DNA from: a virus
Lineage: Duplodnaviria; Heunggongvirae; Uroviricota; Caudoviricetes
Reading direction: 5' to 3' (one strand)
IMG/VR virus record: IMGVR_UViG_2703718829_000001
Length of the DNA: 15,311 bases
In this document: positions 1 through 15,311 of the stretch, one piece after another
Layout of the letters: each line of letters starts with the position of its first letter
How positions within the stretch are numbered: the first letter of the stretch is position 1
The notes under the pieces: model-generated
What the model was told of the DNA's origin: nothing
Database searches by the model: none
The model's input: only the letters and a program-made list of their open reading frames with translations
Position numbers and translations under genes: made by a program

Positions 1-1642
1 TATTACGTGGGTAGGATCAAGTTCTTATGAACGCCAGAAGAGAACAGCCGCAGAGATAGCCGCAAAATATGATCTTGAGCTAGTTACAAGCTATCAGGAT
101 TTTGGTGTATCTGCATTCAAAGGGGCTAACAGTAGAACAGGTGCACTATCTCGCTTTCTGGATGAGATTGGTCGATCCGTTCCGGTTGGTAGCTGGCTGG
201 TTGTGGAAAACTTAGACCGTATCTCTCGCCAATCCATCATTGAAGCACAAGAGCTATTTCTCTCGATTATCCGTAGGGGAATAACTATCGTAACTGGCAT
301 GGATGGTAAGGTCTATAGCAAGGAATCGGTTAATGCCAATCCTATTGATTTGCTGTTGAGTGTCATGTTGTTTGCGAGAGCTAACGAGGAAAGTCAGACT
401 AAGCGCAATCGTACTAACTCAAGCGCATTGATTAAGATTAAAGCTCATCAAGAAAATCCACAAAATCCGGCTGTTGCAATCGAGGAAATTGGAAAGAATA
501 TGTGGTGGACTGATACCACATCTGGTTATGTGCTTCCTCATCCGGTCTTCTTCCCTATTGTTCAGGAAGTTGTGGAATTACGCAGGAATGGACGGTCAAC
601 CGCCGAGATACTGGATCACCTTAACGCGACATACACACCACCACCAGCCGCAAGTCACAAGAGGCATTCAAACTGGTCACGGGCAATGATTGAAAGGTTG
701 TTCCATACCCGCGCTTTGATTGGTATCAAGGAAATCTCTGTAGATGGCGTTAAGTATGAGTTAAAGGATTATTATCCTCGTGTGCTAGATGACGCTGAGT
801 TTTATCACCTTAAGAAAAGCATTGGTGTTAGAGCATGTAACTATGGAGACAAGGAAGAAGTTAAACCTATTCCCTTGCTTAGTGGTGTTGGTCTATTGAA
901 ATGTGAACATTGCGGTTCCGCTATGGTTAAGGTGAAAGGAACTAACAAACGTCCTAACCAATATCGTTATTCATGCGATGCAATGCGCTCTAGTCGTATT
1001 GCATGTGTGCATACAAACTGGAGTTTTCGAGGTGATCAATTAGAGAAAGCTGTATTGCAATTGCTGGCTGATAAAATCTGGATTGCTGAGGATAAGGCTA
1101 ATCCGGTTCCGGCTTTGAAAGTACAGATTGATGAAATATCACGCAAGATTGATAACCTGATTACCCTTTCTGCTATGACAGGAGCAACGAAGGAGCTAGC
1201 CGATCAGATTACTACCCTCAATAGCGAGCGTGAAACACTCTACAATCAAATTAAGATGGCAGAAGAGGAAATGTATTCTGTTGACTCTCAAGGCTGGGAG
1301 AAGCTCGCAGAATTTGATTTAGAAGATGTTTACAACGAGGATCGCATTAAGGTCCGGTTTAAGATTAAGCAAGCTCTAAAACGGATCGGGTGTAGCAGGA
1401 TTGACAAGTACAAAAACTTGTTTGTACTGGAATACATCGATGGCAAGACCCAGAGAGTTGTAATAGAAAATTCAAGAGGACCGAGGAAAGGCCGGATCTT
1501 CGTTGATTTGAAAACTATCAATGATAGACAGATTCTGGAAAGTAACGGGCTTGTTTTGCATCCATGTTTAGACATGCTGACAGATAAGAACTGGAAACCA
1601 GAAGAGGAAATACCAGGTCCATTACAGGAATTTGGAATTTAA
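1..1642 (+). CDS. Large serine recombinase (integrase-type), 5'-truncated at the window edge
   Basis: Frame 2 is open from position 2 to the TAA at 1640-1642; the GTG at 203 in the ORF track is internal. Translation from nt 2 gives ...GSSSYERQ... then ...GSWLVVENLDRISRQ... (nt ~190-225), resolvase-type catalytic-domain motifs, followed by a Cys-rich zinc-ribbon (CEHCGS...YRYSCD...C, nt ~900-1010) and a C-terminal coiled coil. Size and domain order fit a large serine recombinase rather than a small invertase. Only a few N-terminal codons are missing. Confidence 0.85.
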   Translation, partial: ITWVGSSSYERQKRTAAEIAAKYDLELVTSYQDFGVSAFKGANSRTGALSRFLDEIGRSVPVGSWLVVENLDRISRQSIIEAQELFLSIIRRGITIVTGMDGKVYSKESVNANPIDLLLSVMLFARANEESQTKRNRTNSSALIKIKAHQENPQNPAVAIEEIGKNMWWTDTTSGYVLPHPVFFPIVQEVVELRRNGRSTAEILDHLNATYTPPPAASHKRHSNWSRAMIERLFHTRALIGIKEISVDGVKYELKDYYPRVLDDAEFYHLKKSIGVRACNYGDKEEVKPIPLLSGVGLLKCEHCGSAMVKVKGTNKRPNQYRYSCDAMRSSRIACVHTNWSFRGDQLEKAVLQLLADKIWIAEDKANPVPALKVQIDEISRKIDNLITLSAMTGATKELADQITTLNSERETLYNQIKMAEEEMYSVDSQGWEKLAEFDLEDVYNEDRIKVRFKIKQALKRIGCSRIDKYKNLFVLEYIDGKTQRVVIENSRGPRKGRIFVDLKTINDRQILESNGLVLHPCLDMLTDKNWKPEEEIPGPLQEFGI

Positions 1643-1680
1643 GCGGCCTAAATCGACGTATAACGAGCTAAACACTTTAA

Positions 1681-1703
1681 GGGGTACATCTGTACCCCTT
1701 TTT
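1681..1703 (+). terminator. Intrinsic terminator after the recombinase gene
   Basis: GGGGTACA-tc-TGTACCCC perfect inverted repeat (1681-1698) followed by TTTTT (1699-1703), 39 nt after the stop. It sits between the convergent gene ends at 1642 and 1716. Confidence 0.6.
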
Positions 1704-1715
1704 AATTTAATTGTA

Positions 1716-2714
1716 TTAAAGAGCCTCTAAAGGGCTTAAATCGAGTTCTAAGTCTTCTGGTGTTAAATCAGCTAACGGTGCATTCATCCACTGCGATAAA
1801 TCTCGTTCTATGTCTTCATCACTAATGTAGTTGTTCAGATTGATTGCGTTGGTATCATCAAAATACATTGGCTTAGATGGGTTGGTGTGGATGTATTCAT
1901 TGATGAATGATTTAACATCTTTCAGCTTGCTAATCGGTAGCGTTTCTGTGAATCCGCTATTCATTACCTTACGTGGAATTTTCTTGCCCTGAATATTCTT
2001 TTTAATCCCCATTTCTAAATCACCAGCTTTCCATCCAATGTTAAACAAATGTGAGCATTCAAAGGTGATTTTCTCGCTGGTGTGCTTCTGGTGTTCTCTT
2101 ACCCGTTGCATCGGATCTTTGCGAGTGGTAATTCCATATTTGAAAAACTTCTCGCCAACACGAATTAGATAAAAGTGCATAGGGCGCTGTGCAAACTTGT
2201 TTCTGATAACCTGTTTTCTACCATTCTGAATTGATTTAAGTACACCCCTAACCAAAGGGCATGTTAACCCGCCTTGTCTGCGGTTATTGTGTAAATCACC
2301 TTTCTTGTGAATCTTTCCGTGGCACTTACAACGAAGAATTAGTTTAGTGTCAACACCCTGATAAGGTTCAGCCAGACCTAACACATCCCACCCTATCGGC
2401 TTGTAGAACTTGCGAGCGTTTTCTAAGTGTTCTTCTTCGGTAAATCTAAACTTCTTCTTAGGCGGTGATACTCTATCTTTGCCAGTAAACTGACCAGTTA
2501 GAACATGACTAATACATGGCGTTTTAACCTTTCCGTTAACTTCTATGCAAACTTTGGTGTTCTGGAATGGTTTCTTTACAGGAAGCACAAAACCACTGTA
2601 TAACCACCCATGCACTTGACAAACTTTAATGATTCTGGTTTCATATTCGACCGGAGGGGTCGCACGTTTGCTTTTTGTGGTAAATTCGATATCCTTTGCT
2701 AAAGTAGTATTCAT
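1716..2714 (-). CDS. GIY-YIG / T5orf172-like domain protein with a Cys/His-rich N-terminal half (putative nuclease or DNA-binding protein)
   Basis: 332-aa ORF with ATG at 2714 and a GAGGA Shine-Dalgarno about 8 nt upstream. The C-terminal half contains HFYLIRVGEKFFKYGITTRKDPMQRVREH, which fits the GIY-(10-11)-YIG-...-R-..-H/E pattern of GIY-YIG and T5orf172 domains. The N-terminal half has Cys/His clusters (CQVHGW, CKCHGKIH...C) suggesting a zinc finger. Family assignment is by pattern only. Confidence 0.5.
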   Translation of the reverse strand: MNTTLAKDIEFTTKSKRATPPVEYETRIIKVCQVHGWLYSGFVLPVKKPFQNTKVCIEVNGKVKTPCISHVLTGQFTGKDRVSPPKKKFRFTEEEHLENARKFYKPIGWDVLGLAEPYQGVDTKLILRCKCHGKIHKKGDLHNNRRQGGLTCPLVRGVLKSIQNGRKQVIRNKFAQRPMHFYLIRVGEKFFKYGITTRKDPMQRVREHQKHTSEKITFECSHLFNIGWKAGDLEMGIKKNIQGKKIPRKVMNSGFTETLPISKLKDVKSFINEYIHTNPSKPMYFDDTNAINLNNYISDEDIERDLSQWMNAPLADLTPEDLELDLSPLEAL

Positions 2715-2749
2715 AGTAGTGTCCTCGAAAATAATAAGTTCACTACTAT
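2714..2749 (-). promoter_or_regulatory. 9-bp perfect inverted repeat ATAGTAGTG / CACTACTAT spanning the start region of the T5orf172-like gene, with a third direct copy (AGTAGTA) inside the first codons
   Basis: Arms at 2714-2722 and 2741-2749 with an 18-nt spacer containing the GAGGA Shine-Dalgarno. A related copy lies at 2703-2709. No T-run follows, so it is not a terminator; it could be an operator or an RNA structure over the ribosome-binding site. Confidence 0.3.
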
Positions 2750-2758
2750 TTATAAGAA

Positions 2759-3130
2759 TTAATTATTGTAGTTTTGGAAGCCAGTAAGATCGCAAAATGA
2801 ATCAGTGTCATGTGCTGGGGAACGATGCTCTGCTTCGTCGGAGAAAATGTTGGATACCGGAGATTCCACTTTAACTTCCGGTGCTTCTTCAACATCTGAC
2901 TTAACTTCTTCGACCACTGGTTCAACTGCTGGAGATTCTTCTTTTGTTTCTTCAATGACGATCTCAGGTTCTTTCATTGCTTCAACCAGAGACGGATCAA
3001 CTTCGTCGAATACCACTTTATCATCTGCGGTATATTTGTCTATAATGAAAAAATGGTCAGAAATATAGCTAACGTCGCCAGCATATTCTAACAAAAAAGC
3101 GCCCACCAGAGGCGCTTTTGTTTTATCCAT
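2759..3130 (-). CDS. Highly acidic hypothetical protein (Glu/Asp/Pro/Val-rich C-terminal half); start codon uncertain
   Basis: ORF ends with TAA at 2759-2761. Candidate starts are TTG at 3160 (overlaps the upstream gene by 38 nt, no Shine-Dalgarno), ATG at 3130 (Shine-Dalgarno-like GGTGGA but no spacer) and ATG at 2977 (72 aa). The terminator hairpin at 3099-3115 lies inside the two longer versions, so the real protein may be the short form. Translation is strongly acidic (EEPEIVIEETKEESPAVEPVVEEVKSDVEEAPEVKVE...). Confidence 0.4.
   Translation of the reverse strand: MDKTKAPLVGAFLLEYAGDVSYISDHFFIIDKYTADDKVVFDEVDPSLVEAMKEPEIVIEETKEESPAVEPVVEEVKSDVEEAPEVKVESPVSNIFSDEAEHRSPAHDTDSFCDLTGFQNYNN
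3093..3116 (-). terminator. Intrinsic terminator downstream of the peptidase M15 gene
   Basis: On the minus strand: AGCGCC-ucuggug-GGCGCU stem-loop (3099-3116) followed by UUUUU (3093-3097), starting 7 nt after the stop at 3123. An A-run on the other side makes it formally bidirectional. Confidence 0.55.
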
Positions 3131-3476
3131 TCCACCGTGATTTTTTTGATCTGGAATCAATATGCGTAAAGGTTTTATATTTTCCTAAGCCGTATTGAGT
3201 AGGATATTTCCCATCAAGATAAGCATGAACAATATCAGGTGAGACACCCTTGATAACAATGTCAGCCGCACGGCCTCGAACGTGATAGCTGTTGGTTGCA
3301 CCGCCTACATTCTTGTTATGAGTCGGGCAACGGTTGCCACTGTTAATAATTACTGGTTTCCCGAAGTGTTCGCGTACATCCTCAAGAATCACCAGTAATT
3401 CAGCGTCGATTGTATCATAATCACATTTTCCGCATTTACATTTAAATTCCTTGCGAGAAAAATGCTTACTTAACAT
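3123..3476 (-). CDS. Peptidase M15 family protein (zinc D-Ala-D-Ala carboxypeptidase-like); putative endolysin or cell-wall hydrolase
   Basis: 117-aa ORF with ATG at 3476 preceded by TAAGGGGGTAAT. The translation FSRKEFKCKCGKC...GKPVIINSGNRCPTHNKNVGGATNSYHVRGRAADIV matches the small peptidase M15 (YcbK/DUF882-like) pattern SG.R....N...GG...S.H..G.A.D. Confidence 0.75.
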   Translation of the reverse strand: MLSKHFSRKEFKCKCGKCDYDTIDAELLVILEDVREHFGKPVIINSGNRCPTHNKNVGGATNSYHVRGRAADIVIKGVSPDIVHAYLDGKYPTQYGLGKYKTFTHIDSRSKKSRWNG

Positions 3477-3485
3477 ATTACCCCC

Positions 3486-3833
3486 TTAGATCATTTCGAA
3501 GATATAACCAATAAAGCGCATACCCTTGATATAATAAGGAGCAGTGCCTACACACACCGCGCGTGCATCACCCAGACAGTTAAAGCTATAAGGATTAACT
3601 ACATCGACTTCTTGTCCTACACGAAAACGATATTTAGGACGTTTAGCCAATGTAGCGACACAAAACACGGTCCCTTTTTCATGATCGCGGATACATTCTT
3701 TATATTGTTTATGTTTAACTCTCTTCGCCTCAAAATCATGTGTCATAGATTCTGGGCTAATGCCATTAATAAAAATACCGGAAAGCTGATCGACCGGATA
3801 AGTAGGAAATTCAGTGAAAATATTTTTAGCCAT
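3486..3833 (-). CDS. Hypothetical protein (115 aa)
   Basis: ATG at 3833 with a GGGGG Shine-Dalgarno 7 nt upstream; TAA at 3486-3488 sits next to the Shine-Dalgarno of the following gene. No family recognised. Confidence 0.7.
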   Translation of the reverse strand: MAKNIFTEFPTYPVDQLSGIFINGISPESMTHDFEAKRVKHKQYKECIRDHEKGTVFCVATLAKRPKYRFRVGQEVDVVNPYSFNCLGDARAVCVGTAPYYIKGMRFIGYIFEMI

Positions 3834-3836
3834 GTT

Positions 3837-3864
3837 ATACCCCCATAAGTTTCTATGAGGGTAT
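3837..3864 (-). promoter_or_regulatory. RNA stem-loop burying the Shine-Dalgarno of the 115-aa gene (copy 2 of a recurring motif)
   Basis: Minus-strand RNA reads AUACCCUCAUA-gaaacu-UAUGGGGGUAU, an 11-bp stem with one G-U wobble. The 3' arm contains the GGGGG Shine-Dalgarno, with the AUG at 3833 three nt past the stem. It starts 8 nt after the upstream stop at 3872. The same core recurs at 10590-10627. Confidence 0.45.
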
Positions 3865-3871
3865 TTATGGA

Positions 3872-4555
3872 TTAAACGTATTTCATGCGCGATTTAATGT
3901 GCTTATTGATGTTTTCAAGCATCATTGCTTCGTTGCTTTCCCACGATCCTAGCGTCGAATAACGAGTAGAAATTTTATCCGACTTAACGGCAACAATTCG
4001 CTTACTCTGTTTCTGGATGCGTTTCTCTAAGCGACGTTTTGCCACCGCCGATCCATTCCTAGCGCGTTTGGTTCGGGATTTCTTAGGCTTGTACTTCTTC
4101 ATGATAAAAGTCCCTTCCTTGTTCTCTACCTTGATGAAGTTGCCGTTTTCGATGTTACGCATCATCTTACCGCCTTTGATGGCCTTAATGTTCCCGTGGG
4201 CGTCTAAGACCTTACCGTTGGCGATTGGAACTAGCTTATTGATTTTGCCCCCATCGAAATAGTGTTTCAGATAGTCGTCTTGACTGCCGATCTTCTTGTC
4301 CTTATCCCTTGCGCCCTTGATGAAGATTTGGTGTCTCGTCCCTGATCGGTTCTTGTAGTTGGTATTACCTACAGCTTGTTGAGTCCATCGAGTAGGTCTA
4401 TCAACATTCTTGTTAATCTTCTTCTGTAGTGCACGAGCAGCAAAGATCGCCCCTTCCCCTAGTGCCCTTTCGAATGTATCGGTTGCTTTATCAGTCCATT
4501 GGCGTAACGCTTTCTTAGTCCTTAGAGCGTTTCGTTTATTGGTACTGGTTGCCAT
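3872..4555 (-). CDS. Lys/Arg-rich basic hypothetical protein (227 aa)
   Basis: ATG at 4555 with a GGGGG Shine-Dalgarno 5 nt upstream. The translation is very basic throughout, especially the C-terminal third (KKYKPKKSRTKRARNGSAVAKRRLEKRIQKQSKR). No family recognised. Confidence 0.7.
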   Translation of the reverse strand: MATSTNKRNALRTKKALRQWTDKATDTFERALGEGAIFAARALQKKINKNVDRPTRWTQQAVGNTNYKNRSGTRHQIFIKGARDKDKKIGSQDDYLKHYFDGGKINKLVPIANGKVLDAHGNIKAIKGGKMMRNIENGNFIKVENKEGTFIMKKYKPKKSRTKRARNGSAVAKRRLEKRIQKQSKRIVAVKSDKISTRYSTLGSWESNEAMMLENINKHIKSRMKYV

Positions 4556-4556
4556 G

Positions 4557-4727
4557 TTAGCCCCCTAATAACGAAAAGACCCCCGCCAGTGTCCTTAGCA
4601 ATTGTTCATCCACGGTCATAGCCGGGAGTTCAAGCCCAAAGGACGTTAGCAGAGGTCTAATTGCTACGTTATAAGTGAGGGCGATAATCAAGAGATAACC
4701 AAAATATTTCTTAAGTTTATTCTTCAT
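4557..4727 (-). CDS. Small hydrophobic protein (56 aa, no Cys), not in the ORF track; candidate membrane protein
   Basis: Hand translation from ATG 4727 gives MKNKLKKYFGYLLIIALTYNVAIRPLLTSFGLELPAMTVDEQLLRTLAGVFSLLGG, ending at TAA 4557-4559. An AAGGGGTG Shine-Dalgarno lies 6 nt upstream. The stop is 1 nt from the next ATG at 4555, suggesting translational coupling. Confidence 0.5.
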   Translation of the reverse strand: MKNKLKKYFGYLLIIALTYNVAIRPLLTSFGLELPAMTVDEQLLRTLAGVFSLLGG

Positions 4728-4745
4728 ATATTCACCCCTTTATTA

Positions 4746-5024
4746 TTATTTTTGTTTGAGTATGTCGAGAACTTGGTCAAATTTGGCGTCCATCGCAACC
4801 ACTTTCTTTTCTATACCGTGAAGGGTTTGTTCCATGCGATAAACTCTCTCGGCGATCTGGTCATGGTTACTTTGCATTGTTTCAAACTTCTGATTAAACA
4901 ATGCATCATTGGACTCTAATTTCGACAATCTATTTTCTGTGGCTAATTGATTTCGGTGGAGTCTCCAAAGCCCACCACAAATTAAGGCGATAACACCGAT
5001 ACCGCCATATATAATTTCAGTCAT
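4746..5024 (-). CDS. Small membrane protein: N-terminal transmembrane helix plus coiled coil (92 aa)
   Basis: ATG at 5024 with a GGGGGCG Shine-Dalgarno. The N-terminus (IIYGGIGVIALICGGLW) is hydrophobic, followed by a charged heptad-like segment. Topology resembles an i-spanin, holin/antiholin or superinfection-exclusion protein; function is not assignable from sequence. Confidence 0.7.
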   Translation of the reverse strand: MTEIIYGGIGVIALICGGLWRLHRNQLATENRLSKLESNDALFNQKFETMQSNHDQIAERVYRMEQTLHGIEKKVVAMDAKFDQVLDILKQK

Positions 5025-5065
5025 TACGCCCCCGATATTTTTATAATTTCATGGCAGAATTATTT

Positions 5066-5110
5066 AGATAAAAATAATCCCGCCTAACTCAAAAGAATTA
5101 AGCGGGATTA
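5066..5110 (-). terminator. Possible terminator or attenuator after the central tail fibre gene
   Basis: 8-bp inverted repeat AATCCCGC (5076-5083) / GCGGGATT (5102-5109) with an 18-nt loop. On the minus strand it is followed by AUUUUUAUCU, 19 nt after the stop at 5128. The long loop lowers confidence. Confidence 0.35.
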
Positions 5111-5127
5111 ATTATTAGAATTAAATT

Positions 5128-8100
5128 TTAAGAAACAGAAATACCAGTCGCGGCTTTCTTAGTAACAATTACAGAAAGATCGCTGATCCATGTGCTGGGA
5201 GTCCAGTTGTTGATTGCGCTTGAACTTACTTCAAAAGTTAGCGTAACTGGTCCGTGTCCGGCTGGCATATCAATAACAGCACTATACAATCCAGTCTGTC
5301 TACCATATGCACGGTTATATAATTCAGCACCGTTCTTGCGAACAATCAAGCGACAGTTATCATAGTAAGTATTGTTATTCGAGCCTTCACGCGCATTAAG
5401 ACCACCAAAGCTAATAGCCGGAACGATAATCTGACGATCAAACGGGTGATCATCTTCAATTCGAACAGTGATTGTACCTTGCGGATAACCGGGATAGCCC
5501 AATGATGGGTTTTCGTCCCAATGTGGGAATCGACGACCAATAGCTTTCACGAAGTCACCACGCACCTGATTAGCATCAAGCATACCCAAAATGCGGCAAC
5601 TTGAATTAATCGTTACGTTGTTCATTTCGCCGGAATCAGCCACCAAATGACCACGAATATTAGCGTGTCTAAAATGACAAGTGCCATCTTTGCCGATATA
5701 CCATCCATCGTTACCATTCCAGTTATAAGACTGGATATAGTTACCAATTTTAGCATTATCGATAGAGCCATCAATGATATGACCTGTTCCGATCTGTGCG
5801 TGTTGGATGTGAGCGCCGTTAATCTGGGCTGTGCCGATTTTAGCCGTGGTGATACTAGCATCACTAATCTGGGCTGTGCCAATTGCAGCATTACGAATCA
5901 TCGCATTATCGAGATAAACTTTGTTATCTTCGATACCAAACGGGCATACTTCCGATCCGTTCTGTGGAGCTACCGCGATTTTATCAGCCGTAAAGATGAT
6001 TCTCGTCGGTTGCGCCGGATCATTGGTTGCGCTCATATGAATACCAGCCACGCGACCATCTGCATTAACTGCCAGATTATATTTGCTGTTAATGGTTCCC
6101 TTCAAAGCATCGATCTTAACGTCAGCTTCCTGATTCACACCAGCAATCTTGCCATCCATTTCTACCCGAACTTGGTCGATCTTACTTGCGCTTGCTGCCT
6201 CACTGGTAGCAATTGCTTGTTTCAGGGTAGTAGCAGATGCGCTAACTTCATTGGTGATATCGCCTTTCAGTTCAGCCTTAACCTGATCAATCTTAGTGGA
6301 GCTGGCTTGCTCACTGGTAGCAATCAGACTCTTAAGGGTATCGGCTGAGGCTTGGACCGTCTTTCCGGTTTCGGTAGTGATTTGCTTATGCATTGCATCA
6401 ATCTTAGCATCGGCATTAGCGCCAGCTTGAGCAATAGCATCCGCGATGGTTTCATCTAAGCGATCTTGTAAACCAATCAGGTCTTCCAGTGCTTCTTTGT
6501 CCTGATCGTCCCAACTAATGGTAGATTTCATTTGCATGAAATACGGTTCAGACCAAACAGCATCATCCATACCGAAAATATCGTAGTGAGCACCACGGAT
6601 ATAATAATCACCGTCAGCCAAATCAAAGGAAGTATGACTAACGCTATTGGTAGTCACTGCCCTTGCATCTGAGAAAGTGTTATCGGTTGCATACTGGATG
6701 ATTGACCCTGCATAGTCATGTTCTACGTCATCCGCCCAGCTAACAAACGCAGTATTAAAGCCACCACGCGCACTAAAACCTTTCATCGGCTTATGTTGTG
6801 GGTTAATAGCCACTAAACGCGCTGGGGCGCTCTCTGAGTTGTTATAGCCCTTGACTGATACTTCTACCGTCAATTCACGGGAAAGGCCGTTAAACTGGTT
6901 CATATCAAGCGTATAGGTCCATGATTCAGGATCGCGGGTACGGTACTGAATAGACTTACCAGCCTTGTTAGTTACCTTGATAATGTATGCTTCAAACAGG
7001 TCACTAAACTTGTTAGTTTCACCGTTGATAACCACATCTAATTGTTGCTGATTTTCCCATTCGATAATCAGATCATTGCCTTCGAAAGTACCAGGTGAAC
7101 TACCCTGATTTTTGATGCGGATCACTGGAGTAGGCAGTTCATAGGTAACTTCTGGATTCTGGTTAACCAGTTCCACCCATTCGGAACGAGCAATAATACC
7201 GAAAGCACAAACGCGATAATCGTAGGAGCGATCTTTTGCCAGTGCATTGATATTGAAAATTTGCTGTGAAGTCTGTCCCAGCTTAATCCAGTTAGGTGAT
7301 CCACTCACACGATAATCAATCTGGAAACCGTAGCGGTTAAAATCTTCCGGTGCGTCCCATGTCAAAGTTACGTTTTTACCGTGGATTGTCTCACCAGTTG
7401 CCTTAATTCTGAAATTAGTCGGTTTCTGTACTGTCATTGAATCCGGTAAACCGGTAGGTCTATTGTCTGGAGTCGCCGCATAGTTCAGGTCAGTATAAAC
7501 CTGAGAATTATATTCTGTGGCGGTGATAGTCATCATCCCAGCAATACCAGAATCAATCGAGCGATCAATTGCAGTAATGCGCCAAAGTGAATTATTCAGT
7601 TTCAATTCATCATAGGTAACGCTAATAACATCCCACACTTCGGCAGTGAATGCGTCAGTAGTCATGAAGCTGATAACCTGAGTGATACGAGATTTATTTC
7701 GCTCAATGCTCGCGAGTTTATCAATCTGGGCTTTAGACTTAACAAAACGATATTCAATATCTTTAGCGATAATTCGACCATCTTGACGAATAGTAGCATC
7801 GTTTTCAGCATCAGCCGGATAACGTAGCATTTGCTCGGAATAGTCAATTGATGGTTCTTGATACATCGCGTTAATGGTATTGAAATAACCGTTAGTGCCA
7901 CCTGTTTTCAGTGATACTTTACCCATCATAATATTGTCTTCATTGAAGGTATGCTTAACAATATCAGGAGCATCCAGTTTCAGGGTAATTCTTCCGAAGG
8001 ATTCGAACATTACCCCGCCGAAAGTCTGCATAAGGCTAGTCAAGTTCTCTTTAAAGCTGGCGTTCGGATCACATGCACCGTTTGAATGCAAATCCATCTG

Positions 8101-8904
8101 GCGTACTTGCTTACGTACTTTCAGGAATGAATCAACGTTAATGTTTTCAATTGGTACTGATAGACCATATTTTTCATTTGTTAGGTAATGGAAAATCTGG
8201 TCCACGCCGTTAGTGCTAGCCTCAATAGCATTGGTTTCGAGGTTACGGATTTTTAAGCCCATAACATCGACCGCTACCTGGCTATTAGGCTGGAGAATAT
8301 CAACACCAGCAGCCAAAGATTTGTCATCACGACGTAAAACAATACACATGGTCGCAATGCCGTTACCCTGATACCGATCATCCCAATCAGCGCCCAAATG
8401 ATGTTTAGCAAGATCTAATGCAGTGTTAGGATTTTTACCCGTGCGAAACTCGACTTCTAACACTTTGCGATATTCGTCTTTAATGTTTCCTTTATCGAGA
8501 ATACCATCACGAATTGTCATATTCTGACTAATGAGAACGTTTTTATTATCGATGTGCAGTGCTTTAAAGTGATCGATCTCACCTTCGGCAATAGCAAAAA
8601 TTTGTACCAGTTTGTTATTTTCACGCTGTGAAATTGCTTTGTAAACGCAGATTGCACCAGTTCGGGTAGTACCGAAAAGAACGGGTAATACTGTCTTAGG
8701 ATCGTTTGATGTTCCTAGTGTCACCGCATTATCCGGGCTTTGTACTTTCGGTGTTTTTGGTGCGCCTACAGTGGAAGCAATCAAGGTCATTGCACCAGCA
8801 GCCATACCGATAGCGACTGCGGTCATAACAGAAAATGTTGCAGCAGCAGCCATCCCAGCAGACGCACCAGCAATAACCGCGCCTACCAATACTTCAAATC
8901 CCAT
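5128..8904 (-). CDS. Central tail fibre / tip attachment protein J-like (host specificity protein) with a gpI-like N-terminal segment
   Basis: 1258-aa ORF with ATG at 8904 and a GGGGGTG Shine-Dalgarno. The N-terminal ~100 aa are a Gly/Ala-rich hydrophobic stretch followed by APKTPKVQSPDN...VLPVLFGTTRTG, resembling the C-terminal half of lambda tail assembly protein I as recalled. The C-terminal ~120 aa (…DDHPFDRQIIVPAISF…DMPAGHGPVTLTFEV…KKAATGISVS) closely resemble the C-terminus of lambda gpJ as recalled. Internal coiled-coil and IGTAQI-type repeats are present. Confidence 0.88.
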   Translation of the reverse strand: MGFEVLVGAVIAGASAGMAAAATFSVMTAVAIGMAAGAMTLIASTVGAPKTPKVQSPDNAVTLGTSNDPKTVLPVLFGTTRTGAICVYKAISQRENNKLVQIFAIAEGEIDHFKALHIDNKNVLISQNMTIRDGILDKGNIKDEYRKVLEVEFRTGKNPNTALDLAKHHLGADWDDRYQGNGIATMCIVLRRDDKSLAAGVDILQPNSQVAVDVMGLKIRNLETNAIEASTNGVDQIFHYLTNEKYGLSVPIENINVDSFLKVRKQVRQMDLHSNGACDPNASFKENLTSLMQTFGGVMFESFGRITLKLDAPDIVKHTFNEDNIMMGKVSLKTGGTNGYFNTINAMYQEPSIDYSEQMLRYPADAENDATIRQDGRIIAKDIEYRFVKSKAQIDKLASIERNKSRITQVISFMTTDAFTAEVWDVISVTYDELKLNNSLWRITAIDRSIDSGIAGMMTITATEYNSQVYTDLNYAATPDNRPTGLPDSMTVQKPTNFRIKATGETIHGKNVTLTWDAPEDFNRYGFQIDYRVSGSPNWIKLGQTSQQIFNINALAKDRSYDYRVCAFGIIARSEWVELVNQNPEVTYELPTPVIRIKNQGSSPGTFEGNDLIIEWENQQQLDVVINGETNKFSDLFEAYIIKVTNKAGKSIQYRTRDPESWTYTLDMNQFNGLSRELTVEVSVKGYNNSESAPARLVAINPQHKPMKGFSARGGFNTAFVSWADDVEHDYAGSIIQYATDNTFSDARAVTTNSVSHTSFDLADGDYYIRGAHYDIFGMDDAVWSEPYFMQMKSTISWDDQDKEALEDLIGLQDRLDETIADAIAQAGANADAKIDAMHKQITTETGKTVQASADTLKSLIATSEQASSTKIDQVKAELKGDITNEVSASATTLKQAIATSEAASASKIDQVRVEMDGKIAGVNQEADVKIDALKGTINSKYNLAVNADGRVAGIHMSATNDPAQPTRIIFTADKIAVAPQNGSEVCPFGIEDNKVYLDNAMIRNAAIGTAQISDASITTAKIGTAQINGAHIQHAQIGTGHIIDGSIDNAKIGNYIQSYNWNGNDGWYIGKDGTCHFRHANIRGHLVADSGEMNNVTINSSCRILGMLDANQVRGDFVKAIGRRFPHWDENPSLGYPGYPQGTITVRIEDDHPFDRQIIVPAISFGGLNAREGSNNNTYYDNCRLIVRKNGAELYNRAYGRQTGLYSAVIDMPAGHGPVTLTFEVSSSAINNWTPSTWISDLSVIVTKKAATGISVS
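5819..5888. repeat. Short periodic repeat inside the fibre gene (TAATCTGGGCTGTGCC(G/A)ATT, two copies about 48 nt apart)
   Basis: Near-identical 20-mers at 5819-5838 and 5867-5886. They encode the repeated (A)QI(G/S)(T/D)A-type peptide units (IGTAQI...) in the fibre shaft region. Confidence 0.45.
6171..6350. repeat. Degenerate ~105-nt tandem repeat (two copies) inside the fibre gene
   Basis: The blocks at ~6171-6240 and ~6276-6350 share the core CTCACTGGTAGCAAT and flanking similarity. The protein shows a matching 35-aa repeat (ASADTLKSLIATSEQASSTKIDQVKAELKGDI / ASATTLKQAIATSEAASASKIDQVRVEMDGKI). Confidence 0.5.
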
Positions 8905-9323
8905 TATTCACCCCCGAATCTATAAACTTGTTCATAGTCAATGTCTGAAACAGGAATGGTCATCCAGATACCATCTTCTTCAACGAGGCCATAACCGGAA
9001 TAATGAGGAACTACGGAATAATATTTGCGGTTTCCTAATTTGTGGGCTGTGACCAGTAAGTCGCCGTCCTGTAAGTCATCAGTGACTAATTTGAAATGTT
9101 TCTTAATTGGTTGAAGGATATTTGAATACCCGCTTAATTCTTTGCAGATTTTCAAGCCTTCTTCTTTAGTTGAATATTTTTTATAAAGAGAATTATATAG
9201 GTCAGTACCAGCGAGAATATCGATGATCTTACATGCAATGAGATTGCAATCATTCTCGCCTTGAACGAACTCCTGACCTATTAAAGAATTGATATAATCG
9301 GTGATAAGCCTAGTTTTTAGCAT
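8904..9323 (-). CDS. Minor tail protein, gpK-like with NlpC/P60-type motif (about 140 aa)
   Basis: Start chosen at ATG 9323 (MLKTRL...) with a GGAGGT Shine-Dalgarno 6 nt upstream. The longer ORF-track version (start 9479) would overlap the upstream gene by 110 nt. NDCNLIACKII ... DGDLLV ... H motifs resemble the C-terminal NlpC/P60 half of lambda gpK as recalled. The stop overlaps the fibre ATG (TAATG). Confidence 0.6.
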   Translation of the reverse strand: MLKTRLITDYINSLIGQEFVQGENDCNLIACKIIDILAGTDLYNSLYKKYSTKEEGLKICKELSGYSNILQPIKKHFKLVTDDLQDGDLLVTAHKLGNRKYYSVVPHYSGYGLVEEDGIWMTIPVSDIDYEQVYRFGGE

Positions 9324-9369
9324 GTTGAATACCTCCATGCAGTTATTTACTAGGCTTAGGGAGAAGGGA

Positions 9370-10023
9370 TTATTTCTTCGATGAATGCCACTTGCTTTCT
9401 GAGTTCCACTTCCCGGCACGGGAGAAGAATAGATCGTTCTCGTTTCCAACATAGGATCGGTGGATACCATCGGAGGCATGACTACGAGCGTTTTTATCTA
9501 GAACTTCCCAGATACTATTAAGCTGAAATTCTGATTCGTTTTTACACTCATCATCTTCATGTTCGATGTTAATCCCGATGGAATCGACTACCCCACGGAA
9601 AACAGGGTAAGTGGTTTCAACCTTGCCCGTGTTAGGGTTCAGGAACACCATTTCGATTTTCACATCAGATTTATCGAATTGCTTGTTTCGAATCAGGGTA
9701 ATGTATTCCTCGCGAACGTTAGAAACGGTTACGTTAATCCCGTTGTTGTTGATCTCCTTCTCTTCGGTATTCGATGAGATTTGAAGAAAATCACCCGTTG
9801 CGAGATATGTAAATCCGTTATAGTCCAAATCGAAATACCCATCTGTAAGCCGTAGAACGTCCCCTGACGCTGTTATCACTTCGATAATGTGAAACATCGA
9901 TCCAGTAGAAAAAAGCTGCGGTAGCGTCAATCTAGACACGTTCTGACCTGTCTGGTCGTTGTAGACCTCGATGAAGTCCAGATTAGTGCATAGTTTGCTG
10001 AATGATTCCTGAATAGTTGCCAT
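9370..10023 (-). CDS. Minor tail protein (gpL-like position), about 217 aa
   Basis: Start chosen at ATG 10023 (MATIQESF...), which overlaps the stop of the upstream gene (ATGTAA-type coupling). The ORF-track N-terminal extension to 10077 is rejected. Assignment rests mainly on position between the M-like and K-like genes; the Cys content is low. Confidence 0.55.
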   Translation of the reverse strand: MATIQESFSKLCTNLDFIEVYNDQTGQNVSRLTLPQLFSTGSMFHIIEVITASGDVLRLTDGYFDLDYNGFTYLATGDFLQISSNTEEKEINNNGINVTVSNVREEYITLIRNKQFDKSDVKIEMVFLNPNTGKVETTYPVFRGVVDSIGINIEHEDDECKNESEFQLNSIWEVLDKNARSHASDGIHRSYVGNENDLFFSRAGKWNSESKWHSSKK

Positions 10024-10583
10024 TATACATTCTCCACTAATTCGAATTTCATCTTGCCAATCTGGGCGATCTTCCAATCGATATTTTCAGTTTTGAGAAC
10101 AAATTCGCCTTCTACGTTTTGATACTTGATCACCTCACCCGCCAGGACGTTCTGACGCAAGTTAGGGAAGAGTTTCATTTCACCACCTGATTTCACGTCT
10201 TCGGTGATCGTGTAGATTTTCTTGTGGTTCTCAAACTGGATGACAGTTCCCGCTTTCAGTGTTCCGGTGAAGTTGGAGAGTCTTACCTTGCGTCCACCGC
10301 GAGCAGTACCAGCAGCAGCCGTAACCATCTGGCGTACATCACCTGTATATTTTGAAAAGTAAGACAGTGGCACACTGAAAGGACGACCAAAAAGGTGACG
10401 TGCTACAAATTCTTTTACTTCGTTAATATCCTGAGCCATGAAATTAGCTGTAAATTCTGCTTCATAAAAATGAATGCCAGTAAAGCGACGTTGAAATTTA
10501 CCAGAAATAGATTGTGCCTTGAAGAAAGGCTGTTTTGATTTAAGAGTAAAATCTGTGATTTTAATATTCTTGGATTTGAACAT
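10023..10583 (-). CDS. Minor tail protein (distal tail / gpM position), 186 aa
   Basis: ATG at 10583 with a GGGGG Shine-Dalgarno 6 nt upstream, first gene after the tape measure gene. Assignment by synteny; no sequence motif recognised. Confidence 0.6.
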   Translation of the reverse strand: MFKSKNIKITDFTLKSKQPFFKAQSISGKFQRRFTGIHFYEAEFTANFMAQDINEVKEFVARHLFGRPFSVPLSYFSKYTGDVRQMVTAAAGTARGGRKVRLSNFTGTLKAGTVIQFENHKKIYTITEDVKSGGEMKLFPNLRQNVLAGEVIKYQNVEGEFVLKTENIDWKIAQIGKMKFELVENV

Positions 10584-10589
10584 AGAAAA

Positions 10590-10627
10590 GCCCCCATAGT
10601 TTTATGATTATTTATCACTATGAGGGC
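10590..10627 (-). promoter_or_regulatory. RNA stem-loop burying the Shine-Dalgarno of the first minor tail gene (copy 1 of a recurring motif)
   Basis: Minus-strand RNA reads GCCCUCAUAGU-(16-nt loop)-ACUAUGGGGGC, an 11-bp stem with one G-U wobble. It starts 6 nt after the tape measure stop (10634). The 3' arm carries GGGGG, and the AUG at 10583 lies 6 nt beyond. Flanked by A4 and U4. Confidence 0.45.
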
Positions 10628-10633
10628 TTTTAA

Positions 10634-13063
10634 TTACATCTTACGGCGCTGTGCGTCTTCTACCGCCTGAGCAACTAACTTAGCGTGACGTTTGATAGCA
10701 TCCATGACCATCTTGTCTGAGCTATTAACGTTGCCGTTAATGTTCAAAGGCGCATTAACTTCAATCGGCTGAGAGTTGCCACCGCCTGATTTTTGAGCAG
10801 CAAGGAAGTCTTTCAAATCACCGTTAGTACGCTGATCAACTACTCGTTCACCCTTATCAAGCAACCATGTACCCTCACGAGGGATGTTATCAATACCATC
10901 ATGAGCCATACCGCTAACGTTAGTAGACTTGATGTTTGCGATGCTCCCCATGTTCTGAGAAACAGCCAATGCAGCAGCCGCGATTTTTTGACCTGTGGTT
11001 ACGTTGGTCGGATCGTTCCATGCATCGGTAGCAGCCGTCCACATGTTCACCGTCGCTTGTCCAATGGAGAATGCTTTATGAGCAGTGAAAGCCATCTGCA
11101 TAGCTTTAGTGTTTTCCTGCCCGAAGAGAGTCATTGCAGCAGCAAAACCGCCATACATATCATCGGCTATTGACTGTCGAGCATCAGCATATTTCTTCTC
11201 AATTGCAGCCATTCGTTTTTGATGGTTTTCATTGAGTTTTTCTAATGCTTCCATCCGTTTAGCCGGATCATTAATACCGTCAATCTTGAGTTTATCGGTT
11301 TTATAATCTTGTTCCGCTTCCGATTTCTCTTTATCGATTGCATTAAATTTAGCAAACGGGTTATTTGAATCCTGATAGTCTAAGCTATTGGTCAACTGAT
11401 TGGTTTTAAAACCATCCATTCCCTGTAAAGAATTTTCAATCTGAGAATAGTTTTGCTCGGTATCGTTCACACGACGCATATATTCTTCGTAGGAGATAGC
11501 TTTACCATCAAGTAACCGTTTATGGCTTTCTAGCTCGTTGTCCCTTATTTGTTGCAATTGTGTTAAGGCATTCAAAGCATCAACCGGATCAGCACCTAAA
11601 ACCATTTTGTATACGTTTTCAGTATTCTGATCGATTAAGGATTGGCGTTTCGCGGCTGCGTCTTGCTGAGAGATTAAGCCCAGATCTAAAGCAGTGTCCA
11701 AATCTTTCAAGCTGGCTTCTAACTGCTTGTTCTGAGAAGCAATAGACGCGGCGACCTGCCCTTGCAATTTAACATCAAGTGCATTCAGACGCTTGATTGC
11801 ATCCTCACGTTCTTTCTGTGCTTTTTCTGCGGCTTCCTTAGCCTTTTTAGCTGCCTCTTCCGCTTTCTTGCGTGCTTCTTCTTCGGCTTTCTTCTCATTG
11901 CCAGACTTACCCAATGATTCTGGTCTTACTGGTTTATTTGGTATAGTCAAATCACGGTTAGGATCTGCCTTGCGAGTTAGATGTTCCCCGTTATCGACAA
12001 CAATCAGAGAGCCATTTTTCTTATAAGAATCACCAAAACGTTTCTTAAATCCTTCAACATCAAAGCCAGCAGTACGAGGATCGACACCAGCACCACGGAT
12101 CGCGGCCTTTTCCCAATCTGCCAGATTATTCCAACGCTTTTCTTTATTGTACTTGTCAATAATTTTTTGAGCGTCTTTATGGTTGGCGTTAAGAATACCG
12201 CCAGTTGCGGTCTTGCCTTCTTTATTCAGTCGATCTAATGCCCTGAATAGAGAACTCTTTTCCCAATCAATATTAAACCAGTCAAATAACCAGTTTAAAC
12301 TATCAACCAGCGGACCAGTAATGGTCATGCCGACCCCTTTCAGGTTATTTTCCAGCTTATTGATATTTTGAGAAAATTTATCATATTTTTTAGCGTTTTC
12401 TTCGGTGACGTTAACAGATTGATTCTGAATAGCGATCATCGCCTCTTGAGCACTATTATATTTCTCAAGCTGGCTGGTCATATGGCTTGAATCACTGGCT
12501 AAAGATTCCATCATGAACTTGATTTCAGCCATTGATTTTCCGGCTTTCTTCATGTCATAGAACACTTGGATCGCCGCTTTCATACCACCTTGCGGATCTG
12601 TCATGAAGTGAGCATAGTTTTCTAACTTAAGACCAACCGATTCTAAGTCATCAGCAATACCACCACCATTAGCCCACGCATCACCCATTTTATCTAAGGT
12701 GTCTTTGTTGATATCGCCAAATTTTTCAACTGTTAGGCCAGTGCCAGAAAATTCCTTTTCTAGTCTTTGAAGGGATTCAATCGAGAGTCCGGTCGCCTTA
12801 GATACTTCTGAATACTGTTTAACGTATTCCGCGCCAGCTTTAGCGGCTGCAACCACTGCGGTCGCAACTAAGCCGATACCACCAGCAGCCAAACCAGCAG
12901 AGCCAGCGATCCCACGAAGAGATCCAGTCAGACCAGATAAGCCACCACCAAAATCAATATTACTTGCCTTTTCAGACAAACGATCGAGAAGGTCGGCGGC
13001 TTCATTGGTACTTCTCCTTAGACCTTTATTATCCCCTTCTATTGTTACTATATGTCTTGTCAT
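10634..13063 (-). CDS. Tail tape measure protein (809 aa)
   Basis: Large ORF directly downstream of the chaperone pair, with ATG at 13063. It has a Gly-rich hydrophobic N-terminal segment and a long Lys/Glu/Ala-rich coiled coil (KKAEEEARKKAEEAAKKAKEAAEKAQKERED), typical of tape measure proteins. By the rough 0.15 nm per residue rule the tail would be about 120 nm. Confidence 0.88.
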   Translation of the reverse strand: MTRHIVTIEGDNKGLRRSTNEAADLLDRLSEKASNIDFGGGLSGLTGSLRGIAGSAGLAAGGIGLVATAVVAAAKAGAEYVKQYSEVSKATGLSIESLQRLEKEFSGTGLTVEKFGDINKDTLDKMGDAWANGGGIADDLESVGLKLENYAHFMTDPQGGMKAAIQVFYDMKKAGKSMAEIKFMMESLASDSSHMTSQLEKYNSAQEAMIAIQNQSVNVTEENAKKYDKFSQNINKLENNLKGVGMTITGPLVDSLNWLFDWFNIDWEKSSLFRALDRLNKEGKTATGGILNANHKDAQKIIDKYNKEKRWNNLADWEKAAIRGAGVDPRTAGFDVEGFKKRFGDSYKKNGSLIVVDNGEHLTRKADPNRDLTIPNKPVRPESLGKSGNEKKAEEEARKKAEEAAKKAKEAAEKAQKEREDAIKRLNALDVKLQGQVAASIASQNKQLEASLKDLDTALDLGLISQQDAAAKRQSLIDQNTENVYKMVLGADPVDALNALTQLQQIRDNELESHKRLLDGKAISYEEYMRRVNDTEQNYSQIENSLQGMDGFKTNQLTNSLDYQDSNNPFAKFNAIDKEKSEAEQDYKTDKLKIDGINDPAKRMEALEKLNENHQKRMAAIEKKYADARQSIADDMYGGFAAAMTLFGQENTKAMQMAFTAHKAFSIGQATVNMWTAATDAWNDPTNVTTGQKIAAAALAVSQNMGSIANIKSTNVSGMAHDGIDNIPREGTWLLDKGERVVDQRTNGDLKDFLAAQKSGGGNSQPIEVNAPLNINGNVNSSDKMVMDAIKRHAKLVAQAVEDAQRRKM

Positions 13064-13066
13064 AAA

Positions 13067-13417
13067 TTACCCCGTTTGTGCGCTTCTGAGTTTCTCAAGC
13101 AAAGATGGATCGAACATGCTCAATGTTGCAGCTTTACGTTCTTCTTCTTTCTTGCGTGCAAGTTCTTCCAGTTCTTCTTTAGTTTTAAAGAGTTTTTCTT
13201 CTCTAATTAATTGGAATTGGCTAGGCTTGAGTTTACGTGCAGTTTCACGAGTCATTCCTTGCGACGTCATATACATGGAATATTGCAACATCGCATTCTG
13301 CATATCATGAAACGCGGGGCTTTGTGGTTCTAAGTAGGTGTCGAAAATGTATAATTTCCAAAACAGAGTGATTGGCATATTATCCATTTCATCTTTACTA
13401 AGCCCCGATCTCATCAT
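13067..13417 (-). CDS. Tail assembly chaperone, gpT-like second ORF (possibly expressed as a G-T fusion by -1 frameshift)
   Basis: 116-aa ORF between the G-like ORF and the tape measure gene, with no convincing Shine-Dalgarno before its ATG ATG at 13417. Its frame is -1 relative to the G-like ORF and open over the last ~15 nt of that ORF. C-terminal charged helix (KTKEELEELARKKEEERK). Confidence 0.55.
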   Translation of the reverse strand: MMRSGLSKDEMDNMPITLFWKLYIFDTYLEPQSPAFHDMQNAMLQYSMYMTSQGMTRETARKLKPSQFQLIREEKLFKTKEELEELARKKEEERKAATLSMFDPSLLEKLRSAQTG

Positions 13418-13446
13418 TTGCCGAAAGTAGAAATTCAGAAGCGGGT

Positions 13447-13755
13447 TTACTTTACCTCGTTTTCAATTACTGCCGGATCTTGCATCAATGATGCTTGAGC
13501 AACCAAACCGATTAATTCACTTCGAACGTTAGTATACAGTGCCTTAACTTGTTCCATAGATTCAAATACTGGCTTGCCGTCTTCATCTTCAATACAACGA
13601 AGAATAGAACGTTCATCACGGTCTTCTTTATCAGTATTGAAAACATGTTCATTAAATTCTTTTACTGACATAGGGCGAGCATAGAAAGTGAATCCACCGA
13701 TGGTCAAAGATTCGCGTTTCGGAGAGAGTGCGGCTAACATTTCGTTAATATTCAT
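13447..13755 (-). CDS. Tail assembly chaperone, gpG-like (102 aa)
   Basis: ATG at 13755 with a strong AGAGGAAA Shine-Dalgarno. Small acidic protein immediately after the tube gene and its terminator, the canonical position of the G chaperone. Confidence 0.6.
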   Translation of the reverse strand: MNINEMLAALSPKRESLTIGGFTFYARPMSVKEFNEHVFNTDKEDRDERSILRCIEDEDGKPVFESMEQVKALYTNVRSELIGLVAQASLMQDPAVIENEVK

Positions 13756-13800
13756 TATTGTTTCCTCTTAAGTTAATTCGATATGTTTATTTAGAATTGG

Positions 13801-13829
13801 AAACAAAAAAGCCACCCCGAAGGATGGCT
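13801..13829 (-). terminator. Intrinsic terminator after the major tail tube gene
   Basis: Minus-strand RNA reads GCCAUCC-UUCG-GGGUGGC followed by UUUUUUGUUU, starting 8 nt after the stop at 13838. Textbook hairpin with a UUCG tetraloop and a U-run. Confidence 0.75.
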
Positions 13830-13837
13830 AGATAATA

Positions 13838-14308
13838 TTAGAGTTTCTGGAAAACAGCTTGTTTAACCGGAGCACCATCTACTACAAAGGTGAAGGTACG
13901 GCCTACTACAGCATCCTCACCACCAGTCATGGTAGTTTTAGACAGGAAGCCGTTATAAGCGATATGTACACCAGATTTTTTCGTAGCATCGATGTAGTAA
14001 GCAATTTTAAGCTGTACGCGCTTACCGTCTTCGGTTGCTTTAATCAGTTTTTCGTGTACTTCGTTACCCGGCATGTAGTTGATCGAAAGTTCGATATCCG
14101 GTACAGACATACGACCAACCAGCTTACGGTTATAAGCACCAGAGAAGTTAGGAACATCGATCGTAGAACGTTCTACACCAGTTTCCGGGAACGCTGCGCA
14201 TTCTGGGATTTCCAGATAGGTTTCAGCATCAAGGTCTTTATTGCTTACGTCTTCTTGCAGAAACAGACCAACGAGGCCACCAGAGAAAATATCAAATTTA
14301 GTAGTCAT
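13838..14308 (-). CDS. Major tail tube protein (gpV-like tube domain, no Ig-like C-terminal extension)
   Basis: 156-aa ORF with ATG at 14308 and an AAGGAAAAG Shine-Dalgarno. It lies upstream of the chaperone pair and tape measure gene and is followed by a strong terminator. Segments NYMPGNEV / KRVQLKIAYY / VGRTFTFVVDG resemble the lambda gpV tube domain as recalled. Confidence 0.75.
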   Translation of the reverse strand: MTTKFDIFSGGLVGLFLQEDVSNKDLDAETYLEIPECAAFPETGVERSTIDVPNFSGAYNRKLVGRMSVPDIELSINYMPGNEVHEKLIKATEDGKRVQLKIAYYIDATKKSGVHIAYNGFLSKTTMTGGEDAVVGRTFTFVVDGAPVKQAVFQKL

Positions 14309-14362
14309 TATTCTTTTCCTTCTATTTTAAACAATAGGGCACATACCCGTAATTCTATTTAT

Positions 14363-14665
14363 TTAGCGGTTGCTCAAACGTCTATAACGAAGATGAGCGA
14401 CCCCCCTATTTGTGCTAACGGTAATTACCGCCCCTTGCGGTGCAATACAAGAATGAATCTGTCCCCAATCATGACCCTTATGACTTCCAGACACACAAAA
14501 GCCATGCAAAAGCAATTCTGAGTCACCACCGCCACCACCAGAAGAACTAGCACCAAATGAAACCGTACCGAAAGCGTCGGCTGTCCAACCGTTAGGAATA
14601 TCAAACCATCCCTGATTAGCTTTACCGGCTTTATTGTCTAAAACGCCATACACCCAATATCCCAT
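14363..14665 (-). CDS. Glycine-rich small protein, paralog 3 of 3 (100 aa), function unknown
   Basis: ATG at 14665 with an AGGAG Shine-Dalgarno 9 nt upstream; the start overlaps the stop of paralog 2. Shares MGYWV, WFDIPNGW, a poly-Gly run and a basic/aromatic C-terminus with its two neighbours. Confidence 0.7.
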   Translation of the reverse strand: MGYWVYGVLDNKAGKANQGWFDIPNGWTADAFGTVSFGASSSGGGGGDSELLLHGFCVSGSHKGHDWGQIHSCIAPQGAVITVSTNRGVAHLRYRRLSNR

Positions 14666-14970
14666 TAATGCATTCTCCTAAATTGGAAGTGGTTTAAACT
14701 TCCTTTACCAATGCTAAAACTGACAGTAGCACCAACACCAACTAAAGAACTAGCTCCCCAACTTCCGGCATTACCAGCGTGATGACCTGATTCGAGAGTA
14801 CCGTTTACATATAATTCGGCGTCCAAGTCACCTCCACCGCCAACGGCTTCGGCATGAACAGACACAATACCGCATGAATCCGTCACCCAACCATTAGGGA
14901 TACCAAACCAGCCGCCATTAGCATAAATGCTAATAGCATTAGCCATTCTTCCAGCAACCCAACCAGCCAT
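14665..14970 (-). CDS. Glycine-rich small protein, paralog 2 of 3 (101 aa), function unknown
   Basis: ATG at 14970 with a GGAG Shine-Dalgarno 8 nt upstream; 2 nt after the stop of paralog 1. Motifs MAGWV, WFGIPNGW, GGGG. Confidence 0.7.
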   Translation of the reverse strand: MAGWVAGRMANAISIYANGGWFGIPNGWVTDSCGIVSVHAEAVGGGGDLDAELYVNGTLESGHHAGNAGSWGASSLVGVGATVSFSIGKGSLNHFQFRRMH

Positions 14971-14972
14971 AA

Positions 14973-15269
14973 TTAAAACTCCATAAATTTAAAGTATTCA
15001 ATACCACCGACACCCCCATGACCAAAGGTGACAGTACATCCAGCAGGAACAAACGCATTAACCGTAAATCCCCAATCCCCACCACCACGACGACGCGCGG
15101 CGACCATACCGTCAACGGAAATATGCATATCGCCCCAACCATCACGAGCGGTATGCCGCAAAACGGCAACACCAGCACGACCGGGTACATATCCATTAGG
15201 AATATCAAAAACATGCCATTTTACAGCATCTATTTTAGTGCCTTGTTCATTACTTACCCAATAGCCCAT
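14973..15269 (-). CDS. Glycine-rich small protein, paralog 1 of 3 (98 aa), function unknown
   Basis: ATG at 15269 with an AAGGA Shine-Dalgarno 6 nt upstream. Motifs MGYWV, FDIPNGY, RRRGGGDWG. The most divergent of the three. Confidence 0.65.
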   Translation of the reverse strand: MGYWVSNEQGTKIDAVKWHVFDIPNGYVPGRAGVAVLRHTARDGWGDMHISVDGMVAARRRGGGDWGFTVNAFVPAGCTVTFGHGGVGGIEYFKFMEF

Positions 15270-15311
15270 TTAAGATCCTTAGCGGGGATTTCTCCCATAA
15301 GCGCTAACTTA

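Follow-up and report, generated by a model that had tools for sequence, protein, structure and literature searches.

The perfect palindrome that lies downstream of a large serine recombinase gene in an E. coli prophage is very probably a Rho-independent (intrinsic) terminator of the plus-strand unit ending with that gene -- unannotated, but as such an ordinary terminator of a known kind. The initial annotation, made from the letters alone, had taken a recombinase-gene terminator as its default reading, and this is well supported by the fold, the T-run, the position and the conservation in 34 copies; its further suggestion, a possible attachment-site core, fails on the prophage junctions. Positions 1-4000 of the window (the whole stretch of 15,311 nucleotides that was analysed) have matches of 93-99% identity in 58 of 5,426 complete E. 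coli genomes, every one of them chromosomal, so the window is part of a prophage, whose size is about 33 kb (its ends lie 33.3 kb apart). Genes on the minus strand of the window include a tail module of siphovirus type (tape measure, tail tip), an endolysin that is an M15 peptidase, and small accessory genes. The features around the palindrome are as follows.

1-19, plus strand: the terminal 19 nt of an IS3 element, TATTACGTGGGTAGGATCA, which match exactly the right end annotated for K-12 IS3A (...CATATTACGTGGGTAGGATCA).
20-1642, plus strand: the coding part of a large serine recombinase gene that runs from about codon 20 up to its stop codon at 1640-1642 (Pfam Resolvase, Recombinase and Zn_ribbon_recom; PHROG phrog_95 integrase family).
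1643-1678, plus strand: 3' untranslated spacer from the stop codon to the hairpin, conserved in alignments of relatives.
1679-1700, plus strand: the reported palindrome, a putative terminator hairpin (fold -14.5 kcal/mol; stem invariant and loop variable in 34 copies).
1701-1715, plus strand: the remaining U-tract and an A/T-rich tail, TTTAATTTAATTGTA, the last recombinase-linked conserved segment before the variable cargo.
1716-2714, minus strand: a convergent 332-aa ORF, T5-type homing endonuclease-like (phrog_681 endonuclease; 27% identity to T5 endonuclease/putative homing endonuclease).

The palindrome, AAGGGGTACATCTGTACCCCTT, reads AAGGGGTACA-TC-TGTACCCCTT and is a perfect 10+2+10 inverted repeat, with coordinates and symmetry exactly as first annotated; the 73-nt gap between convergent genes that holds it (1643-1715) likewise agrees with the recombinase stop at 1640-1642 and the end of the 332-aa ORF, whose stop is at 1716. 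It had been placed immediately 3' of the recombinase gene, but in fact starts 36 nt past the stop codon. The T5 run that was said to follow it does exist (1699-1703), though two of the five T are the last of the 3' arm, leaving just TTT beyond the palindrome. No other perfect short-range inverted repeat in the window is as long. Perfect arms of 10 or more around a spacer no longer than 8 arose in 47 of 300 dinucleotide shuffles of the window (16%), and the 10+2+10 arrangement itself in 5 of the 300, so that the geometry alone is just modestly unusual. That the palindrome is real is confirmed by its position in the gap, its G+C-rich stem and T-run, its folding energy and its conservation in 34 of the 34 relatives that retain the segment.

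In a scan for terminators, the palindrome ranked second among the terminator-like sites of the window. Its RNA folds into a 9-bp stem (AAGGGGUAC/GUACCCCUU) with five G-C pairs and the tetraloop AUCU, at -14.5 kcal/mol (z = -4.6; none of 200 shuffles was as stable), which is the stable G+C-rich stem-loop of a Rho-independent terminator. The U-tract is also there -- T5 followed by AATTTAATT, with T4-T6 kept in 34 of 34 copies -- and the hairpin stands at the 3' end of the unit, where it is still last when a small ORF has been added. Pairing is kept while the loop is free to vary. As judged from sequence, the hairpin has every property by which a terminator of this type would be recognized. An Rfam search with the whole window gave no family match. 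In common with canonical intrinsic terminators of E. coli and phages, it has a G+C-rich stem in the 7-9-bp class, a loop of 4 nt, a U-run immediately behind the stem and a location tens of nucleotides past a stop codon, between convergent genes; its energy is in the same range as those of the annotated terminators in one coliphage record (-16.1 and -17.3 kcal/mol). Nothing substantive sets it apart from them, though its U-run is short (five) and interrupted by A, and its loop is unusually polymorphic among near-identical copies.

The copies compared come from 6 E. coli genomes and 28 IMG/VR contigs and include 34 with the segment, the window among them; contig L047, in which the recombinase match ends at residue 414, is without the hairpin segment. 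The stem, GGGGTA(C)/(G)TACCCC, and the T-run that follows are invariant in all 34. The inner bases occur in eight alleles: CAGATG in 10 copies, CATTCG in 7, CATCCG in 6, CATCTG (that of the window itself) in 5 and CATTTG in 3, with ACATTCG, ATTCG and TTAG in one copy each, and the spacing from GGGGTA to TACCCC is 4, 5, 6 or 7 nt. The perfect 10+2+10 palindrome is therefore just one allele, most copies being non-palindromic at the centre. Five of the variants were folded; four have energies of -14.5 to -14.7 kcal/mol, and the bulged allele of ETEC1717 is weaker (-10.9 kcal/mol, z = -2.3). Being invariant, the stem offers no compensatory covariation, and the structural case for a hairpin is made by the variation in loop and spacing and by the energetics. 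An invariant stem with variable centre and spacing fits an RNA hairpin, and not a crossover core or the site of a protein dimer. No relative of the recombinase turned up in a scan that took one genome per species.

The relatives remain homologous across hairpin, T-run and AATTTAA(TTG), and their homology ends 9-18 nt past the T-run. The slot beyond the terminator (1716-2714 in the window; the variable region in L007 and L008) is occupied by alternative cargo genes: in L3Cip3, a GIY-YIG nuclease stands in place of the 332-aa ORF, and in CFSAN061761 a same-strand DEAD-box helicase. Where the cargo is convergent, the stop codons of the different genes fall at the same position, 15 nt past the last stem base in the window and L007 and 14 nt past it in L001. 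A recent import of the L3Cip3 cargo (GIY-YIG nuclease plus helicase) from a T4-like phage was considered and dropped, as no near match was found in the phage collection. On the other side of the hairpin, a 258-nt insertion with a small ORF is found at the start of the 1643-1678 spacer in L006 and L028-L033 (the FDA946-type lineage); lying between the recombinase stop and the hairpin, it leaves the hairpin still closing the unit. Since the hairpin is kept with the recombinase gene whatever the downstream cargo, it belongs to the 3' end of the recombinase unit. The insertion, at 2706-2966 of L006 (also in L028-L033, L049 and L009), encodes an 84-aa protein, MKMIKILGLILSMNSC..., whose N-terminus resembles a lipoprotein signal peptide by eye; its place is like that of a moron sharing the terminator. 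Outside the window, a second hairpin with T-run (GCCCCTA...TAGGGGCGTTTTTG) and TATAAT in its loop is present at L001 7884-7928, directly upstream of the recombinase ATG, where it may insulate or regulate the recombinase gene.

The recombinase gene itself is interrupted in the window. A 31-mer containing the IS3 end has 100% matches to IS3 transposase elements in 4,240 E. coli genomes, all relatives read ...ATGAAGCAAGCGGATGGT followed directly by AGTTCT... where the window has the IS3 end, and BLAST matches to them begin at window position 20. The start of the gene, some 19 codons with the YIRFSS catalytic motif among them, is on the far side of the IS3 and not in the window; the intact gene, of 559 aa, is present in L001. 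Lysogens with an intact gene include E. coli PE15 (NZ_CP041628) and L3Cip3 (NZ_CP062211). The IS3 insertion has thus split the window's gene after about codon 19 and cut off the catalytic motif. The gene is probably inactive in this copy, and the prophage copy is probably unable to excise by its own recombinase. With the gene split in this way, the terminator may now serve IS read-out transcripts only, or none.

In an intact copy, the hairpin is proposed to act in the usual manner. As RNA polymerase passes 1679-1700, the nascent RNA would form the 9-bp hairpin with its 4-nt loop, and the U5 run, followed by AAUUUAAUU, would weaken the RNA-DNA hybrid and release the transcript at about 1703-1710. 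That transcription does stop here we infer from the sequence features described above; the U-run, of only five before A residues, may make termination partial. The stop would keep recombinase transcription from entering the convergent accessory, lysis and tail genes in the antisense direction, and the hairpin is part of the recombinase module, with no role in integration.

The hairpin might also serve the other strand, as a bidirectional terminator that ends the convergent minus-strand genes (the 332-aa ORF and those upstream of it) or stabilises their 3' end. This is the alternative with the most in its favour, though still an unlikely one. Being symmetric, the hairpin folds equally well on the minus strand (-15.9 kcal/mol in context), and it lies 15 nt past the minus-strand stop codon (14 nt in L001), where the alternative cargo genes end as well. 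A bidirectional terminator would be expected to have a U-tract on both strands, however, and on the minus strand the stem is followed by UUAAAGUGUUUAGC (or UUAACUGUUUUAGC; UUAAAGUG...), with no U-run; the terminator scan lists the site on the plus strand only, and in CFSAN061761, where the next gene is on the plus strand and there is no convergent gene, the hairpin is still kept.

The loop of the hairpin, at 1686-1693 of the window and the same position in L001-L050, is a hot spot of polymorphism, with at least 8 alleles between near-identical flanks. The two commonest loop alleles that give a perfect palindrome, ATCT and AGAT, are exact reverse complements of each other, which suggests that one could have come from the other by a flip or inversion of the loop through template switching between the arms. 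It is rather doubtful that the hairpin is more than a passive terminator, for instance a structure prone to extrusion or folding as DNA, a mutational or recombinational hot spot, or, together with the conserved tail, a fixed joint beside which nuclease cassettes are swapped.

Conserved arms around a variable centre would, by themselves, equally fit a palindrome bound by a protein, and the variable cargo, which includes two kinds of homing-endonuclease-like gene, starts just 9-18 nt downstream. A DNA site for a dimeric protein (a regulator, a recombination directionality factor or a homing endonuclease), or a fixed joint for the exchange of nuclease cassettes, is nevertheless very improbable. 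The half-sites shift against each other by 1-3 bp (spacings of 4, 5, 6 or 7 nt), which an RNA loop can tolerate but which would turn the half-sites of a dimer, with their fixed spacing, out of register; it is this variable spacing alone that argues against the binding of a protein. As to a joint, the cargo breakpoints lie downstream of the T-run, outside the palindrome, and neither the viral collection nor E. coli had the palindrome outside this context. A chance palindrome with no function, for which the 16% of shuffled windows with arms of at least 10 and a spacer of at most 8 might speak, has less to recommend it still, given the 73-nt intergenic gap, the G+C-rich stem, the T-run and a stem that is invariant in 34 copies while adjacent bases and loop vary.

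There remains the attachment site. If the palindrome were, or contained, the attP crossover core, its arms would be the half-sites and TC the 2-bp crossover; the sole support for this is a superficial resemblance, that of a dyad around a dinucleotide beside a recombinase gene, and its probability is put close to nil. The initial annotation had named prophage junctions mapping elsewhere, for example upstream of the recombinase gene, as what would overturn it, and that is where they map. In ETEC1717 and PE15, the recombinase-proximal end of the prophage adjoins a hicB fragment without its N-terminus, beside ydcR, with two small phage ORFs between the junction and the recombinase start; the far end, 33.3 kb off, adjoins hicA and a hicB fragment without its C-terminus. 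When both junctions are aligned to the uninterrupted hicB of K-12, the switch between host and phage falls inside a common 9-bp core, AAACCTAAA, which is unrelated to the palindrome. The core lies at L001 6884-6892 (in the sense of the recombinase), 1,052 bp upstream of the recombinase ATG and outside the window. The same hicB junction is seen in 31 complete genomes. A relative from STEC1575, ~84% identical, sits in ycdX instead; it joins the host at the same phage position (TTCCCTAATAT...) and carries the same hairpin stem, which is thus common to elements that use two different attB sites. The junctions thus lie ~1 kb upstream of the recombinase gene, not in 1643-1715; the lambda-like layout that had been assumed, with the site between the convergent tail/accessory genes and the recombinase, does not hold for this element, which has its attP on the other side of the gene.

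The palindrome itself also lacks the marks of such a site. An attP is split by integration, but the hairpin is intact inside every integrated copy, still beside the gene. Its centre is not a fixed dinucleotide but TC, GA, TT or non-palindromic (TTC/TCC) among elements that use one attB, and TC, TT and non-palindromic centres are all found among those seated in hicB. The symmetry ends after 10 bp in each arm; within 27 bp of the centre on either side, 4 of the 16 positions beyond the arms match, which is about what chance would give, where a dyad of 40-50 bp would be expected. The host-genome comparison that had been proposed gave no sequence resembling the palindrome: a 45-nt query against the 5,426 E. 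coli genomes (E <= 10) had no match outside the element, in a BLAST search that is blind to a lone 10-bp half-site, and no partner site was found in the 5,371 genomes without the element. Characterised serine-integrase sites require ~22 bp of specific sequence flanking the 2-bp crossover to left and right, and identity of the central dinucleotide with that of attB is obligatory (PMC3556126). The palindrome shares with the attP of large serine integrases (A118, phiC31, Bxb1) a dyad around a central dinucleotide and a place near the integrase gene, but those attP sites are imperfect dyads of 40-50 bp, with ~20 bp specific on each side and a dinucleotide that matches attB (PMC3556126). The palindrome, by comparison, is 22 bp long, perfectly symmetric, variable at its centre and away from the prophage ends.

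Another comparison is with the sib/tI hairpin of phage lambda, which, like the terminator hairpin here, lies 3' of an integrase gene and shapes the 3' end of the integrase transcript. The lambda hairpin, downstream of int, is the site of retroregulation; attP lies between int and sib, so that integration separates them. In the present element, attP lies beyond the opposite end of the gene, and gene and hairpin remain together in the prophage, so an integration-dependent switch of the lambda sib type is impossible here.

The attP of the recombinase is a separate site of ~50 bp some 1,052 bp upstream of the start codon, an imperfect dyad whose symmetry is suggestive only. Joining the two phage arms (attL + attR) rebuilds a site of ~54 bp, GTTATTGGGGTTTACAACATTTAGGTT joined to TCCCTAATATAATGCCCCCACAATAAC, in which outer (GTTATTG) and inner (TTAGG) blocks match and the best dyad centre, with 14 of 27 positions, falls on a TT inside the core; a dyad of 14/27 was reached at some centre in 442 of 2,000 shuffles and is non-significant by itself. 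TT is thus a prediction of the crossover dinucleotide. The annotation of the element shows no second recombinase. Exact-match searches for the intact rebuilt attP found none in viral contigs or metagenome contigs, so direct evidence for an excised circular form is absent. The 8-mer GGGGTACA recurs close to the end of the phage, within the first ORF's ribosome-binding region (GAGGGGGTACAACAATG); this is regarded as a coincidence. A literature search for a serine-recombinase prophage that integrates in hicB turned up nothing specific. On the attL side (L003 ~24010-24020; K-12 hicB is L004), the insertion leaves HicB residues 1-104 followed by CCKPQ, so that the C-terminal part of the antitoxin is removed and hicA remains intact. 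Four E. coli genomes (H168-H171) match hicB and just ~38 nt of a phage arm; these may be deletion scars, or a different element at the same attB.

In itself the palindrome is of little importance, a textbook intrinsic terminator, and the useful outcome is the negative one. For anyone wishing to use the recombinase, the palindrome is not its site; the working sites would be the ~50-bp attP ~1 kb upstream and the attB in hicB (in ycdX for the diverged relative). The presence of a short, perfect palindrome next to a serine integrase gene predicts attP poorly, whereas comparing prophage junctions with the empty site is a quick way to settle where attP lies.

Three other features of the window deserve mention. 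At 2776-3033, within a 133-aa ORF, a 256-nt stretch shares 98-99% identity with an internal segment of inh, the gene for the inhibitor of prohead protease, of the RB49-like Krischvirus T4-type phages, which points to a recent exchange between prophage and virulent phage. At 14362-15296 there are three tandem paralogues of ~100 aa with a shared D/GIPNGW motif, whose DNA is 92% identical to that of three ORFs in Krischvirus G2248; in G2248 these lie between a 3-kb gene and the holin gene, and in ETEC1717 the paralogues follow a tail-fibre gene. They may form a shared host-range or tail-fibre accessory cassette. The strongest terminator-like hairpin of the window, with a 16-bp stem and T5, is on the minus strand at 5075-5110, past the 1,258-aa tail-tip gene, and probably marks the end of the tail operon.

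Follow-up and report, generated by a model that had tools for sequence, protein, structure and literature searches.

A conserved late-operon end and a putative recombination hotspot adjoin beside the serine recombinase gene of an E. coli prophage

Seven small open reading frames separate the tail genes from the integrase gene of a temperate siphovirus-like E. coli prophage, which raises the question of whether they form a single accessory island. The element, which has a GTA-like tail and a serine recombinase, is chromosomal and was found in about 55-60 of 5,426 complete E. coli genomes; a window of 15,311 nucleotides from it was analysed here (IMGVR_UViG_2703718829_000001). A preliminary description had assigned positions 1716-5024 to one accessory block, delimited by a hairpin 3′ of a 1258-aa gene and by the recombinase terminator. 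All seven open reading frames, each on the minus strand, were present at the positions given, as were both terminator-like sites, the hairpin being a strong one (Table 1). The 1258-aa gene, previously described as a fibre gene, is a tail-tip/J-like gene (Pfam Phage_Tail_Tip in relatives) and not the side fibre. The recombinase is intact: its reading frame continues past the left window edge, and its 5′ end lies off the window (the 559-aa PE15 orthologue starts about 57 nt upstream of the window's aligned start). A further minus-strand terminator at 3119-3093, absent from the preliminary description, divides the block in two.

Table 1. Features of the region between the recombinase gene and the tail-tip gene (window coordinates)
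Feature	Position	Strand	Details
Large serine recombinase (prophage integrase)	2..1642	+	Frame open from base 2; Pfam Recombinase and Zn_ribbon_recom matches
Serine recombinase gene terminator	1679..1700	+	9-pair G+C-rich stem, then T run; left edge of variable region
332-aa free-standing homing-endonuclease-like protein	1716..2714	-	N-terminal DNA-binding modules, C-terminal nuclease domain, acidic tail
Upstream control region of nuclease gene	2708..2754	-	TATAAATA box (2754-2747) and hairpin, AUAGUAGUG pairing with CACUACUAU(G) over the start codon
Acidic-protein ORF	2759..3160	-	Chimeric frame: terminator, nuclease-gene remnant and inh fragment
Internal fragment of Krischvirus inh (inhibitor of prohead protease)	2776..3031	-	Codons 84-169 of 241; 256 bp
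Remnant of second nuclease gene	3035..3091	+	Last 57 nt; 96% identical to L008 4487-4543
Intrinsic terminator directly 3′ of endolysin stop codon	3093..3119	-	AAAAGCGCC-TCTGGTG-GGCGCTTTTTT; inverted repeat I9
M15 zinc peptidase endolysin, final late-operon gene	3123..3476	-	Peptidase_M15_3 (PF08291), E 1e-27, full length
115-aa conserved protein	3486..3833	-	Confined to this prophage family
227-aa Lys/Arg-rich protein	3872..4555	-	56 Lys+Arg, pI 10.7; HK97-gp10-like fold
56-aa basic hydrophobic membrane protein	4557..4727	-	One TM segment (hydropathy)
92-aa protein, first gene of module	4746..5024	-	N-terminal TM segment, then coiled coil (hydropathy); GGGGG Shine-Dalgarno
Terminator-like hairpin after tail-tip (J-like) gene	5075..5110	-	16-pair stem, then T run; inverted repeat I3

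The block is not a single accessory island but consists of two units joined at this internal terminator. Our preferred reading, to which we assign a probability of about 0.55, is that positions 3123-5024 (part A) are the conserved end of the late operon and positions 1643-3122 (part B) a recombination hotspot around homing-endonuclease-type genes.

Gene maps were compared for nine E. coli relatives and then for Salmonella, Proteus and further E. coli relatives. The order of the five genes of part A, which encode the 92-aa, 56-aa, 227-aa and 115-aa proteins and the M15 endolysin, was identical across the three genera, and the full set was present in 53 of the 55 E. coli genomes bearing the module, at 94-99% identity. 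A GGGG(G) Shine-Dalgarno sequence is common to the tail genes and these five genes, whereas the nuclease gene of part B is without it. Part A is thus core rather than accessory, and the accessory assignment holds only for about 1643-3122, which varies among relatives and lies beside the recombinase gene. From the 92-aa gene to the endolysin gene, content and order are constant, although the products are not all well-characterised proteins. The terminator after the endolysin gene is the border between conserved and variable DNA; relatives that carry other cassettes become homologous again at position 3089.

Part A most likely serves host lysis together with a virion or assembly function. The endolysin matches PHROG 894 endolysin (E 2e-45) in addition to its Pfam family, and the annotation of the complete relative prophage contains no second lysis cassette. 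Searches for a holin family match and for a spanin candidate or lipobox ORF found none. The 56-aa protein, kept in Salmonella and Proteus, gave no family match in Pfam, PHROG, NCBIfam or PADLOC searches and is a tentative holin-like candidate. The 92-aa protein is also kept in the Salmonella and Proteus relatives, including its TM segment, and gave coiled-coil Pfam and PHROG matches that were all sub-threshold; our working guess is a lysis-associated membrane protein. The preliminary description recognised no family for the 227-aa protein; it is linked to PHROG 1924 as well as the HK97 gp10 fold, and is probably a virion protein of the neck or tail completion type. The 115-aa protein had no match in PDB, Pfam or PHROG, and its 17 clusters all come from E. 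coli, Salmonella or Providencia with none annotated; the Proteus copy aligns.

Part B, about 1.4 kb in the window, is the sole part that differs among relatives. In the fullest relatives the endolysin gene is followed by uvsW.1, uvsW and a ~188-aa nuclease gene (opposite strand), then by a 332-394-aa nuclease gene and the recombinase gene, and many distinct deletion derivatives of this arrangement occur. In UTME-9, inh 3001-3468 is joined straight to uvsW.1 5297-5349, while ETEC1717 carries inh 2947-3361 with an intact 193-aa nuclease gene. One relative holds a small lipoprotein ORF in the variable region. As part of the preferred reading, the window would itself carry a deletion derivative, in which the 332-aa gene is intact but only 57 nt remain of the second nuclease gene, along with the 256-bp inh piece. 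The counterpart of the 57-nt remnant in L008 is the 3′ end of ETEC1717 CDS 3962-4543 (193 aa, CapR and T5orf172-like), a gene that is intact in relatives, has a CapR match above cut-off and bears a GIY-YIG nuclease annotation in EC24.

The acidic protein, for which no family had been recognised, corresponds to part of the T-even head protein Inh (residues 84-169), with 98.8% nucleotide identity (98.4-98.8% across about 48 Krischvirus genomes). The fragment is a recent copy from lytic T4-like (Krischvirus) phages and is now non-functional. The surrounding open reading frame measures 65, 72, 85, 147, 148 or 162 aa in relatives, and in the window it has no recognisable ribosome-binding site. Because each relative has its own start, end and length, and because in the window the frame starts within the terminator hairpin, it is most likely a chimeric remnant and not a gene. 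The same flow of DNA recurs elsewhere in the family. The Krischvirus query matched 33 of the 5,426 E. coli genomes, in 16 via inh DNA, in 16 via uvsW DNA and in the remaining one via uvsY, an unrelated match. In PE15, the inh allele shares 97.5% identity with Krischvirus G5211/MIZ6 but only 79% with the window allele, the junctions being common to both alleles. Prophage uvsW is 57-78% identical to that of Krischvirus except in a 500-nt patch at 99-100%, and a sister allele is without the patch. These patches of 97-100% identity are repeated imports of Krischvirus DNA into the prophage.

The GIY-YIG/T5orf172-like gene of the preliminary description is present and lies within the variable region. 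The C-terminal domain of its 332-aa product has a GIY-YIG fold of the GIY-YIG/T5orf172 type, with no direct match to the Pfam GIY-YIG, T5orf172 or MUG113 models, and its N-terminal modules carry a Cys cluster and a weak CapR-like match (E 0.014, below cut-off). Family members of 391, 394, 185 and 193 aa match CapR above cut-off and also T5orf172/MUG113. This CapR-zinc-finger/T5orf172 family is small (18 clusters at 90% identity among 5.8 billion) and restricted to Enterobacterales prophages. Alleles that share only 24-85% identity all retain the putative catalytic residues (Y182, R204 and E257) and the Cys cluster. We infer nuclease activity of the 332-aa protein, its target, a homing or defence role and its part in exchange. 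The gene was found in 18 genomes as against 55 with the module, and is missing from two thirds of the prophages; since nuclease-less sites retain scraps of it, loss accounts for at least part of this polymorphism. Among 50,697 phage records there was no close homologue of the 332-aa or the 193-aa nuclease, the best matches reaching 24-35% and 28% identity, respectively, and none being located at inh/uvsW, so that transfer of the nuclease into Krischvirus was not observed.

The region upstream of the 332-aa gene would, under the preferred reading, be a T-even-style control region, in which bases next to a [T/A]ATAAATA box pair with the start codon. By such a design, only transcripts initiated at the box should be translated. 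The start-codon hairpin has a predicted energy of -13.1 kcal/mol (z -3.6), and the box and the 5′ arm show little or no variation among 12 alleles, the majority of which have AATAAATA in place of TATAAATA. Across these alleles no compensatory or covarying pair was found, and the hairpin is broken in ETEC1717. TATAAATA occurs once in the window against a chance expectation of 1.1, and it is equally possible that the box is a sigma-70 -10 element.

The Krischvirus genome contains unmodified cytosine. According to the mechanism that we infer for the hotspot, double-strand breaks would arise at or near the locus, made by the resident nucleases or by those of a co-infecting phage, and would be repaired by copying any homologous DNA in the cell, including a superinfecting Krischvirus genome. 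Such repair would account for the patches of 97-100% identity and for the exchange of nuclease alleles, like cassettes, between 5′ and 3′ flanks that are conserved.

The whole 3.3 kb could instead resemble the lambda b region, a non-essential stretch of morons, exclusion, defence or anti-defence genes. Its position from the tail genes to the integrase gene fits, as do the terminators on both sides, the four products without an above-threshold Pfam, NCBIfam or PADLOC match, and a recombinase-proximal part that is truly variable, with the lipoprotein ORF in one relative. However, five of the seven genes are constant across three genera, use the translation signals of the tail genes and include the sole endolysin annotated in the complete relative prophage, and the defence search that had been proposed, carried out with PADLOC, found no defence system. 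We therefore consider this view very unlikely for the block as a whole, and for 3123-5024 it is largely refuted. A defensive role could also be confined to the 332-aa nuclease, as a domesticated weapon that cuts superinfecting T-even DNA and protects the lysogen population or the prophage, silent in the lysogen where read-through transcripts hide the start codon and activated by the T-even late transcription machinery. We regard this proposal, including its control, as unlikely. The two PADLOC matches, both to PD-Lambda-1, are weak (E 0.005-0.007) and cover only 22-44 residues of the nuclease domain, the gene is absent from most of the prophages with its loss leaving scars, and the box, which is no more frequent than chance predicts, fits a sigma-70 -10 element too.

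Alternatively, the hotspot may be neutral debris of illegitimate and homologous recombination with co-infecting phages, its nuclease-like genes being inactive passengers or CapR-like DNA-binding regulators. Clearly, neither the inh piece nor the 57-nt scrap is functional, deletion derivatives are many and different, and the satellite protein CapR is a precedent for lost nuclease function (PMC10448857). Against this, the putative catalytic residues and the Cys cluster have stayed invariant in divergent alleles, and the 332-aa allele is 98.7-99.7% identical between prophages whose adjoining recombinase gene is 87% identical. Moreover, this locus is exactly where imports cluster, and two of these follow inh and uvsW, which are neighbouring genes in the phage. 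Debris alone thus appears rather improbable. That the acidic ORF is a working truncated Inh, a decoy against the Krischvirus prohead protease that blocks head maturation, is hardly credible: no variant interrupts the Inh frame, and the acidic central part of Inh is included in the fragment every time, but an open frame is expected anyway given 98-99% identity to a live phage gene, the fragment is missing from most prophages of the family, and the unstable ends of the ORF and its start inside a hairpin also speak against a product.

Known systems offer partial parallels to both parts. Unlike HK97 gp10 neck or tail completion proteins (e.g. the 80alpha/SaPI1 neck, PDB 9mu2), the 227-aa protein of part A is twice as long, has a Lys/Arg-rich insertion and no Pfam match, and its gene follows the tail-tip gene rather than lying in a head-tail joining cluster. 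Part B shares with the lambda b region and moron hotspots its place beside the integrase gene and its variable content, including one lipoprotein ORF in one relative, but it is only about 1.4 kb long and holds nuclease genes and T-even-derived DNA, with no recognised defence or exclusion genes. Its inh fragment is nearly identical to T-even Inh of the Krischvirus RB49 group, yet it represents 35% of the gene and has unrelated flanks and no conserved start or stop.

The nuclease family has the domain plan of the T5orf172 homing endonucleases with CapR, DUF723 or DUF4397 modules in ICP1 and other phages, of which those with CapR/DUF723 zinc fingers lie at boundaries of inter-phage exchange (Barth, Dunham and Seed, 2023, PMC10448857). 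Here too there is an exchange boundary between different mobile elements with cassette-like allele swapping, although the 332-aa protein falls below Pfam thresholds, its tiny family is limited to Enterobacterales prophages, and exchange takes place with a lytic T-even phage instead of a satellite. The genes inh and uvsW adjoin in T-even phages, and the nuclease-uvsW-uvsW.1 set of the fuller relatives resembles the inh/uvsW site of T4. T4 segE is inserted between inh and uvsW and its product targets uvsW (Edgell et al, 2010, PMC2988022; SegE work by Kadyrov et al, 1997, as cited there), and T4 homing endonuclease genes have late promoters inside hairpins that mask the translation start (PMC2988022). 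The gene described here differs from segE in residing in a temperate siphovirus-like prophage and not a T-even genome, in encoding a domain of the T5orf172 branch with CapR-type zinc-finger modules in place of the Seg architecture, and in that its homing-like role is read from sequence, the documented flow of DNA being from phage into prophage. However, it resembles the genes for SegE and other free-standing GIY-YIG homing endonucleases of T4 in standing free, in encoding a GIY-YIG fold and in lying beside inh/uvsW-derived DNA; in relatives the sister nuclease gene directly precedes uvsW, as segE does, the flanks carry the near-identical patches typical of co-conversion, and the late-promoter-like box lies inside a hairpin over the translation start.

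All seven minus-strand ORFs that the preliminary description reported between the tail-tip gene, which it called the tail fibre, and the serine recombinase (1716-5024, here the block) were found, with coordinates and properties as it gave them, and both hairpins that it took as brackets score as terminator-like. It had overlooked a third intrinsic terminator, which divides the block into two parts of differing history: part A, comprising the genes for the 92-, 56-, 227- and 115-aa proteins and an M15 endolysin, and part B, comprising a 332-aa gene and an ORF for an 'acidic protein'. The proposal that the whole block is accessory, like the variable b region of lambda, holds for part B, where content varies between shared flanks, and does not survive for part A, which is kept in relatives. 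Most likely, part A finishes the late operon with lysis and a virion or assembly function, and part B is a hotspot at which homing-endonuclease-type nucleases and recombinational repair would shuttle DNA between the temperate phage and other elements, including the lytic, RB49-like T-even phages of the genus Krischvirus. Swapped nuclease alleles, converted patches and scraps would be the leftovers of this exchange. An Rfam search of window positions 1-5600 at a permissive threshold returned sub-threshold chance matches only, and a repeat search found nothing beyond the terminators and a hairpin upstream of the nuclease gene.

Coordinates of features in the window and in related prophages, and content of part B in each cassette variant
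Sequence	Position	Strand	Feature
Window	5110-5075	minus	Terminator-like hairpin bracketing the block
Window	3123-5024		Part A
Window	3119-3093	minus	Third intrinsic terminator, AAAAGCGCC-TCTGGTG-GGCGCTTTTTT, starting four bases past the endolysin stop codon
Window	1643-3122		Part B
Window	2776-3031		inh piece (Inh residues 84-169 of 241)
Window	2754-2747		TATAAATA, 32 nt 5' of the ATG of the 332-aa gene
Window	1716-1790		C-terminus of the 332-aa protein
Window	1679-1700	plus	Terminator-like hairpin bracketing the block
Window	13447-13755		102-aa ORF between tail tube and tape measure genes
Window	14362-15296	minus	Three small genes upstream of the tail tube gene
L002; L004; L010 (relatives)	13605-14944; 1143-2412; 9940-10841		Evidence for integration sites
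L015 (PE15); NZ_CP041628.1	17817-22470; 535816-540469		ISApl1-mcr-1-pap2-ISApl1
L006 (14EC017); L017 (relative)	11653-12423; 15249-15755		T-even-style insertions in the tail module
L006 (14EC017)	4094-4350		258-nt insert past the recombinase stop codon
L002; L005; L013 (relatives)	14418; 2060; 9458		Perfect TATAAATA about 41 nt upstream of small genes preceding the recombinase
L013, L010 (Salmonella), UTME-12 (fullest)		opposite	uvsW.1 (missing in some), 496-501-aa UvsW helicase, ~188-aa protein
L013, L010 (Salmonella), UTME-12			Also a 331-394-aa protein adjoining the recombinase
UTAK-14			uvsW alone between endolysin and recombinase
ETEC1717, EC24			332-aa gene, 415-bp inh piece, intact 193-aa gene
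UTME-9			332-aa gene, then inh fused directly to the tail of uvsW.1
14EC017			Nearly all lost; small lipoprotein ORF gained
Window			332-aa gene, 256 bp of inh, 57 bp 96% identical to the 3' end of the 193-aa gene

With the whole window as query, matches fall in chromosomal prophages of 60 among 5,426 complete E. coli genomes, and in 44 of these they span 80% or more of it at 90-98% identity; no cultured phage matching it end to end was found. The closest complete relative, the ~40-kb prophage of E. coli PE15, is integrated in hicB and carries in order terminase, portal, capsid, long side tail fibre, tail tube, tape measure, DUF2163 and DUF6950 proteins, a 1258-aa tail-tip protein, the block and a terminal 559-aa serine recombinase. 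The ORF list had raised the suspicion of a truncated recombinase in the window; this was ruled out, because the frame is open from base 2 to the window edge, which cuts the gene. The family occupies at least two integration sites, hicB and the ycdX/ycdY region, and two recombinase alleles accompany them (97-100% and 87% identical to the window). The early region of the PE15 prophage holds a colistin-resistance transposon carrying mcr-1. Relatives also have T-even-style tail-module insertions. A NUMOD3 DNA-binding (homing-endonuclease-like) gene separates the DUF6950 and DUF2163 genes in one case, and in another the inserted gene is annotated as T-even adhesin Gp38. The position of the 102-aa ORF in the window suggests a tail assembly chaperone, so the label 'cytochrome' attached to its orthologue in some RefSeq relatives is probably wrong.

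The five genes of part A occur in identical order in every E. coli relative examined, and the order is also kept in Salmonella, Proteus and further E. coli contigs that were reached through homologues of the nuclease. This 1.9-kb segment is present in 55 E. coli genomes (full-length in 53), mostly at 95-99% identity, and gene-by-gene identity to nine relatives is 87-100%. Each of the five genes has a GGGG(G) Shine-Dalgarno sequence 6-8 nt 5' of its start codon, a feature shared with the tape-measure and tail-tip genes, these seven being the late genes checked (window 3486-13063); the 332-aa gene has GAGGA instead, in keeping with another origin. The peptidase matches Peptidase_M15_3 (PF08291) with E 1e-27 over model positions 1-108 of 108 and the endolysins of PHROG 894 with E 2e-45; its zinc-ligand motifs are readable (H65 and D72 in SYHVRGRAAD, H105 in FTHID), and it is the sole lysis enzyme annotated in the complete relative prophage. 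NCBIfam added, for the block proteins, only a sub-threshold MepK-like match of this endolysin. The 92- and 56-aa proteins retain hydrophobic segments across genera, their transmembrane segments being what backs a membrane role; they match no holin or spanin family in Pfam, PHROG or NCBIfam, and no lipobox (o-spanin) ORF was found on the minus strand at 2700-5130. Since they adjoin the endolysin, we infer that they are lysis-associated. The 115-aa protein occurs in this prophage family alone and has no other match. For the 227-aa protein, a candidate member of the HK97 gp10 family, an exhaustive profile search yielded no more than 12 relatives; PDB sequence searches with either protein gave nothing usable. 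The five genes should be annotated as core late genes, not cargo.

Between the terminators, the content of part B varies among relatives, and the cassettes are most simply explained as deletion derivatives of one composite cassette. The 332-aa gene itself is present or absent at one fixed position, the genomes being collinear otherwise: it occurs in only 18 of the E. coli genomes, at 98.7-99.7% identity, and its flanking module in 55. In UTAK-14 the coding sequence is gone almost exactly from ATG to stop, leaving the 5' leader and the terminator, and some empty sites are clear deletion scars. In several carriers the adjacent recombinase gene is merely 87% identical and the nuclease allele 99%; horizontal spread of that allele is nevertheless weakly evidenced, because the neighbouring conserved module of the same prophages is also 96-99% identical. 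The insert of 14EC017 contains an unannotated ~85-aa ORF with a lipobox (MKMIKILGLILSMNSC...), which could be an exclusion-type lipoprotein moron.

The 'acidic protein' was traced to phage DNA. A segment of its ORF, at 2776-3031, is 98.4-98.8% identical to inh, the gene for the inhibitor of the prohead protease, of about 48 Krischvirus genomes. The ORF starts within the endolysin terminator, crosses the scrap of the 193-aa gene antisense, enters the inh frame and stops five codons past the end of the homology. Corresponding ORFs in relatives encode 65, 72, 85, 147, 148 or 162 aa with differing starts and stops, and the inh pieces end variously at 2947 or 3001 and at 3256, 3361 or 3468 in Krischvirus locus coordinates. 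We conclude that the 'acidic protein' is a remnant rather than a gene, and it should not be named as one.

The 332-aa 'hypothetical protein' is better annotated as a GIY-YIG/T5orf172-type nuclease. The protein itself has no match to Pfam GIY-YIG, T5orf172 or MUG113 at E<=0.1, and its CapR match (E 0.014) is below the cut-off; it does match PHROG 681 'endonuclease' (E 7e-20), and tblastn finds a phage T5 ORF annotated 'endonuclease' or 'RB49ORF238c-like' as well as weaker copies in Krischvirus genomes. At the same site UTME-12 has a 391-aa allele that is 27% identical to the 332-aa protein (E 3e-19) and matches MUG113 (3.7e-6, above the cut-off), T5orf172 (1.5e-3) and CapR (above the cut-off). 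CapR is also above the cut-off in the 185- and 193-aa proteins of relatives, which have an N-terminal motif in common with the 332-aa protein, and is listed for proteins P0014-P0018. The family comprises 18 clusters among 5.8 billion, all from Enterobacterales. Across 18 sequences down to 24% identity, Y182, K192, (Y/F)193-G194, R204, E234, E257 and T258 are invariant, as are C129, C131 and C152. The protein has a GIY-YIG alpha/beta fold and the Tyr ... Tyr/Phe-Gly ... Arg ... Glu catalytic pattern, in which Y182, R204, E257 and others are putative catalytic residues by analogy with I-TevI. Its domain plan would be one of putative zinc-finger modules for DNA binding and, after them, a T5orf172-type GIY-YIG domain. 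The acidic C-terminal tail is conserved; there, PLADL(E/T)PEDLELDLSPLEAL is kept among otherwise divergent alleles in a stretch predicted to be disordered, and may be a short docking motif. Nuclease activity, its target and its role are inferred.

The traffic of DNA with Krischvirus is not confined to one fragment. With the Krischvirus hoc-inh-uvsW region as query, 33 E. coli genomes match, 16 through inh pieces, 16 through uvsW and one through an unrelated uvsY sequence; every inh or uvsW match examined lies at this prophage site. The inh pieces of PE15 and the window are only 79% identical, yet their deletion junctions are the same, and they match two different Krischvirus groups, at 97.5-98.8%. 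In uvsW the prophages carry an old homologue, at 57-78% identity to Krischvirus, within which UTME-12 and UTAK-14 carry a 500-nt patch 99-100% identical to Krischvirus; the sister allele of locus L013 is without the patch and is 61-87% identical to UTME-12 over that interval. Differing inh alleles behind the same junctions, together with the uvsW patch, show repeated import from phage to prophage. What the sequence comparisons show directly is the variability, the GIY-YIG fold, where the fragments came from and which way import ran. At the other end of the window, the three small genes upstream of the tail tube gene have 92% nucleotide identity to Krischvirus G2248, where their counterparts have the long tail-fibre gene on one side and the holin gene t on the other, suggesting a tail-fibre accessory cassette common to a temperate and a lytic phage. 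It has long been recognised that T-even and temperate coliphages exchange tail-fibre genes, and the locus offers a concrete, testable case for how such exchange happens: a 1.4-kb prophage site, bracketed by homing-endonuclease-type genes, that acquired Krischvirus DNA more than once with the same junctions.

Genes for T4 endonucleases often have a late promoter within a hairpin that masks the start of translation, with the result that only late transcripts are translated (PMC2988022). Upstream of the 332-aa gene, TATAAATA occurs once in the window, and the bases 3' of this box pair with CACUACUAUG, including the start codon (-13.1 kcal/mol, z -3.6). Across all alleles, Proteus included, the box and the 5' arm are conserved. 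The perfect TATAAATA was considered as strong evidence of a T4 late promoter and was downgraded, since one copy per window is the chance expectation and most alleles carry AATAAATA instead. The box fits a sigma-70 -10 element equally well, and covariation analysis of the hairpin found 92.6% of cells paired and no compensatory change, leaving it without support beyond sequence conservation. For these reasons T4-late-type control is a lead, not proof. In relatives, perfect copies of TATAAATA at a spacing similar to that of the 332-aa gene fall just past what would be the left edge of the window.

How the prophage might use such a nuclease can be framed in several ways. One tentative and rather doubtful reading is that it keeps a cassette adapted to lytic T-even phages, by which endonuclease homing would span the lytic/temperate divide. 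The CapR/GIY-YIG nuclease would then be translated only from transcripts begun at the T4-late-type box, that is, when a Krischvirus late programme runs in the lysogen; the invader would be cut in or near its inh-uvsW region, which is the SegE locus of T4, and repair would use the prophage copy as template for the break, or the phage as template for the prophage copy. If true, this could serve as defence, or as a harvest of competitor genes such as the uvsW patches and tail-fibre cassettes. No close copy of the 332- or 193-aa nuclease was found in Krischvirus, between inh and uvsW or elsewhere, in 50,697 phage records.

The main rival, about as improbable, makes the nuclease a domesticated weapon against T-even phages. 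The preliminary description had named defence and anti-defence genes among those that accumulate at such a position; PADLOC, run on all block proteins, gave no system, and the PADLOC-DB 2.0 profiles matched none of six of the seven, the 332-aa protein reaching 13-14 bits with the PD-Lambda-1 profile over 22-44 residues only. That part B is simple debris, as its scraps and scars might suggest, appears less probable than a weapon, set beside a nuclease whose motif residues are invariant. A functional Inh decoy is very unlikely. The window fragment does not encode a full-length Inh with its own start and stop. The exchange hotspot remains the most likely account of part B. Should the nuclease be active, the locus would connect homing endonucleases with the movement of genes between lytic and temperate phages, and perhaps with lysogen protection; the arrangement is experimentally tractable.

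N-terminal zinc-finger modules of the CapR, DUF723 or DUF4397 kind joined to a T5orf172-type GIY-YIG domain are the plan of the T5orf172 homing endonucleases (PMC10448857, Barth et al. 2023), and the 332-aa protein may have the same plan, its own CapR match being below the cut-off. In T4, segE, a free-standing GIY-YIG endonuclease gene, lies between inh and uvsW, and its product cuts the uvsW of phages that do not have segE (PMC2988022). The prophage cassette has a like arrangement, in which a nuclease gene immediately precedes uvsW and inh DNA lies on its other side, and the imported genes are those that flank the SegE site in T4. The components are of known kinds; what is new is their arrangement, in which T5orf172-type nuclease genes sit in a temperate prophage on T-even inh/uvsW DNA and of which repeated phage-to-prophage import is a part.

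Follow-up and report, generated by a model that had tools for sequence, protein, structure and literature searches.

The window, the whole stretch of DNA analysed here (15,311 nucleotides), carries on its minus strand a gene for a 332-residue protein of apparent homing-endonuclease type. An ORF scan found 1716-2714 to be the sole long open reading frame at the locus. The gene, the parts of its product and its neighbours were assigned as follows.

1679-1700, no strand assigned: terminator hairpin serving both the nuclease gene and the recombinase gene that converges with it
1716-2714, minus strand: nuclease ORF, 332 aa, ATG start; CapR-type modules plus a T5orf172/GIY-YIG-like core, homing-endonuclease-type
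2475-2714, minus strand: residues 1-80; conserved leader M..(F/L)AKDI, then the first alpha-beta-beta-beta module
2235-2447, minus strand: second CapR-type module, residues 90-160, with C129, C131, H132 and C152
1884-2189, minus strand: T5orf172/GIY-YIG-like core, residues 176-277, with FYLIRV, KYGIT, R204, E234 and G.TET
1719-1784, minus strand: acidic disordered tail, residues 311-332, ...PLADL.PEDLELDLSPLEAL, pLDDT below 50
2759-3130, minus strand: neighbouring ORF, a truncated inh gene of the T4-like Krischvirus type

The recombinase gene lies on the plus strand and ends at 1642, so the convergence of the two genes claimed in the original prediction was borne out. In one related locus (L003), the terminator was still present beside a deletion remnant.

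The Cys/His clusters and the FYLIRV...KYGIT...R..EH series that had been reported for the protein were all found in the translation. Its zinc-finger-like N-terminus could be identified as two CapR-type modules, but both of them are degenerate. The first (residues 1-80) has lost most of its zinc ligands and retains only scattered Cys/His residues; the secondary structure in the AF2 model of this module is H21-35, E38-43, E54-59 and E62-64, with a pLDDT of about 90. In the second, CPLV stands in place of CPxC, so that the fourth Cys is replaced. C129 and C152 do not vary within the family, and C155, nearly invariant in the superfamily, is missing from the 332-aa protein. The zinc-ligand set of CapR (CxxC ... 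CxC) was found in neither module, and the direct match to CapR (PF21817) was weak (residues 102-134, 16 bits, E 0.014; cut-off 24.2). With an incomplete ligand set in either module, DNA binding by these modules is only presumed, although His residues might stand in for the missing ligands. The N-terminal leader could be aligned with short T5orf172 proteins and with a protein of Krischvirus JK32. The tail ...PLADL.PEDLELDLSPLEAL is common to the 332-aa protein and most of the 394-aa variants and does not occur in the JK32 relative.

The C-terminal core has the beta-beta-alpha-beta-alpha fold of the GIY-YIG superfamily (clan of PF01541, PF10544 and PF13455). Y182, K192, G194, R204, E234, G254, E257 and T258 are fully or almost fully conserved within the family, and by motif order Y182, (Y/F)193-G194, R204, E234 and E257 are candidate counterparts of the catalytic residues of I-TevI and SLX1. 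Direct searches with the 332-aa protein gave little. A Pfam scan contained no match to GIY-YIG (PF01541) or T5orf172 at E<=0.1, the gathering threshold of T5orf172 (PF10544) was not reached, an NCBIfam scan gave nothing usable, and a profile search of PDB sequences left the core unmatched and returned only weak zinc-ribbon matches. However, homology was detected indirectly. Comparison by hhalign of the family profile with that of short neighbouring proteins gave a probability of 98.8% (E 1e-16, 170 columns), with agreement motif for motif, and three of these short proteins passed the Pfam cut-off for T5orf172, which is 20 bits, with scores of 21-36 bits.

Other comparisons pointed in the same direction. 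The ORF matched the PHROG 681 "endonuclease" family at 7e-20, and the 394-aa variants have precomputed PF21817 matches. A profile search found 2004 relatives; in 100 relatives that were scanned, CapR was found 80 times, DUF4379 30, MUG113 25, DUF723 18 and T5orf172 7. More than 100 viral proteins were matched in BFVD (E<=1e-3), and the named ones were annotated as CapR-homology, GIY-YIG, homing endonuclease or T5orf172 proteins. The GIY-YIG/T5orf172 identity was originally to be abandoned if no significant profile match was obtained. Taken literally, the direct scans speak against this identity, whereas the indirect homology supports it. Membership of the CapR/zinc-finger plus T5orf172 family within the GIY-YIG superfamily is thus supported, but only indirectly, and the protein is presumably an active nuclease.

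The gene belongs to a family of 18 clusters from Escherichia, Salmonella and Proteus, and the ORF was intact in all 18. The dN/dS ratio of the gene was 0.09-0.16 overall and 0.04-0.06 in the core, which is the most constrained part of the protein.

The gene resides in an integrated phage-like element of enterobacteria of about 36 kb with a serine recombinase, in a variable slot bordered by the lysis genes on one side and the recombinase gene on the other. A T4-like phage was first considered as the source of the window because of the sequence TATAAATA. This was ruled out by the lambda-J-like tail tip, the tape measure, the serine recombinase and the presence of the element in 60 E. coli chromosomes. 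The element is also not one of the E. coli satellites of about 13 kb described by Barth et al., since it differs from them in size and has no RepA_N domain. A search of IMG/VR returned only the same proviruses of about 35 kb. A related structural module of 26 kb with 13 coding-strand TATAAATA boxes occurs together with T4-like genes in the record of phage DCP80 (PQ671644.1). This record seems to be misassembled, and its terminase shows no more than 43% identity.

The slot may hold the 332-aa form, a 391/394-aa form, deletion remnants or almost nothing. It also holds segments of inh, uvsW and uvsW.1 with 70-99% identity to Krischvirus. In the window, nucleotides 2776-3033 of the inh fragment are 98.8% identical to Krischvirus phages, and this homology ends just upstream of the promoter-like box of the nuclease gene described below. 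In three relatives (L014, L002 and L021), the inh fragment is flanked on both sides by nuclease genes. A 345-aa paralogue, found in L017 only, forms a clean insertion in the spacer of 9 nt ahead of the endolysin gene. In Krischvirus JK32, the closest phage relative is located between the genes uvsW and uvsW.1. A search of 50,697 phage records yielded no close copy of either nuclease gene, long or short, and no phage homologue exceeded 35% identity.

The homing-endonuclease signature that had been suggested was therefore seen in part. The gene shows presence/absence polymorphism in its slot, and the remnants and the cleanly inserted paralogue fit such a signature. However, the "empty" sites of the 332-aa gene are deletion remnants rather than naive sites, there are no close phage copies, and Krischvirus homology was found on the inh side of the gene only. 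Since phage homology is restricted to one flank, classical homing into T4-like phages is unsupported.

The start of the gene is covered by an inverted repeat that adjoins a promoter-like box. The elements of this leader, in the order of transcription, are listed below.

2747-2754, minus strand: box TATAAATA, an instance of the element-wide (A/C)TAAATA motif, identical to the T4 late-promoter consensus
2741-2749, minus strand: 5' arm of the hairpin, AUAGUAGUG, overlapping the final 3 nt of the box
2722-2726, minus strand: Shine-Dalgarno sequence GAGGA, within the hairpin loop or a weak inner helix
2713-2721, minus strand: 3' arm of the hairpin, CACUACUAU, including the A and U of the start codon

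The inverted repeat that had been noticed over the start proved to be real. It consists of 9 bp (ATAGTAGTG at 2741-2749 and CACTACTAT at 2713-2721, minus-strand reading) and can be extended to 14 nt with 86% complementarity (2708-2721 and 2741-2754), with 19 nt between the arms. The Shine-Dalgarno sequence lies 7 nt upstream of the ATG (2712-2714), and the box ends 5 nt ahead of the last base of the 5' arm. The leader RNA was predicted to fold at -12.9 kcal/mol (z = -3.9), and none of 200 shuffled sequences equalled this value. The fold of a leader beginning at the predicted T4-type start, 6 nt past the box, was only -1.1 kcal/mol compared with -12.9 kcal/mol from the box. A supposed third direct copy of the repeat, ACTACT (codons 3-4, 2703-2708), was present in the closest relatives only. 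Since it is absent from other relatives, it should be regarded as coding sequence and not as a site.

The hairpin was kept in all 16 homologous loci examined, so the palindrome passed the comparison with relatives on which its relevance had been made to depend. The synonymous sites of the adjacent gene are saturated across these loci. In the alignment of the arms, 83.8% of cells were paired, compared with at most 59% in slid controls, and the covariation score (0.151, versus 0.106 for shuffles) was reached by 0 of 500 shuffles. The stem contains G-U pairs and compensatory exchanges of G-C for A-U; stem pair 9-42, for example, is GC in nine loci, AU in three, GU in two and another combination in two. 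Particular lineages have additional stem pairs (GAAU/AUUC and GAU/AUC). The stem has an A-C mismatch in L010 and a G-A mismatch in L002. Most stem pairs are invariant and are therefore uninformative for or against pairing. The spacing between the 9-nt arms varies from 14 to 21 nt depending on the locus. An Rfam scan of the window and the rest of the element gave no matches.

The box is part of a wider pattern. A lone TATAAATA in 15 kb is at chance level (1.13 expected), and only the broader (A/C)TAAATA pattern is significant: six of its eight coding-strand occurrences fall within 633 nt of non-coding DNA, where 0.4 would be expected, and there are none on the opposite strand. The box precedes many genes of the element, including its own virion and lysis genes, and its 7-mers are those found upstream of Krischvirus late genes. 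A scan gave no sigma-70-like site at the box, and no -35 partner was seen by eye upstream of it, so that a reading of the box as a sigma-70 promoter is rejected. The (A/C)TAAATA box probably acts like a general promoter motif of the element, and we infer both a transcription start near it and a polymerase holoenzyme that reads it. No sigma factor or polymerase able to read the box was recognised in the element.

The combination of box and hairpin recurs at two further, unrelated genes of the element. The leader of the 115-aa gene preceding the endolysin gene folds at -15.3 kcal/mol (z = -4.9), and that of the terminase gene at -10.5 kcal/mol. The Proteus element keeps a hairpin in the same position at its gene preceding the endolysin gene, but with another sequence. 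When the layout was sought in phage relatives of the nuclease gene, a sigma-70-type early promoter was found in Whisky and a terminator-like hairpin in JK32.

These observations bear on what the repeat is. It had been proposed to serve autoregulation or control by a dedicated DNA-binding protein, that is, to be an operator at which the nuclease itself or another dimeric protein occupies two half-sites and represses transcription. There are precedents: I-TevI represses its own T4 late promoter (cited in PMC8096241 and PMC3014915), and PLE CapR, to which the N-terminal modules are related, binds a promoter directly and represses it (PMC8096241). The 5' half-site overlaps the box and is nearly invariant. 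However, the separation of the 9-nt arms differs among loci, and three stem pairs show G-U-compatible substitutions; the lineage-specific extensions lengthen the stem and do not preserve a half-site, and unrelated hairpins occupy the same position at two other genes of the element. An operator is therefore doubtful. It is far less probable still that the palindrome arose by chance in AT-rich leader DNA and that the ORF is a selfish gene in decay that serves no function. Short inverted repeats are indeed frequent in this region (nine 9-bp inverted pairs in 1.65 kb), and one TATAAATA is expected at random. But the repeat is more than chance because it is conserved in all 16 loci in spite of the saturated synonymous divergence, it covaries, and its fold is far below that of shuffled sequences. 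The ORF is intact in every cluster, with a dN/dS of about 0.1. Considering the G-U and compensatory changes, the variable spacing and the same layout at two unrelated genes, the most likely reading of the palindrome is an RNA hairpin which conceals the AUG and gates translation, rather than an operator.

Two other readings concern the protein. It could be a domesticated, non-cutting regulator that alters gene expression by binding the DNA of an infecting or helper phage or of the element, like CapR of the Vibrio PLE, which sets the precedent (PMC8096241). The stable position of the gene, purifying selection in three genera and the lack of any sign of spread into phage genomes would agree with such a role. 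It is nevertheless improbable, since the nuclease core is the most constrained part of the protein and retains the superfamily-invariant G194, R204, E234 and the TET motif, whereas CapR itself has no T5orf172 domain (PMC8096241). Alternatively, the protein could be an anti-phage nuclease: the late machinery of a superinfecting T4-like phage would read the box, the invader would be cut near inh-uvsW, and the interrupted copy in the element would be immune. The identity of the box 7-mers with those of Krischvirus late genes, the inh, uvsW and uvsW.1 segments in the slot, the inh fragment between two nuclease genes in three relatives, the lack of a recognised sigma factor or polymerase in the element and the mixture of genes in DCP80 are all consistent with this. 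However, the box is not specific to the nuclease gene, because it also precedes the virion and lysis genes of the element, and the element may have a factor of its own that was not recognised. No PADLOC defence model was matched; there was just a motif-level match of 22 residues to PD-Lambda-1 (E 0.005). The DCP80 record, as noted, has the appearance of a misassembly. An anti-phage role is thus a tentative reading, less doubtful than that of a regulator but still unlikely.

The explanation which we consider moderately probable as a whole combines a free-standing homing-endonuclease-type gene with a start-hiding RNA hairpin coupled to a promoter-like box. DNA would be bound by the two degenerate CapR-type modules and cut by the C-terminal T5orf172-like core, in which the conserved Tyr/Arg/Glu positions are intact; most plausibly, the target would be the inh-uvsW region of T4-like Krischvirus phages. 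Purifying selection has retained the gene in its slot next to the lysis genes and the recombinase gene. In a read-through transcript from upstream, AUAGUAGUG would pair with CACUACUAU, burying the AUG and, weakly, the Shine-Dalgarno sequence. Because the AUG would be buried, translation would be blocked. In contrast, a transcript started a few bases past the box, as at T4 late promoters, would not contain the 5' arm and could be translated.

It is conceivable, although we hold it to be rather unlikely, that the whole element of about 36 kb takes its transcriptional cue from T4-like phages, as a hitchhiker or antagonist of a new kind. Most of its transcription units, that of the nuclease gene included, carry boxes of the Krischvirus late type, and several boxes are coupled to hairpins that would permit translation of box-initiated transcripts only. 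The same reading draws on the lack of a recognisable sigma factor or polymerase and on the Krischvirus-derived segments bracketed by T5orf172 nucleases in the slot. Under this scheme, the nuclease would be the element's tool to cut, or recombine with, the DNA of the invader. Literature searches returned nothing relevant on a T4-dependent satellite or on prophage use of T4 late promoters. T5orf172/CapR nucleases were described recently, chiefly in large lytic phages, as selfish markers of exchange boundaries. In the present case, such a nuclease is a stable, selected resident of an integrated element in E. coli, Salmonella and Proteus. The gene adjoins DNA recently exchanged with virulent T4-like phages and is apparently under a promoter-in-hairpin control known from T4. 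It offers a concrete example, open to testing, of how DNA passes between virulent and temperate phages. One may also ask whether an element residing in a chromosome is able to respond to the late transcription of a T4-like phage that infects its host.

The closest described relatives are T5orf172 homing endonuclease genes whose products carry CapR/DUF723/DUF4379 zinc-finger repeats, such as ICP1 Gp165 and Gp174 (Barth, Dunham and Seed 2023, PMC10448857); genes of this architecture also appear in Netter et al. 2021 (PMC8096241). Like them, the gene in the window is free-standing and intergenic, and its product has repeated CapR-type DNA-binding modules followed by a T5orf172 core of the GIY-YIG clan; as they lie at the boundaries of phage-exchange tracts, so this gene adjoins the Krischvirus-derived inh fragment. 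Unlike them, it resides in an integrated serine-recombinase element and not in a large lytic phage, purifying selection maintains it in a single slot in three genera, and its product has degenerate zinc ligands, an acidic C-terminal tail and a T5orf172 core undetected by a direct Pfam scan. CapR of the Vibrio cholerae PLE (Netter et al. 2021, PMC8096241) lacks a nuclease domain and acts as a repressor. It is likewise related to the DNA-binding domains of phage T5orf172 endonucleases, and its gene lies in an integrated element which interacts with a lytic phage and has exchanged DNA with it at the nucleotide level; such exchange is also seen for the element studied here. However, the window protein retains a constrained nuclease core, and the helper relationship of its element is putative.

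I-TevI and the Seg proteins of T4 share with the window protein a core of the GIY-YIG superfamily and a separate DNA-binding region with a zinc finger. The core is C-terminal here and N-terminal in I-TevI, and it is of the T5orf172/MUG113 type with no match to PF01541. The late, hairpin-gated expression of these T4 genes is a further likeness, predicted for the window gene. In T4, e, soc, 49, I-TevI, I-TevII, I-TevIII and mobE are gated by a hairpin that occludes the RBS or AUG, segB is implicated, and transcripts from the late promoters do not contain the 5' half of the hairpin (PMC3014915). The window has the same arrangement: a conserved RNA helix over the AUG, a box of the TATAAATA type at the 5' arm, a homing-endonuclease-type gene as the regulated gene, and a predicted start 6 nt past the box that drops the arm (-12.9 versus -1.1 kcal/mol). 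It differs from T4 in its host, which is no T4-like phage, in the degeneracy of the box, (A/C)TAAATA, and in the additional use of box plus hairpin by the element at its terminase gene and at the gene before the endolysin gene.

The predicted nuclease gene begins with an ATG that is preceded by a Shine-Dalgarno sequence, GAGGA, 7 nt upstream, and its features in the window are the following:

1716-2714, minus strand: nuclease ORF, 332 codons
1679-1700: hairpin terminator common to the recombinase and nuclease genes

The facing gene was found to encode a large serine recombinase with Recombinase and Zn_ribbon_recom domains (Pfam; 559 aa in full-length copies), and the convergent arrangement proposed in the original prediction was borne out.

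The Pfam scan of the nuclease protein gave no match to GIY-YIG or T5orf172; CapR alone appeared, below the threshold (E 0.014), and no useful match was obtained in NCBIfam or PADLOC. The protein matched PHROG 681, 'endonuclease' (7e-20). Its near relatives formed 18 clusters, every one enterobacterial, and a profile built from these clusters reached 2004 representatives. When 100 relatives were scanned, CapR was found in 80, DUF4379 in 30, MUG113 in 25, DUF723 in 18 and T5orf172 in 7. In related elements, the nuclease gene is adjoined by a gene for a ~190-aa protein, and three members of this family exceed the Pfam T5orf172 threshold. The two family profiles were aligned by hhalign with 98.8% probability (E 1e-16), and the motifs corresponded as FYLIRVGEKFFKYGIT and LYVMRxGDIGKxGVS, R204 and R124, E234 and E154, and G.TET and G.TETF. 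The AF2 model (mean pLDDT 78, ~90 in the core) has two alpha-beta-beta-beta modules followed by a beta-beta-alpha-beta-alpha core. More than 100 viral proteins in BFVD matched at E<=1e-3, and the named ones were CapR-homology, GIY-YIG, homing endonuclease and T5orf172 proteins. The zinc sites are degenerate: module 2 has C129, C131 and C152, with CPLV replacing the CPxC of relatives, and module 1 is without most zinc ligands. Given the hhalign result and the CapR-type relatives, the assignment of a zinc-finger-like N-terminus and a GIY-YIG/T5orf172-like core was essentially right.

Over its whole length the gene has a dN/dS ratio of 0.09-0.16, and in the core the ratio is 0.04-0.06; at the sequence level, these are the values of a functional gene rather than a decaying one. 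Divergence between its alleles often outpaces that of the adjacent recombinase and endolysin genes; in one related element (L014), identity to the reference was 76% for the nuclease, 99% for the recombinase and 97% for the endolysin. The C-terminal tail, PLADL.PEDLELDLSPLEAL (residues 311-332; 1719-1784, minus strand), is acidic and disordered; the 332-aa and most 394-aa variants have it, and the Krischvirus relative does not. The tail has the look of a protein-docking peptide.

The window does not correspond to any known isolated phage; it covers the right-hand 15 kb of an integrated element of ~36 kb (35-36 kb in IMG/VR proviruses). Of 5426 complete E. coli genomes, 60 contain this element. 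It is integrated in hicB, with ydcR adjacent, and has relatives in Salmonella and Proteus. The element encodes a small-terminase-like protein, a lambda-gpA-type large terminase, portal, capsid, tail tube, chaperones, tape measure, J-like tip and a 1234-aa fibre protein; an M15 endolysin gene, a variable slot and then the recombinase gene complete the gene content. Among its genes, none was recognised as encoding a polymerase, a sigma factor or a replication protein. The copy in E. coli PE15 (L020) contains eight copies of an iteron, TTTGCCCCTGAAA, at 15676-15871 (spacings 13-43 nt, mostly ~21) inside a 1.4-kb ORF-free stretch; these repeats may form an origin, or else an array for a regulator. 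The same copy holds an ISApl1-mcr-1-pap2-ISApl1 composite transposon (colistin resistance) at 8817-13470.

The slot is polymorphic among E. coli copies of the element. The 332-aa form was found in 18 E. coli genomes, together with one copy at 70% nucleotide identity, and a 391/394-aa form has different N-terminal modules and the same leader. Some slots are deletion remnants or almost empty; in one (L003, around 2680, minus strand), the box and hairpin are left, together with seven codons and the terminator. In another locus (L017, 2836-3873), the 9-nt spacer that follows the 115-aa gene and precedes the endolysin gene is occupied by a 345-aa paralogue; its junctions are clean, and it carries a AATAAATA box of its own. 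No close copy of the nuclease gene was found in 50,697 phage records. The nearest phage relative, in Krischvirus JK32, lies between uvsW and uvsW.1 and has a core identity of 35% and the same N-terminal leader; T5.141 and a Krischvirus Whisky gene are further relatives.

The arms of the inverted repeat over the start of the gene, ATAGTAGTG (2741-2749) and CACTACTAT (2713-2721), can be extended to 14 nt with 86% complementarity and a 19-nt spacer. The repeat was kept in 16 of 16 homologous loci, though synonymous sites of the gene are saturated. The leader RNA folds at -12.9 kcal/mol (z = -3.9), and none of 200 shuffles folded as well. In the alignment of the loci, 83.8% of cells pair, versus 15-59% with a slid partner, and the covariation score of the stem was above all 500 shuffles. 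Stem pair 9-42 is GC in nine loci, AU in three, GU in two and mismatched in two, and two further pairs use G-U. Extra pairs specific to lineages (GAAU/AUUC, GAU/AUC) lengthen the helix, and the spacing between the 9-nt arms varies from 14 to 21 nt. Because of the G-U pairs, the covariation, the lineage-specific extensions and the variable spacing, an RNA helix that would bury the AUG fits better than an operator with two half-sites. The palindrome itself is real, and its reading should shift from an operator to an RNA gate. The third direct copy did not hold up as a site: it is codons 3-4 (ACT ACT) and is gone in all but the closest relatives.

The 5' arm begins within TATAAATA (2747-2754). 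The single occurrence of this octamer in the window equals chance expectation. The 7-mer (A/C)TAAATA, in contrast, is no chance feature: all eight copies are on the coding strand, with none on the opposite one, and six of the eight lie in 633 non-coding nt, where 0.4 were expected. The first bases of the boxes, all on the minus strand, are:

14366/14362
13794
10615
5067
3868
3637
2753

Every intergenic box is ~30-55 nt upstream of a start codon. Outside the window the element has further boxes, often right behind terminator hairpins (L020 and a further related locus, L001), and the positions of the boxes are conserved in the elements of Salmonella and Proteus. Both 7-mers are also found upstream of Krischvirus late genes (inh, uvsW, uvsW.1, uvsY.-2 and others). 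The motif looks like the general promoter motif of the element. The layout recurs at the 115-aa gene before the endolysin gene (3825-3868, minus strand), where a 12-bp helix runs from the box to the Shine-Dalgarno GGGGG (-15.3 kcal/mol, z = -4.9), and at the large terminase gene (L020, 19427-19481, plus strand; -10.5 kcal/mol). In both, the 5' arm abuts the box and the Shine-Dalgarno forms the 3' arm, a design shared with the nuclease gene. In Proteus, the gene before the endolysin has a helix of different sequence at the same position.

Transcription from T4 late promoters starts ~6 nt after the box. A start at this distance would place the 5' end of the nuclease mRNA at G2741 and leave it unstructured (-1.1 kcal/mol), and in read-through transcripts the hairpin would bury the AUG and prevent translation. 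It is reasonably probable that the gene encodes a CapR/T5orf172 nuclease that is translated from box-initiated transcripts but not from read-through ones, in which the start is blocked. Autorepression through the inverted repeat as an operator is unlikely in view of the pairing changes and the variable spacing. It is equally improbable that the protein is a domesticated, non-cutting regulator. CapR-type N-terminal domains were first recognised through likeness to the PLE CapR repressor (PMC8096241). As a tentative possibility, compatible with the gated-nuclease reading, a T4-like phage that invades the cell might induce the nuclease through its late machinery; the box is shared with Krischvirus late genes, and it also looks like the general promoter motif of the element.

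The neighbourhood of the nuclease gene, judging from sequence comparison, is descended from T4-like phages. ORF 2759-3130 (minus strand) comes from inh, which encodes the prohead-protease inhibitor; it is a fragment that corresponds to residues ~78-169 of the 241-aa Krischvirus protein. Its DNA is 98.8% identical to many Krischvirus phages over 258 nt (2776-3033), and identities in other elements are 96%, 77%, 75% and 71%. The homology ends just upstream of the box of the nuclease gene. In L014, L002 and L021, which are related element loci, the other end adjoins a short T5orf172 gene, which puts a nuclease gene on either side of the fragment. The endolysin gene is directly followed by a hairpin terminator (3089-3125), which places both the fragment and the nuclease gene past the end of the lysis operon. 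Since the fragment is retained in several related elements, it might have a role of its own, e.g., interfering with the prohead protease of T4-like phages. Other slot variants contain uvsW-like and even uvsW.1-like genes with 70-80% DNA identity to Krischvirus in the order inh(-) uvsW(+). The UvsW-like helicases (UvsW_N domain) in related loci are:

L003, 2821-4311
L005, 6015-7505
L010, 3772-5277
L025, 480-2276

One such variant also has uvsW.1, and a ~190-aa CapR+T5orf172 gene is located just 5' of the helicase gene. The inh-uvsW region of Krischvirus would be the obvious candidate for the DNA target of the predicted nuclease. Elsewhere in the window, three ~100-aa ORFs (14362-15296, minus strand) are 92% identical to Krischvirus vB_EcoM_G2248, in which the distal tail-fibre gene lies on one side of them and the holin gene on the other. 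Within the element, their place is after the 1234-aa fibre protein. This stretch is probably an exchanged tail-fibre accessory cassette.

The nearest terminase of an isolated phage (TerL, 43% identity) was found in PQ671644.1, 'Escherichia phage DCP80'. In this record, Gaprivervirus genes, duplicated and truncated, stand beside a 26-kb module of siphovirus type that has the gene order of the element and carries 13 TATAAATA on the coding strand; the opposite strand has one (A/C/T)TAAATA 7-mer. The record reads as if the lysate had held two entities, but it may simply be a poor, chimeric assembly. In view of this module, the box findings and the lack of a recognisable sigma factor or polymerase, the element might depend on T4-like phages or be triggered by them; no description of such an element was found in the literature.

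The finding of the nuclease gene with its inverted repeat is real, and the context of the gene makes the case moderately notable. In ICP1 and other phages, T5orf172 homing endonuclease genes encode the same protein architecture, and the bracketed inh fragment matches the picture of nuclease genes at exchange boundaries (PMC10448857). The device of a hairpin over the start that box-initiated transcripts would escape is documented for T4 e, soc, 49, I-TevI, I-TevII, I-TevIII and mobE, with segB implicated and mapped 5' ends mentioned for gene e (PMC3014915).

Follow-up and report, generated by a model that had tools for sequence, protein, structure and literature searches.

The window analysed here, which is the whole stretch of 15,311 nucleotides, is part of a ~36-kb element integrated in ycdX of Escherichia coli. 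The hairpin studied here (copy 1, positions 3837-3864) is found in the spacer between the 227-aa gene and the 115-aa gene, and the genes around it are all on the minus strand (Table 1). The M15 endolysin gene has its own GGGGG Shine-Dalgarno (SD) sequence, and its start is 9 nt past the stop codon of the 115-aa gene. Chromosomal DNA that matches the region at 98-99% identity is present in 55 of the 5426 complete E. coli genomes, and the identical 115-aa protein sequence is encoded in thousands of assemblies. In strain Z0117EC0005, a ~36-kb insert splits ycdX. This insert has virion genes (terminase, portal, protease-capsid fusion, tail fibre, tube, chaperones, tape measure, distal tail (Dit), hub and J-like tip), a short lysis region with the M15 endolysin gene, a large serine recombinase gene and a variable accessory block, which encodes a UvsW-like helicase, a GIY-YIG nuclease and sometimes a UvsY-like protein. 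Genes for replication, a repressor or a sigma factor are not recognised in the ~36-kb element. A scan of genome contigs with a Dit alignment identifies one locus only, and no Rfam 15 family matches anywhere in the window at the gathering score.

Table 1. Positions of the copy 1 hairpin, its neighbouring genes, the related hairpin and the TAAATA-type boxes in the window
Feature	Position	Strand	Remarks
Stop codon TAA of the 227-aa gene (3872-4555)	3872-3874	minus	Same gene call in RefSeq relatives
CATAAATA box	3862-3869	minus	7/8 match to the T4 late promoter TATAAATA; final 3 bases are the first 3 of the 5' arm
5' arm AUACCCUCAUAG	3853-3864	minus	Anti-SD CCCUC is at -5 to -1 of the putative promoter
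Predicted transcription start, 6 nt past the box	3856	minus	Deduced from T4 late promoter geometry; RNA starting here would lack CCCUC
Loop AAAC	3849-3852	minus	AAUC in most relatives
3' arm UUAUGGGGGUAU with SD GGGGG (3840-3844)	3837-3848	minus	
Downstream 115-aa gene	3486-3833	minus	ATG 3833-3831
M15 endolysin gene	3123-3476		Directly after the 115-aa gene
Copy 2 hairpin	10586-10631	minus	Between the tape-measure gene (stop 10636-10634) and the Dit gene (ATG 10583)
TAAATA box in the copy 2 loop	10609-10614	minus	Kept in all relatives while the stem covaries
TAAATAAATA, two overlapping boxes	14356-14365	minus	53-57 nt upstream of the tail-tube gene
TAAATA box	13788-13793	minus	After terminator-like hairpin 13829-13810; 38 nt before ATG 13755
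TAAATA box	5061-5066	minus	Directly after terminator-like hairpin 5110-5075; 42 nt before ATG 5024
TATAAATA-type box	2747-2752	minus	38 nt before ATG 2714 (GIY-YIG-like nuclease gene)

The minus strand of the copy 1 leader reads GTT TAA(3874-3872) TC CATAAATA CCCTC ATAG AAAC TTAT GGGGG TAT AAC ATG(3833). The hairpin that the first-pass annotation had placed here is indeed formed in the RNAfold prediction of the minus-strand RNA, in which A3864-G3853 (AUACCCUCAUAG) is paired with U3848-U3837 (UUAUGGGGGUAU) around the AAAC loop. The stem consists of 12 bp, including the two G-U pairs U3858-G3843 and G3853-U3848; the annotation had described 11 bp with one wobble, which suits the second copy (discussed below) but not copy 1, and had given the 3' arm as CUAUGGGGG, whereas the actual arm is CUUAUGGGGG. 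The minimum free energy (MFE), -17.8 kcal/mol (z = -4.4), is not reached by any of 200 dinucleotide shuffles. The stem begins 7 nt after the upstream TAA (3874-3872), and its anti-SD bases CCCUC (3861-3857) are located in the untranslated spacer, 11-15 nt past this stop codon. The SD GGGGG (3844-3840) is positioned 6 nt 5' of the ATG at 3833 and is, in agreement with the annotation, located in the 3' arm and fully paired, with a probability of being unpaired of 0.00 in the predicted ensemble. GGGGG is the usual SD of the element, being found for the J-like, 92-aa, 227-aa, 115-aa, endolysin and Dit genes, and therefore the G-run in the 3' arm is identified as the ribosome-binding site. Copy 1 is not followed by a U-tract; AUAACAUGG comes next.

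The same core had been reported to occur twice in the window. A related copy (copy 2) is found at 10631-10586, but the 9-mer that is shared by the two is by itself not significant in 15 kb, as 3 matches within one mismatch are found and 2.4 are expected. The arms of copy 2, AAAAGCCCUCAUAGU and ACUAUGGGGGCUUUU, enclose a 16-nt loop, and the folding check that was proposed for both regions gives an MFE of -22.7 kcal/mol for this copy (z = -6.2), next to the value of copy 1 given above. The complete build of copy 2 is an A-tract with GCCCUCAUAGU, the 16-nt loop, and ACUAUGGGGGC with a U-tract, the SD GGGGG being at 10591-10595, and the sequence as far as the start codon is AAAAGCCCTCATAGT-GATAAATAATCATAAA-ACTATGGGGGCTTTT-CT-ATG. 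The stem starts 2-6 nt past the stop codon of the tape-measure gene, and the anti-SD bases are 8-12 nt past it. A third hairpin of the same build, AATAAATA-CCTTC-AT...AT-GAGGG-TAATTAC-ATG, precedes the large-terminase gene of the element, outside the window. It is located in a divergent spacer and has no upstream gene on its strand.

When the whole minus strand is scanned with a sliding window of 50 nt (5087 windows; mean -7.3, sd 3.4), copy 2 has rank 2 and copy 1 has rank 8. The predicted cost of opening the initiation region, calculated for the 37 genes of the complete element, is highest for the gene behind copy 2 (26.8 kcal/mol) and next highest for the gene behind copy 1 (19.4 kcal/mol). 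The third-highest value is 15.7 kcal/mol, and for most genes the cost is ~4-10 kcal/mol.

Copy 1 is identical in 25 of the 26 close relatives. In the exception (L059), the 3' arm is changed twice: a G-U pair is converted into G-C, and a C-A mismatch arises. In seven Salmonella-type relatives, having a 115-aa protein that is 61-75% identical, the copy 1 spacer (38-43 nt) is 79-90% identical and the upstream coding sequence is 59-76% identical, such that conservation of the spacer equals or exceeds that of the coding DNA next to it. The 5' arm is almost invariant; its A>G change in one relative (L160) converts A-U into G-U. In five Salmonella-type loci, GGGGG is changed into GAGGG, which converts U-G into U-A, and the pair is kept in both cases. 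These changes in the Salmonella-type relatives are all one-sided and pair-preserving, and copy 1 has no double compensatory changes. It could be that the strong sequence conservation of copy 1 has a cause other than pairing. The Providencia relative does not have copy 1, its spacer being 14 nt long with a free GAGG. The copy 1 hairpin is real and conserved, and it hides the ribosome-binding site.

Copy 2 has the stem AAAAG-CCCCC-ATAGT/ACTAT-GGGGG-CTTTT in E. coli, and AAATA- or AAAGA-CCCCC-TAGTT/AACTA-GGGGG-TATTT or -TCTTT in Salmonella and Providencia. Thus 6 of the 15 stem positions are changed on both sides with Watson-Crick pairs kept, and all variants fold at -22 to -27 kcal/mol. These pairs were tabulated from the individual folds; the MAFFT alignment was not used for the pair counts, because in this alignment the arms of the E. 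coli and Salmonella types are out of register. The search for covariation in relatives that had been suggested in the first-pass annotation therefore gives compensatory changes for copy 2 and only one-sided changes for copy 1. The wobble of copy 2 is a minority C>T polymorphism, with CCCUC in 6 and CCCCC in 23 of 33 close relatives. The structure acts on the coding-strand RNA, in agreement with the annotation. In view of the polymorphism, however, the perfection of the stem on the minus strand only, as stated earlier, is not a property that copy 2 has kept among its relatives.

Hairpins that precede Dit homologues of 40-48% identity (L109-L118) were also considered as evidence for covariation of copy 2, and were rejected, as their context is different: the upstream gene, encoding a lysozyme, is divergent, and the palindrome provides each direction with its own SD and TAAATA box. 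In other distant relatives (L107/L108, L120 and the phage DCP80), a stable hairpin is present right after the stop codon of the tape-measure gene, in which the SD is not involved, and this suggests a role at the 3'-end or in stability there.

A TAAATA sequence (3867-3862) is found just ahead of the 5' arm of copy 1 and overlaps with it. This box was absent from the first-pass description of the hairpin. In the window, TAAATA occurs nine times on the minus strand and is absent from the plus strand, and six of the nine are intergenic, 31-57 nt before start codons. The six intergenic boxes fall within a few hundred intergenic bases. In the complete element (L131), the 2184 nt of upstream non-coding DNA contain 20 sense and 3 antisense TAAATA sequences, compared with 2.4 +/- 1.5 expected from shuffles of this DNA (maximum 11 in 5000). 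Of the 26 genes whose spacer has 25 nt or more, 18 have the box, 16-83 nt before the ATG (L131), and each of the five TAAATA sequences on the other strand of the complete element precedes a gene of that strand, at a distance of 32-126 nt. Ahead of the large-terminase gene, where the spacer is divergent and has 87 bp, there is exactly one box per strand, 32 and 35 nt before the respective ATGs. At each junction the boxes are kept in the Salmonella and Providencia relatives, while the adjoining spacer varies, and several boxes come directly after terminator-like hairpins. Genes without a box (those of the integrase, of the 185-aa protein encoded ahead of the UvsW-like helicase, and of a small regulator) have sigma-70-like -10/-35 sequences instead.

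The TAAATA boxes are not accompanied by a -35 element. Reading them as sigma-70 promoters was rejected, as there is no -35 element and no T at -7 in either register. The late promoters of phage T4 consist of the 8-bp sequence TATAAATA at -13 to -6, without a -35 element (PMC2988020). An A replaces the T at -13 in nine T4 late promoters, and phage Aeh1 has a/gC at -13/-12 (PMC2988020). The two classes of boxes in the element, NATAAATA and NCTAAATA, match these T4 and Aeh1 late promoter variants. The sequence statistics, together with the analogy with T4, suggest that the TAAATA box is a T4-type late promoter. The copy 1 box has a C at -13, which makes it a 7/8 match, and its -5 to -1 region is C-rich, where T4 late promoters are usually AT-rich. 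The same C-rich exception at -5 to -1 is seen in the first promoter of T4 gene e (CCTTC).

In T4, the leader of gene e (NC_000866) follows the stop codon of nudE and reads TAA-ttt-TATAAATA-CCTTC-TATAAATA-CTTA-GGAGG-TATT-ATG, and its counterpart in copy 1 is TAA-tc-CATAAATA-CCCTC-ATAGAAACTTAT-GGGGG-TATAAC-ATG. The two have the same base-for-base layout: the stop codon is followed by a short spacer and by a TATAAATA-type box that enters a C-rich arm (CCTTC in T4, CCCTC in copy 1), the 3' arm has the SD (GGAGG and GGGGG, respectively) plus UAU, and the ATG is a few nt further on. Both hairpins are also positioned ahead of lysis genes. In T4 gene e the start of the 5' arm AAUACCUUC is inside the first late promoter, the loop has the second one, just as the copy 2 loop has its box, and the 3' arm is GGAGGUAUU. 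The copy 1 box (3862-3869) has the same position as in the gene e leader and is kept in the E. coli and Salmonella relatives, and the terminase leader, AATAAATA-CCTTC...GAGGG-TA, shares with copy 1 the register of T4 gene e. Five Salmonella-type variants of copy 2 have a box both ahead of the stem and in the loop, which are the two positions found in T4 gene e. The global alignment of copy 1 with the gene e leader has a score of 19, whereas 2000 shuffles score -5.8 +/- 3.5, with a maximum of 8. This resemblance is beyond detection by BLAST: a nucleotide search of the GenBank phages with the copy 1 region gives no match, near or distant, and a 55-nt query of this region finds only chance matches of 21 nt in Vibrio phages.

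The hairpin of T4 gene e sequesters the SD and includes two late promoters (McPheeters et al. 1986, as reviewed in PMC3014915). On the long early transcripts the hairpin is present and translation is ~100-fold lower; the transcripts from the late promoters, which do not have the 5' strand, are well translated (PMC3014915). The same mechanism is documented experimentally for soc, gene 49 and I-TevI of T4, and T4-related phages keep a late promoter in the region encoding the 5' strand (PMC3014915). In the leaders of soc, gene 49, I-TevI and segB, and of mobE of phage Aeh1, the SD and/or the AUG is in a helix of which the 5' strand is bypassed by a late promoter, and translation is delayed or insulated from upstream transcripts (PMC3014915). 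These leaders have other sequences and other downstream genes, and are all from lytic phages of the T4 family. Copy 1 differs from the gene e leader in the 7/8 match of its box CATAAATA and in its loop, which has only a degenerate second box (CATAGAAA). The setting is also different, as gene e belongs to a T4-like phage, whereas copy 1 is part of a siphovirus-like integrated element of E. coli and Salmonella, in which gp55 and gp33 are not detected. Judged by its sequence, copy 1 would best be filed as a new member of the T4 gene e class in an unexpected genomic setting.

It is somewhat more probable than its opposite that the copy 1 hairpin is a translational gate of the T4 gene e type with an embedded late-type promoter. 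In RNA entering from upstream, which could be read-through of the 227-aa gene or come from earlier promoters or from transcription of the integrated element by the host, CCCUC would pair with GGGGG, such that the 115-aa gene would remain untranslated, and this block may also reach the endolysin gene behind it. RNA made from the putative promoter CATAAATA would start ~6 nt downstream of the box, at the A of CAUAG (3856), and would therefore not have the anti-SD strand, leaving the ribosome-binding site open. When the RNA is started 6 nt past the box, the opening cost calculated by folding decreases from 19.4 to 3.5 kcal/mol for copy 1 and from 26.8 to 4.2 kcal/mol for copy 2, for which the gate would work alike, with the box in the loop. 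With the read-through RNA closed and the promoter RNA open, expression would thus depend on the gene's own late-type promoter and be insulated from read-through. The role of the hairpin is then probably that of blocking the translation of read-through messages, rather than that of coupling to the upstream gene. The upstream genes of the same cluster would be transcribed equally late, and so the gain from blocking read-through is less obvious here than for the early versus late transcripts of T4.

Coupling is the function that the first-pass annotation had proposed: the hairpin would keep the downstream SD closed until a ribosome that finishes the upstream gene melts the stem. Coupling by ribosome-mediated unfolding is known for the coat-replicase pair of phage MS2 and for the rpmI-rplT and atp operons of E. 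coli, and, as in these systems, the downstream SD is here closed by an intramolecular helix, between adjacent genes on one mRNA. The stems also begin close to the stop codons (7 nt for copy 1, 2-6 nt for copy 2), and weak outer helices, CCAU/AUGG in copy 1 and GAUGUA/UAUGUU in copy 2, join the stop and start regions and would be broken by a terminating ribosome. However, in the classical cases the masking strand is inside the upstream reading frame and is melted by elongating ribosomes, whereas here the anti-SD strand is in the untranslated spacer, 8-15 nt beyond the stop codon. The helicase of the ribosome opens the mRNA no further than about +11, counted from the P site. When the stop codon is in the A site, only 4-5 nt beyond this codon are thus necessarily unwound, and the footprint of such a ribosome ends ~9-10 nt past it. 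The terminating ribosome was imitated by holding the mRNA single-stranded to 6, 9, 12 or 15 nt past the stop codon. At 6 nt, the energy that remains is -15.3 kcal/mol for copy 1 and -21.3 kcal/mol for copy 2, and both SDs are fully paired. At 9 nt, copy 1 still has -12.7 kcal/mol and a fully paired SD, and copy 2 has -11.8 kcal/mol, only the last two bases of its SD being ~56-68% unpaired; the stems are lost when at least 12 nt past the stop codon are held open. Moreover, there is no upstream gene on the same strand at the third hairpin, before the terminase gene, and coupling leaves the conserved TAAATA box in arm and loop unexplained. In view of the position of the anti-SD strand in the spacer, the reach of the ribosome and the setting of the third hairpin, coupling could at most take a weak form and is improbable as the function of copy 1; the proposed release by ribosomes finishing the upstream gene is not supported by these data. 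The interpretation given in the first-pass annotation is, as a whole, partly supported.

Somewhat less improbable than coupling, but still unlikely, is a constitutive damper and/or mRNA stabiliser, acting on every transcript without a condition for opening, with the TAAATA box being unrelated. The full pairing of the SD in silico and the conservation of the structure agree with such a function, as does the hairpin after the tape-measure stop codon in the distant relatives mentioned above, which makes no contact with an SD. An opening cost of 19-27 kcal/mol would, however, nearly abolish the initiation of genes that are presumably needed, such as those of Dit and terminase, and a damper accounts neither for the box-to-arm register, which is equal in three leaders and in T4 gene e, nor for the preservation of the box in the loop of copy 2 while the stem covaries. 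The probability that the hairpin is an intrinsic terminator or attenuator between genes is very small. Copy 2 shares an A-tract, a GC-rich stem base and a U-tract with the Rho-independent terminators that are found between phage structural genes, and its U-tract (CUUUUCU, UAUUUUU or UCUUUUU) is kept in every variant from E. coli, Salmonella and Providencia; at 5110-5075 and 13829-13810 there are also clear terminator-like hairpins, each with a TAAATA box behind it. Unlike Rho-independent terminators, copy 2 has the SD of the next gene in its stem and a promoter-like box in its loop, which with 16 nt is long. For this copy, termination would be at most a second function, and the conserved U-tract indicates that copy 2 is probably also a terminator or attenuator after the tape-measure gene. 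Copy 1 does not have a U-tract, and so its presence cannot be explained by termination. An equally slight chance is given to a DNA inverted repeat that is bound as an operator by a regulatory protein, which would agree with copy 1 being more conserved (79-90% to Salmonella) than the upstream coding sequence (59-76%) and with the near invariance of its 5' arm. The spacing of the arms varies, being 4, 8 and 16 nt among the copies, and RNA pairing survives both the A>G change of L160 and the G/A polymorphism opposite U, which are mismatches in DNA. Copy 2 alters its sequence and keeps its complementarity, pointing to a structure and not to a fixed binding sequence. An RNase III site was also considered and was found unlikely, the stems being only 12-15 bp.

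The gate with its late-type promoter, which is the preferred reading, requires a factor that reads the box, and its main weakness is that no homologue of gp55 or gp33 is found in the 36.6-kb element by tblastn (best E ~6), Pfam or PHROGs. A PDB sequence search of three small ORFs of the element also identifies no gp55 or gp33, although a distant structural homologue may have escaped these searches. Reading of the box would call for a factor that is not recognised in the element or for a helper phage, and so a T4-type phage may serve the element as helper. Reliance on the late transcription machinery of an infecting T4-type phage would agree with the lack of a sigma factor, with the presence of boxes ahead of most genes and with the T4-like accessory genes. 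A search of the literature on a ycdX prophage, a T4 satellite or DCP80 found nothing relevant.

A related large terminase (44.8% amino-acid identity) is found in only one GenBank phage, Escherichia phage DCP80 of the Tevenvirinae, and among the GenBank phage records with this virion module DCP80 is also the closest. The first ~23 kb of DCP80 are syntenic with the virion module of the element and have perfect GTTATAAATA boxes. The remainder is T4-like but has many duplicated genes, with rIIA present three times and the exonuclease, primase, ndd and spackle genes present twice each, and of the T4 virion genes only fragments are found. In view of these duplications and the fragmentary T4 virion genes, the record is probably a mis-assembly, in which a T4-like phage has been joined with a second molecule from the same lysate. 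The virion module of DCP80 is not found at high identity in the complete E. coli genomes or in other phage records.

It is tentatively suggested, as a possibility that is more doubtful than the gate itself, that the element, with its complete siphovirus-like set of head, tail and lysis genes, is transcribed from T4-type late promoters that it cannot read alone. It would then be a satellite or hyperparasite, silent in the chromosome and switched on by the late machinery (gp55, gp33 and the sliding clamp) of an infecting phage of the T4 family or of another phage that encodes gp55. The hairpins before the terminase, Dit and lysis-region genes would then be safety catches against read-through RNA from the host. 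It would be predicted that the element is expressed only upon infection by a gp55-encoding phage, and, if true, helper dependence of this kind would be new for an element that encodes a full virion. In annotation, a hairpin of this type should by default be called neither a coupling device nor a terminator. If the gate is true, the trick of the T4 lysozyme gene, in which one stretch of DNA is both a late promoter and the closing strand of a hairpin that hides the ribosome-binding site, such that only the transcripts from the late promoter are translated, would not be confined to the lytic phages of the T4 family, but would have at least three uses in a common element of E. coli and Salmonella.

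In the complete element (L131, the ~36-kb insert in ycdX), most genes are preceded, 16-83 nt upstream, by a strand-specific TAAATA/TATAAATA box without a -35 element, and sense copies of TAAATA number 20 against an expectation of 2.4. The box matches both the T4 late-promoter consensus and the Aeh1 variant of this consensus. Neither gp55 nor gp33, the T4 late-transcription factors, is detectable in the element itself.

A third hairpin that hides the Shine-Dalgarno (SD) sequence, built as the two copies in the window, lies outside the window in the leader of the large-terminase gene. It reads AATAAATA-CCTTC-AT-atttcgta-AT-GAGGG-TAATTAC-ATG, has a folding energy of about -10.5 kcal/mol and is kept in close relatives (L133-L153); in one of these, L136, the wobble is shifted (CCTTC to CTCTC) with every pair retained. 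A fourth, weaker case (TAAATACTCCATAAAGGGGGTAACTATG) is also seen in the element. Homologues of the distal-tail gene Dit (40-48% identity), which have a divergent T4-lysozyme-like gene upstream, are preceded at ~50 nt by a short spacer whose sequence is an almost perfect palindrome, up to 18 bp long. Each palindrome arm holds CCTC/GAGG and a TAAATA box, and this layout places box and SD back to back, serving both the Dit homologue and the divergent gene. In L038, this gene pair adjoins a serine recombinase gene and a TIR-like gene.

Features of the element and its relatives, with their locations
Feature	Location	Strand or position
TAAATA/TATAAATA boxes	window 14356-14365, 13788-13793, 10609-10614, 5061-5066, 3862-3867, 2747-2752	minus
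Terminase-leader hairpin	L131 7190-7229	5' of large-terminase gene
Weaker SD-hiding hairpin	L131 13448	
Palindromic spacers	L109-L118; L034-L038 (e.g. L038 2453-2500)	5' of Dit homologues
Highly variable accessory block	L131 29724-33112; L066-L071; L127-L130; L158-L161; window 1716-3160	between endolysin and recombinase genes
Tandem paralogous ORFs	window 14363-15269	minus
Large serine recombinase gene	window 203-1642	plus
Insertion in ycdX	L131 1-145 and 36138-36533	

The boxes also occur, in perfect form (GTTATAAATA), in the record of Escherichia phage DCP80 (PQ671644.1; L132, L156 and L157), which is classified as a T4-like Gaprivervirus. They lie in its siphovirus-like virion module of 23 kb, and this module is syntenic with the ycdX element. 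In the T4-like part of this record, genes are present in two or three copies and the T4 virion genes as fragments only; as assembled, the record is likely chimeric and joins two molecules of a single lysate.

The element is inserted in ycdX in E. coli; in Salmonella it occupies the equivalent site, next to ycdY/csg. It encodes a large serine recombinase, called in the window as a 479-aa ORF with a GTG start (557-561 aa in relatives); the window copy may be truncated or may have its true start further upstream. The accessory block has a T4-flavoured gene content (a UvsW-like helicase, a UvsY-like protein and a GIY-YIG/Seg-like nuclease), with faint matches to CapR or T5orf172, and it has TATAAATA boxes at some genes and sigma-70-like promoters at others. 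The block may represent a hotspot of defence or counter-defence. The three tandem paralogues are glycine-rich, of ~100 aa each, and share M(G/A)(Y/G)WV...F(D/G)IPNG(W/Y). The E. coli strain Z0117EC0005 carries a 3.4-kb tail-fibre gene (pyocin-knob/S74 peptidase) at the corresponding position; this end of the tail module is therefore replaceable.

When two relatives, L063 and L064 (2410-2460), are compared with window 3872-3900, the 3' end of the gene upstream of the first hairpin copy is wholly different, and identity begins exactly at ...CGTTTAA, immediately 5' of this hairpin; a recombination boundary thus falls at the stop codon and the box. The second copy (window 10586-10631) differs among near-identical relatives (L001, L004, L006, L022 and L026) in the lengths of its runs (4-6 C and 5-6 G) and of its U-tract (4 or 5 T). 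The run-length differences are homopolymer slippage or sequencing noise, and they would change the stem register and the SD-to-ATG spacing.

Follow-up and report, generated by a model that had tools for sequence, protein, structure and literature searches.

A gene in the tail module of an Escherichia coli prophage probably (at a probability of about 0.85) encodes the large component of a siphovirus baseplate hub made of two pieces, which runs on into the central tail fibre. The DNA analysed (the window) is a 15,311-nt stretch of an uncharacterised prophage of the E. coli chromosome, in keeping with the enterobacterial host anticipated in the preliminary description. Sequence comparisons indicate that residues ~6–95 of the protein and the C-terminal half of lambda tail protein gpI are homologous; residues ~96–800 fold like T5 pb3 and lambda gpJ, into baseplate-hub and FNIII domains; and the distal part is a lambda-type fibre (Table 1). 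The whole protein is collinear with gpI 109–212 followed by gpJ 40–1132 (PDB 8IYK, 8XCG, 9E7M). This layout is common and has been described before, and the gene is an ordinary further example in which one protein does the jobs of gpI and gpJ.

Table 1. Large hub gene, segments of its product and neighbouring genes in the window (all on the minus strand)
Feature	Position	Basis
Large tail-tip/hub protein gene	5128..8904	One intact ORF, ATG start, 1258 aa
Residues 1–47: uncharged Ala/Gly-rich hydrophobic stretch	8764..8904	Composition, hydropathy, profile alignment
Residues 48–95: plug-like motif APKTPKVQSPDN and beta strands VLPVLFGTTRTG	8620..8763	BLASTP, shuffles, hhalign, PDB profile
Residues 96–485: baseplate hub domains	7450..8619	PDB profiles, AF2, Foldseek, weak Pfam
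Residues 486–800: three FNIII-like beta-sandwich domains (~490–585, 590–702, 705–795)	6505..7449	AF2 secondary structure
Residues 801–931: alpha-helical, coiled-coil-like segment	6112..6504	Translation
Residues 932–1028: Phage_Tail_Tip (PF09327)	5821..6111	Pfam E 5.1e-19
Residues 1029–1122: repeat-rich stalk, AQI/AKI pentapeptide-like repeats	5539..5820	Aligns with gpJ ~947–1000
Residues 1123–1258: gpJ-type C-terminal receptor-binding domain (Ig_GpJ_C)	5131..5538	Pfam E 2.2e-35, whole model
DUF6950 gene, 139 aa (RefSeq start)	8904..9323	Pfam PF22262 E 3e-12, RefSeq
Hub protein, 217 aa, DUF2163 / phiJL001 gp84 N-terminal attachment domain	9370..10023	PF09931 E 1e-5, RefSeq name
Distal tail protein (Dit), 186 aa	10023..10583	PHROG 1302 E 2e-16; weak pb9 B domain match
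Tape measure protein, 809 aa	10634..13063	PHROG tape-measure families, best E 8e-65

The A of the ATG of the hub ORF is the last A of the TAA stop of the DUF6950 ORF (...GGGGGTGAATAATGGGA...), and a Shine–Dalgarno-like run, GGGGGTGA, is located slightly 5′ of this ATG; together they support the first ATG as the start. The hub ORF is translationally coupled to the DUF6950 gene upstream. The one-base overlap leaves no space for a separate I gene, and the ubiquitin-like domain of gpI (PF06805) was not matched by any tested ORF of the tail module, so that both had rightly been described as missing. An artefactual long ORF, due to a frameshift or to a wrong start joining a short upstream gene to a fibre gene, has nothing specific in its favour and a negligible probability. 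The prophage is present in 55 of 5426 complete genomes, and 51 of these 55 E. coli carriers have the ORF over 80% or more of its length, which answers the concern about a sequencing frameshift raised in the preliminary description. The inspected RefSeq records annotate one CDS, and independent complete genomes with 83–99% DNA identity have the uninterrupted ORF annotated with the same start. Three alleles examined are translated without stops, two of them with identical first 70 residues, and the N-terminal module is in frame in relatives at 39–52% identity (Citrobacter, metagenomes, phage DCP80).

The gene order is Dit, DUF2163 hub, DUF6950 and large hub protein. The DUF2163 protein (PF09931 at 26.2 bits, with the cut-off at 26; PHROG tail protein match, E 2e-27) is the counterpart of lambda gpL and RcGTA g13 and is taken to form the HDI portion of the hub. 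With only two Cys, and hence no Fe–S site, it differs from the hubs of RcGTA and roseophage R4C and from gpL, where four Cys serve an Fe–S cluster. The DUF6950 gene, with an alternative ATG at 9338, occupies the position of lambda K and RcGTA g14. The label ‘K-like’ used for it earlier fits the position but not the product: the JAB domain of gpK was not found in the DUF6950 protein, its NlpC/P60 likeness is faint and a peptidase identity could not be demonstrated. A Cys, a His and a Gly–Asp are invariant in four relatives of this protein.

RcGTA (g13 and the g15 ‘megatron’) and R4C have the same two-piece hub, with a DUF2163/PF09931 protein, a small gene and a large protein. Their small gene encodes an NlpC/P60 peptidase, as which the DUF6950 protein is not recognised, and the distal part of the megatron is a fibre-binding domain with separate fibres, whereas the prophage protein continues into a fibre of lambda type that bears a receptor-binding domain. 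No megatron sequence appeared among the PDB matches listed, so the relationship is read from the architecture and the DUF2163 hub protein only.

Residues 1–47 are the counterpart of the H1/H2 helices of gpI and of the megatrons' iris/penetration domain (residues 1–46; PMC7296036, PMC10276861). Glu at position 4 is the sole charge before Lys50; residues 5–49 are uncharged and Ala/Gly-rich, as are gpI residues 99–157 by hydropathy and composition, and a profile of the N-terminus aligns the stretch to gpI from residue 119 on. The RcGTA and R4C megatrons share this hydrophobic gate domain at the N-terminus; their first ~45 residues, hydrophobic as here, gate the tube, and their entry into the outer membrane has been proposed (PMC7296036, PMC10276861). 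The stretch is conserved in relatives with 44–86% identity; its pLDDT is below 50 in the monomer AF2 model, where residues 1–61 are disordered and of low confidence.

Residues 48–95, on the evidence of the alignments, are the counterpart of gpI ~156–212. In lambda, gpI 101–223, comprising H1/H2, the plug (residues 159–175; PMC11101478) and strands, is inserted in gpJ and is released upon LamB binding (PMC11101478, PMC10721106). BLASTP aligned residues 48–107 with gpI 156–223 at 35% identity (E 2e-6). Such likeness could arise without homology, from a shared Gly/Ala-rich composition and a short motif arising by chance or convergence: the complexity of the hydrophobic part is low, a single-sequence phmmer search of the N-terminus against PDB reached gpI at just E 0.018, and gpI's C-terminal part has no Pfam model, nor does a curated test exist. 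This explanation is very improbable, since the signal is found in the non-hydrophobic part; a Smith–Waterman comparison of residues 45–110, which left out the hydrophobic stretch, scored 67 against 22.6 ± 4.3 for shuffled sequences (z = 10.3), a score reached by none of 2000 shuffles. The significance is strengthened by profiles. A 132-position N-terminal profile searched against all PDB sequences had lambda gpI as its top match (E 2.4e-5, residues 6–95 to gpI 119–212), a further profile of the hub family matched gpI at E 8.7e-8, and hhalign of the N-terminal alignment with that of the gpI C-terminus gave a probability of 95.4% (E 1.8e-8); an F2-pyocin gpI-like protein was matched too (E 2e-6). 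In gpI and the hub protein alike, the plug motif comes after the hydrophobic stretch and before the strand motif, and pb3 has the strand motif at a structurally equivalent place. The resemblance of the first ~100 residues to the C-terminal half of gpI, suspected from the translation, is thus confirmed.

The N-terminal module is matched by 516 representative clusters; 95 of the best 150 are at least 600 aa long, with the module at the extreme N-terminus in every one of the 95. The ‘gpI–gpJ fusion’ of the preliminary description therefore stands as far as the two parts are collinear in one ORF, but the term is centred on lambda; it is the unsplit form that is common. The separate I gene of lambda looks like a special case, with the module placed behind a ubiquitin-like domain. 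Iyer, Burroughs and Aravind noted TAPI–TAPJ fusions in prophages in 2006 and described a separate C-terminal domain of TAPI following a Gly-rich region; they also suggested removal of the ubiquitin-like domain of gpI through clipping by the JAB domain of gpK (PMC1779556). TAPI is defined there by the ubiquitin-like domain, whereas only its C-terminal part is present here. Lambda has two polypeptides, with the ubiquitin-like domain in gpI and the JAB domain in gpK; the prophage has one polypeptide and neither domain.

By analogy with pb3 and gpJ, residues 96–485 are assigned to HDII–HDIV. The AF2 model of residues 1–800 has a mean pLDDT of 86, with values mostly above 85 in residues 96–485, and its best Foldseek matches are pb3 of T5 and DT57C (PDB 7ZHJ, 8HQZ; E 2e-35 and 7e-34) and gpJ (E 3e-24), then the hubs of JBD30, Chi and T1. 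Profiles of the body searched against PDB also had pb3 as the best match (E 4e-20 and 1.2e-85), as well as gpJ (E 8e-49). Phage-tail_3 (PF13550) matched residues 285–447 weakly (E 7e-4; 19.9 bits against a gathering score of 23). In residues 486–800 the Pfam fn3 match is weak; Foldseek and HMM searches match FNIII tandems and the FNIII region of pb3 and gpJ. One family profile aligned gpI 109–212 at its positions 31–118 and then gpJ 40–1036 from position 133; the same profile matched pb3 264–881 contiguously from position 95. The motif at residues 73–129, in which LVQIFAIAEGEIDHF extends the strand motif, aligns with pb3 263–320, which shares IPVVYG...AEGEIDGF and follows the outer-membrane-anchoring plug, with its tip at residues 233–236 (PMC10038345). 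As its plug pb3 has a beta hairpin that refolds, whereas the prophage protein has Gly/Ala-rich helices. In addition, the pb3 hub is in one piece, first hub domain included, while the prophage protein starts at about pb3 residue 260; two FNIII domains conclude pb3, fibre and receptor-binding protein being separate in T5 (pb4, pb5).

The gpI-like and gpJ-like ends could also be explained if an I gene and a J gene, both of lambda type, had recently fused, yielding a fibre that binds LamB. Both similarities are real and the host has LamB, but this origin is improbable. BLASTP found no match to lambda J outside the last ~190 residues, and NCBIfam lambda_TipJ scored 213 bits against a cut-off of 1950, with only its C-terminal 190 positions matched; moreover, the neighbouring genes belong to DUF2163 and DUF6950 and not to the L and K type, and distant relatives are widely unsplit. 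The Pfam families FNIII-A_GpJ, Ig_J and Ig_J_second had no matches in the hub protein. The body is a distant hub homologue, nearest to T5 pb3 and not close to lambda J; calling it ‘J-like’, as was done at first, is correct for the collinearity with gpJ, seen only by profile or fold, and not for close kinship.

The order of parts is common to lambda gpJ: hub, FNIII, helical segment, Phage_Tail_Tip, stalk and Ig_GpJ_C. The helical segment, placed like that of gpJ ahead of the tail-tip domain, is covered by PHROG tail-fibre families and contains an internal duplication of ~37 aa (28-aa cores 852–879 and 889–916, with 19 of 28 residues shared). In PDB the tail-tip domain matches J-like tips, the T1 protein among them. 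The beta-rich stalk has a faint pentapeptide-repeat match, and lambda J and A8 gpJ align by BLASTP and phmmer from residues 1068–1073 onwards. BLASTP aligned residues 1073–1257 with lambda J at 41% identity (E 3e-34), and the receptor-binding domain matched A8 gpJ (PDB 9wca) at E 9e-51. The gpJ-type receptor-binding C-terminus was therefore recognised correctly, and the likeness covers the last ~190 residues, beyond the ~120 originally noted.

A LamB-type porin receptor, predicted on the strength of this likeness, is unsupported. The nearest characterised receptor-binding domain is that of the A8 gpJ chimera (PDB 9WCA/9WCB), with 50–52% identity against 41–46% to lambda, and A8 gpJ uses OmpC, through which the DNA is delivered (PMC11338833). 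A8 and lambda are 54% identical and yet differ in their porin receptors, so the receptor is not fixed by family membership; by analogy with A8, OmpC would be the leading candidate. The J proteins of VT1-Sakai and Stx-type lambdoid phages have a receptor-binding domain ~53% identical. The A8 and Stx-type domains are borne on true lambda-type J proteins, unlike here, and also differ in four loop-like segments that vary between alleles; the identity is too low for a transfer of specificity. Among the prophage alleles compared, the receptor-binding domain is the most divergent region (60–66% identity against 97–100% in the first ~1100 residues), as expected of a host-range determinant.

By analogy with the tips of lambda, T5 and RcGTA/R4C, the hub protein would act as a trimer, the first hub domain coming from the DUF2163 protein, encoded separately two genes upstream. 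The N-terminal modules of the three copies would shut the tail tube, retaining the C-termini of the tape measure protein and the DNA. Attachment of the C-terminal domains to a trimeric outer-membrane protein, possibly OmpC, would lead to bending of the fibre, then to rotation of the hub domains and then to release of the plug; the hydrophobic N-termini may then fall into or onto the outer membrane, and the channel would open.

The gene might be as described and yet belong to a defective prophage or a tailocin-like remnant, its role in infection being gone, which is unlikely although it is the most probable of the alternatives considered. IS3 breaks a tail-fibre gene of the same prophage in strain L3Cip3 and IS1 breaks the hub gene itself in strain 14EC017, so the copy in the window may not make particles; cultured phages gave no DNA-level match, and the relatives in protein databases are mostly fragments. 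Against this, the window contains an uninterrupted tail module with an endolysin and a recombinase, a related prophage carries terminase, portal and capsid genes, and the focusing of divergence in the receptor-binding domain suggests ongoing host-range selection.

The minus strand of the window carries a siphovirus tail module, the features of which are collected in the table below. The 1258-aa hub-fibre ORF of this module had been read, in a preliminary description, as an in-frame fusion of lambda-type gpI and gpJ, with a frameshift between two genes as the alternative. Its ATG, preceded by a GGGGGTGA run, overlaps the stop codon (TAA) of the DUF6950 gene by one base, the last of TAA; this overlap leaves no separate I gene between the K and J positions, and neither a gene nor a ubiquitin-like domain was found between the DUF6950 gene and the hub-fibre ORF. 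RefSeq holds the ORF as a single CDS, named "phage tail tip (domain-containing) protein"; the three alleles examined translate without stops, and the first 70 residues are identical in two of them. A single CDS, stop-free alleles and a common N-terminus rule out a frameshift artefact, and the ORF is intact. PF06805 (Lambda_tail_I) has no match in the hub-fibre protein or in any tail-module ORF tested, while the gpI control is recovered at E = 1e-28, so both absences noted in the preliminary description, that of a separate I gene and that of the ubiquitin-like (Ubl) domain of gpI, hold.

Features of the window discussed in the text (nucleotide positions)
Feature	Position	Strand
Three tandem paralogous ORFs	14363-15269	-
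Tail tube	13838-14308	-
Two chaperone-like ORFs (together 13067-13755)	13447-13755 and 13067-13417	-
Tape measure	10634-13063	-
Distal tail protein	10023-10583	-
217-aa DUF2163 / phiJL001-gp84-N hub protein	9370-10023	-
~140-aa DUF6950 protein	8904-9323	-
1258-aa hub-fibre ORF	5128-8904	-
Internal duplication in the hub-fibre ORF (residues 852-916)	6157-6351	-
92-aa ORF	4746-5024	-
Peptidase_M15 endolysin	3123-3476	-
Endonuclease-like ORF	1716-2714	-
Large serine recombinase (Recombinase and Zn-ribbon domains)	203-1642	+

The likeness of residues ~1-100 to the C-terminal half of gpI (gpI-C, or TAPI-C in tail assembly protein I) is upheld by several comparisons. Residues 5-49 are Ala/Gly-rich and contain no charged residue, as in gpI 99-157, with KD19 hydropathy of up to 1.88. 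This stretch is followed by APKTPKVQSPDN and then VLPVLFGTTRTG, the gpI counterparts of which are APKARTPRIQTTDN and VLPVLYGEMRVG, at 156-169 and 189-200. The features of TAPI-C, namely a Gly/Ala-rich uncharged segment (H1/H2), then the plug motif and the C-terminal strands, are present in this order. PF06805 spans only the Ubl domain (gpI 14-97) and cannot test likeness to gpI-C; pairwise, shuffle, profile–profile and PDB-wide profile comparisons were therefore used. By BLASTP, residues 48-107 are 35% identical to gpI 156-223 (E = 2e-6). With the hydrophobic stretch left out, a local alignment of residues 45-110 with gpI scored 67, against 22.6 ± 4.3 in 2000 shuffles (z = 10.3). An alignment of five N-terminal sequences matched the gpI C-terminal alignment in hhalign with a probability of 95.4% (E = 1.8e-8), the gpI-C profile being low in diversity because the homologues retrieved were all close relatives, at least 69% identical. 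Among all PDB sequences, the best match of the N-terminal profile is lambda gpI (E = 2.4e-5, profile 6-95 to gpI 119-212), followed by T5 pb3 (E = 2.4e-4, profile 71-121 to pb3 262-313). The APKTPK...VLPVLFG motif was also considered as the N-terminus of gpJ instead of part of gpI; this was rejected (z = 0.45 against gpJ 1-80). Residues 85-150 continue weakly into gpJ 14-64 (z = 4.1). In lambda, gpI 101-223 comprises two hydrophobic helices, a plug (159-175) located in the tube lumen below the tape-measure C-termini, and strands augmenting the gpJ sheets; LamB binding frees the plug, and it has been proposed that the helices move into the outer membrane (PMC11101478, PMC10721106, PMC12617516).

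The remainder of the protein had been described as a J-like body, which stands at the level of profile and fold, but only as a distant relationship. BLASTP of the body against lambda J found nothing beyond the last ~190 residues, and the NCBIfam model NF049904 (lambda_TipJ) scored 213.5 bits against a cut-off of 1950, over model positions 974-1163 only; by both measures the protein is not a full-length equivalent of lambda J. The Phage-tail_3 match lies below its Pfam threshold. A seven-sequence profile matched T5 pb3 in three collinear pieces (E = 4e-20), the first of which aligns residues 73-129 with pb3 263-320 (VLPVVYG...AEGEIDxF versus FIPVVYG...AEGEIDGF). With 88 family sequences the profile matched pb3 (1.2e-85), the T1 J-like protein (1e-64) and the F2-pyocin fibre (1e-61); its positions 31-118 matched lambda gpI 109-212 (E = 8.7e-8), with the F2-pyocin gpI-like protein at 2e-6, and positions 133-842 matched lambda gpJ 40-1036 (E = 8e-49). 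A single family profile thus spans gpI-C and, directly after it and in the same order, gpJ; pb3 is spanned contiguously over the junction. The AlphaFold2 (AF2) model of residues 1-800 has a mean pLDDT of 86, with values below 50 solely at residues 1-61. A Foldseek search of the PDB with this model ranks pb3 of DT57C and T5 highest (E = 2e-35 and 7e-34), followed by lambda gpJ (3e-24 for 8k35_A, and 1e-23) and then by the hub proteins of JBD30, Chi and T1. According to the model and the family profile, the N-terminal half has the baseplate-hub fold of pb3 and gpJ; three FNIII-like domains follow the hub.

A word-indexed homologue search with residues 1-450 returned only eight proteins, all shorter than the query, and an exhaustive search of representative proteins was therefore needed to see the family. 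HMMER, run with the N-terminal profile against 1.84 billion representative proteins, found 516 clusters at E ≤ 1e-3. Among the best 150 of these 516 clusters, 95 are at least 600 aa long, the longest reaching 2324 aa, and the module match ends by residue 175 in every one of the 95. Only two among the best 150, P0218 and P0238, are short proteins in which the match lies far from the N-terminus, and both are without a Ubl domain. Sampled long relatives possess Phage-tail_3, fn3 or Phage_Tail_Tip domains. In sequence, the C-terminal half of gpI, the part of T5 pb3 that directly follows the plug, and several hundred Phage-tail_3-type hubs at their N-termini form one family.

Siphovirus hubs are built from one chain (T5), two (RcGTA hub and megatron) or three (lambda L, I and J) (PMC13243795, PMC10038345), and the shared module family supports the view that they represent one protein cut at different places. 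In T5 pb3 the first hub domain and the plug belong to the same chain, whereas the match to the hub-fibre protein starts at pb3 ~261-264; the separate DUF2163 protein is regarded as the counterpart of the first hub domain. In the RcGTA and R4C megatrons, a hydrophobic N-terminal domain of ~45 residues, the iris/penetration domain (defined in the literature as residues 1-46 and 1-45), acts as the gate of the tube, and a role in piercing the outer membrane has been proposed for it. The hub-fibre protein likewise carries ~45 hydrophobic residues at the N-terminus of a large chain, preceded by a separate DUF2163 (PF09931) hub protein encoded upstream. The likeness of the iris/penetration domain to the gpI-C-type module is one of position and character only, and no RcGTA or R4C megatron chain is among the PDB matches listed for the three profiles.

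The DUF2163 hub protein, the counterpart of lambda gpL and RcGTA g13, matches PF09931 with E = 1e-5 and 26.2 bits against a cut-off of 26, and RefSeq names the identical protein 'DUF2163 domain-containing'. Lambda gpL and the RcGTA and R4C hub proteins have a four-Cys iron-sulfur cluster, whereas the DUF2163 protein contains only two cysteines and is therefore unable to hold one. It has no match among PDB sequences. The gene between the hub and the large protein, where an RcGTA-type module has a small NlpC/P60 cell-wall peptidase, matches DUF6950 (E = 3e-12); lambda K reaches only E = 0.067 with the DUF6950 model, and the protein has no match in NCBIfam or among PDB sequences. Cys31 (within GxNDCN), His99 and a Gly-Asp pair are invariant in four relatives, and these residues are kept across the proteins from E. 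coli, Escherichia phage DCP80 (8499-8915 in PQ671644.1) and Vibrio phages. This conservation points to a peptidase of papain-like or NlpC/P60-like type that has no JAB domain. A single-sequence AF2 model of the protein, with a pLDDT of 38.9, is too low for use. The DCP80 copy is unannotated in its GenBank record.

The distal part of the hub-fibre protein begins with a helical-looking region (residues 801-931) containing an internal duplication of ~37 aa, the 28-aa cores of which, ASADTLKSLIATSEQASSTKIDQVKAEL and ASATTLKQAIATSEAASASKIDQVRVEM, share 19 of 28 residues. Phage_Tail_Tip (PF09327) follows at residues 932-1028 (E = 5.1e-19), then a repeat-rich stalk (residues 1029-1122), and residues 1123-1258 match the entire Ig_GpJ_C model (PF12421, E = 2.2e-35). 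Both Pfam matches are above their gathering scores, and the order of domains is that of lambda J. In the PDB the C-terminus matches "A8 gpJ 713" best (9wca, E = 9e-51), with lambda gpJ behind (2.4e-34). The presence of a gpJ-type receptor-binding C-terminus is thereby confirmed. The LamB-type receptor predicted from it finds no support, the domain being nearer to that of the OmpC-using A8 (50-52%) than to lambda (41-46%): the last ~185 residues share 50-51% identity with A8 and 41-43% with lambda, and when only the receptor-binding domain is compared the values are 52.5% and 45.7%, respectively. A8, a natural J C-terminus from an E. coli prophage, delivers DNA via OmpC and not LamB when grafted on lambda J (PMC11338833). 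Identity at this level cannot predict the receptor, because A8 and lambda, 54% identical to each other, use different ones; a trimeric porin, with OmpC ahead of LamB, is a reasonable guess. The closest phage J proteins, of the VT1-Sakai and Stx-phage type, are 53% identical. LamB contact residues were sought in PMC11101478 for conservation scoring, and its text gives loops L1-L4 only.

Natural alleles differ mainly in this domain. Over its first ~1100 residues the OkiPb01713 allele is 97-100% identical in each block of 100 residues, seven of the eleven blocks reaching 100%, and identity falls to 60-66% in the last ~160 residues. The differences are clustered in four short segments, including indels (window 5131-5700 versus 1115-1700 and 1345-1900 in the prophage allele records L005 and L007). 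This second type is common to strains OkiPb01713 and 266917_2, so at least two types exist among E. coli prophages. The concentration of divergence at the receptor-binding end is consistent with a host-range determinant. Such alleles add natural gpJ-type variants and may help to retarget lambda-based delivery particles, as A8 and 1A2 did.

The reading of the gene as a gpI–gpJ fusion is right in that a gpI-C-like module and a J-like hub and fibre share one chain; the arrangement is, however, the common unsplit form and not an unusual fusion. The unsplit I–J layout is already known and this gene is an ordinary further example: Iyer et al. 2006 described TAPI fused to TAPJ in some prophages, with the TAPI-C domain behind a Gly-rich linker, and proposed that the Ubl domain is removed through cleavage by the TAPK JAB domain (PMC1779556). 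In the window the Ubl and JAB domains are both absent, the protein in the K position being DUF6950 only, and this joint absence fits the 2006 idea of paired action. By analogy with solved tips, the hub-fibre protein would trimerise and its N-terminal module would gate the tail tube; receptor binding would release the module, and the hydrophobic N-termini may insert in the outer membrane. Tentatively, with a probability of roughly 0.4, the lambda I gene may be the result of fission in a hub gene that was ancestrally unsplit, in which the gate/insertion module that starts megatron- and pb3-type hubs was separated on gaining a Ubl domain that gpK cuts away with its JAB domain; the present prophage, with neither of these domains, would in that case represent a naturally minimal form. 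If so, a tractable E. coli host and a lambda-type receptor domain would allow tests of helix insertion in cis and of the contribution of Ubl and JAB. Current understanding is unchanged by these results; their modest value lies in the tie between gpI-C and the N-termini of unsplit hubs, in the receptor-domain variants and in annotation, where a RefSeq name alone gives way to a map of gpI-C-like gate module, hub, FNIII domains, fibre and gpJ-type receptor-binding domain.

Megablast found no DNA match for the gene in 50,697 phage records or for the whole window in 72,556 plasmids. Chromosomal copies of the gene occur in 55 of 5426 complete E. coli genomes; in 51 of them at least 80% of the gene is covered, with 83-99% identity. 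The element is known solely as a chromosomal prophage of E. coli, in agreement with the enterobacterial host that had been predicted. The copy in strain L3Cip3 (98.8% identity) belongs to a prophage that encodes a large serine recombinase, terminase, portal and capsid genes and adjoins truncated hicB and ydcR; the truncated hicB antitoxin gene alongside suggests integration into hicB (11485-14503 in the L3Cip3 record). In some strains the prophage is interrupted by IS elements: an IS3-family element lies between two tail-fibre-domain CDSs of L3Cip3 (30179-35036 in the same record), and IS1A lies inside the hub-fibre gene of strain 14EC017 (NZ_CP024134.1). The closest protein in a deposited phage is that of DCP80, 38.7% identical over residues 29-1119; gene order is alike in DCP80 and the window, whereas the C-terminus of the hub-fibre protein is different. 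More remote relatives are found among marine Vibrio siphoviruses of ~100 kb. DCP80 is assigned to Straboviridae/Tevenvirinae in its record, which contains a motA-like gene as well as a siphovirus-type tail-tip module syntenic with the window (tape measure, Dit, DUF2163 hub, DUF6950 and a 1252-aa hub-fibre protein), and its classification or assembly may need checking.

The three tandem paralogous ORFs upstream of the tail tube gene (98-101 aa, 26-41% identity) share a W-V...F-IPNG-...G motif and match no Pfam or PHROG family; in the related prophage they are preceded by two tail-fibre-domain genes. Between tail tube and tape measure, the two chaperone-like ORFs, separated by a short gap, show only weak similarity to families of tail assembly chaperones (Phage_TAC_13, E = 2e-4; Phage_tail_T, E = 6e-4). 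Directly downstream of the fibre gene, in the position of lambda lom, the 92-aa ORF has a hydrophobic N-terminal segment, a coiled-coil-like remainder and a weak DUF7201 match. The window appears to include the prophage end; it has the recombinase, endonuclease-like and endolysin genes of the table, and the endonuclease-like ORF belongs to PHROG 681 and is a GIY-YIG nuclease in RefSeq.

Follow-up and report, generated by a model that had tools for sequence, protein, structure and literature searches.

We consider that the hairpin at positions 10590-10627 of the window, the whole 15,311-nt stretch of Caudoviricetes DNA analysed here (IMG/VR record IMGVR_UViG_2703718829_000001), is probably a promoter-gated ribosome-binding-site hairpin of the type found at genes e and 49 of phage T4, which here doubles as a leaky terminator. 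This reading is supported by the structure of the hairpin, its covariation among relatives, the occlusion of the Shine-Dalgarno sequence (SD) in predicted folds, the invariance and enrichment of a promoter-like box carried in the loop, and the identity of the layout with that of T4 e and 49; we infer promoter activity, the start site and termination from the sequence alone, and likewise which polymerase factor reads the box.

Every gene in this part of the window is on the - strand, as are all the features of the window described below. The initial annotation had placed the hairpin between the tape measure gene and a minor tail gene at 10023-10583, and this location was confirmed: the upstream gene (10634-13063, 809 aa, stop codon UAA at 10634-10636) matches tape measure families of PHROG (E 8e-65), and downstream lies a gene (10023-10583, 186 aa, AUG at 10581-10583) for a distal tail protein (Dit; PHROG E 2e-16, with a weak match to Pfam DTP-pb9) whose N-terminus, MFKSK, is kept among homologues. 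An identical Dit protein is encoded on many E. coli contigs, and of 5,426 complete E. coli genomes, 56 contain a match to the region, with 88-98% identity. The complete element (locus L011, NZ_CP157095.1) is about 37 kb long, is inserted in ycdX and has a serine recombinase gene at one end; it encodes small and large terminase subunits, a portal, a fused protease-capsid protein, a T4-like fibre and a siphovirus tail module, and it further carries lysis genes, a UvsW-like helicase gene and homing-endonuclease-like genes. The source of the window is an integrated siphovirus-type E. coli prophage.

Salmonella genomes, Logan assemblies and IMG/VR supplied relatives with Dit proteins 32-92% identical, which were obtained by exact-protein look-ups and from viral contigs. 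A profile scan of genome contigs with the Dit alignment found no relative, a megablast search of positions 9000-12000 against a phage collection gave zero matches, and tblastn with Dit gave a sole match, at 43% identity, in DCP80. A description of this element family was not found in the literature on DCP80, on satellites using T4 late promoters or on prophages with TATAAATA promoters.

The junction hairpin and its conservation

The junction RNA (10636-10581) reads UAA-UU-AAAAGCCCUCAUAGU-GAUAAAUAAUCAUAAA-ACUAUGGGGGCUUUU-CU-AUG. The hairpin has an 11-bp core stem with one U.G pair, formed by arms at 10617-10627 and 10590-10600, and a 16-nt loop, and A4 and U4 flanks lengthen the helix to 15 bp; the coordinates and anatomy given in the initial annotation are exact. 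The 5' arm, AAAAGCCCUCAUAGU (10617-10631), is defined by the inverted repeat, the fold and covariation in relatives, and contains the anti-Shine-Dalgarno (anti-SD) sequence CCCUC (10622-10626), in which position 10623 forms the U.G wobble. The loop, GAUAAAUAAUCAUAAA (10601-10616, by sequence and fold), carries GATAAATA at 10609-10616, which motif statistics and the junctions of distant relatives point to as a late-type promoter box. The 3' arm, ACUAUGGGGGCUUUU (10586-10600, by sequence and fold), contains the U4 tract (10586-10589) as well as the GGGGG SD of Dit (10591-10595), which stands 7 nt before the AUG.

The minimum free energy (MFE) of the 81-nt hairpin context is -23.3 kcal/mol (z = -3.98), 1 of 200 shuffles being as stable, and the hairpin ranks second by length among the inverted repeats of the window. 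There is an A-tract upstream of the stem and a U-tract after it (GGGGGC then UUUUCU), and 2 nt separate the tape measure UAA from the extended helix and 6 nt from the GC core; among relatives, 2-8 nt lie between stop codon and helix. With 16 nt in the loop and 4 U before a C, the hairpin falls outside the terminator norm (loop of about 3-8 nt, U-rich tail of about 7-8 nt); it is absent from the output of the terminator scan, which listed 22 other terminators, and the loops of the phage's own terminators are of 4-7 nt. There was no Rfam 15 match at gathering score anywhere in the window.

Every E. coli and Salmonella relative has kept the hairpin, compensatory changes included, which indicates a structure beyond chance. 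At the tape measure/Dit junction the E. coli elements read AAAAGCCCCCAUAGU[G/C]AUAAAUAAUCAUAAAACUAUGGGGGCUUUU(U)CUAUG, the Salmonella elements AAAAGACCCCCUAGUUGAUAAAUACAUCAAAAACUAGGGGGUCUUUUUCUAUG, two loci (L013 and L022) AAAUACCC(C/U)CUAGUU.../...AACUAGGGGGUAUUUUU, and L023 has the stem GCCUCC.../...GGAGGC. Twelve distinct sense-strand sequences were aligned with a covariance model, because the MAFFT alignment was out of structural register; 173 of 178 cells (97%) are paired in this alignment, as against 41-59% with slid 3' partners, and although an alignment fitted to the model leans towards structure, the compensatory changes can be seen in the raw sequences too. Both sides have changed in 4 of the 15 stem pairs across the 12 relatives, and G.U pairs, acceptable in the sense-strand RNA only, have arisen twice independently by a C-to-U change. 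At the position of the window's U.G pair, C-G is found in most relatives, so that the wobble is a lineage variant; it had been annotated as part of the element, and it does belong to the stem of the window, but not to what the two copies discussed below have in common.

The loop sequence ATAAATA is invariant in the 12 distinct relatives, whereas the stem and the next 5 nt vary, and the sixth nucleotide after the box is A in every relative. The U4-U5 flank is kept in all close relatives, as U5 in many of them, and the U-tract and A-tract are both conserved across the E. coli/Salmonella clade. The loop could also form a small apical helix (GAU...AUC), which the conservation of the box could partly serve.

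Distant relatives (Dit 32-41% identical) have, at the same junction, a canonical terminator followed by (T/C)ATAAATA and a free SD. The nested layout recurs with unrelated stems at L056, L060/61, L067, L069 and L016/17, the hairpins of L060/61 and L016/17 having no U-tract. The SD is free in the lineages that have no box (L014/58/59 and DCP80), the DCP80 module having a GGGGCUUCGGCCCC hairpin at the Dit junction; among the lineages compared, none has a sequestered SD with no box in or beside the hairpin.

Late-type boxes and related hairpins elsewhere in the element

T4 late promoters consist of the 8-bp box TATAAATA at -13 to -6, with no -35 element, and variants at -13 are common (PMC2988020). 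The loop box GATAAATA matches TATAAATA at 7 of 8 positions and is off-consensus at -13 (G or C). In L011, the core TAAATA occurs 30 times, 22 of them in intergenic DNA, which makes up 11.6% of the sequence; all 14 occurrences of ATAAATA and all 7 of TATAAATA are intergenic, oriented towards the next gene and mostly 25-45 nt before its start. TAAATA stands on the sense strand at -60 to -13 of 14 of 37 genes, as against 2.87 +/- 1.56 in dinucleotide shuffles (0 of 2000 shuffles reached 14 genes), and its reverse complement is found at these positions before 1 gene. Counts by strand are one-sided, with 18 TAAATA on the gene strand and 0 on the opposite strand in the late region of L011, and 9 and 0, respectively, in the window. 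Outward-facing boxes were found within divergent intergenic regions. Intergenic DNA is AT-rich, which is a point against reading the box as a promoter. A sigma-70 reading was considered and rejected: none of the boxes of Dit, the holin-like gene and the terminase gene has a suitably spaced -35 element, and the T at -7 is missing from TAAATA.

Within the window, motif listing places TAAATA boxes 53 nt before the tail tube gene (box 14356-14361, gene 13838-14308) and 26 nt before the start of the DUF6950 gene used in the gene calls of relatives (9344-9349). Two further boxes follow terminators. After the tail tube gene, the terminator scan found AGCCAUCCUUCGGGGUGGCU-UUUUUU (13829-13810), followed by a TAAATA box (13788-13793, motif list) and, beyond it, by the SD and start codon belonging to gene 13447-13755. 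Behind the tail tip gene, a terminator of 16 bp (5110-5075, terminator scan and inverted repeats) is followed by a TAAATA box (5061-5066, motif list) and the SD and AUG of gene 4746-5024. These stretches (13829-13788 and 5110-5061) are a sequential version of the logic of the Dit junction, in the order terminator, box, SD and AUG, of which the Dit element is a compressed form, with the box inside a terminator-like hairpin and the SD in its 3' arm.

A second hairpin, AUACCCUCAUAG-AAAC-UUAUGGGGGUAU at 3837-3864 (-17.8 kcal/mol, z = -3.37), precedes a gene of 115 aa (3486-3833, AUG at 3831-3833) that is called holin-like from its position, because it lies directly before the M15 endolysin gene (3123-3476). 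The SD of this gene, GGGGG at 3840-3844, is read from the sequence, and the motif list gives a box CATAAATA at 3862-3869, flush with the anti-SD CCCUC (3857-3861), which would occupy -5 to -1; the predicted start from this box is an A at about 3856, within the 5' arm. The hairpin is kept in the Salmonella relatives, where U-A replaces U.G. In L011, the terminase gene is likewise preceded by AATAAATA-CCUUC, with the start predicted just after CCUUC by the T4 rule, and neither the holin-like (3837-3864) nor the terminase hairpin has a U-tract. A third hairpin of the window (2713-2749, -13.1 kcal/mol, z -3.59) pairs AUAGUAGUG (2741-2749) with CACUACUAU (2713-2721) and covers the first two bases of the AUG (2712-2714) of an endonuclease-like gene (1716-2714), so that it pairs the start codon and not the SD. 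An exact TATAAATA (2747-2754, motif list) overlaps its 5' arm, the 5' end predicted from this box is at about 2741, and L013 has a compensatory variant of the stem, AAUAGUG/CACUAUU. The hairpins at 3837-3864 and 2713-2749 are a flush variant of the Dit device. In relatives including L005, the gene of a NUMOD3 endonuclease has a hairpin of the nested type, whose loop contains the box (AAAGCCCUCAA...UUGAGGGCUUU).

Proposed gating, the T4 precedents and other readings

In RNA reading through from the tube, chaperone and tape measure genes, the anti-SD CCCUC would pair with the SD GGGGG and close the Dit gene to free ribosomes, and the GC-rich stem followed by U4-U5 would probably halt part of these transcripts. 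The loop box GATAAATA would direct RNA starting about 6 nt past the box, just before the 3' arm, at an A which the T4 rule (box at -13 to -6) puts at about 10603; such a short RNA could not form the hairpin and would have an open ribosome site and a leader of about 20 nt. With the long RNA locked and the short RNA open, most expression of the genes on the Dit side would therefore come from a promoter of their own, read-through RNA contributing weakly. Another way of opening is conceivable, in which the helix is melted by a ribosome that reaches the tape measure stop close by; with 2 nt between this stop and the helix, such coupling is geometrically possible. Besides gating, the hairpin is likely to serve in partial termination and in coupling driven by ribosomes, judging from its flanks and position. 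Nested hairpins elsewhere have no U-tract, so that what all of them share is occlusion of the ribosome-binding site combined with an internal box. The Dit gene is itself a late gene and would be shielded from another late transcript, for a purpose that is not obvious, which counts against gating.

In fold predictions, the SD of Dit has a probability of 0.000 of being unpaired in the long RNA, which rises to 0.54 when the RNA begins at the predicted start; the corresponding values for the terminase gene of L011 are 0.004 and 0.55. For the holin-like gene they are 0.000 and 0.02, the SD of the short RNA being paired in a weak alternative fold (-5.5 kcal/mol). Across all loci, we clustered the contexts in which box, SD and AUG follow one another and applied a contiguous-helix criterion: helices of at least 10 bp that pair the SD with bases 5' of the predicted start were found in 17 of 145 contexts, as against 2.5 +/- 1.5 in shuffled sequences. 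A cruder test, counting any MFE pairing of the SD with a base before the start, is too permissive and gave 41 as against 29.9 expected (z 2.5).

The arrangement has direct precedents in T4. In their passages on these genes, PMC3014915 and PMC2988022 describe long early transcripts that form the structure and are poorly translated, and late transcripts that start inside it and are translated; PMC2988022 lists genes 49, soc, I-TevI, segB and mobE there as having late RNA without the 5' strand of a hairpin that sequesters the ribosome-binding site. The sequence of T4 gene e reads UAUAAAUA-CCUUC-UAUAAAUA-CUUAGGAGGUAUUAUG, where CCUUC pairs with GGAGG, so that one box is flush with the anti-SD arm, a second lies in the loop and the 3' arm includes the SD; gene 49 reads AAUAAAUA-CCCUUAUC...GGUAAGGG...AUG. 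As in the Dit hairpin, the 5' arm of the e hairpin carries the anti-SD and the 3' arm the SD, and its loop TATAAATA corresponds to the Dit loop box. Its flush box, TATAAATA-CCUUC, resembles CATAAATA-CCCUC (3857-3869) and the terminase AATAAATA-CCUUC, and e encodes lysozyme, just as the holin-like copy (3837-3864) precedes a gene of the lysis cassette. In gene 49, AATAAATA-CCCUUAU has the layout of the box at 3862-3869, and AAUAAAUACCCUUAU... is close to AUAAAUACCCUCAU at 3855-3868 of the window. The T4 endonuclease genes also find a parallel, the device standing before endonuclease genes of the element too (2713-2754 in the window, and the NUMOD3 gene of L005). Between them, the three hairpins of the window show both T4 arrangements.

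The differences are equally clear. T4 is a virulent myovirus with gp55, gp33 and gp45, in which the long RNAs are early transcripts, whereas the element is integrated, siphovirus-type, about 37 kb long and without a recognisable gp55. Unlike the e hairpin, the Dit copy has late structural genes on both sides, a loop of 16 nt and terminator-like A4 and U4 flanks. The T4 mechanism was established by experiment, whereas the sites described here are predicted from sequence. Measured against the T4 type, the element has stable hairpins pairing the SD and/or the start codon (z -3.4 to -4.0) and predicted starts, at the sixth nucleotide after the box, that lie 3' of the anti-SD strand at the level of the sequence, and a search of the complete L011 and of other loci found no gp55-type factor. 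The Dit hairpin shares a GC-rich stem, a U-tract and an upstream A-tract with terminator-promoter junctions, but differs from them in that the box is nested in the loop, the 3' arm doubles as SD and the loop is atypically long. It also resembles the coupling hairpins of the MS2 coat/replicase type, in which a downstream SD is closed by sequence beside an upstream stop; it differs in that its internal promoter-like box would give an open SD without upstream translation.

The initial annotation regarded the element as a ribosome-binding-site hairpin that may serve as partial terminator, attenuator and translational coupler. The conserved terminator-like flanks and the stop codon 2 nt away bear this out in part, but the promoter box in the loop had been overlooked, as had the flush box at 3862-3869, and these boxes change the reading from an attenuator that reduces the dose of the distal tail proteins to a read-through lock with a dedicated promoter, under which that dose could fall or rise. 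We find it unlikely that the hairpin is only a partial terminator or attenuator and coupler, the TAAATA of its loop being incidental AT-rich sequence. Such a role would account for the GC-rich stem running directly into U4CU (U5 in many relatives), for the conserved A-tract, for a helix within reach of a ribosome terminating 2 nt away and for the canonical terminators at the homologous junction of distant relatives, but it leaves unexplained why the loop ATAAATA is invariant while the stem covaries and why a loop of 16 nt, compared with 4-7 nt in the phage's own terminators, is missed by the terminator scan. Nor does it suit the hairpins with no U-tract, which include the copies at 3837-3864 and before the terminase gene and the nested ones of L060/61 and L016/17, one of which hides its SD although there is no co-directional upstream gene for coupling. 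Stable intercistronic hairpins of T4-like phages are the model for another reading, an RNA processing or stability element that protects the 3' end of the tape measure mRNA or is a site for RNase III or RNase E. A stable, conserved hairpin with an AU-rich loop just past a stop codon would fit such a role, as would the GGGGCUUCGGCCCC hairpin of DCP80, in the same place and with a free SD; we nevertheless hold it to be improbable, since it explains neither the SD lying always within the 3' arm in the nested lineages, nor a box oriented towards and 25-45 nt before many genes and present also in divergent intergenic regions that are otherwise promoterless, nor the match to T4 e and 49.

A role at the level of DNA, with the 15-bp inverted repeat acting as the operator of a dimeric regulator or as a cruciform that controls the loop promoter, is very improbable. 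The repeat does bracket the promoter-like box, and the passage on I-TevI in PMC2988022 describes a T4 precedent, in which I-TevI binds an operator overlapping its own late promoter and represses it; however, the arm sequence changes freely among lineages with complementarity kept, three C-to-U or G-to-A changes give G.U pairs tolerated in the sense RNA only (DNA and antisense RNA would have A.C mismatches instead), and it is invariably the 3' arm that carries the SD. The initial annotation also took the element to be reused, on the ground that its arms share sequence with the copy at 3837-3864. That copy is exactly where it was reported and does share CCCTCATAG and TATGGGGG with the Dit copy, and the AAAGCCCUCAA...UUGAGGGCUUU hairpin at the NUMOD3 endonuclease gene of relatives could be cited as a further instance, but we regard it as scarcely credible that a reused or mobile repeat, of the REP or MITE kind, has been copied into several places between genes. 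The two copies have only 9 + 8 nt in common, of which five are dictated by the GGGGG SD and its complement, so that the identity amounts to the SD/anti-SD core and 3-4 nt, with different loops, flanks and box positions. The copies also diverge independently among relatives, the Dit stem having become GACCCCCUAGUU in Salmonella whereas the other copy stays CCCUCAUAG; the 9-mer (with at most 1 mismatch) occurs 3 times as against 2.4 in shuffles, which is no excess, and every copy lies directly before a start codon. Further hairpins of the same kind do exist, but no copies with extended identity away from gene starts were seen in the complete L011.

The putative factor reading the boxes and the biology of the element

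A tblastn search of the element with T4 gp55 gave no late sigma factor of that kind. Pfam and PHROGs searches with ten early-region proteins identified only a small terminase and a Rha/Ant-type protein, with no late sigma factor or regulator among them, and phmmer against PDB with three candidate proteins gave no gp55-like factor. The factor that reads the boxes may be very divergent, or it may be supplied in trans.

The elements of the family, found in E. coli and Salmonella, are about 35-38 kb long and have no recognisable gp55, repressor or replication module; they carry uvsW, uvsY, endonuclease VII and gp34/gp38-like fibre genes and T4-style homing endonucleases. The gp38-like adhesin of the relatives has no close T-even link, its best matches being in Stx phages (45%). 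The missing gp55, repressor and replication module, together with the T4-type wiring and the T4-like genes, make helper dependence possible, and we put forward as a tentative and rather unlikely proposal that the element is helper-dependent with a full virion gene set, its genes being switched on by a superinfecting phage that supplies gp55. According to this proposal, a family that appears from its sequence to be wired almost entirely with T4-type late boxes and locks of the e/49 type would have the T-even phages as its obvious helper candidates; gp55 and gp33 genes are also present in ViI-like phages, according to the literature. The hairpins would then be safety locks, which would prevent read-through RNA in the lysogen from being translated into holin, terminase, endonuclease and tail proteins. 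In the public T-even record DCP80, a 26-kb module of the element family is co-assembled with scrambled T4-like sequence, which is compatible with co-propagation.

The kind of device is already known from T4 e and 49. If the proposed reading of the hairpins is true, a hallmark device of virulent T4-type phages also works in a widespread integrated element of siphovirus type, and the Dit copy would be a three-in-one version of it, combining a terminator, a promoter in the loop and a lock on the ribosome site. Primary 5' ends would be expected at about 10603, 3856 and 2741, and the dosage of the distal tail proteins would be uncoupled from that of the tube and tape measure proteins. The question would then sharpen to which factor reads the boxes in the absence of gp55, and the answer would bear on whether these elements depend on a T4-like helper.

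Late-type promoter boxes and host-type promoters

TAAATA/TATAAATA boxes, which resemble the T4 late promoter and include its exact consensus (TATAAATA), precede most transcription units and occur on the gene strand only, both in the whole window (9 boxes on the gene strand vs 0 on the other) and in positions 13026-50000 of L011, the complete E. coli prophage of this family (18 vs 0 in its late region). L011 carries seven boxes with the exact T4 late consensus, several of them of the form GTTATAAATA in the early region, where they surround about 1.4 kb of non-coding DNA (16180-17626). The uvsY-like gene of the Salmonella-type relatives is preceded by a near-perfect sigma-70 promoter by sequence match, TTGACA-17-TATAAT (L018 17620-17682; L022 17670-17730), which suggests that the element has at least some genes built for the host polymerase, unlike those putatively driven by TAAATA boxes.

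Further hairpins at gene starts

A third putative promoter-gated hairpin is found at window 2713-2754 (- strand), with a box and paired arms at the gene start. An exact TATAAATA at 2747-2754 (-) overlaps its 5' arm (2741-2749), the pairing of this arm with 2713-2721 covers the region of the start codon of gene 1716-2714 (-), which is endonuclease-like, and relatives show the compensatory variant AAUAGUG/CACUAUU. In L011, the large terminase gene and a divergently oriented 200-aa gene are separated by 87 bp (20346-20432) with two ATAAATA boxes, both pointing outward, and on the large terminase side the sequence AAUAAAUA-CCUUCAU...AUGAGGGU is predicted to conceal the terminase Shine-Dalgarno sequence; this leader shares 12 identical nt (AUAAAUACCUUC) with that of T4 gene e.

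Variation between relatives and gene starts

Homing-endonuclease-like genes of the NUMOD3 and DUF723/CapR types sit between tail or lysis genes in some elements and are missing from that place in others that are otherwise near-identical (L005 11236-11291 and 18002-19039; L006 and L008 11289-12059), and the NUMOD3 gene has its own nested hairpin, AAAGCCCUCAA[UAAAUA...]UUGAGGGCUUU (-23.5 kcal/mol, z -4.2). In the hairpin at the tape measure/distal tail (Dit) junction, the C5/G5 stem runs of some IMG/VR copies (L024, L027, L045 and L049, at 7951-7998 of these loci) differ in length by one base, which leaves a bulge. The cause is either a sequencing error in the homopolymer or slippage, and slippage would tune the stability of the stem. 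The mechanically called window ORFs 8904-9479 and 9370-10077 (-) share about 100 nt. In relatives, the DUF6950 gene is called from a start at about 9323 (139 aa), 26 nt downstream of the TAAATA box 9344-9349; the start of the longer ORF is therefore probably unused.

Gene content and the DCP80 record

The record of Escherichia phage DCP80 (PQ671644.1; loci L012, L085 and L088), 141 kb and labelled Gaprivervirus, opens with a 26-kb module of head, tail and lysis genes that is related to the element (Dit 43.5% identical) and has GTTATAAATA promoters, as judged by sequence. This module is followed by T4-like genes (rIIA, gp46/47, spackle, rpbA), several duplicated and rIIA inverted, and the record gives the impression that a T-even phage and a member of the L011/window family were co-assembled in scrambled form.

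The whole L011 prophage (13026-50200 of the locus, in NZ_CP157095.1) is a 37-kb element with full virion and lysis genes, in which a recognisable repressor, replication module and late sigma factor are all absent. T4-flavoured genes comprise a UvsW-like helicase in L011, UvsY, endonuclease VII and a Gp38-like adhesin in its relatives, and further a Gp34-like fibre and GIY-YIG, NUMOD3 and DUF723 endonuclease-like genes of the element. The 37-kb element may possibly be helper-dependent.

Follow-up and report, generated by a model that had tools for sequence, protein, structure and literature searches.

The distal tip of the long tail fiber decides the host bacteria of T-even-type phages, and two solutions for building this tip are well studied, the gp37 needle of T4 and the gp38 adhesin of T2 and S16. 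In the DNA examined here (the window, a stretch of 15,311 nt that belongs to an E. coli chromosomal prophage with integration by a serine recombinase), three adjacent genes for small, glycine-rich proteins lie beside the tail tube gene. The question that these genes (A, B, and C, together the triplet) raise is whether their products belong to the junction of head and tail, as their place in the window had suggested, or to the tip of a tail fiber.

Organization, paralogy, and selection of the triplet genes

The triplet genes are encoded on the minus strand within positions 14363 to 15269 and occupy three different reading frames, with gene A at 14973 to 15269 (ORF of 98 aa), gene B at 14665 to 14970 (101 aa), and gene C at 14363 to 14665 (100 aa). 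Shine-Dalgarno sequences were located for all three (AAGGA, 6 nt 5' of the ATG of gene A; GGAG for gene B; AGGAG for gene C), and these ORFs and sites bore out the initial annotation, in which three adjacent small genes in three frames, each with its own Shine-Dalgarno sequence, had been described. Translational coupling, also proposed there, is plausible, with 2 nt between the stop codon of A and the start codon of B and an overlap (TAATG) between the stop codon of B and the start codon of C.

Pairwise BLASTP comparisons aligned C with B at 41% identity (E = 2e-18), C with A at 29% identity (E = 5e-9), and B with A at 33% identity (E = 5e-8), so that the shared motifs noted earlier lie far beyond chance (E values from 2e-18 to 5e-8). 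Columns invariant in A, B, and C include M1, W4, F21, I-P-N-G (residues 23 to 26), G33, and G55, and the three proteins have in common one Gly run each and an aromatic/basic C-terminal strand. Separate orthologous groups of A, B, and C were retained in E. coli, Salmonella, and metagenomic loci down to ~25 to 45% identity, in agreement with the old tandem paralogy that had been suspected; by sequence comparison, A, B, and C are old paralogs. The A group always ends in ...F(M/Q/I)E(F/M/L). Gene B is 97% identical to QBO62409 of phage G2248, and its counterparts in Salmonella and metagenomic loci have N-terminal extensions (105 to 130 aa). Orthologs of gene C contain an invariant core, GGDSEL...CVSG.H.G.D.G..HSC; this Cys/His-rich core is lacking in A and B and could be a metal site or a disulfide. 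A reading of the "GDSEL" of gene C as a GDSL hydrolase motif was dropped, since neither the size nor the fold fits an SGNH hydrolase.

The GC content of the triplet is 46 to 47%, compared to 38 to 40% in the chaperone genes. The initial annotation was right that the triplet is richer in GC than the chaperone genes and that Gly codons inflate the value, but its range of 46 to 56% narrows to 46 to 47%. The GC content at third codon positions (GC3) is 0.30 to 0.35, below the 0.38 to 0.41 of the neighboring genes, and the GC excess is therefore due to Gly, Trp, and Ala codons, with Gly making up 18 to 20% of the triplet proteins. A foreign origin read from the raised GC content was rejected on the same grounds, GC3 being below that of the neighbors. 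Ratios of dN/dS across orthologs were 0.05 to 0.45 (mostly 0.12 to 0.33 where dS was >1), with 0.24 to 0.45 for gene A, 0.05 to 0.33 for gene B, and 0.12 to 0.22 for gene C; the triplet genes are real genes under purifying selection. The variable stretches of the proteins are the Gly-rich loop (approximately residues 37 to 50) and residues 76 to 88. By sequence, A, B, and C are soluble proteins, with no signal peptide, lipobox, or membrane segment found in them.

The window edge and the gene upstream of the triplet

As described earlier, the tail tube gene adjoins the triplet directly downstream (13838 to 14308, minus strand; PHROG 158, E = 8e-20; Pfam lambda-type TTP, E = 5e-5). It marks the 3' end of a variable fiber-accessory slot; in relatives, what comes immediately before it is the triplet, gp38, or the fiber gene itself. 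At the other side of the triplet, the window ends inside an insertion element: positions 15297 to 15311 are the terminal inverted repeat of IS421, an IS4-family element (ATAAGCGCTAACTTA), which in strain BS74R-D runs on into an annotated IS421 transposase gene. A duplicated target, GGGATTTCTCCC, is present at both IS421 junctions in BS74R-D, and most genomic matches to the window end at position 15296. The element cuts a hairpin, GCGGGGATTTCTCCCCGC, that lies between the stop codon of the fiber gene and gene A and of which the left half remains at 15282 to 15296 (minus strand). This hairpin carries a terminator annotation in phage G2248; it is intact in UTME-12 and G2248 and broken in the window and BS74R-D. 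The IS421 insertion uncouples the triplet from the fiber gene in the strain from which the window derives, and the same insertion is present in BS74R-D.

In uninterrupted relatives, the gene just upstream of A encodes a gp37-type long tail fiber of 1,235 aa (PHROG 1699, "long tail fiber protein distal subunit," E = 1.5e-120; Pfam Gp34_trimer and gp37_trimer) with a C-terminal Peptidase_S74 intramolecular chaperone domain, and the small postcapsid genes lie farther upstream than this fiber gene. The head-tail joining slot to which the triplet had been assigned is thus an artifact of the window edge, where the end of IS421 hides the fiber gene. The accompanying remark that the proteins do not resemble head-tail joining proteins held, with no match to connector or terminator families in Pfam, PHROGs, or NCBIfam; nor did the triplet lie between head genes and tail tube gene in all relatives, as would be expected of joining or terminator proteins.

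A 277-aa gene located 5' of the fiber gene (UTME-12, L005 22090-22923) encodes a second tail-tube-like protein (PHROG 158, E = 1e-8), from which it follows that the fiber-plus-triplet module is flanked by two tube paralogs. This is an unusual place for a long-fiber gene in a siphovirus-type tail operon. Downstream, between the stop codon of the tail tube gene and the chaperone gene, a stretch of 39 nt (13801 to 13839) is 94.9% identical to sequence of the T4-like phage G2494, where a terminator is annotated over the match; G5211 has the stretch too, without annotation there. Elsewhere in the tail region, a NUMOD3 DNA-binding/homing-endonuclease-like gene (L020 1686-2459) lies between the DUF6950 and DUF2163 tail genes in some related prophages (DEC5A, 14EC017, PK8568, and ETEC1703) and is absent from the window (corresponding region, approximately 9370 to 9480). 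The cargo between the serine recombinase and endolysin genes (window positions 1716 to 3160) differs among relatives and consists of a 332-aa ORF here, a GIY-YIG nuclease and a DEAD/DEAH helicase in UTME-12, and a GIY-YIG nuclease in BS74R-D.

The same slot in Krischvirus phages and sister prophages

Megablast comparison of window positions 13000 to 15311 with 50,697 phage records returned the triplet block (approximately 14363 to 15297) and, apart from the 39-nt stretch noted above, nothing else. Identity of the block at the DNA level was 92% to vB_EcoM_G2248, 88% to UPWr_E1, and 83% to vB_EcoM_G37-3, all of them T4-like E. coli myoviruses of the genus Krischvirus. The gene order was the same in all three phages, with the distal long-tail-fiber gene (gp37 position) followed by the triplet, a small ORF, and the holin gene. 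In T2-type phages and most Krischviruses, the slot after gp37 holds gp38 (PMC12032242, PMC10844046). No gp38 homolog was detected in the 170.7-kb genome of G2248 (tblastn, best E = 0.5; positive control, E = 2e-167).

Within one prophage backbone, the slot held the triplet, a T2-type gp38 adhesin, or nothing, and the sister prophages with an empty slot had otherwise identical head and tail modules. The triplet was present in 22 of 5,426 complete E. coli genomes as two sequence types that were ~82% identical to each other. The prophages of TO6 and ETEC4085 carry a genuine T2-type gp38 in the slot (Pfam GP38, E = 1e-69; Gp38_N, E = 6e-19; PHROG 2056, E = 9e-107), followed by a 70-aa ORF (in TO6, L006 17363-17575) that begins with MVYNIIIGA, as does the Krischvirus ORF 3' of the triplet, and is fused from there to the last two-thirds of gene C. 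This ORF is a recombination scar and shows that A, B, and part of C were overwritten by a T-even-derived gp38 cassette. KFS-EC carries a truncated hybrid of 107 aa (L007 5118-5441), in which an A-type N terminus passes at the Gly run into a fragment of C. The scars in TO6 and KFS-EC record exchange of T4-like phages with prophages and recombination of the paralogs with one another. Genes annotated as "receptor-recognizing protein" (gp38 type) were also seen on 26 E. coli plasmids of ~105 to 220 kb, possibly phage-plasmids, which suggests that gp38-type adhesins are used outside T-even phages too.

Covariation of the slot with the fiber tip

Fiber tips were typed on the 160 residues before the S74 cleavage site (IR|SD). 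Tip type I comprised four triplet-associated fibers (UTME-12, BS74R-D, G2248, and UPWr_E1) with an extra distal domain of ~90 residues, recognizable by the motif GDNDTGL.WGGDGRIN...YST.VRDIYIR and homologous to the gp37 chain of PDB 6F45, the gp37-gp38 adhesin-tip complex of S16 (E = 4.5e-45). Fibers with tip type II stood beside the triplet in six Salmonella prophages, two metagenomic contigs, and phage G37-3 and beside gp38 in TO6; the triplet and gp38 are therefore interchangeable partners of the same kinds of fiber tip. Two more tip types (L012 and L017) accompanied the triplet. The KFS-EC fiber, beside the truncated A/C hybrid, is without the distal domain, and the triplet is lost or decays when the fiber is without a distal docking domain.

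The content of the slot thus covaries with fiber-tip type. DNA shared between prophages and Krischviruses consisted of the triplet and the 3' ~600 bp of the fiber gene (89% identity), and because it spans the 3' end of the fiber gene, the mobile unit is the fiber end together with the triplet. Fiber tip and triplet have been exchanged together between temperate siphovirus-like prophages and lytic T4-like Krischviruses.

Size of the family and constancy of the set

A word-indexed profile search of 5.8 billion proteins returned 32 clusters, which were confined to Escherichia, Shigella, or Salmonella. When 1.84 billion representatives were searched exhaustively with HMMER, 19 matches were obtained, 15 of them ~100 aa long; the four large ones were rejected as repeat proteins whose scores were summed over many short stretches. 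The same exhaustive search revealed no fiber with a fused knob resembling A, B, or C. Scans of A, B, and C against Pfam, PHROGs, and NCBIfam gave no usable match, no description of the family was found in the searchable literature, and among phage isolates a family member was present in 4 phages in 50,697 records (tblastn with A, B, and C). This is a very small, enterobacterial family with no annotation on any of its members. Past g37, in the place of g38, the distant T4-type phages RB49 and Aeh1 have small ORFs of unknown function, which have been proposed as possible novel adhesins or chaperones (Trojet et al. 2011, PMC3157838); the RB49 ORF was considered as a family member and rejected, as no RB49 record was among the four tblastn matches.

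Intact sets had exactly three genes, in the order A-B-C and after an S74-bearing fiber, in 16 of 16 loci, including metagenomic relatives at ~25 to 45% identity. Adjacent genes were separated by gaps of 1 to 2 nt or overlapped in 11 of the 12 loci in which junctions were measured. Comparison of synteny thus showed a copy number constant at three in every intact locus, with KFS-EC as the sole locus with fewer copies.

Predicted structure

AlphaFold2 models of C (pLDDT, 84.7; pTM, 0.74) and A (pLDDT, 83.8; pTM, 0.69) agree in an N-terminal helix (approximately residues 2 to 12, predicted at lower confidence) followed by a seven-stranded beta-sandwich. Foldseek comparison with the PDB returned nothing below an E value of 1e-3, and comparison with BFVD returned weak matches (best E = 5e-4), of which the named ones were mainly tail fibers and collagen-repeat or C1q-domain viral proteins. 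The predicted fold would be a small jelly roll of the type seen in trimeric receptor-binding knobs, with TNF/C1q trimers as the nearest neighbors at modest scores, and is taken as a lead only. The only match of the triplet profile to PDB sequences, those of designed Pizza propellers, was rejected as spurious, since it consisted of a repeated 22-residue "PNG..DSAG" unit with no single significant stretch.

Relationship to gp38 and to jelly-roll trimers

The initial annotation had compared the glycine-rich motifs of the triplet, speculatively, with T-even gp38-type adhesins. As a resemblance between proteins, the comparison failed: alignment of the triplet family profile with true gp38 gave a probability of 0.4% (hhalign), and A, B, and C matched neither the GP38 (PF05268) nor the Gp38_N (PF21721) profile (positive control, TO6 gp38, E = 1e-69). 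T2/S16 gp38 (PDB 6F45) is one monomer of ~260 aa with an attachment domain, a beta-helix, and a polyglycine-II sandwich built from five glycine-rich motifs and four hypervariable segments, whereas the triplet consists of three proteins of ~100 aa with one Gly run each and a predicted seven-stranded jelly-roll sandwich. As an analogy of function drawn from position, it stood. Like gp38, the triplet is encoded directly after a gp37-type fiber with a C-terminal S74 chaperone domain that is presumably cleaved off; the two alternate in one slot within a single prophage lineage and within the genus Krischvirus, and the fiber tip that accompanies the triplet is homologous to the S16 gp37 tip on which gp38 docks. 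Both are also rich in Gly and Trp, with conserved parts around variable segments. The triplet is gp38-like in position, partner, and exchangeability but outside the gp38 family, and is probably a trans-acting fiber-tip module from an uncharacterized family.

Among jelly-roll trimers, the C1q A/B/C globular head and lymphotoxin a1b2 resemble the triplet in predicted fold only and at modest scores; C1q/TNF domains have ~130 residues, compared to a sandwich of ~85 residues in the triplet models, and the sequences showed no similarity. The knob of known phage and viral fibers is fused to the shaft, whereas the triplet is encoded separately, and we know of no phage fiber tip made of three different chains.

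Proposed role and alternative explanations

The triplet is likely to be an accessory module of the fiber tip equivalent to gp38. In the model that we propose, A, B, and C would be made in equal amounts from one translationally coupled mini-operon after the fiber gene. The fiber would trimerize with the help of its own C-terminal Peptidase_S74 domain, which would then cleave itself from the fiber at the conserved IR|SD site, exposing the distal tip; the domain itself is observed, and its self-cleavage is inferred by analogy with endosialidase-type intramolecular chaperones and T2/S16 gp37, on which this step is based. A, B, and C would then assemble on the trimeric tip, most likely as a heterotrimer that contains each of them once. 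Attachment may be through the conserved IPNGW face and the N-terminal helices, which are poorly ordered, with the variable Gly-rich loops pointing outward to the host receptor. The triplet would in this way take the role of the monomeric gp38 adhesin in T2 and S16, and fiber tip and triplet would move as a host-range cassette. We infer the presence of A, B, and C in the virion, the 1:1:1 stoichiometry, the mode of attachment, and receptor binding. A heterotrimer is favored over independent copies because of the strict retention and fixed order of all three genes, the ortholog-specific C-terminal strands, and the trimeric state of both the fiber and the nearest structural neighbors. The model as a whole, in which A, B, and C sit on the fiber tip, probably as a 1:1:1 heterotrimeric adhesin cap that replaces gp38 in its role, has about an even chance of being correct. 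Its most specific form is put forward tentatively: a 1:1:1 heterotrimeric jelly-roll knob, encoded apart from the fiber, that clips onto the three-fold fiber tip after self-cleavage of the chaperone and is swapped together with the tip between temperate siphoviruses and lytic T4-like myoviruses. Such a knob would give the fiber a modular receptor-binding head that is asymmetric, has three different sets of loops, and is unrelated to gp38.

The main rival explanation is that A, B, and C are fiber-specific assembly chaperones, in the manner of T4 gp38/gp57A or lambda Tfa, that aid folding or trimerization of the distal tip domain and are afterward released and absent from the virion. A gene immediately 3' of the fiber gene and specificity for the distal end are typical of T4-type gp38, lambda Tfa, and Mu U, and the triplet was found only with fibers having an extra distal domain; moreover, the choice between adhesin and chaperone was left open for the small ORFs after g37 (Trojet et al., PMC3157838). 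Yet every triplet-associated fiber already carries an intramolecular S74 chaperone, and the element with which the triplet alternates is the adhesin type of gp38 rather than the chaperone type. No similarity to the Tfa/gp38-chaperone families was found in Pfam, PHROGs, or NCBIfam, the triplet has three paralogs where those systems have one protein, and a predicted jelly roll whose loops are hypervariable would be expected more in a binding head than in a chaperone, so that a chaperone role is rather unlikely. The positional evidence for the heterotrimeric cap applies equally to A, B, and C as independent proteins, either three alternative homotrimeric tips or separate adhesins with several receptor specificities; TNF/C1q-type domains are commonly homotrimeric, and the paralogs differ most in the presumed exposed loops. 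Independence would lead one to expect varying copy number or order, against the uniform, mostly tightly coupled A-B-C sets described above and a conserved C-terminal strand peculiar to each orthologous group, and the only low-copy locus, KFS-EC, is a truncated hybrid beside a fiber without the distal domain. We regard independent action as improbable.

That the triplet is unrelated cargo (a moron, superinfection exclusion, or antidefense function) hitchhiking beside the fiber gene would agree with a small, unannotated family that is horizontally mobile between unrelated phages, and exclusion genes are sometimes linked to receptor-binding protein genes, as with llp of T5 and cor of phi80. Against such cargo stand the lack of a signal peptide, lipobox, or membrane segment in A, B, and C, the S74-type fiber in every triplet locus seen, loss or decay exactly where the tip type changes, a mobile unit that takes in the 3' end of the fiber gene, and a location within the late structural operon; this explanation is very improbable. 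The placement in the initial annotation, with A, B, and C as head-tail joining, connector, or tail terminator proteins, drew on the small size of the genes and on their place in the window, next to the tail tube gene on its upstream side. Besides the hidden fiber gene and the lack of a family match, the same genes follow gp37 in T4-like myoviruses, whose neck differs greatly, and prophages entirely without the triplet have otherwise identical head and tail modules. The empty-slot prophages and the Krischvirus context already refute this placement, and its probability is negligible.

Implications

The triplet locus points to a third solution for the fiber tip, an unannotated family that is always encoded as three paralogs. 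If this reading is true, the triplet would be a previously undescribed determinant of host range and probably the receptor-binding tip of the fiber. Confirmation would provide phage engineers with a new exchangeable host-range cassette and would explain the host ranges of Krischviruses without gp38, such as G2248. The triplet has moved, at 83 to 92% DNA identity, between lytic Krischviruses of the therapeutic type and resident E. coli prophages, and its role, if confirmed, would make it a tangible case of virulent phages drawing receptor-binding modules from a prophage reservoir.
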